Shown: positions 1 through 27,165, counted from the stretch's first letter. The stretch: DNA of 27,165 nucleotides from a virus (IMGVR_UViG_3300037424_003002:1-27165); one strand, 5' to 3'. A program made the numbers and translations. Notes: a model not told the origin generated them from the letters alone.

Positions 1-1656
1 ATGTCCGATAATTCTCAAACTACTGGTTCGCCGTATGCCGGGCGCTGGGTTGCCCGGGTTCGCGGCCGGATCGTCGCTCAGGGAGGCACTCCTGAACAAG
101 CCCTGCATGCCGCGCAGATCAGCAGGCATAAAGAGAGACCGGAAATCATTTACATGCCCGTCCCACTTTCGTACTCACCTTTGATCGATAAAGTCCGTGA
201 CATCCTCCCGGACCAGGAGATTTACCTGGTCGGCGGCGCGGTGCGGGATATGCTATTGAATCGCCTCTCCCACGACCTGGATTTTGCCCTGCCTTCGAAG
301 GGAATTGTCCTCGCCCGGCGCGTTGCCAACGCCCTCCAGGCGGATTTCATGGTGCTCGACGGTGAGCGTGATACCAGCCGGGTGATCGTGACCGAACCCG
401 ACGGCACGCGCACCTTCCTTGATTTTGCAGTGTATCGGGACAGGGACCTGGAAGGGGACCTGCGCGCCCGCGACTTCACCATCAATGCCATTGCATTCGA
501 CCCTCATGCGCAGACTCTCATTGATCCGCTCAACGGCGGGGCGGACCTGCGCGCCAAATTGATCCGTGCCTGCTCCCCCACTTCCCTCTCGGACGATCCC
601 GTCCGGATCCTGCGGGCGGTCCGGCAGGCAGCGGCATTCGAGTTCAAGATCGAAGGGGAAACGCGCAAGGCGATGAGACAAGCCGCGAGCTTGCTGCCGA
701 GGGTTTCCCCCGAACGCCAACGCGACGAACTCTTCAAAATGCTCGAGGGACCCAAACCCGACACGTCCATGCGCGCCCTGGAAATACTCGGTGTCTTTCC
801 CTATCTGCTGCCTGAACTCTCTGCGCTCAAAGGCGTCGCACAATCCTCGCCGCATATGGATGACGTCTGGGAGCATACGTTAAGCGTGCTCTCTCACCTC
901 GAAAGCATCCTCAGCGCCCTCGCACCGGGATACAATGCAGACCATACGAACGACCTGTTCACCGGCCTGCTCACTCTTCGCATCGGGCGATTCCGCGCTC
1001 AATTCGCCGGGCACTTTGCCGAATCCCTGAACACGGATCGTTCCATGCGCGCGGCGTTGTTCTTCGCGGCACTGTACCATGATGTCCAGAAGCCAGCCAC
1101 AAAGTCCGTGGAGGAGACGGGGCGCATCCGCTTCTTCGACCACGACGTCCAGGGTGCAGAGGTCGCGGCAAATCGCGGGCGGGCGTTCAATCTCAGCAAC
1201 GATGAAGTGGAACGGATCAAAACCATCATCCGGAACCACATGCGGTTCCATTTCTTTACCAACCGCCTGGAAGGTGAAAAGCAGGAACCCTCGCGCAAAG
1301 CCATTTATCGCTTCTTTCGCGATGCCGGGAAGGCAGGCATTGATCTGATCCTGCTCGGGCTGGCAGATTTGCGCGGTACGCACGGCATCACATTGACCCA
1401 GGAAACCTGGGCAGCCGCCCTGGATGTGGCGCGCATCCTGCTCGAGAATTACTGGGAAAGACCACACGAGACCGTTGCCCCGCCGCGCCTACTGGATGGG
1501 AACGAATTGATGTCCGAGTTGGGCATCGAACCCGGGCGCCTCGTCGGGCAATTGCTGGAGGCGATCCGCGAGGGGCAGGCAACCGGTAAAATTGGAAATC
1601 GCGAGCAGGCGCTTGAACTTGCCCGTGAGCAGTTGAAGAAATCGGAGAGTGAATGA
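1..1656 (+). CDS. cca: Class II tRNA nucleotidyltransferase (CCA/poly(A) polymerase family) with HD domain; probably CC-adding type; short N-terminal DUF5678-like extension
   Basis: Motif A LVGGAVRD..DLDF, motif B ARDFTINA, motif D DDPVRILR, SPERQRDE; HD domain VWEHT / LYHDVQKP / FFDHD; C-terminal LLDGNELM..G..PG..VG..L. Confidence 0.9.
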   Translation: MSDNSQTTGSPYAGRWVARVRGRIVAQGGTPEQALHAAQISRHKERPEIIYMPVPLSYSPLIDKVRDILPDQEIYLVGGAVRDMLLNRLSHDLDFALPSKGIVLARRVANALQADFMVLDGERDTSRVIVTEPDGTRTFLDFAVYRDRDLEGDLRARDFTINAIAFDPHAQTLIDPLNGGADLRAKLIRACSPTSLSDDPVRILRAVRQAAAFEFKIEGETRKAMRQAASLLPRVSPERQRDELFKMLEGPKPDTSMRALEILGVFPYLLPELSALKGVAQSSPHMDDVWEHTLSVLSHLESILSALAPGYNADHTNDLFTGLLTLRIGRFRAQFAGHFAESLNTDRSMRAALFFAALYHDVQKPATKSVEETGRIRFFDHDVQGAEVAANRGRAFNLSNDEVERIKTIIRNHMRFHFFTNRLEGEKQEPSRKAIYRFFRDAGKAGIDLILLGLADLRGTHGITLTQETWAAALDVARILLENYWERPHETVAPPRLLDGNELMSELGIEPGRLVGQLLEAIREGQATGKIGNREQALELAREQLKKSESE

Positions 1657-2054
1657 ACATTGTTTATTTCGACGTGGAAACGCAAAAGCTGTTCCACGAA
1701 GTCGGCGGGCGCGATGCCTCGAAGCTGCTTTTGGCGTGCGGCGTGACCTGGTCCACGGCACGCAACGACTTCGCCGTGTATTGGGAGAAAGATGCTCCCG
1801 CCCTGGTGGCAGAGTTGAAATCCGCCGACCGTGTGGTCGGCTTCAACAGCATCGGTTTCGACTATGAAGTGTTGAAGCCTTATGCGCTGAACGAAAATTT
1901 CCGTACCTTTCGTTCCACCGATATGCTGCAGGACATTTTCCGCACCTTGAACTTCCGCCTGAGCCTCGATTCGATCGCCCGGGCAACACTGGGAACCACC
2001 AAGACCGCGGACGGAATCCAGTCGGTCGAGTGGTTTTCAGAACACGTAAACTAA
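1653..2054 (+). pseudogene. RNase H-like (YprB / RNase_H_2, DEDD exonuclease) gene, 3'-truncated at the prophage junction
   Basis: ExoI YFDVET, ExoII VVGFNSIGFD, and SLDSIARATLG..KTADG. The frame ends 5 codons after ..SVEWF with no ExoIII Y..D motif, and its stop overlaps the stop of the convergent phage gene. Confidence 0.7.
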
Positions 2055-2737
2055 CGCCTGCTGCGCTTCGGTTTTGGTAGCTGAGGCTTCGGCGTATTTA
2101 CCTCGACGAGCCTGGCTGCGCCTGCCTCGGTGAGCAAACCTGCCGCGACAAGCCCCGCTGCTACATCCTGCACGTCCAGTCCCAAACCCAGCAGGAACCT
2201 ATCCGGGCTGATCGGCGTGGTCGGCTTCTTCAGCCCGGGCGTGGTCGCCATTTGCAGGATCGCGTCCAGGTTTCCGCCCGGATCACGCGGCGCAAGGTAT
2301 GCCTGGCGGGATAACCTGGCTGCCCAGTAGATCGGTTCCTCCTTCTCCAGCTCGTCGGCGGTGTAGCGCGGCAACTTTGTCAGGATCTCCAGCAGGTGAT
2401 CGATCTCCTTCACGCGCTGGTTTAGGGTGATTGCCATGCCTGCAATGCCGCGCTCAAGTTTCCTGCGTTGGATCTGCTCGCGCGGATCGTCCCCCTCGAT
2501 CTCGGTAAGGTCGATCTGTGCGATCTGCATGTCATCATAGAGGTCTGCCATTGCGAAGTACAACGACTGCAACTCTGCCAGAACCTGGGCGCGCTGCCGA
2601 CCCGGCGTGTCGTGCTGCCCTGCGACGAAATGCTCCAGCACAAAATCGGACCGCATGCGACCCAGTTCATTCATCTCGCCAAGCATTCCTTCCAGTTGAT
2701 GAATGCGTGTCTCTGCCTGTGTTTGAATATCGCTCAT
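2051..2737 (-). CDS. Phage coiled-coil protein following the tail fibre (possible fibre chaperone/partner)
   Basis: 228 aa, starts immediately after the fibre stop; helical heptad-rich sequence with SDFVLEHFV..HDTP and EE..YW..RL.RQA segments. Confidence 0.55.
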   Translation of the reverse strand: MSDIQTQAETRIHQLEGMLGEMNELGRMRSDFVLEHFVAGQHDTPGRQRAQVLAELQSLYFAMADLYDDMQIAQIDLTEIEGDDPREQIQRRKLERGIAGMAITLNQRVKEIDHLLEILTKLPRYTADELEKEEPIYWAARLSRQAYLAPRDPGGNLDAILQMATTPGLKKPTTPISPDRFLLGLGLDVQDVAAGLVAAGLLTEAGAARLVEVNTPKPQLPKPKRSRR

Positions 2738-4240
2738 TTAATATGCTCCATTATTGAAATTCGCCGCGAAGTGTGCCCCTGCGCTCAGCACTGCGCCGGC
2801 GTCGGCTGCATAGGTTTCCGTTGCCTTGGTGAATTTGTGACTCACGGAGTACGGCGAGGCATCGTCTCCGGAGAACCATGCCAACCCCGACCCGTCGCAG
2901 ATCCCGGCACCATGGGATTGATCCGCTGGCAGCGTGCTTGTCACTACCGCACTGGCGCCGCTCGAGAACGTCACTTTGTGCGAGTAGTTATTCGCCCCGC
3001 TCTTGTCTGCCATGTAGCCGGCTGTGCCAGGGAATGAAACAGAGATGTATGCTGTCGCGCTCGCAGTGATGTCACCGGCGTCGTTGTCGCTGACCGCGTC
3101 CGACGCGAATGTTATCTTGTCGCTCACGCCCGAGGATATACCTCCCTGCGCGAACGCCACGGTTCCATCAGTGATCCCGGCAACGTAGAAGCGAGCCGCG
3201 GATAGTGTGCCTGCCAGGTGTGCGCTCATCGTGTCTGTTGCGTAGGTCAGTTTGGCGCACGTCGCTGCTGCGGCTGCCGTGAACCCGCCGACATTGTAGC
3301 CATGGGCGGCGCCTGCATACGATCCCCTGAACCCGTACTTGGCAGTGGGCAGGTTTGCGCTTGACGCTGCCGCAGTGACCTCGGTCGAGAATGGCATCTT
3401 GTACGCCGTGACGATTGCTCCGGCGCCCTGGTTGCCTCCGATGGAGTAACCCGCTGTTGTGCCGTATCCCAATCCCTGGGCTGCAAATGTGGCAGTGGGT
3501 AGCGCTGCGCCCGCGATTGTTGCCCATGTCCCGGCGGCTACTGTGAATTTCTGAGCAGTCGTTTGCCCTGCTGCCTGCTGCCCGCCAAGTATCCAGGATG
3601 TGCCTGCGGTGGTCAGGTGTCGCGGCGCCGGGGTCACGACGGCGCTGACGCTGCCGGTGGCTCCGCCTGTGTACTCAGTCATGGCGTACCCAATGGCGCC
3701 CGCCGGCTTATCGTAGCCGGCTGTCTTGGCTCTCCACGCAGTGGCTGACGACACCAGCCATTCCCCTCGAGCGACGTTGCCAGTAACCAGCACATCATTC
3801 AGCCCGGCAATACAGACGTTGCCTTCGGCATTGATCCCGATCTCCTCAGCCGTCACGCCGATCACTCCCAAATGGCTGGGGACTGCTGTACTGATAAACG
3901 CCTCGTCGTTAGCCAGGTCCGCAATAACCACCGACCCGACCACGGCAGTCTCATCGTCTTTGTTTGTGAGTGTGATCAGCCCTCCGCCACCTGCCGAGGC
4001 TGCGCCAATTTTCCACAGTCCCGCGACAGTCAAGTCACTTACAAGGGTTTGCCCGTTTGCCGTGGGGGGATCGATCACGGTTGCCACGCCTGGAGACAGG
4101 CACACGATCAACTGCCCTTCCTCGGTCAGCAGGTCGGTCGTGATTCCGCTGGGGATCGAGTAGTCCTCGATCCGCACCACGAGCGCGACTTGCTCCTCGA
4201 CAGACGACCACGCAACTTGTTCTTTCACAATGAGGTACAT
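2738..4240 (-). CDS. Tail fibre / receptor-binding protein with C-terminal Kelch-like beta-propeller repeats
   Basis: 500 aa, Ala/Gly/Thr-rich; about six ~45-aa repeats (WILGG, GYSIGG, GYNVGG, AFAQGG, AGYMAD, AWFSGD, each followed by K-x-(T/P)-(F/Y/V/K)); near the end of the tail module. Confidence 0.7.
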   Translation of the reverse strand: MYLIVKEQVAWSSVEEQVALVVRIEDYSIPSGITTDLLTEEGQLIVCLSPGVATVIDPPTANGQTLVSDLTVAGLWKIGAASAGGGGLITLTNKDDETAVVGSVVIADLANDEAFISTAVPSHLGVIGVTAEEIGINAEGNVCIAGLNDVLVTGNVARGEWLVSSATAWRAKTAGYDKPAGAIGYAMTEYTGGATGSVSAVVTPAPRHLTTAGTSWILGGQQAAGQTTAQKFTVAAGTWATIAGAALPTATFAAQGLGYGTTAGYSIGGNQGAGAIVTAYKMPFSTEVTAAASSANLPTAKYGFRGSYAGAAHGYNVGGFTAAAAATCAKLTYATDTMSAHLAGTLSAARFYVAGITDGTVAFAQGGISSGVSDKITFASDAVSDNDAGDITASATAYISVSFPGTAGYMADKSGANNYSHKVTFSSGASAVVTSTLPADQSHGAGICDGSGLAWFSGDDASPYSVSHKFTKATETYAADAGAVLSAGAHFAANFNNGAY

Positions 4241-4593
4241 CAGACCACCTCCACGCTACCGGTCAGAAGGTGCGTCGTATTGGCGCTGCCATCCACGTAG
4301 GCTATATCGTACACCGCCCGCACGAAATCATAGGCGGCGATCTCAGCAGCCGTGAGATTGAGATTGAACTGGCCCGACGCGGGAGTGTGCACGATCTTTC
4401 CATTGGCAATTGTCAGCGTGTCATACACCTCCCCGTTTAGCGATGACCTTATGGTCATCGTCATGGTGTAGCCGGTGGTGTCGATTGGCGTGACCTTATC
4501 GTCCTGCAGGAGAATGATTGTGCGGTGCCAGTCTCCCAGGCGGGGGATTTGAATATCCTTGCGGATCGGAAATGGCTGGATGCTTTCGGTCAT
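4240..4593 (-). CDS. Small virion beta-sandwich protein (BppU N-terminal-like fibre attachment)
   Basis: Pattern GD....I......PIDTTGYT.TMTIR...G.FNL.LT.AE......AVYDI, typical of BppU-like domains; TGATG coupling to the fibre gene. Confidence 0.6.
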   Translation of the reverse strand: MTESIQPFPIRKDIQIPRLGDWHRTIILLQDDKVTPIDTTGYTMTMTIRSSLNGEVYDTLTIANGKIVHTPASGQFNLNLTAAEIAAYDFVRAVYDIAYVDGSANTTHLLTGSVEVV

Positions 4594-5057
4594 AAGTGCA
4601 GCTCTTTTCTGAGAAAGCTATAGACCGCTTCCTCGGTAGGGGTTTGGTCGGTGAACCATTCGATCAGTCGCCACTTCTTTTCGCGGGCGATGTTGCGCAT
4701 CTCCTGCTGGTCCTCGTGTATGCCGGTGTGCCAGTAGCGGCCCTTGGGGTCCAGGAAGGTCCACATGCCCGGCGTTTTAATCAGGAAGTCGATCACGTTT
4801 CCGCCTCGTCTGCGACGCCCGCCGCGGATCGGGTACTGGTATTCCCAGGTCCATCCGGTTTCCTTCTCGATCTTCTCCAGCGCCAGGGAGCACCACCACT
4901 CCTCCTTCGATCCCGCCTTGATCCCTCGGATAAAGAAGGGTCCCTGGTCGCGTGGGTCCAGAATGACCGGCGCCCGTGCGGAGCGCGTCTTTGCGGCGGC
5001 TGTTCTTTTGCTTTTCGCAAACGAGAACAGCTTCTTTTTCTTCTTAGCCGCGAACAC
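4590..5057 (-). CDS. Vsr/DUF559-like PD-(D/E)XK endonuclease-fold protein with basic N-terminus
   Basis: WEYQYPI..IDFL..FLDPKGRYWH..DQ resembles DUF559/Vsr motifs; GTG start directly after the upstream TGA, with GGAGG SD. Confidence 0.55.
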   Translation of the reverse strand: MFAAKKKKKLFSFAKSKRTAAAKTRSARAPVILDPRDQGPFFIRGIKAGSKEEWWCSLALEKIEKETGWTWEYQYPIRGGRRRRGGNVIDFLIKTPGMWTFLDPKGRYWHTGIHEDQQEMRNIAREKKWRLIEWFTDQTPTEEAVYSFLRKELHL

Positions 5058-7712
5058 TCACGCCTCCTGCATGGAGGCAGAGCAGATAAAGACATCCTTC
5101 TTGAAATCATTCCCATCCTGCCCCTTGTACAGGATCTGCCTCGTTGTGGGCGGGTTCAGGAAAATGACCTTATCATCGAACAGTGTGCTGACGCTGCGCA
5201 TCATCAGCATGCTGTCGGTCGATGAGTCAGCCCAGTCCTCGATGATCTTGAGTTTTTCTGCTGCGGTCAACGGGTCGTCTGCGCGCCCAGACAGCAACGG
5301 CTCGTGATCGACCAGGCGCAGCTGCATCGGGTACATGTATTTGACGTCCGTTCGAATGACCGCGCCGACGATGATCGCCAGGAGTACCGGCGTTTTGGTG
5401 CAGTCCGTTGTATATCCCCGGACCCGGAACTGAATGCGCTTGCCGGCAATGCCTAATTGCTTCGTCAAGTCCACCATCTGGGTCGGGCTTTCCGTGAACG
5501 CATCGTTCAGCGGCGTCCACTCCTCCAGCTCGTTCAGCCTGTAATCCAGTTCGAACCAGCAAACCCGGTTGCCGTTGGTTGAGTCGATCTCCAGCCCCTC
5601 GGTTTGCAGCTTGATCTTCTTGATGATCTTCTGCACATCGAATATGCCGGCGTGCATACGGGACAGGATCACGGCGAATTCAGGAGTGTACGGGTAGGCG
5701 GCATCCTCCAGTTCGTTGGCGGTCTCTGACGGGAACGGAACGTAAAGCAGATCGTTGCCCTGGTATATCCACAACCGATCCACCTGTGCGCCTGGAATGA
5801 CCTGGAAGCTCATTGCTTTGATGCGCTGCCCGAGCGGCGCGCGGTAGCGTTCGTGCCACCCATCACTGTCCAGGATGGATGAGTATCCGCTGGCGCCCGC
5901 ATCGATGGCGGCGAAGTATTTCCCCGGATATCCCTGTAGAGCAACGATGGGGCCGCGCCGGTTGGACGGCAGTCCCTCTCCCAGATCCGGGCCAACCGCG
6001 TCGATCTGTCCGTTATAGTAGCGCTGTAAGCCCTGCTGCATCGAAAAGAACAGATACACATTGTGGACCAGACTGGCGCGCCCGTTGTTGGCTGATCGCA
6101 CAGTTCGCATCTCCGCCAGATTGATCGGGTACGGGTTGCCGGTCGCCGGGACCACAAACGGAATGTCGACCTTGAACACGTAGAGCGCCTCTGTGCCGCC
6201 TGTGTCTGGATACACAATGGTGCCGGTGATCTTGCGATGCTTGCTGTCAATCGGTATGGCTGCTGCAAATGTATGGCCGGCAGTCGCCCAGGCAACTGGA
6301 TCGGCAAGCGCAATGGACACGTCGCCGGCGGCGTCCGCGTTGTTCGCCTTCACGATCTTCTTTGCTTGCGGTTTGTAGTCCAGGAATGTGGCTTTGTTTG
6401 TGCCATCGTCAGCGAATTCACGCGTCCATGCGCCGGCGTTGTTGTATTCCCGGAAGCGGCGAATATTGACGCTGTCACCCTGCGCGAAAAGCACTATGCC
6501 TGTGGTCGTCACCTGAACGTCTGTGACCGGTGCCGTCAGACCGTGACCCGTGATCTCTGTTACATCCGCGCCCAGGATCACGTACACCGTGGCTGTCGTA
6601 TGTTCGATCTTCCAGTTTGCATCCACAACCAGGTAGGTCCCGGCGTTCGATACGACCTGCCTCCAGGGCTGCTCCTCCTCTTTCCCCGGGCCGTCAATGA
6701 CCATGACGATCTTGCCGGCGTGCATATTGGCGGTCCAGCTTTTGGTCGCATCGACGAGTCTATCGAGTGTGCCCGTGTTGGCGTCAGCTGCTCCGCGATC
6801 TCCAGCCATCCACAGGGTGGGCGCGCCACTCTCTCCGGAGATCACAAAATACTGCTGCTCAAGGTATTCAAAGGGGATGCAGTTCTTTTCCGTCTGCGCC
6901 GGGGTGAGGTGATAGTACAGATCGAACGTCGCTGCGCCCGGCGTGGCACTGAATGCGGAGGACGTGTAGCTGCCGACCGCGTTCTTGACGCCGACCTTCC
7001 AATGCTTCTCGCTGCCATCGCCTGCGTCGGCATGGATCACCAGCCAGTAATATGTCCCGCCGGTCAGCGCCTGGGAAAGAGTCTCGTTGATCCACTCGCT
7101 CAACACGTCCGCCATGCGCGTGTATGGCACAGCGACACTCGCGACTTCCGACCCAACACTGCCGGCGCTGTCGGCATGGATGGCAATGGTCAGATTGGCG
7201 GGCGCACCTTTGATGCGCACCAGGAGCCAGGCGAGCCCGACGGTAAAACCAGCGCTGTGCTGTATGCGTTTGTAGATGTACCGATTGTCACCGGTCATCT
7301 CGCGCCAGGTCACGCCGCTATTTGCGTCGCCCGGCATGGATTGCAAGCCCGCCCGCAGCCCGGTGACATACGTTTCCTGCGGACCGGCGAACGCCTTATT
7401 GGCGCGCCCGCTCTTGGTGCGGAAGCTGTCAAAGTATTTCGTGCTGTCACGCTCGAAGTCGAGTGAGCCCCGCCCGCCGCTTAGATCATCCTGAACGATT
7501 GGCGAGTAGGGATAATCGTAGTCGGCGTAGGAGGAGGAGCCAGAGGTCTGCTTCTGTGCAGTGGTCTCCACCGGGATCTTCGAGAACTGTTTGAGCGGCT
7601 GCCCTTTGTCGTCGCAGAGAATGATGCCAATCGTCCGATTGGCGCGGTCGGTCAATTGGATATGGTGGGTGGGATGAGGCTCGTCAGGGGAAACGCGGAT
7701 CTCATATGCCAT
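5058..7712 (-). CDS. Tail nozzle / tail tubular protein B-like virion protein
   Basis: ~884 aa, beta-rich, follows the adaptor-like gene; ATG at 7712 preferred over GTG at 7724; call based on position and size. Confidence 0.55.
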   Translation of the reverse strand: MAYEIRVSPDEPHPTHHIQLTDRANRTIGIILCDDKGQPLKQFSKIPVETTAQKQTSGSSSYADYDYPYSPIVQDDLSGGRGSLDFERDSTKYFDSFRTKSGRANKAFAGPQETYVTGLRAGLQSMPGDANSGVTWREMTGDNRYIYKRIQHSAGFTVGLAWLLVRIKGAPANLTIAIHADSAGSVGSEVASVAVPYTRMADVLSEWINETLSQALTGGTYYWLVIHADAGDGSEKHWKVGVKNAVGSYTSSAFSATPGAATFDLYYHLTPAQTEKNCIPFEYLEQQYFVISGESGAPTLWMAGDRGAADANTGTLDRLVDATKSWTANMHAGKIVMVIDGPGKEEEQPWRQVVSNAGTYLVVDANWKIEHTTATVYVILGADVTEITGHGLTAPVTDVQVTTTGIVLFAQGDSVNIRRFREYNNAGAWTREFADDGTNKATFLDYKPQAKKIVKANNADAAGDVSIALADPVAWATAGHTFAAAIPIDSKHRKITGTIVYPDTGGTEALYVFKVDIPFVVPATGNPYPINLAEMRTVRSANNGRASLVHNVYLFFSMQQGLQRYYNGQIDAVGPDLGEGLPSNRRGPIVALQGYPGKYFAAIDAGASGYSSILDSDGWHERYRAPLGQRIKAMSFQVIPGAQVDRLWIYQGNDLLYVPFPSETANELEDAAYPYTPEFAVILSRMHAGIFDVQKIIKKIKLQTEGLEIDSTNGNRVCWFELDYRLNELEEWTPLNDAFTESPTQMVDLTKQLGIAGKRIQFRVRGYTTDCTKTPVLLAIIVGAVIRTDVKYMYPMQLRLVDHEPLLSGRADDPLTAAEKLKIIEDWADSSTDSMLMMRSVSTLFDDKVIFLNPPTTRQILYKGQDGNDFKKDVFICSASMQEA

Positions 7713-7714
7713 GG

Positions 7715-8506
7715 TTACCGCCACACGTCGCGGGTGCCGCCCGCGGTCTGCACGATGATCACCGGCTTCGCAGGCATGATGCCCTTCTGCCGCTCGAGCG
7801 CCCGGTTCATCCTCTCTTCGATCCGGAACTCTTTGGCTTCACCATACTGCTCCATCCCCCAGTACAGCAGGCACTCGGCCGCCTTCCATCTGAGCCATTC
7901 CATATTTACATCTGGATTGATCTCGTCGCTGTAAGTGGACAGGTGTGGGTGCTCGGCTCTGAAGAATAGATGGATCGGCTCCGTGTCGCGTGGGGCATAA
8001 CCGTCATGAAAGCGGATCTCGCCGGCGCGCTCTGCCCAGTGCGTGGATGGGAATCTGTCCAGTGGATCGCCGGCGTTCTCGATCTCAACCCTGGCGATCC
8101 TGCTTACGCCATCCGGCAAAGTGAACTCAAGTGTCTCACCGTCGCCGATCAGGGTTACATCCTCGTCGATGACATGGATGCCCTCGAGTGCTTCGTTGAC
8201 AGCACTGACGATCTGGTTCCATGGATAGATGCGCCGGGCAACACTGAAGCGGTTCCCAACTGCGACGGTTCCGGGTGCGACAGTCGCGAAGGTGAGCTTG
8301 TTCAGGGCGTATCCACTGACAGGCAAGACGCGCCCGGATAGCAGTCCGCTCGTCAGCCACAACGTGCCCCGATCCCAGTATTCATTGTTCTGGATCAGGT
8401 TGCCTGTGTCGGTCAGGCTGGTGGCAGCTCCCGCCGTGGCTGTGCCGTCAAGCACGTCCGTGCATACACGCGCGACGCGCAGGGCGATTGTAGCTAGTGT
8501 GGTCAT
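7715..8506 (-). CDS. Head-tail adaptor / tail tubular protein A-like
   Basis: N-terminal MTTLATIALRVAR, then AVNEAL, T.EFTLPDG..RI..VE and a C-terminal helix; position after the capsid genes. Confidence 0.55.
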   Translation of the reverse strand: MTTLATIALRVARVCTDVLDGTATAGAATSLTDTGNLIQNNEYWDRGTLWLTSGLLSGRVLPVSGYALNKLTFATVAPGTVAVGNRFSVARRIYPWNQIVSAVNEALEGIHVIDEDVTLIGDGETLEFTLPDGVSRIARVEIENAGDPLDRFPSTHWAERAGEIRFHDGYAPRDTEPIHLFFRAEHPHLSTYSDEINPDVNMEWLRWKAAECLLYWGMEQYGEAKEFRIEERMNRALERQKGIMPAKPVIIVQTAGGTRDVWR

Positions 8507-9069
8507 AGGATCACCTCGTAGGGATACAGGATCTCGCGGACCAGAAGAGACTGCTCGCTGATCACAACATCGATGCCGAGCGTCGAGGCTTTACCCATCC
8601 ACCAGAAGACGAGATTACGTTCCTCCTGGTATTGCTCCTTGGCAAGCTCGATCCCATACAGTTCGATGCGTTCGTATCCCAGGTGGATAGCGAGTGCGAC
8701 GGCATAGGAGGCAGAGCCGCCGAAGAGAGTCTTGAGTTCGCGCTCGCCCTTCCAAAAGTTGTGCATGAAACGCGCCTCGATCTGGTGACGCGGGTAGGTG
8801 ATGGACAGCGGGATCTCCGGGTGCACCTGGTGCATGTAGATGGGAATATCTTTCACGTCTCTCAGCCACTCGCGATACTGCGGTGTGTCGGGGTAGGCGT
8901 CCCAGCGCTCGCCGGTCAAGACGTCCGGGTGCATCTCAAGTACTGCATTGCAACGCCGCGCCTTCCATGCGTGGATACTCATCACCCACACATCGACGGC
9001 GAGATCGTCGAACGGAGCAAACTCGCGTGTCCGGCTGGCGTTGCCCAGGATTGCAACCGCTTTAGGCAT
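8503..9069 (-). CDS. MptE/DUF115 (Maf / sialyltransferase-like Rossmann fold) protein
   Basis: Start at ATG 9069 (MPKAVAILGNA); GSASYAVALAIHLGYERIELYGIEL matches the family pattern S..YA..LA..LG...I.L.G.D. Confidence 0.6.
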   Translation of the reverse strand: MPKAVAILGNASRTREFAPFDDLAVDVWVMSIHAWKARRCNAVLEMHPDVLTGERWDAYPDTPQYREWLRDVKDIPIYMHQVHPEIPLSITYPRHQIEARFMHNFWKGERELKTLFGGSASYAVALAIHLGYERIELYGIELAKEQYQEERNLVFWWMGKASTLGIDVVISEQSLLVREILYPYEVIL

Positions 9070-9298
9070 TAGCAGGTACGACACGCAGCCGGTAGACGCC
9101 GCGCCCAACGGGTTCCAGGTAGAAGAAATTGCCACTCTCGTCGGTGACGATCACGCCCGCGGTTTGCAGGGCGGCAAGATCTACGGTGGGTTTCCCTTCG
9201 GCGAATTTCGGAACTGGACCGGAGCCCGCCGCAACCTTCGTTTGCTTGGGGGCTTTCGGTTCCTTCGTTTGCTTGGGGGCTTTCGGTTCTTGTGCCAT
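9062..9298 (-). CDS. Small hypothetical protein with duplicated EPKAPKQTK
   Basis: AAGGAGA SD upstream; 78 aa; stop overlaps the next ATG. Confidence 0.65.
   Translation of the reverse strand: MAQEPKAPKQTKEPKAPKQTKVAAGSGPVPKFAEGKPTVDLAALQTAGVIVTDESGNFFYLEPVGRGVYRLRVVPANA
9235..9288. repeat. Perfect 27-bp tandem duplication, in frame
   Basis: ccttcgtttgcttgggggctttcggtt at 9235-9261 and 9262-9288. Confidence 0.95.
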
Positions 9299-9320
9299 GA
9301 TCTATCTCCTTATGGATTAG

Positions 9321-9354
9321 TAAAAGCCCGCCCGTTTTCTGCGCGGCGGGCTTT
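9321..9354 (-). terminator. Intrinsic terminator after capsid and cement genes
   Basis: aaagcccgcc (9323-9332) pairs with ggcgggcttt (9345-9354); on the minus strand the stem ends in TTTTACT. Confidence 0.7.
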
Positions 9355-9373
9355 GGTTGTGTTTGGGTTCGGC

Positions 9374-9769
9374 TTATTCGTAGGATCGCTTGGTGTACCG
9401 ACCGGCGGGCACCAGCGCGACCAACACCTTACCGGCGTTGAAATCAGATCCGGTATCGGCGTCGGTGATGGTGAGATCCACCTTCACTTTTGCGCGCCCG
9501 TTCAGCAACGGGACGCCGTACTCGGTGATCTTGTTCGTCACAACGTTGGCATACGTGATGTCCGGAAGCGTCACCACTTCCTTGGCATTCGTGCCATCGT
9601 CCGAGTAAGTGAACTTTGCGACGATCTTGTCGCCCGTCTCTGCCAGGGTTGGAACTACGATCCGTAACTCCATCGGCTGGGTCTGTGGAGGCATGTCCAC
9701 ATAGCTGCCTGCCAGACTTGCGGTCAGGTCGGCGCTGCCATCACGGAAGAGGAATTGAGCATCTTGCAT
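9374..9769 (-). CDS. Capsid cement/decoration protein (Bbp16-like)
   Basis: 131 aa directly after the MCP; N-terminus MQDAQFLFRD...TAS....VDM resembles the Bbp16 family; AAGGAG SD. Confidence 0.6.
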   Translation of the reverse strand: MQDAQFLFRDGSADLTASLAGSYVDMPPQTQPMELRIVVPTLAETGDKIVAKFTYSDDGTNAKEVVTLPDITYANVVTNKITEYGVPLLNGRAKVKVDLTITDADTGSDFNAGKVLVALVPAGRYTKRSYE

Positions 9770-9781
9770 GTCGCACTCTCC

Positions 9782-10759
9782 TTATAAAGCCTGGATGTTA
9801 TACAGCCAGGAAACAGAACGCGGGTCGGTGATGAAGATGCCGGCCGCCCAGTCCAGCTCGACGTGTTTGAGCACGCCGGTCTGCCACTCGAAGGTCTGCA
9901 TGCCACCATCGTCCTGCCAGCCGGTCACGTAGTCCTGACCGAGCTTCGCAAACATCATGGACGATTTGCCAGCTGAGCCGGTCGGCACACCGGTCGCGCC
10001 TTCATCGTCTGCCATGATCTTGGTGGTCTGGTCCGCCTTCGTGCCCATATCCAGGATCATCGGTCCGCCTTCACCCCAGGTGGAGATCGTGCGACCGAAG
10101 GAGTCCTTAGTCGTGGCAAACATATTCAGCTCGCGCGCCACTGCATCGATGCGCAGCTTCATCGTGTCGCTGGTCAGGATCGCGTCACACGTGTGCTCAC
10201 GGCAGGCGTAGATCGCCTTCTGGACCAGGTCGTAGAACGTGCCGCAGTTGGCGGCGAACGTGGCTGCATCAGACGAAATATCGATGGCGCTTGCATCGAA
10301 GATCTGTGCAGAGAAATCGCGGGGGAAGCGATAGCGCATCCCGACGATGGTGTCGACGTTGGCGCTCGGCGTGTTATTGATGAAGTCGTGGTTCCAGCCA
10401 TACGCCAACGCGGTTGCGTACATCTTCACATTCCACGCTGCCGGGTCCTGGATCAGGTCGGCTTTGCCAGTCAGGCGGTGATCGAAATCAACGCGTCCGC
10501 CGAACAGGTAGGCGTTCTCTTCGAGCGGCTCGATGCTGCCAACGCTGTGGGCGTAGGCCGCATTGAGCTTGCGGTTTTGCAGAGTGGGAAGGGATTTGAT
10601 CCGCAGCCCCTTTGCCTTCAACGAATTGACGGTCGGGAACTGCATCTTTTCGAGGAGGAACGACTCTTTGCGCAGGATGTCCACGACACCGCTGGAAAGC
10701 ATTTTGCCGTCCTTCTCCAGGAACTGGCTGTATTCTGCCAGTGTGAGGTAAGTAGCCAT
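9782..10759 (-). CDS. Major capsid protein (BPP-1 Bbp17 / epsilon15 gp7-like)
   Basis: 325 aa; LTLAEY..GVVDIL..ES.LLE.MQF and C-terminal ELDWAAGI....PRSV..L.NI; AGGAG SD; between scaffold and cement genes. Confidence 0.8.
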   Translation of the reverse strand: MATYLTLAEYSQFLEKDGKMLSSGVVDILRKESFLLEKMQFPTVNSLKAKGLRIKSLPTLQNRKLNAAYAHSVGSIEPLEENAYLFGGRVDFDHRLTGKADLIQDPAAWNVKMYATALAYGWNHDFINNTPSANVDTIVGMRYRFPRDFSAQIFDASAIDISSDAATFAANCGTFYDLVQKAIYACREHTCDAILTSDTMKLRIDAVARELNMFATTKDSFGRTISTWGEGGPMILDMGTKADQTTKIMADDEGATGVPTGSAGKSSMMFAKLGQDYVTGWQDDGGMQTFEWQTGVLKHVELDWAAGIFITDPRSVSWLYNIQAL

Positions 10760-10780
10760 AACATTCTCCTGAAAGGATTA

Positions 10781-11473
10781 CTACTGACGCTTGGGGGGTT
10801 CCTGCGATTGCCACTGTCCGGAAGACAGGCCCTTGCTGATCTTCTCCTCAGGCGTCAACGGTTTGGATGATGGTCTTGCTTCGCCTCCGCCCAGCGTGCG
10901 GGCATCGGCTGTATCTTTTTGGAGTTCCAACCGCTCACGCTTCTCGCTGACAGCTTTCTGGACAGCCATGATGTACTTGACCATGCTCCCGTTGGGATCA
11001 TCGAGCGCCGTCTGGATGTTTCTGAATTCAGGGTCGGTTGCTTTGACATCCAGCTTCTCGGTCTCGTAGATCTCCATGGTCGCATCAAATACAGGGTGTC
11101 CGGGTCCAAGTCCCTGCGGCTGCTGGGGTCCTGGTTGTTCTGGCGTGGCTTGGGTCTCGCCATCAACACGAGACTCAATTTCTCCACGTAAGGCTGCCTG
11201 CATCTCGGGAGTTATGGCGACGTTGGCTTTCGTCAACATCTCCGTAATTCCTTTGAGCTGCGTTTCGACGTTGCGCGTTCGGTCTCGATCAGATTGCTTT
11301 ACACGACTAACGATCTCAGTCGCGAACTGGTCGAGATCTTTCTTGGTGACATACTGCGGTTGTTCCGCGGGCTGCTCCGGAGACGCTGCGGGCTGGGCAG
11401 GTGTTGGCTCGGGAGCAGGTTGCGCACTGGCCGGTGCGGGGATTGCCTGCGGTTCGGTGGACGGTAGTGTCAT
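10781..11473 (-). CDS. Capsid scaffolding protein (putative)
   Basis: ATG 11473 with GGAGG SD; Pro/Gln/Glu-rich N-terminus followed by helices; immediately upstream of the MCP. Confidence 0.65.
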   Translation of the reverse strand: MTLPSTEPQAIPAPASAQPAPEPTPAQPAASPEQPAEQPQYVTKKDLDQFATEIVSRVKQSDRDRTRNVETQLKGITEMLTKANVAITPEMQAALRGEIESRVDGETQATPEQPGPQQPQGLGPGHPVFDATMEIYETEKLDVKATDPEFRNIQTALDDPNGSMVKYIMAVQKAVSEKRERLELQKDTADARTLGGGEARPSSKPLTPEEKISKGLSSGQWQSQEPPKRQ

Positions 11474-11492
11474 TGTGAAAGTTCCTCCATTG

Positions 11493-11554
11493 CCGACAAA
11501 CGAAAAGCGGGACGCTACATGTGTAGCGTCCCGCGGGGTTTCCGATCTGTCGGA
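11493..11554 (-). terminator. Leader terminator/attenuator upstream of the scaffold-capsid genes
   Basis: Perfect 13-bp inverted repeat 11507-11519 / 11522-11534, followed on the minus strand by TTTTCGTTTG. Confidence 0.7.
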
Positions 11555-11577
11555 CAAGATATTAGGTTGTGCCGCGG

Positions 11578-11608
11578 ATTATAGCACAGAAGATCTTACC
11601 GCCGTCAA
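11578..11608 (-). promoter_or_regulatory. Sigma70-type promoter for scaffold/capsid genes
   Basis: Extended -10 TGcTATAAT (11586-11578); TTGACG at 11608-11603 (19-bp spacer). Confidence 0.7.
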
Positions 11609-11615
11609 TGGCGGT
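11598..11615. promoter_or_regulatory. Palindromic site (exact copy) overlapping the -35 box
   Basis: ACCGCC GTCAAT GGCGGT. Confidence 0.75.
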
Positions 11616-11626
11616 ACCTTCCGGAA

Positions 11627-11893
11627 TTACTTGGCTCGCTTGGATGTTATTTCATTAAGAGCGCCCTGCACGTTGTTCACACCAAATAACTCGACAAGCT
11701 TCTCGATCACTTCGTAGGCAGACAGGTAATCAAGATTGCCGACGCGATCAAACTTCAAGCTTTTTGTGGCTGGCTTTGGTTCGAGCTGATCCAGCAGATG
11801 GGCGCAGTATTCCAAGATCAAATCTTCGTAATACCCCTCTCTATCCCCTACCCACTCGATATACTTTTCATGTGCTCGATCTGTCGTGGTCAT
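11627..11893 (-). CDS. Hypothetical 88-aa protein coupled to the methyltransferase
   Basis: GAGGAG SD; ATG overlaps the MTase stop (ATGA); helical composition. Confidence 0.7.
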   Translation of the reverse strand: MTTTDRAHEKYIEWVGDREGYYEDLILEYCAHLLDQLEPKPATKSLKFDRVGNLDYLSAYEVIEKLVELFGVNNVQGALNEITSKRAK

Positions 11894-12573
11894 TTAGTGG
11901 CTCCTCTCTGCTGATTGATCACATCCAACAACGCCAAGCGCTTTAGTGCCGGCATCTCTGCAAGCATTCGCCGCCATCGCTTCTGCTGCTTCTTGATCGT
12001 CTCGCGCTCGCGGTAGTTCTCACCAAGATAAGAATAGTCGTGCAGCTCGAACGGCTCGGGGTAGTTCATCCATAGACATTCCTCGACCTGGTATCCACCA
12101 CGAACCATGACAGGATAGCTGATCCGCCTCCAATGTAGTTCATCGTAGAGCTGGTGCCTGTAACCTGAGATCGCGACGGGGCAGGGCAGAGATATAAGCA
12201 CGCTCAAAAGTTCCTGGTGCTCCTCGACAGTGGCGAACTCATGCTTGTAGATCGGCTGCCTGTGCGACCGAGTCTCCATGAGATAGGGCGGGTCGGCATA
12301 AACGAACTCGCTGCCGGTCCAGTTGTATGACTTGAGAAAGGATATCGCATCACCGTGGATGATGGTGCATGCAGCATCGCTGCTCATGGCGGTACGGAAC
12401 CGGGCAATTGCTTCAGCATCGACATCTATGCCGATGTTTGCGATCGCCGGCCTCTTCATGCGCATGATCGCGCCGCTGCCCAGGAAGGGTTCGATGTACG
12501 TGGTGTGCGGCGGGATCTGATTGATGATCCGCTGATGCACGCCGCTGTAGTTCTTGCCGCCTTTGTATCTCAT
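11890..12573 (-). CDS. Dam/D12-class N6-adenine DNA methyltransferase lacking the usual target-recognition domain
   Basis: YKGGK (X), YIEPFLGSGA (I), IGIDVD (II), GDAISFL (III), YADPPY (IV), ISGY; start ATG 12573 with GAGG SD. Confidence 0.85.
   Translation of the reverse strand: MRYKGGKNYSGVHQRIINQIPPHTTYIEPFLGSGAIMRMKRPAIANIGIDVDAEAIARFRTAMSSDAACTIIHGDAISFLKSYNWTGSEFVYADPPYLMETRSHRQPIYKHEFATVEEHQELLSVLISLPCPVAISGYRHQLYDELHWRRISYPVMVRGGYQVEECLWMNYPEPFELHDYSYLGENYRERETIKKQQKRWRRMLAEMPALKRLALLDVINQQRGATK
12349..12435. repeat. Three degenerate palindrome copies inside the MTase gene
   Basis: ATCACC GTGGAT GATGGT (12349), ATCGCT GCTCAT GGCGGT (12376), ATCGAC ATCTAT GCCGAT (12418), each preceded by GC. 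Confidence 0.6.
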
Positions 12574-12590
12574 GGCTACCTCTGTCATCG

Positions 12591-12619
12591 AGTATCGCCG
12601 AATGTGGCGGTGTTGTCAA
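12591..12619 (-). promoter_or_regulatory. Sigma70 promoter of the MTase with a palindromic site in its spacer
   Basis: TTGACA (12619-12614), 17 bp, GATACT (12596-12591); ATCGCC GAATGT GGCGGT at 12594-12611. Confidence 0.8.
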
Positions 12620-12634
12620 GGGTATAATTCCAAT

Positions 12635-12780
12635 TGCCCGGGAACGCCGTCTCGGTGCCCACACAGGGAGGTGCAGTGGAGATGTCTCGCAGCTCTGCTC
12701 TTGGCGTGTGAGTATACTGCTCCCCTTTTCTGGTGCTCTCCCCGATGGTTTCCGAGCCGGTTGGGGAGAGTGCATTTCTT
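12635..12780 (+). ncRNA. Candidate structured antisense RNA (three hairpins), family unknown
   Basis: TATAAT at 12623-12628; hairpins 12640-12660, 12665-12726 and 12733-12773 with several G-U pairs valid only on the + strand; ends in ATTTCTT. Confidence 0.4.
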
Positions 12781-12969
12781 GCCGTTGTTATGACCTGTAA
12801 CAGGGCGTGCTTGCTTGCTATATTGCAGATGTGACCTACGGTGCGGCGCGCGCGTTTCCTGCATCCAGAGCCGGATAAGCATATAGTCATACAGCGGGAT
12901 AGAAAGAAGCGCAGGGCATGGGTTCATTACGGCCTTGTGGTGGGAGGAAATAGATTGTTCATTCTATTG

Positions 12970-14331
12970 TCACCACAAATTTCTAAGCGCGTATAACTGA
13001 TTAATCGTAAGGCACGGAACCCCTTGGGTGGCAATATAATCCACCAATCCCTGAAAGCTCGCCGTACTCCACCCGTAAGTGGATGGAGTCTCAGCAATAT
13101 CGTGCAGAACGAAACACGCCACCTCGTAGGCGGATACAGCAGAATCAACTAATCCCGTTGCGGTAGCCAGGCTATCGGTCGGTCTTAGTTTTGCTGATGG
13201 CACTTTATATTTATCTATTTCGTAGATATCAAATAATTGCTGGGCAGAAGAGTCGTATAGTCGCCCGAGTTGCATCCCGGTGTTTTGCATCGCCGTTAGT
13301 GTGTCCGCGTTCCAACCGCCGCCGGGATAGGCGACGAAGGTGGCGGCGTCTGAAAGACTGTGCGCGATCAGGGCGTTTTTTGCATCCGTAAATTGCGCCT
13401 CCTGCTCCGCCTCGGTAAGAGTCGTCAGGGTGGGGTGCGTCTTTGTGTGGTTGCCAATCTTCCATCCAGCCGCCGCCATCTCCTGAAGCTGCTCCCATGT
13501 ACAATATCCCTCTGTTCCAATGCGATCAGTAATGGCATACGCCGTACCAACAAGCCCTTTGGATGCCATGTATGGGAAAGCTACTGTATATAAACTGGTA
13601 ACGCAGTCATCGAAGGTCAATAAAACACTCCCGGCAATCTGGGGGGCTTCCGGTGCCGCAATGGCGTTCATTTTTGCGGTAATGGCTGCGATTTGAGGGG
13701 TGGTAAGTTTCTTGTTGTACTGGACGTATGCCTGCACGCAATTCTGCCCAACGTGCAGCGGGACCGTTGCCGAATTTGAACCAAAAATAACAGAACTACG
13801 CGCTGGGGTTTCTGTGTAGCCGGACACAAACGTTTTGACAAGACTCCCGTCTACGTACCCCAGCGCGTTGCTGCCATTCGCTTCTGTCACAATTCCCACG
13901 ACTCCGGCGGTAATAGCCCCCGCAACTGTATTATCCAAAGTTCCGCAGATGAAATCCTTGCCCTGATAGGTTCCAACCGCAATAATGCAGTTTGTTTCCT
14001 TTGCGCCGAATAAATCGACTATTCCGCTGGACCTTGAAAAACGAAGCAATGCCGTATTTCCCAATCCAATTGCGCAGCCGGTATCCACGCTTCCAGTCCC
14101 GCCCTGCCCTCCTCCACTCACCCAGCCATAATACGGAGAATAAACAACGGTGGAGAGAACACTACCGGGTGATCCCCCTGCCAAATTAACAAGGCTTGAC
14201 GCAAGGCTGCCTGCATTTAAGGGCACGAAAGCACACACAATATCGGCGCGAGTAACACCCTCGGTAAGGAATACACCCAAAGGATTTTCGCCGACTGCGA
14301 TCACCGGAATAAACGCACGCCTATTGCGCAT
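12970..14331 (-). CDS. Polysaccharide deacetylase (CE4/NodB) fused to an N-terminal LamG/ConA-like beta-sandwich
   Basis: LLTFDD, GNHTKTHPTL, VAYPGG and VLHD CE4 motifs; N-terminal half has GYVDGSL..VIFG..YVQYNKKLT; visibly more AT-rich than its neighbours. Confidence 0.85.
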   Translation of the reverse strand: MRNRRAFIPVIAVGENPLGVFLTEGVTRADIVCAFVPLNAGSLASSLVNLAGGSPGSVLSTVVYSPYYGWVSGGGQGGTGSVDTGCAIGLGNTALLRFSRSSGIVDLFGAKETNCIIAVGTYQGKDFICGTLDNTVAGAITAGVVGIVTEANGSNALGYVDGSLVKTFVSGYTETPARSSVIFGSNSATVPLHVGQNCVQAYVQYNKKLTTPQIAAITAKMNAIAAPEAPQIAGSVLLTFDDCVTSLYTVAFPYMASKGLVGTAYAITDRIGTEGYCTWEQLQEMAAAGWKIGNHTKTHPTLTTLTEAEQEAQFTDAKNALIAHSLSDAATFVAYPGGGWNADTLTAMQNTGMQLGRLYDSSAQQLFDIYEIDKYKVPSAKLRPTDSLATATGLVDSAVSAYEVACFVLHDIAETPSTYGWSTASFQGLVDYIATQGVPCLTINQLYALRNLW

Positions 14332-14370
14332 GGAACACCTCGCACGATAGAAACTTTATTCTATTCATAG

Positions 14371-14730
14371 TCATGATGTGCCCCATCCATACAGGCCCAC
14401 AAGAATCTCTCTTGCCGCCGCCTGAGCGACCGGCGTTCCGCTGGTTCCGCTGCGCAACTTGATCGCATCTGCAAGCATTGGCAGGTCTGCTGGATTGATG
14501 TGAATATGCCGACCCGCCGCGGCTTTTATCACCAATTCGGTGCCGTCCTTGTCGTACACATCTCTGAAATCCGAATCGTTCATGCTTGCCTGAAGCGTGA
14601 GGTCTCCGGTAGTCCATTCGGCGGGCAGGGAAATTTCACAAATCCCCGCGCCGTTGACCTGGATCGCGTCGCTCAGGCTTGCACTCTCGGCAATGGTTGC
14701 TGTAAGTTTTGGTATCCAAGCTGTTGACAT
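14371..14730 (-). CDS. Small virion-type beta-sandwich protein
   Basis: AAGGAG SD; SLSDAI...LPAEWT...LTLQAS.....F.DVYD pattern seen in phage structural proteins. Confidence 0.55.
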   Translation of the reverse strand: MSTAWIPKLTATIAESASLSDAIQVNGAGICEISLPAEWTTGDLTLQASMNDSDFRDVYDKDGTELVIKAAAGRHIHINPADLPMLADAIKLRSGTSGTPVAQAAAREILVGLYGWGTS

Positions 14731-14741
14731 TTTTTATCTCC

Positions 14742-17700
14742 TTATTGTTGTGGTTGCTGGTACATCATAGCGGGCACGACCTGACTATTGAGCCAGGATT
14801 TGAAATCGCCCATCGGTCTGCCCTCCCTGATCCATACTTGTTCGAGTGCCGACGTCGCGCCCTTTGGCAGAGGCTTGCCGGTCATGGCATAGGTGACAAT
14901 GAACTGCTCGAGCCCCGGCGCCCACGTGGAGGTGTCTACTGTTTTGAATACCTTGCCCTGAAGGATCGGCTTGAGGCCGGGGTACTGTTTGTAGTAGCCA
15001 TCCCTCCAGTTCTGGTATTCCTTGAGCCGCGGGAACTTCAAGAGATACCCGGCGCGCTTCGACTTTGGCAGGGAGTAATAGCCCTGCTCGAGCATGAAGT
15101 AATCTGAATACTTATCCTTGCGCTCAGTGAAGAATTTATCAGTGACCGCGGTCACACTCGGATCATACAGGTCCAACTGCGGCTGCTCGCCAGCTGGCAC
15201 CGCCATCACCGGCGATGTCTCCGGAGTGCGCGGGATCAGGGCGCCCAGCATCTGTGCCCAGCTGGTCAGCGTCTGCACGTCCAGGCTGTCATAGGATCGG
15301 GTCTCTTTGTCCAGGAAGGACCTGGCGAACTCGTCGCCCATCTGCGCGCGCGCGGCTTTCTTGTTTGTGTCACCGAGCGCCATGTACTGGTCCCAGATGT
15401 TGCCGACCAGATAGGACCGTAGTCTCTCCTGCGGCTCTTTGCCTTTCGCCAGGTACGCTTCGTACTCCGGATGTTCCTCGAAGAATGAATTGATCGCGGT
15501 CTTGTCGCCGGCATCGTACTGTTTCCAGGCTGCATTCCATTCGGTCTTCAAGCCGCGGTACTCCAGCTCACCGGCTGGCAACAGACCTGATCCGAACAGC
15601 GATGGCAGGAAGGACTTGGCTGCATCGCCTGCGCCGCCGTGTGTACCTGCGTAGACCGCGCCGGCCAGTGGTGTGCGCATGGCGAGCTCCATCTTTACAC
15701 GCTCACGCGCCTGGTCGAAGAGTTCACCGTTGCGCTCGATCATCGCCATCTGTGCATCCTGGGAGGAGATCAGTCCCTCCGCTACCATATTCGCCAGCTG
15801 CCGGTCGACATAGTAATCACCGAATTCACCGAACTCAGGCAGCCCGGCTTTCTTGCGAAGCATCTCCTCCGGCTTGCCGATCACGCCGACAAACTGACCA
15901 ATCGGTTCTGCCCAGGTTCCCTTCGTTGTCGCCTCGATAGCGCGGGATGTGTTGAGTAGCGGCGTCGATGTGACTTTGTTGGGGTCCCCCTTGGATAGGA
16001 ATGGAACCTCGACACCCATCAGATTGAGCGGTGTGCTCAGATACCATGCCGGCCCGAACAGGGTTGCCATGAAGTCAAACGGGTTGGAGATCTCGGACTC
16101 TCGCCTAATCCCTGCCTCCGCTGCGGCTCGTTCCCATAGCGCTCCGCTCCTGGTGGCTGCTGCCTGTGCGATGGCGTCCTGGCTGATCGTCCCGTCTGCC
16201 GCCCACTCCTGGAGGATACGCTCTGCCTCGATGACCTGATAGTTCTTGTCGCGCATCATTGTTTCAAAGGGACGCAGGAAGCCCGCCGGCGTGAACAGGT
16301 TTTGAAGCGGGTCGATGTAGAGCGCGTCGCCCATCCAATCCGGAAGCCAGGGGGCAGGGATACGGAACTTGTTGCGCAGGCGCTCGGGTACATCCCGCTC
16401 ATGCTGGTTCTGCATGTTACGGATGCGGGCATAGTTGGCATACCATGACGGCTTGTCCAGGGCACGTATGCCCCAGGTCATCAGGCTCCTGGTGTAGTAG
16501 AACTCGTACGGCGCTACCGTCTCCAGGTAGCGGTCGAAGCCATACCGCCGGTTGTAGTTCAGCATAGCGAAGTCGCGCTGGCTCTCGCCCCACTTGACCG
16601 TCGAGTTCTTCACCGCGCCCATGTCGTTCTGCACGCTCCGAACGTACTGCCTGAGCTGCTGCTGCCCTTCAGGAGACAAGTCTTTATAGGCGCCGTCGAG
16701 CGATCGCTCGCCCGTCAGCTTGTCGATTGCCACGGTCTGCATTGCATCCAGGAGCGGACGGACATGCTGCTTCCAGCCGGCGTCCTGCCATTCACTGTCT
16801 GCCTTGAAGCCTGAGGCGTTCTCCATGGTGCCGAGTGGGTACGGGTCCTGAAAGATGGTGTTGTTGCTGTCGGTGTTGCGCTGCGCTCGCATTCTCTTTG
16901 CCTTCTCACGGATCGAGTCCAGGTCGAGAGTCTGCCTAATGTAGGCTACCTCTTCGGCGCGGGCTGCCTCGTCGATGTTGAGATCGATCTTCTCTTTGCC
17001 TGTTCGCTCTTCCTGGACAAGCCGGTTCTCGGTTGCGTTCCCGCGAGCTTCCATCTCTGCGACGGTCAGGTCGTTGTTATAGGAGGCTTCGGCTACCACC
17101 TGGTCGCGTTGCAGTAGGTCAAGCTCCTGATCGAGCCGCATTTGTGTATCGATGAAATCTCTCACGATCTCATAAGGCACGTCATCCGGTATAGACTGGA
17201 AGGCGCTGTTTATTTCAGTGTTCAATTCCTGTAGTCTTTTTATCCTCTGCGCCTCACTCCCGCTCTTCAATGTATTGTCAAGACGCGCGAGGATATTATC
17301 CAGTCCTCCGATCAAATCTTCCGGCGTGACCTCCAGCAAACCCGCGCCGCTTGCCTGCAACAACTCCCGATTGACAAGCGCCCTGTCCACTGCTTCAGGT
17401 GTCAAGTCGTCGAAGCTCATCACGTATTGTCCCTCTTCAGTGTTGCCCGCGTACTTCTTCACCAGACGCAACAGATCGTACCTCGCGCGGGGTACCTGGT
17501 TGCCCTGATCATCCACTCCGAAGAAGCCGTGGTTTGCTGCTGCCTCCCACACACTGGTGACTTTGGCTTGGACGGCTTCCTGCTGCTCGCGCACGCGTTG
17601 CTGAGCCTGCTCGATCAAGGCGCGGGTCTCATCTGCAACAGGCTCTCTGATAAACACATCCTCCCCACCTGTGCGCGTAGTGGTAGCAGGGGAGGGGGCG

Positions 17701-20700
17701 TCAGGTGTTGGCTGGGTGGTTGGCGCAGATCCTGCACCGCCATTCCTGATGGTGCGTTCGAGCCGTTGTATCCCCTCCTGATTGATGTGCTCCAGCTCTG
17801 CGATCTGTGCGACCTTCTCTGTCTGGTAATACTTCTGCTTGGCTGCTTCGATCTGCTCGCGTGTTGCTCCCATTTGCCGGGCTTGCATCTGTTCTCGGCG
17901 GAAGTTCTTTTCCCTGGTCACGATCTCATCAGAGAACTTGACATATGCCTCCCACCACTGGCGCGCCGCTTCTCCTGCAGCAACGCCGTGCATGTCGGTG
18001 TGGACATCGGCGAGCGCTTCACCCATGCGGACCTCTGCCTGGTGCTTGGTGGCGAATGCCTTGTCAAAGGCGCGGTCGATGGCTGCCTGGTCCGACTCCC
18101 ATGTACTTGGCGCGTTCGGGTCATCACGGAGCCGGTCGAAGAATTTTCGACGCGTCTCCCGCATGAAGTCGTATGCCTGCTTCATAGCGGCATCACTGTC
18201 CGCGATCGCCGCCAGCATATCCATCGCCTTCGGGTTGCCACTCTCCCCCCAGGCGTCGAAGATACCCTTGTAATTGCTTGCGGTCCGGGCGTTGACGCGC
18301 CGGAATTCCTGATCGCTGATCTTGTACGCTTCCTCGATGGCGCGATTGCGCAGGTCCGGATCGTAGATTTCCTGCAAGTCGGCGAAGATCTCGCCGAAGC
18401 GGGAGTAGTGATCCAGCCAGGCGTCGAAGTATTCACCGTTCACGCGCTGCACTACATCCAATGCGGCCGGTGCGCCTTCAGCCTGGACCTTGTTGGTCAC
18501 AGATTCCGCCATTGCCCTGAGATCCCGGGCGGTCTGCATGTCCTGGAAGTCCTGAGCCTTCTGCACGGCTCGAGTGAATGCGCCTCGTACTTTGTCGGGC
18601 GTGTTAGCCTTCGATAAGCCGCGGTCCAGCTCATCCAGGACGCCGACCTTTTCCAATAGCCTGGCTGCGCTCGTCGCGGGGATGTTCATCTTCTGGGCGG
18701 CGTCGTTGACCAGCGAGCGCGACATGATCCCCGATTGCCTGGAGAAAATGAATCGCTCGATCTCGCCTTTGTTCATGCCGGCTTCGATCAGGTTGTAGAT
18801 CTGGTTCGGGTTGATGCCGGCCCGCTCCAGATGACTGCGCAGTTCCGGCGTGACTTCACTGAACCCTTTGCCCCGTCTCCAGGTCTGCGACCACATGTCA
18901 CGCATCGCGATCATGTAGCCGTTCTTGCCCTCCAGACTCTCGAATGCGGAGGATAGTTTATTGAACGGCATCGCTTTACCAATCGCAGACGTCCACCGCT
19001 GCGCCTTGCCGAGTGCGTCGTTCTGGTTTCCCTTGATCGCCTTACCGATCTTCTCCGTCTTGACGCTGCTCTTCGAGGTTGCCTGCTCGACCACGCCACC
19101 GATGCCGACGCCCTCCTCTAATCTCGCAGGCGTCACGCCGAACCGCTCAAGCCAGCCATCGATCTGCCGCGGCGTCATGTACCCATAGATGCCGGTCGCT
19201 GCCCGGTGCACCATGTTTGACATGCCATTCTGCAGAGCGTAGCCAGGTGAGCCGCCCAGGAGGAGCACGGATTGCGCGCTCTTGAGTAAGTGCGTGGTCC
19301 GGAAGAATGCCTTACTCTCCGGCGTATCCTTCCCAAGTTCCAGCTTCTCGACCGTCCACTCATCGAAGTGCGAGCCGAGCGCGTCCATCAGTGACGCCTT
19401 CCATTGATCCGGATGCCAGTGCAGGGCGCCGTCGCCGGTGAATGCGTCGACAATATCCTTTAGGTGATCCGGGGTGAACTCGCCGCGCTGGATCTGCCCC
19501 AGTAACTCCTTTGCGCCCGGGTCGGCTGAGTCCTGGAGTCTCTTCGTCACGCGCTGAAAGTCCTGCTCGGTTGTGCCGCGCTTCGCCAGGTCCTCGATGA
19601 ACGTGCCGGGCTGCTCACCCAGAACGTCCGCCATCTTGAGCAGAGCTTCCCGCTTTGGCTGTGCCAGGTCCCAGGAGGCGAGTAGCCCATCCACCTTCTG
19701 ACCGTCGAAGTCCTTGAGCGCGGGCAGGATCGTGTACCACTCCGGAGACTGCGCGATCTTGTTGCCCATCTCAGACCACAGTTTCATGTCGCCCTTCGAG
19801 AGCGTGCGCATGAACTGACCGATCTCATGGGGATCAGAGAATGTCGAGAGGAGTGAGCCGATGTTGTTGTAGAACATGGTCGCCCCTTCGCGTGCGCGTG
19901 CCTCCGGCGTCAGGGCTGCGATGTCTTCCTTGAACTTCTGCCAGATCCCAGCGCGCTTGGTCGGCTTGTCAAGTAACCCTGTCTGCGTGAGCGGACCGGC
20001 TTTGATCTGTCCGGCTTCGTTGATGCCTGCCACCCAGCGCGAGACGGAACCCATCTGGGAATAGTCGAAGCCCGGCGCCATGTCTCCCGTCTGGACCAGC
20101 GTCTGATACCTTCTCGCTGCTTCGAACGGCGCTTTGGTTTCGGCGAATGCACGCGCCGCAGTCTCATGCCCCGTCAGTTTGGCTAACATTCCCGTCGTCT
20201 TGGTGGTGACGTTAGGCAGTTTCTCAAGCGGGTCGATCAGCATCTGACCGGTAAAGTCTGCGATCTGGGAGCCTACGAACTGGCTGTTCTCTCCGATCAG
20301 AAAGCGGACGATCTCCTTGGGGTCTTCACCTTTCAGGATCGCCGCATGGATCGTCTGCCTGGCTTCGTCGAGGACGCTGGCAGTCACCTTGTCGTGCTCG
20401 TCATAGAGATGTTCGGTCGCAGGGTTGAATGTCTTGAGCTTTGTGCGCTGGACAGGATCGGCTCTGCCGACAATGAAGTCCTCATTGACGTCGGCGAACT
20501 CGGCGTCCTTATCCCCGAACAGCCGGGCGAGTGCCGGCATCCAGTTACGAGCATCGAGGAAATCATAAGCTTCATAGGCAAACCGTCCCGCCTCCCATGT
20601 GGCTGTGCGCTGCGCGGGATCGATGATCATCTGCCTGGCGAGATCCTTGTCCTCCACTGCCGCGTACTGTAACTGTAACCCGTAGCCAATGGTCTGCTCT

Positions 20701-21590
20701 GCGCCTTCGCTCAGTTTGTTGAGCACCGCCATCATGCCCGCGACCGTGGTCGGCTGCTCGAATACTCCGGCTGTTGGATCGTACTGCTGACCGCCGACCA
20801 GACCCAGCCCATATCCAGCGGCTGCGCCCACCACCTTCCCGGGAATACCAAACATCCCACCAGCACGCGCACCAGCCAGCGCCATGGGACTTGCCATGAT
20901 CTTGGGATTCGACATGATCGACCAGTAGGTCTTCTGCCACTTGGGTACACGCGACCAGTCGAAGGCAGGATCGTTCAGGATCTGATCACGGACCGCGACC
21001 GGATACTGCGCAATGTCGAAGTTCCTATCTCCAAGGATCGTTCTGCGTTCTTCCGGATCGATGTCGTTCCATGCCGCCTGTCCCTTTCGTACCGCGTCCG
21101 TCGTTGTGAATGGGCTTTCCTTCTCTGCCTCCGGATCAGGCGGACCCTGAATGGACTTGAGAAAATCCAGAGCGGGGTCGTCGCCCGGCAGGAGTTTCCA
21201 GTCGGTGTCTGGTGTGTTGCCGTTGCGGAACTTGTGCCACTGGTACGCCTGCTCGATCTGCTGCTCCTGTCCCTTCATCCAGTCGGGCAGAGACATGTCT
21301 TTCGGCGTCGCCTTCATGACCTTATATGCATTGACGATCTGGCGCGGGTCCTGTGCCCACGTCGGCGCATATCCCAGCTGCCGCTCAATCGCCTTCTTCG
21401 GGCTGAGCATATTCTTCTGAAGCTCAGGTTTCAGGCTGTTGTAATACGGCTCATAGTGCTGCTGGTAATAGTCGGCGCGCGCAACATCTGGTGGATTGCG
21501 AACATCCACCGGCTTTGGTTTCGGTTGAGGCGGTTGGGCAGGCGGCTGCTGTGGTTTCGGCGTCGGCTGTTTCTTGGGAGTAGGTGGCAT
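14742..21590 (-). CDS. Giant (2282 aa) internal virion / DNA-ejection protein (putative)
   Basis: Uninterrupted helical ORF in the head module; Gly-zipper segment near the N-terminus; no enzyme motif recognised. Confidence 0.6.
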   Translation of the reverse strand: MPPTPKKQPTPKPQQPPAQPPQPKPKPVDVRNPPDVARADYYQQHYEPYYNSLKPELQKNMLSPKKAIERQLGYAPTWAQDPRQIVNAYKVMKATPKDMSLPDWMKGQEQQIEQAYQWHKFRNGNTPDTDWKLLPGDDPALDFLKSIQGPPDPEAEKESPFTTTDAVRKGQAAWNDIDPEERRTILGDRNFDIAQYPVAVRDQILNDPAFDWSRVPKWQKTYWSIMSNPKIMASPMALAGARAGGMFGIPGKVVGAAAGYGLGLVGGQQYDPTAGVFEQPTTVAGMMAVLNKLSEGAEQTIGYGLQLQYAAVEDKDLARQMIIDPAQRTATWEAGRFAYEAYDFLDARNWMPALARLFGDKDAEFADVNEDFIVGRADPVQRTKLKTFNPATEHLYDEHDKVTASVLDEARQTIHAAILKGEDPKEIVRFLIGENSQFVGSQIADFTGQMLIDPLEKLPNVTTKTTGMLAKLTGHETAARAFAETKAPFEAARRYQTLVQTGDMAPGFDYSQMGSVSRWVAGINEAGQIKAGPLTQTGLLDKPTKRAGIWQKFKEDIAALTPEARAREGATMFYNNIGSLLSTFSDPHEIGQFMRTLSKGDMKLWSEMGNKIAQSPEWYTILPALKDFDGQKVDGLLASWDLAQPKREALLKMADVLGEQPGTFIEDLAKRGTTEQDFQRVTKRLQDSADPGAKELLGQIQRGEFTPDHLKDIVDAFTGDGALHWHPDQWKASLMDALGSHFDEWTVEKLELGKDTPESKAFFRTTHLLKSAQSVLLLGGSPGYALQNGMSNMVHRAATGIYGYMTPRQIDGWLERFGVTPARLEEGVGIGGVVEQATSKSSVKTEKIGKAIKGNQNDALGKAQRWTSAIGKAMPFNKLSSAFESLEGKNGYMIAMRDMWSQTWRRGKGFSEVTPELRSHLERAGINPNQIYNLIEAGMNKGEIERFIFSRQSGIMSRSLVNDAAQKMNIPATSAARLLEKVGVLDELDRGLSKANTPDKVRGAFTRAVQKAQDFQDMQTARDLRAMAESVTNKVQAEGAPAALDVVQRVNGEYFDAWLDHYSRFGEIFADLQEIYDPDLRNRAIEEAYKISDQEFRRVNARTASNYKGIFDAWGESGNPKAMDMLAAIADSDAAMKQAYDFMRETRRKFFDRLRDDPNAPSTWESDQAAIDRAFDKAFATKHQAEVRMGEALADVHTDMHGVAAGEAARQWWEAYVKFSDEIVTREKNFRREQMQARQMGATREQIEAAKQKYYQTEKVAQIAELEHINQEGIQRLERTIRNGGAGSAPTTQPTPDAPSPATTTRTGGEDVFIREPVADETRALIEQAQQRVREQQEAVQAKVTSVWEAAANHGFFGVDDQGNQVPRARYDLLRLVKKYAGNTEEGQYVMSFDDLTPEAVDRALVNRELLQASGAGLLEVTPEDLIGGLDNILARLDNTLKSGSEAQRIKRLQELNTEINSAFQSIPDDVPYEIVRDFIDTQMRLDQELDLLQRDQVVAEASYNNDLTVAEMEARGNATENRLVQEERTGKEKIDLNIDEAARAEEVAYIRQTLDLDSIREKAKRMRAQRNTDSNNTIFQDPYPLGTMENASGFKADSEWQDAGWKQHVRPLLDAMQTVAIDKLTGERSLDGAYKDLSPEGQQQLRQYVRSVQNDMGAVKNSTVKWGESQRDFAMLNYNRRYGFDRYLETVAPYEFYYTRSLMTWGIRALDKPSWYANYARIRNMQNQHERDVPERLRNKFRIPAPWLPDWMGDALYIDPLQNLFTPAGFLRPFETMMRDKNYQVIEAERILQEWAADGTISQDAIAQAAATRSGALWERAAAEAGIRRESEISNPFDFMATLFGPAWYLSTPLNLMGVEVPFLSKGDPNKVTSTPLLNTSRAIEATTKGTWAEPIGQFVGVIGKPEEMLRKKAGLPEFGEFGDYYVDRQLANMVAEGLISSQDAQMAMIERNGELFDQARERVKMELAMRTPLAGAVYAGTHGGAGDAAKSFLPSLFGSGLLPAGELEYRGLKTEWNAAWKQYDAGDKTAINSFFEEHPEYEAYLAKGKEPQERLRSYLVGNIWDQYMALGDTNKKAARAQMGDEFARSFLDKETRSYDSLDVQTLTSWAQMLGALIPRTPETSPVMAVPAGEQPQLDLYDPSVTAVTDKFFTERKDKYSDYFMLEQGYYSLPKSKRAGYLLKFPRLKEYQNWRDGYYKQYPGLKPILQGKVFKTVDTSTWAPGLEQFIVTYAMTGKPLPKGATSALEQVWIREGRPMGDFKSWLNSQVVPAMMYQQPQQ
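15199..15216. repeat. Palindromic site (exact copy)
   Basis: gc ACCGCC ATCACC GGCGAT gt. Confidence 0.65.
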
Positions 21591-21603
21591 AGGTCAGGTC
21601 CTT

Positions 21604-21621
21604 ACCGCCGTTCACGGCGGT
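21604..21621. promoter_or_regulatory. Palindromic site (exact copy), intergenic, next to the RBS of the giant gene
   Basis: ctt ACCGCC GTTCAC GGCGGT; shares CTTACCGCCGT with the 11595 copy. Confidence 0.75.
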
Positions 21622-21633
21622 GCGATATCTAAA

Positions 21634-22416
21634 TTACTCCGCCGCGTTCCAGGAAAAGAGATTGAGATACGAGGGCGGGAAGTAGTCTGACGGGTTGTAG
21701 CCACCGTAGCCACCATACCCACCGCCTCTGCGCTTTCGCCAGTTAGTCCCGTACTGCGTGCCAAATCCGCCACTGCCATCGTCAAGTGGATCAGCAACGG
21801 GAAAGACAGGGATACCAGTATTGACTTGCCCGGACCCCGACAACATGGAGCCAGTCGGGAAGACCGATGGGTTCGCGTACACAGGTGGACCGCCAGGAAT
21901 ACCGGTGTTGACCGCGCCATCTCCTGACACGAATGATCCGCCAGGTCTGCCGGTGTAGCCGCGGTCCTGCATCTGATTGTATGGGTTGGATGGTCGGGTC
22001 GGCTGAGCAGCTCCACCCAGCCACGCCGGAACCCGCGGGCGCGTGACCTGCGACACTGCCGTTGGCTGTAATGCTGTTGATCCGGTCCGAGTCCTGGCAA
22101 CCGTTCCGCCTCCGCCGACAAAGGAGTTGGTCGGGACGTAGTTGTACCAGGGCACCGGCTGCCCGGTCTGTGCGCTCCGTCTCCTGGCTTCATCCTGTCG
22201 CGCGGCCTGCTCGTAATAGTTGGCGTCAAATTGCATGTCCGGGATGTTGGCGCCGGGGTTGATCCCGCCCCGCTTTTTCACCACTCCCGCCGAGCCCCTC
22301 ACGTTGCCGATCCCTGCTCCTCCCTGGGCTGTCGGCGCGGTTGGTGTCCCGCGCTGCCACCATTGCGTCGGCAGTGGCGCGCTGGTCCGTCTGTTATTCT
22401 GCTGTACCTGTGCCAT
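21634..22416 (-). CDS. Low-complexity Gly/Pro/Gln/Tyr-rich protein (possible DNA pilot/ejection protein)
   Basis: ATG 22416 with GGAGGT SD; disordered composition; position between portal and giant gene. Confidence 0.6.
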   Translation of the reverse strand: MAQVQQNNRRTSAPLPTQWWQRGTPTAPTAQGGAGIGNVRGSAGVVKKRGGINPGANIPDMQFDANYYEQAARQDEARRRSAQTGQPVPWYNYVPTNSFVGGGGTVARTRTGSTALQPTAVSQVTRPRVPAWLGGAAQPTRPSNPYNQMQDRGYTGRPGGSFVSGDGAVNTGIPGGPPVYANPSVFPTGSMLSGSGQVNTGIPVFPVADPLDDGSGGFGTQYGTNWRKRRGGGYGGYGGYNPSDYFPPSYLNLFSWNAAE

Positions 22417-22675
22417 AGTTACCTCCAGTAGTAGGGTTAGAAACAGGACGATAAGCATCCGGCTCACCGCCTGACATCTCCATGATCTTTGCGTACATCT
22501 CCGGGTATTCATCCTTCACCTGTTCTTTCACCTCGTCGGCAAGCGTCATCCACCGCATGCGGAGCGCGTCCACCATCTGCGGCATCTCCAGTTCTTCAAG
22601 GAGTTCGCCAAGGATCTCCTCGAAATCAGCGTATGCCTCGAGCAGTAAGTCGCGGAAGTCCAGGTCGGCGCCCAT
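22394..22675 (-). CDS. Small acidic hypothetical protein
   Basis: TAATG coupling with the portal stop; 93 aa, helical. Confidence 0.65.
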   Translation of the reverse strand: MGADLDFRDLLLEAYADFEEILGELLEELEMPQMVDALRMRWMTLADEVKEQVKDEYPEMYAKIMEMSGGEPDAYRPVSNPTTGGNYGTGTAE

Positions 22676-24381
22676 TACATTCTCTCCTGCGGCGGAATCA
22701 TTGGTCCCGTCTGCGGCATCTGCTCCATGTTCGGCTGTCCCTGTGCGCCCATCATCTCCGGAGACATCGCCGCCTCTGGTGGTGGGAGCTGCTCGGATGG
22801 TGGCATCGCCTGATCTGGCGGTGTCGGATCGACGCTGGCGGGCGGACCCATCAGGTTACCGAGTGCCTTCTCCATAAACTTCCCCATGATGTTCGGGTCC
22901 TGCATCATCCTGCCCGTGAACGCCTTGAGCATCTGCTCCTTGATGACCTGCTTCATCATGGCTTTGGTGTCGCCGACCTGCAGAAGGTTCTCATGTTTCC
23001 ACTCATCACTGACGAGATCTCCCAGTCCCTGCGCGATCTGGCTGTTGCGGAGATTGTCCTGCGGTAGTCTCGGCTCCAGCCTGACATCGATCTCATACTC
23101 ATCAGGGATGTCGGTCGCGGGGATCAGGTCGTTCTCGATCCCCTCGTATTTGATCCGGCAAAGGATGTGCTCGAAGATGTCCTTGAACGCCTGCTGTATA
23201 GCCTCCTTCGGGTCCTGGAGTGGAAGCTGCCCCGCGCTCGATAGCATCGCCAGTCCCGAGAACGTAGAGCCTGACAGGTTCTGACCCAACGTCTGCTTGT
23301 AGATCATCGAGTCATTGCCGACCTCGTCCAGCATCTTCTTGATCTCCATCGCATCACGGTCCACGACAGGGAAGTTTGCCGGCTGCGCTTTGCCGATGAT
23401 CTTCCTGACGCCGCCGGTGAAGTCTATGTTGATCTCTGTCTGACCGTTCACGCTATCGGGATCGACGATCAGCAGCGGACCCGGCAAGCCCTGCATGTAG
23501 AGCGCCGTGAAGATATATGTGAACCACAGGTTCTCCCGCTTATCCCACTCACCCTTGGCATGGGCATAGAGGAATGGCTGGAGCTGGTACTTGGCTTCGT
23601 TGAACAGGCTCGACCCACCCGCATACCTGGCAACGACATTCATACTGTCCATGCTGTGGTACTTGGCGAAGATCGCATTCTTCACGTTGTCAGCCCACAC
23701 GACACGCTTCTCCAGGTCCAGGAAGTCATGCACCTTGACGACTTTCCGCTGGTCTCCCTGGGTGTCGATGCCCCAGCGCTCCTTCAGTTCCAATCCGGAC
23801 ATGTTGTACTCTCGCAGATGCTGAAGCATGCCGAGCTCACCCCAGTCCTGATAGCTTTCCTCTGCATTGATCGCGCGCACCAGCACCGGCGTTCGTTTCC
23901 TGATCGCCTCCAACCGCTTCTTGTACATCGGCTTCTTCTGCACCGCCAACATGTCGTCGACACTCTCCGCTCCCAGGACCACGGGACCATACAGGATCGC
24001 CGAGAGAATAGCATCCTTATCGATGCGTGCCCGGCGGTACTCTCCACTCACACTCAGAATCTTCTTGAGCCCGTTCTCAATGTCGTCAGACTTGGGATGC
24101 TTGTCTCCCTTTGCCTTGATCGTGATGTGTACTTCGCTTGTATCCAACAGGCGCTTCATGCCGGTGACTGCATTCCTCCCGCCAGGTGAGGCGGTTAGTT
24201 TCCAGTCATCCTTGTCGACGCCCTGGTTCTTCGGCTGCTCGATGTTCTCCATGAAGTAGATCTCACGATAGCGCTGGTACATAGTCATGAGATCTCTGTT
24301 GTCGGTGACCATTCTCTGCGCCGTGGCTTTGACGGCATCAACATCCGCTTCCGGGACCTGCTTGAGTTTCTTGGTTGCCAT
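22675..24381 (-). CDS. Portal protein
   Basis: 568 aa directly after terL (TAATG coupling); SG.A..MLS-type motif; Pro/Met/Gln-rich tail typical of podoviral portals. Confidence 0.75.
   Translation of the reverse strand: MATKKLKQVPEADVDAVKATAQRMVTDNRDLMTMYQRYREIYFMENIEQPKNQGVDKDDWKLTASPGGRNAVTGMKRLLDTSEVHITIKAKGDKHPKSDDIENGLKKILSVSGEYRRARIDKDAILSAILYGPVVLGAESVDDMLAVQKKPMYKKRLEAIRKRTPVLVRAINAEESYQDWGELGMLQHLREYNMSGLELKERWGIDTQGDQRKVVKVHDFLDLEKRVVWADNVKNAIFAKYHSMDSMNVVARYAGGSSLFNEAKYQLQPFLYAHAKGEWDKRENLWFTYIFTALYMQGLPGPLLIVDPDSVNGQTEINIDFTGGVRKIIGKAQPANFPVVDRDAMEIKKMLDEVGNDSMIYKQTLGQNLSGSTFSGLAMLSSAGQLPLQDPKEAIQQAFKDIFEHILCRIKYEGIENDLIPATDIPDEYEIDVRLEPRLPQDNLRNSQIAQGLGDLVSDEWKHENLLQVGDTKAMMKQVIKEQMLKAFTGRMMQDPNIMGKFMEKALGNLMGPPASVDPTPPDQAMPPSEQLPPPEAAMSPEMMGAQGQPNMEQMPQTGPMIPPQERM
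22766..22822. repeat. Two palindrome copies in the portal 3' end
   Basis: ATCGCC GCCTCT GGTGGT (22766, one mismatch) and ATCGCC TGATCT GGCGGT (22805, exact). Confidence 0.65.
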
Positions 24382-25781
24382 TAGATACCTTTCACTCTCG
24401 CCATTGGGTGGCGTTGTGGTTTGGGTGGTTGGACTTCCGCCTTGCGTTCGTTGGTCAAGCCGTACTTGAGTGTGTCGAAGGCGTGGTCTTCCTGGTCTGT
24501 GTCGACGTCCTCGGGGTTACGCTCATCGCTTGCCAGGTTCGACATCTGTTCGATGATATGCGGGCAGGTCTCGAAGAACTGAATACCTGGATCACCATCC
24601 GGCAGGTCGGCGAGCAGGTTGTTGACCTTGCGCTTTCCACTCAGCCGGTCGTTGTCTCCCCTAGTCAGGGTGATCCCCTCCGCTTTGTACTCATCGGCGG
24701 TGGAGAATACCTGCCCCTCCCTGTTCTTGCGTTCCCACAAACTCGGGTCGGCATAGTGGATGAAGTATGTTTCAGTGACCGGTGACATATCCAGGATGCC
24801 GCGTGCCTGCTGCCGATCCGTGAGAAGCGTGGCGTAGAACTCACGGTAGACATAGATCCTGCGCGTGTCCGGGTCCTTGGTCAGCCACAACGTACAGAAC
24901 GGTGACGCAAATCCCCAGTCTGTCGCCCGCCATTTCAACCAGTGAGCAGGGACATCGAACGGCTTGACGACATGCCGGTCCCGGTTCCATTGTGGGAATG
25001 CCATGCCTGCGAACGCGTCCCAGTCTCCATCCCGCCAGGCTTTCCCGAGTGGACCGGTCAGACCATCCAGCCAGGCTTGATACTCCGGATTGACGAAGGG
25101 ATTGTAGACATGGGTCACATCGAAGAAGCGGGTGACCTTCTCCTTCATTTGCCGGAAGGGTTCGATGAACATGCGCTTGAACCACAACAGACCGATGCCG
25201 TCGGCGTTCGTGCTCAGGTAGATGCGTGGTCTCCAGTTCGGCTTCGATGTACGCAGTGACCCGCGCAGTTTATCTTTCTTGGTCTCGCTGATCTGTGTGC
25301 ATTCCTCGATGACAATCACATCGTATTCGATACCGAGATACTTCTCAATATCCTTCTCGTCCTTGAACCCGCCGATCACGATCCGGCTGCTGTTCTTCAA
25401 CTCGACGCCATCGGCAGTCGGCATGTGCGGCGTGTACATGAAGACTTTGCGGATAACGTCCTCGAGCGATTCCTTTGCCGCCTTCTGGATCTTGCGCAAG
25501 AACAAGGTCTTGAGATCGTCGCACCGGAGACTGTCGTCGAGCACCTGCCCCATAGTCGTGTGTGACTTGCCTGGTCCGCGCTTGCCGCCCAGCGCGAGCC
25601 ACTCCGGACCATCCGCAAGATCCGCCTGTCGTGCCGCAGCATGGAAGGGAAGCATCCCCTCGAGGGGGATGTATCCGGCTTTGACGAACCGCTCCGCCTG
25701 GTCGCGTGGGCAGCCGGCGTCACGCATGGCAATCAGCATGCGCTCGATCTTCTCGTCAGCTGTTATCGTCGCGACTGCCAT
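24381..25781 (-). CDS. terL: Terminase large subunit
   Basis: Walker A GGKRGPGKS, Walker B VIVIEE, coupling motif STN, nuclease ATDWGFASP and DHAFDTLKY; start ATG 25781 with GGAG SD. Confidence 0.93.
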   Translation of the reverse strand: MAVATITADEKIERMLIAMRDAGCPRDQAERFVKAGYIPLEGMLPFHAAARQADLADGPEWLALGGKRGPGKSHTTMGQVLDDSLRCDDLKTLFLRKIQKAAKESLEDVIRKVFMYTPHMPTADGVELKNSSRIVIGGFKDEKDIEKYLGIEYDVIVIEECTQISETKKDKLRGSLRTSKPNWRPRIYLSTNADGIGLLWFKRMFIEPFRQMKEKVTRFFDVTHVYNPFVNPEYQAWLDGLTGPLGKAWRDGDWDAFAGMAFPQWNRDRHVVKPFDVPAHWLKWRATDWGFASPFCTLWLTKDPDTRRIYVYREFYATLLTDRQQARGILDMSPVTETYFIHYADPSLWERKNREGQVFSTADEYKAEGITLTRGDNDRLSGKRKVNNLLADLPDGDPGIQFFETCPHIIEQMSNLASDERNPEDVDTDQEDHAFDTLKYGLTNERKAEVQPPKPQRHPMARVKGI

Positions 25782-26370
25782 AGATCTTCTCCAGGCTTGC
25801 GTCCAACCCCTCCACATGTAACCTGTGGTCGACTTCGACGCGGTCGGTGAACAGCTTGTGGTGTTTGCCGATCAGTTCGTTGGCGCTCTTCGCGTCATGT
25901 ATCTCGATACTCATCCCTCGCCGACCACGGTCAGAGAACCGCCTGACAAGGTACGAATACTGCGGGTCCATGAGGCGGTCCAAGTCCAGGATCACGCGCC
26001 GCACTCGGTAGCTGATCCGCTTGACCGGCTTCTCCCCGCTATCATCGACAACTTCTCTCTCGTCCAGGATCTCTGATGTCGGCGGCGGGTTGAACATCCA
26101 CTCGTCAGTCACCTTGAAGAAGTGACCCATGTCCCCACGCGCCATGCGACCAAGGTTTGCCAGGACCTCATCGGCACTCAAGTGTGTTTCATCCAGCCGA
26201 TCTCGGATCACTTCCTGGATGTGAGGTTTTGTGAGGAGGTCGTATCCCTGTTCCCTGGCTGTTCGTTCTGAATACCCAGCGCGGCGCGCGGCTTCCGCCG
26301 CACTCCAGCATTGCAGGTATTCATTCACGAACATCTCTTGCTTGGGGGTAAGCCGCTTGCTCTCCGCCAT
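25756..26370 (-). CDS. terS: Terminase small subunit
   Basis: LTPKQEMFVNEYL...AAEAARRAGYSERTA....LLTKPHI HTH; C-terminal ANELIGKHHKLFTDRVE; GGAGG SD. Confidence 0.92.
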   Translation of the reverse strand: MAESKRLTPKQEMFVNEYLQCWSAAEAARRAGYSERTAREQGYDLLTKPHIQEVIRDRLDETHLSADEVLANLGRMARGDMGHFFKVTDEWMFNPPPTSEILDEREVVDDSGEKPVKRISYRVRRVILDLDRLMDPQYSYLVRRFSDRGRRGMSIEIHDAKSANELIGKHHKLFTDRVEVDHRLHVEGLDASLEKIYGSRDDNS

Positions 26371-27165
26371 CTATCCTCCCGCCAGACCCACACTGAGCGG
26401 CAGATCTGTCGCCCATTCCAGCGTCGAGGACGGCGGCACGAATTCAGGCGGGAGCCAGTGCAGCTCGTCCCAGGGCAGCCAGACCGGCTCTGCGGTAATG
26501 ATCGGGATCTGCACCGGCACATCCGGACCATCCGAATCCACACCCGATGGACGAGTGATCAAATGCGGCACACCCTGCGGATCGACCGACGTAGCCCAGC
26601 ACCGCCACTGCTGCTCCACATCCTCTGCCCGCTTGATCGGCTCCGTCGTCAGCATTGAACTGATATAAGCGATCCCGCCCCCCCGGAGCACCAGCACGAA
26701 TGTGCCTGCAAACAATCGAGCCTCATCGAAACGAGGATACGTCGTGTATTCCTTGCCTTCGCCGGTCAGGCAATTGATATGATTGGGCAGTCCCGCGCCG
26801 CCGTTCATCAGCATCAACCCATCGTCCATCAGGGATGACATGCGCATGGCGTTCAGATCAGGGTTGAGTCCCCACCACATCTTCTGCACCGCGCAGTCCG
26901 CAATGGTGTGATGGTCTGGGTCCATTCGGTAGATCTCCGGCAGGCGCTTGCCAGCCTTGATCACATTCGCTCGGACAGGTCCACCGTGCAGAGCATTCTT
27001 ATATGCTTCGAGGTTTCCTCGATAACGAAAGTCTGCGGGCTGTGCGTTCACATCCACGCGCTCCACATCATGCGGCACACGACACCAACGATACCCAGCC
27101 GGGGCAGATCGTGACGCCAGGCTCACGACTGACTGATCGTCATACACTACATCCAGCCTGGTCAT
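26371..27165 (-). CDS. Hypothetical phage protein
   Basis: 264-aa ORF abutting the terS start; no family recognised. Confidence 0.6.
   Translation of the reverse strand: MTRLDVVYDDQSVVSLASRSAPAGYRWCRVPHDVERVDVNAQPADFRYRGNLEAYKNALHGGPVRANVIKAGKRLPEIYRMDPDHHTIADCAVQKMWWGLNPDLNAMRMSSLMDDGLMLMNGGAGLPNHINCLTGEGKEYTTYPRFDEARLFAGTFVLVLRGGGIAYISSMLTTEPIKRAEDVEQQWRCWATSVDPQGVPHLITRPSGVDSDGPDVPVQIPIITAEPVWLPWDELHWLPPEFVPPSSTLEWATDLPLSVGLAGG

Follow-up and report, generated by a model that had tools for sequence, protein, structure and literature searches.

An Upf31-Type Gene and Its Palindromic Site Arrays in a Tailed Phage: A Probable Repressor-Operator Module Shared with IncP-1β Plasmids

The 27,165-nucleotide stretch of viral DNA analyzed here, referred to below in its entirety as the window, carries dispersed copies of an 18-base palindrome, AYCGCC-N6-GGCGRT, which is a real motif and which accompanies an Upf31-like gene and no other neighbor. 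In sequence, they agree with the inverted repeats known from IncP-1β plasmids, so that the system presented as a candidate undescribed one in a first-pass annotation is instead the Upf31/inverted-repeat module of those plasmids (48% identity, same repeat). What is new is the occurrence of the module in phages without a ParB/KorB match, as well as the presence of restriction-type palindromes in 43-48% of the site flanks. In the best reading available to us, the window probably encodes an Upf31-type dimeric repressor with operator arrays, which would repress its own promoter and possibly the virion operon.

Background

Thorsted et al. 1998 is reportedly the work cited on the clustered inverted repeats of IncP-1β plasmids. 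The Upf31 gene sits among these repeat clusters, and Upf31 itself is an autorepressor that requires its C-terminal domain, with the Y180A, F185A, and W198A variants losing repression and KorB being the proposed partner (PMC11997246). Promoter activity falls from 4.76 units to 0.09 with full-length Upf31 (Elg et al. preprint). The repeats are termed specific to IncP-1β, phage being nowhere mentioned in the available text, which likewise contains no direct binding assay and 0 occurrences of "EMSA" (Elg et al. 2025, PMC11997246).

The Palindrome and Its Placement

The motif was sought with dinucleotide-shuffle controls (n = 100). Its five exact copies in the window, beginning at 11598, 12594, 15199, 21604, and 22805, compare with a shuffle mean of 0.04, and 0/100 shuffles gave five; copies with at most one mismatch number eight against a mean of 0.51, the one-mismatch ones beginning at 12376, 22766, and 24178. 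The N6 spacer is specific, with five matches against 0 or 1 for all other spacers from 0 to 24. These figures bear out the enrichment that the first-pass annotation had estimated, and its remark that no exact copy was seen in the host part or in 2-11.5 kb agrees with the count for 1-11.5 kb, where there is none, nor any weight-matrix score of at least 13.

The matrix, trained on loci other than the window, gives 10 hits in the whole window. Among the less perfect copies listed at first, it supports that at 12418 (22.1) and the one-mismatch copies at 12376 and 22766, leaves that at 12349 borderline, and leads us to reject that at 24178 (1.6) despite its one-mismatch match. Two additional weaker sites, at 17736 and 17982 (14.8), are not kept in relatives, the former being absent from the matching place in the phages G402 and G403 and in the prophage of genome G001. 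The site consensus, with a footprint of about 30 bp, has Y/R at ±1 and G/C at ±6, and not the simple extension of the arms that had been described for the flanks.

A codon-preserving comparison, also proposed at the outset, was made with 300 synonymous-codon shuffles per gene, and it leaves an excess of sites in the methylase gene (two of score at least 17 vs 0.17 expected, p = 0.01), the portal gene (two vs 0.18 expected, 0/300 shuffles), and the giant gene, in the last only at a threshold of at least 13 (three vs 0.23 expected, 0/300; at least 17, one vs 0.10, p = 0.10). The nonrandom placements noted earlier, namely a promoter spacer, the scaffold/capsid region, a 43-bp gap, and linkers, hold as described (Table 1). 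Across 9000-27165, contigs of run X2 have depth in each of the 30 bins, and no letter is listed as differing.

Table 1. Features of the Upf31-like gene and its candidate sites in the window
Feature	Position	Strand	Matrix score	Remarks
Extended -10 of scaffold/capsid operon	11578..11586	-		TG-C-TATAAT, read from sequence; kept in relatives whether or not they carry the Upf31-like gene
Downstream operator (candidate)	11598..11615	.	19.8	Exact; flanks AGATCT, TCCGGA; scaffold/capsid extended -10 lies 14 bp downstream
88-aa ORF downstream of Upf31-like gene	11627..11893	-		Passenger, no conserved-partner signal
Upf31-family gene, 227 aa	11890..12573	-		PF02086; 48% identical to Upf31.0 of pAKD14; start codon likely 12573 rather than 12588
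Borderline in-gene site	12349..12366	.	11.1	Motif III codons (TIIHGD); recurs at same codon in homologues, partly forced by coding
In-gene site	12376..12393	.	18.4	One mismatch; flank GCATGC
In-gene site	12418..12435	.	22.1	Codons 47-52 (IGIDVD); flank CGATCG
Sigma70-type promoter of Upf31-like gene	12591..12619	-		TTGACA-17-GATACT, 10/12 consensus match
Primary operator (candidate)	12594..12611	.	25.1	Exact; fills promoter spacer, covers first three -10 box bases
Distal site, linker near giant gene 3' end	15199..15216	.	23.8	Exact; flanks CAGCTG, TCCGGA
Weak candidate site within giant gene	17736..17753	.	16.1	
Distal site in 43-bp gap	21604..21621	.	17.7	Exact; flank GATATC; directly upstream of giant gene's ribosome-binding site
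Site pair, Pro-rich tail of portal gene	22766-22783 + 22805-22822	.	17.7, 25.5	39 bp apart

The Arrays Follow the Upf31-Like Gene

In a set of 62 non-redundant viral loci that carry a homologue, not counting the window, the window-derived motif (at most one mismatch) occurs within 250 bp of the homologue gene at 1.02/kb upstream and 1.00/kb downstream, against 0.03-0.07/kb beyond 500 bp. The near-gene peak is thus about 15-fold, a positive outcome for the check, proposed at the outset, of whether phages carrying methyltransferase homologues carry the motif, and control spacers of 4, 5, 7, 8, and 9 give 0-1 hits in the near-gene bins. Because this enrichment around homologous genes is out of sample, the worry that the motif had been defined post hoc is removed. 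For the loose RYCG pattern, enrichment relative to distant DNA reaches only 1.6-fold (1.98 vs 1.25 per kb). The window pattern also finds the clusters of plasmid pAKD14, which has the motif in its upf31 promoter, and the promoter layout TTGAC-site-GAT is common to 14 other homologue loci including pAKD14. Spacings between neighboring sites peak at 28 and 38-39 bp, and homologues without an array exist (L043, L048, and L070, and on plasmids L104 and L105).

The methyltransferase-like protein, one of the candidates first put forward, is very probably the binder of the palindromes, as the arrays follow its gene. It is highly improbable that the sites serve the 88-aa ORF, a regulator of the host, or a CI-like repressor or ParB from the early region that the window lacks. 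Room for such a factor exists, since a 39,347-bp contig with the same capsid and methylase proteins includes about 12 kb that lie outside the window, and one of five gene-bearing records (G405) has a ParB_N match; however, the arrays follow the Upf31-like gene in unrelated phages and plasmids, where no other gene family within 4 kb is shared by more than 6/33 array loci, the site type varies with the Upf31-like protein sequence, and the Chloroflexi genome G001 holds five exact copies in 4.1 Mb against three for the reversed control. ParB_N was not found in the other four gene-bearing phage records (G402, G403, G404, and G406), which include both complete ones, and G406 has a ParA-like ATPase yet no ParB_N match; this speaks against the parS-like role once considered. 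The 88-aa ORF, formerly suggested as a partner of the methyltransferase, loses that standing, as no homologue was found near the 33 array loci; it has no Pfam, PHROG, NCBIfam, or PADLOC match, and its best Atlas score, 0.80, is a lead only. Tyrosine-recombinase core sites were rejected as an identity for the palindromes, given that all five spacers differ and no recombinase family occurs in more than 6/33 loci.

The Upf31-Family Protein

The protein encoded in the window is identical to Upf31.0 of pAKD14 at 110/228 positions over its full length (E 1e-75), and the three aromatic positions critical for repression are kept, Y182, Y187, and W200 corresponding to Y180, F185, and W198 of plasmid Upf31. 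Further likenesses to the IncP-1β system are the same palindrome with its 6-bp spacer, a candidate operator within the spacer of a TTGACA promoter, the dispersal of the sites in several clusters with a density of about four per 10 kb, predicted C-terminal dimerization, and restriction-type flank hexamers. In contrast to that system, the carrier is a tailed phage and not a proteobacterial plasmid, and among named genomes the nearest relative of its capsid belongs to a Chloroflexi prophage; virion genes surround the gene, with some sites lying within it and others along the virion operon; and complete related phages have no ParB/KorB match, which by backbone places them outside the plasmid system.

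The protein combines a Dam-like methyltransferase core with a basic C-terminal helical pair. It shares with Dam/DpnM (PF02086, TIGR00571) the motif order GGK loop, FxGxG, D, GDA, DPPY, and a fold search returns the SAM-methyltransferase fold, with Dam among the matches. It nevertheless falls well short of the cut-off for TIGR00571 (34 vs 115 bits), has extra basic C-terminal helices, and lacks the target-recognition insert: its residues 20-64 and 85-163 align by profile to DpnM 32-76 and 184-264, residues 65-84 replacing DpnM 77-183, so that about 20 residues stand in for the roughly 107 where the target-recognition domain presumably lies. GATC, the target of Dam, is left unmethylated by the plasmid homologue. 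Self-repressing methyltransferases of the M.SsoII type are C5 restriction-modification enzymes with an N-terminal HTH and a single operator. The parallel is a protein of methyltransferase fold whose own promoter is repressed through a palindromic operator, whereas the present protein has amino-methyltransferase motifs, C-terminal helices, and site arrays, with no nuclease partner seen here. Dimerization via the C-terminal helices is predicted: the homodimer model scores 0.74 against 0.00 for the best control, the mark in use being reached by 20/30 solved pairs and 1/23 single chains, with a predicted interface at 173-222, agreement between runs in at least 92% of contacts, and a partner pLDDT of at least 82. 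This prediction, together with the published plasmid Upf31 work (PMC11997246), makes a dimeric protein, as originally proposed, the likely site binder.

Site type varies between loci together with residues 6 and 188 of the protein. The 41 Gly6 loci, 39 of which have Arg188, have 75 RYCG-type and three RYAG-type sites nearby, and the 14 Ser6/non-Arg188 loci have 61 RYAG-type (4.7/kb vs 0.17 far away) and five RYCG-type sites. Five further plasmid homologues have Thr188, three with three RYAG-type sites each (one of them keeping Gly6) and two without an array, and the single further Arg188 plasmid homologue has RYCG-type sites. In 5/5 loci of the L041 clade the 12418-type in-gene site switches to the A type (VVIDVY-like), with D52 changed to Y in the motif II region, fitting the DNA site. 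A one-residue code may exist, Arg188 for C:G and Thr/Ile/Gln for A:T, in a covariation of three tree changes (two forced by well-supported branches) that cannot reach significance because it comprises only 2-3 independent pairs.

Distal Sites in Related Phages

Matrix hits per 10 kb number 3.7 in the window, 4.0 in G402, 4.3 in G403, 4.0 in G406, and 3.9 in pAKD14, all of which bear the gene, against 0.26 in the G001 prophage and 0 in L001 and L007, which are relatives without it, the comparison among relatives being three vs three with two of the negatives 16-kb fragments; the totals are 16-18 in the related phages and 19 in pAKD14. Two gene-bearing related phages have sites at the portal end, at the giant-gene ribosome-binding site, and at the scaffold promoter, which are missing from three relatives that do not carry the gene. 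The scaffold site of G402 has the same core and the same 14-bp spacing as that at 11598, with a capsid only 27% identical, and that of G403 lies 26 bp from the scaffold -10, vs 14 bp in the window. Counted from the ATG, the site at the giant-gene start lies at -31 in the window and at -29 in both G402 and G403, and it is absent from the G001 prophage; that at the 3' end falls at the same codon in G402 (15.8), is weaker and about 130 bp off in G403 (12.0), and was found in none of three relatives without the gene. In the portal tail, G402 has a single site, G403 has two with the 39-bp spacing of the window, and the G001 prophage has none. Among related phages, only those with the gene carry sites at these shared positions, and this conserved placement makes late-gene regulation by the sites plausible.

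The arrays might instead have arisen by self-propagation or as a by-product of mutation (local duplication, gene conversion, or convergence of near-matches driven by the protein), in which case only the promoter copy would matter and the distal copies would have settled where constraint is low, leaving virion genes unaffected. Tandem duplicated units in L028, L030, and L055, a 17-bp stretch common to the sites at 15199 and 22766, 7.5 kb apart, the location of coding copies in Pro-rich or linker segments, and a site density that falls with distance from the gene would all fit. We nonetheless consider this unlikely, in view of the fixed giant-gene distances and portal-end sites among proteins only 45-77% identical, the different site sequences at the same placements, the preferred neighbor spacings, and an in-gene site that changes type at an amino-acid cost. 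Stoperators of mycobacteriophage L5 are asymmetric 13-mers bound by the immunity repressor, with a proposed block to transcription. They too are numerous repressor sites dispersed in phage operons, some within genes, but the present sites are palindromes tied to an accessory gene absent from close relatives.

Restriction-Type Palindromes in the Flanks

A perfect 6-bp palindrome starting 1-4 bp outside the core is found in 203/470 flanks, against 0.05 at random positions and a mean of 38 (maximum 59) in column shuffles; restriction-type palindromes thus occupy 43-48% of operator flanks vs about 5% in the background. The counts are 7/16 in the window (shuffle mean 1.1, maximum 5), 29/68 in G402, G403, and G406, 17/36 in pAKD14, and 73/152 in the A-type clades. 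Thirty distinct hexamers occur, led by GCCGGC, CTGCAG, TGGCCA, GATATC, GGATCC, CGATCG, and TCCGGA. The rate climbs with core score from 0.10 to about 0.5, and is 53/162 at isolated sites and 0.09 at lone half-sites. Plain repression leaves these palindromes unaccounted for, as it does the conservation of DPPY (56/56 family rows and 119/120 database homologues).

One extension, compatible with the repressor reading and going beyond it, is that each operator is bordered by targets of common host restriction-modification methylases, whose methylation of the flanks would compete with Upf31 binding. The element could then tell if a new host had modified it, irrespective of which systems that host possesses. 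In the classical pap/Lrp and agn43/OxyR switches, Dam methylation and regulator binding compete, with one methylase and one target (GATC). These are the model for such a sensor, as regulator sites adjoin methylation targets in both cases, but many different flank hexamers occur here, and a switch of this kind would be conjectural. Besides the flank rate and its rise with core score, the mention in a review of "regions of clustered restriction sites" for IncP-1β (PMC3590792) would suit a sensor. So would the finding that flank hexamers of G402, G403, G406, and pAKD14 are often purged elsewhere (0/5000 draws by background use), such as CTCGAG (four in flanks and none outside in pAKD14) and GGATCC (three and none in G403). 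Within the window, however, the hexamers of the flanks show no such avoidance (p = 0.37; 18 copies of TCCGGA outside vs 8 expected), no genome is significant against an expected-frequency null (p 0.06-0.97), and composition-corrected flank counts show no correlation with the number of enzymes that Biopython lists (rho 0.09). Moreover, in 10-bp linkers the palindrome is centered in 16/20, and 114/299 flank palindromes extend to 8 bp; linker symmetry therefore explains part of the signal. On balance, a sensor is rather unlikely.

Alternatively, the C-terminal dimer could dock on the core while the catalytic domains methylate nearby bases, locally shielding the flanks from restriction, with repression a side effect. 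The near-invariance of DPPY, accompanied by G32 (56/56) and E28 (54/56), and a SAM-methyltransferase fold without the target-recognition insert are what a loading-site methylase might look like. With pBP136 present there was no GATC methylation, and SMRT detected no modification pattern, which weighs against it. For SMRT, however, ER2796 had nothing but the upf31 expression vector or, as the comparison, a control vector, and motif finding was run at default, so that the repeat clusters were absent from the substrate and local methylation at them may still occur (Elg et al., PMC11997246). Against it also stand a half-site without an invariant adenine across variants, the prediction from protection alone of flank palindromes near the neutral 5% instead of 45%, and the alteration of D52 in motif II by the L041 clade to suit its site. 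We regard such a methylase as improbable.

Proposed Mechanism and Implications

In the repressor model that we favor, an Upf31-family dimer would bind each palindrome, and Arg188, where the C-terminal helix begins, would recognize base pair three in both half-sites. A dimer at 12594 would shut off its own promoter, so that entry into a new host would give a brief burst of expression followed by shut-off; by analogy with the plasmids, such autorepression in the phage can be expected with good confidence. The distal copies might damp the virion operon by occlusion, roadblock, or looping, with the scaffold promoter and the surroundings of the giant gene as the places of action, and a regulatory effect of theirs on virion genes is a nearly balanced question on which we lean slightly to doubt. 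A second factor may be encoded in the phage early region, which lies beyond the window. A bolder and rather doubtful view is that the module is a portable epigenetic device of phages and plasmids, in which a methylase-fold dimer binds arrays of operators bordered by targets of many different restriction-modification systems, its specificity set by the residue-188 code, and flank methylation, whether the host's or its own, sets operator occupancy; if true, the element would sense or record host marking and gate virion or backbone genes accordingly.

A palindromic array centred on a methylase-like gene

The virus record joins a short host-like segment to a tailed-phage virion operon on the minus strand, which encodes the terminases, the portal, a 2282-aa giant protein, the scaffold and the capsid, the last having its nearest relative in a named genome in a prophage of a Chloroflexi assembly (G001; 78%). 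The first-pass annotation described five exact copies of the 18-bp palindrome AYCGCC-N6-GGCGRT, and all five are present (see table), against a shuffle mean of 0.04 and with five reached in none of 100 shuffles. Its one-mismatch copies are likewise found by pattern, eight sites in all lying within one mismatch against a shuffle mean of 0.51; at the level of the weight matrix introduced below, the copy at 24178 is rejected (score only 1.6) and the degenerate copy at 12349 is borderline. The enrichment is confined to the 6-bp spacer, and the codon shuffles proposed earlier, once run, backed the copies that lie within coding sequence, in the genes for the methylase, the portal and the giant protein. 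Shuffles, spacer scan, codon shuffles and the out-of-sample loci together rule out a chance or post-hoc motif.

Other readings of the repeats were also rejected. RNA hairpins are ruled out because the strand on which the wobble or mismatch lies is not the same at 12594 and 22805 as at 15199, although every gene there is on the minus strand; recombination core sites bounding a cassette are excluded by spacers that differ among the copies, and a host-wide regulator or uptake sequence by a motif density in G001 that is only background. As separate observations, a 17-bp flank stretch is common to the distant sites 15199 and 22766, and GCGATATC adjoins both 21604 and 12349, a hint that site units have been copied. 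A sequencing run (X1), with 73% of it read, gave zero cover at 12.6-17.5 kb.

Coordinates of the features in the window and in one related phage
Feature	Position (strand)	Observation
Site 12594	12594	Occupies spacer of TTGACA-17-GATACT promoter upstream of the 227-aa PF02086 protein (start 12573)
Site 11598	11598	Ends 14 bp upstream of extended -10 leading to scaffold gene
Site 15199	15199	
Site 21604	21604	
Site 22805	22805	
Methylase-like gene	11890..12573 (-)	227 aa
88-aa ORF	11627..11893 (-)	
103-aa ORF	12616-12927 (minus)	Upstream of promoter; weak match to ORF upstream of homologue in gene-bearing phage G402; no match in NCBIfam and PADLOC searches
Element and hairpin	11507-11560 (minus)	Conserved CCGACAGA...GAAAC-like element, then strong terminator hairpin, between scaffold promoter and scaffold start
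Capsid region	9782-11557	77-78% identical to L001 and G001, 27-29% to G402 and G403
Accessory zone	12970-14730	Lower GC, between giant and scaffold genes; polysaccharide deacetylase gene
Giant-protein gene	14742-21590	No Pfam, PHROG or NCBIfam match
RNase_H_2 ORF	1653-2054	Host-like; matches profile positions 1-135 of 165 only; tail to tail with last phage gene
Abutting site pairs	G402:C1:7288-7323 and 37979-38014	Two pairs, no linker, 18-bp spacing

Several features of the window stand apart from the array. The element and hairpin preceding the scaffold gene, candidates for attenuation or antitermination control over the capsid operon, have matching counterparts in G402, G403, the G001 prophage, L001 and L007, that is, in relatives with or without the methylase-like gene. 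The gene with the incomplete RNase_H_2 match may contain an integration junction. Orthologues of the giant protein (window, G402, G403 and G001 prophage) are 2282 to 4695 aa long, conserved at both ends and variable in between, and the gene content of the accessory zone differs in each relative.

Relationship to Upf31 of IncP-1β plasmids

With Upf31.0 of IncP-1β plasmids the 227-aa protein shares 48% identity, and the window's pattern picks up the repeat clusters of one such plasmid, pAKD14; the system is thus a known one, the Upf31 repeat module in a variant carried by a phage, and not the candidate undescribed system of the first-pass annotation. According to the sections consulted of Elg et al. 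(PMC11997246; preprint 10.1101/2024.02.05.579024), activity of the upf31 promoter falls from 4.76 to 0.09 units under repression by Upf31 itself, the C-terminal domain of the protein is required for repression, and the four groups of inverted repeats from Thorsted et al. 1998 are likely operators of unexplained purpose. Those sections of the 2025 paper also describe the IncP-1β repeats as specific to those plasmids, propose an interaction with KorB and leave phages unmentioned, and a later preprint, in the portion consulted, confines upf31 to IncP-1β. Methylation was not detected for Upf31 in that work (PMC11997246), in which, as far as the consulted sections describe it, the SMRT strain carried the expression vector only, so that the arrays fall outside the scope of this result. 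Our literature searches, in a library with few subscription journals, returned no report of Upf31-type arrays from phages. Within that coverage the occurrence of the module in phages is new, the module itself being already known. In four of the five phage records with the gene, both complete records among them, no ParB_N match was found, and the module thus persists without an element-encoded KorB.

Distribution of the module across phages

Single-protein scans of viral contigs returned few or no homologues, and an alignment search recovered 68 viral loci and two genome loci. After removal of seven near-duplicates and L090 (a minus-strand match), 62 loci remained, in which the motif, counted with up to one mismatch, is centred on the methyltransferase gene as the first-pass annotation had proposed (up to 250 bp away on either side the density is about 1.0 per kb, and past 500 bp it is 0.03-0.07 per kb), with no peak near the gene for other spacers. 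Arrays of sites surround the gene and extend into it, and one conserved copy lies in a TTGAC promoter. Across 33 array loci, no second gene family turns up within 4 kb in more than six. The 88-aa ORF, once put forward as a partner and possible binder, is rejected, as it has no family match and no homologue near these 33 loci.

A weight matrix was trained on 68 flanking sites from other loci. Its hits number 3.7-4.3 per 10 kb across the window and three whole gene-bearing phage records, and 0.26, 0 and 0 per 10 kb in three relatives without the gene; matrix counts adjoining the gene are circular for the training loci and were not taken as evidence. G402 and G403 share with the window sites at the portal 3' end and the giant-gene ribosome-binding site, positions at which the G001 prophage has none, and at the scaffold promoter, where all three relatives without the gene lack one. 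The motif was not found in G290 (20+7 kb), in which the giant-gene match is only distant.

The region is mosaic, as the capsid identities show; the giant protein is closer to those of G402 and G403, and the 11598 site is shared with G402 across the module boundary. In the abutting pairs of G402, two separate 30-bp footprints would not fit.

Covariation of site and protein

Homologues without the window's motif often have a variant, RYAG-N10-CTRY. By symmetric pattern counts, 41 Gly6 loci have 75 C-type (RYCG) and three A-type (RYAG) sites nearby, and 14 loci with Ser6 and a residue other than Arg188 have 61 A-type (4.7 per kb; 0.17 far away) and five C-type. The site at codon 47 of the gene has switched too in five of five loci of the L041 clade, where VVIDVY-like sequences replace IGIDVD. 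Among six further plasmid homologues, three with Thr188 have A-type arrays, two with Thr188 have no array, and one with Arg188 has C-type sites; one A-type Thr188 homologue retains Gly6, which points to residue 188. Reading of G by Arg and of A:T by Thr, Ile or Gln is consistent with general recognition chemistry. On a tree built without the trait columns and without L030, L083, L084, L086 and L087, three changes yield two to three independent site-residue pairs, which is not significant. A third variant, GCCGCM-N6-KGCGRC, occurs in TTGAC...GACSAT promoters upstream in L052, L067 and L072. Ser6 homologues with small upstream site clusters occur in P2-like enterobacterial phages (L092, Salmonella phage SEN5, 31266-31366; L056; L063).

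Protein architecture and palindromes beside the operators

About 20 residues stand where DpnM has residues 77-183, the location of the Dam target-recognition insert, so that this insert is missing; all 56 family rows and 119 of 120 homologues from the database keep DPPY. With a pLDDT of 66 the monomer model is modest, and the fold search returns only a generic SAM-methyltransferase fold. Modelling supports a predicted homodimer through residues 173-222 (0.74 vs 0.00; contact agreement at least 92%; pLDDT at least 82), a mark reached in calibration by 20 of 30 pairs and one of 23 single chains.

Among sites selected on the 18-bp core alone, 203 of 470 flanks carry a perfect 6-bp palindrome starting 1-4 bp outside it (background 0.05; column shuffle maximum 59), with 7/16 in the window, 17/36 in pAKD14 and 73/152 in the A-type clades. 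Thirty different hexamers are involved, and the rate rises with core score, standing at 33% for isolated sites and 9% for lone half-sites; linker symmetry accounts for part of the signal. Many of the hexamers are purged elsewhere in four of five genomes, the window being the exception, and against an expected-frequency null the avoidance is significant in none of the five. Genome-wide palindrome avoidance is weaker in gene-bearing phages (0.78, 0.59 and 0.86 vs 0.43, 0.54 and 0.48), a comparison discarded as evidence because it is confounded by other methylases and by G406, a gene-bearing phage, and pAKD14 (0.60 and 0.52). Clustered restriction sites in IncP-1β are mentioned in the consulted part of a review (PMC3590792); literature searches with the same partial coverage found no paper tying restriction sites to these operators. 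Given the flank palindromes and the intact catalytic motifs, the module could still include a methylation sensor or a local writer.

Proposed mechanism and implications

By analogy with the plasmid homologue and from the promoter layout, the Upf31-like protein most likely binds each palindrome as a dimer and, once an early burst of expression has passed, would shut off its own strong promoter. The dimeric binder of the first-pass annotation is thereby retained, with the methyltransferase-like protein favoured for the role. Neighbour spacings peak at 28 and 38-39 bp, which suggests phased, cooperative binding. Since the distal sites flank the giant gene on both sides and overlap the scaffold promoter, occlusion, roadblock or looping there could tune the virion genes, a proposal to which we give roughly even chances.

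The purpose of the IncP-1β repeat clusters, open since 1998, becomes directly testable: phages without KorB make the core circuit separable from the KorB story, the natural RYCG and RYAG variants allow a clean binding test, and the P2-like enterobacterial phages offer a culturable system. The restriction-type hexamers beside the operators join two IncP-1β observations, the repeats and the clustered restriction sites, and a direct experiment follows. Many phage and plasmid genes annotated as 'DNA adenine methylase' would, on this account, be Upf31-type repressors.
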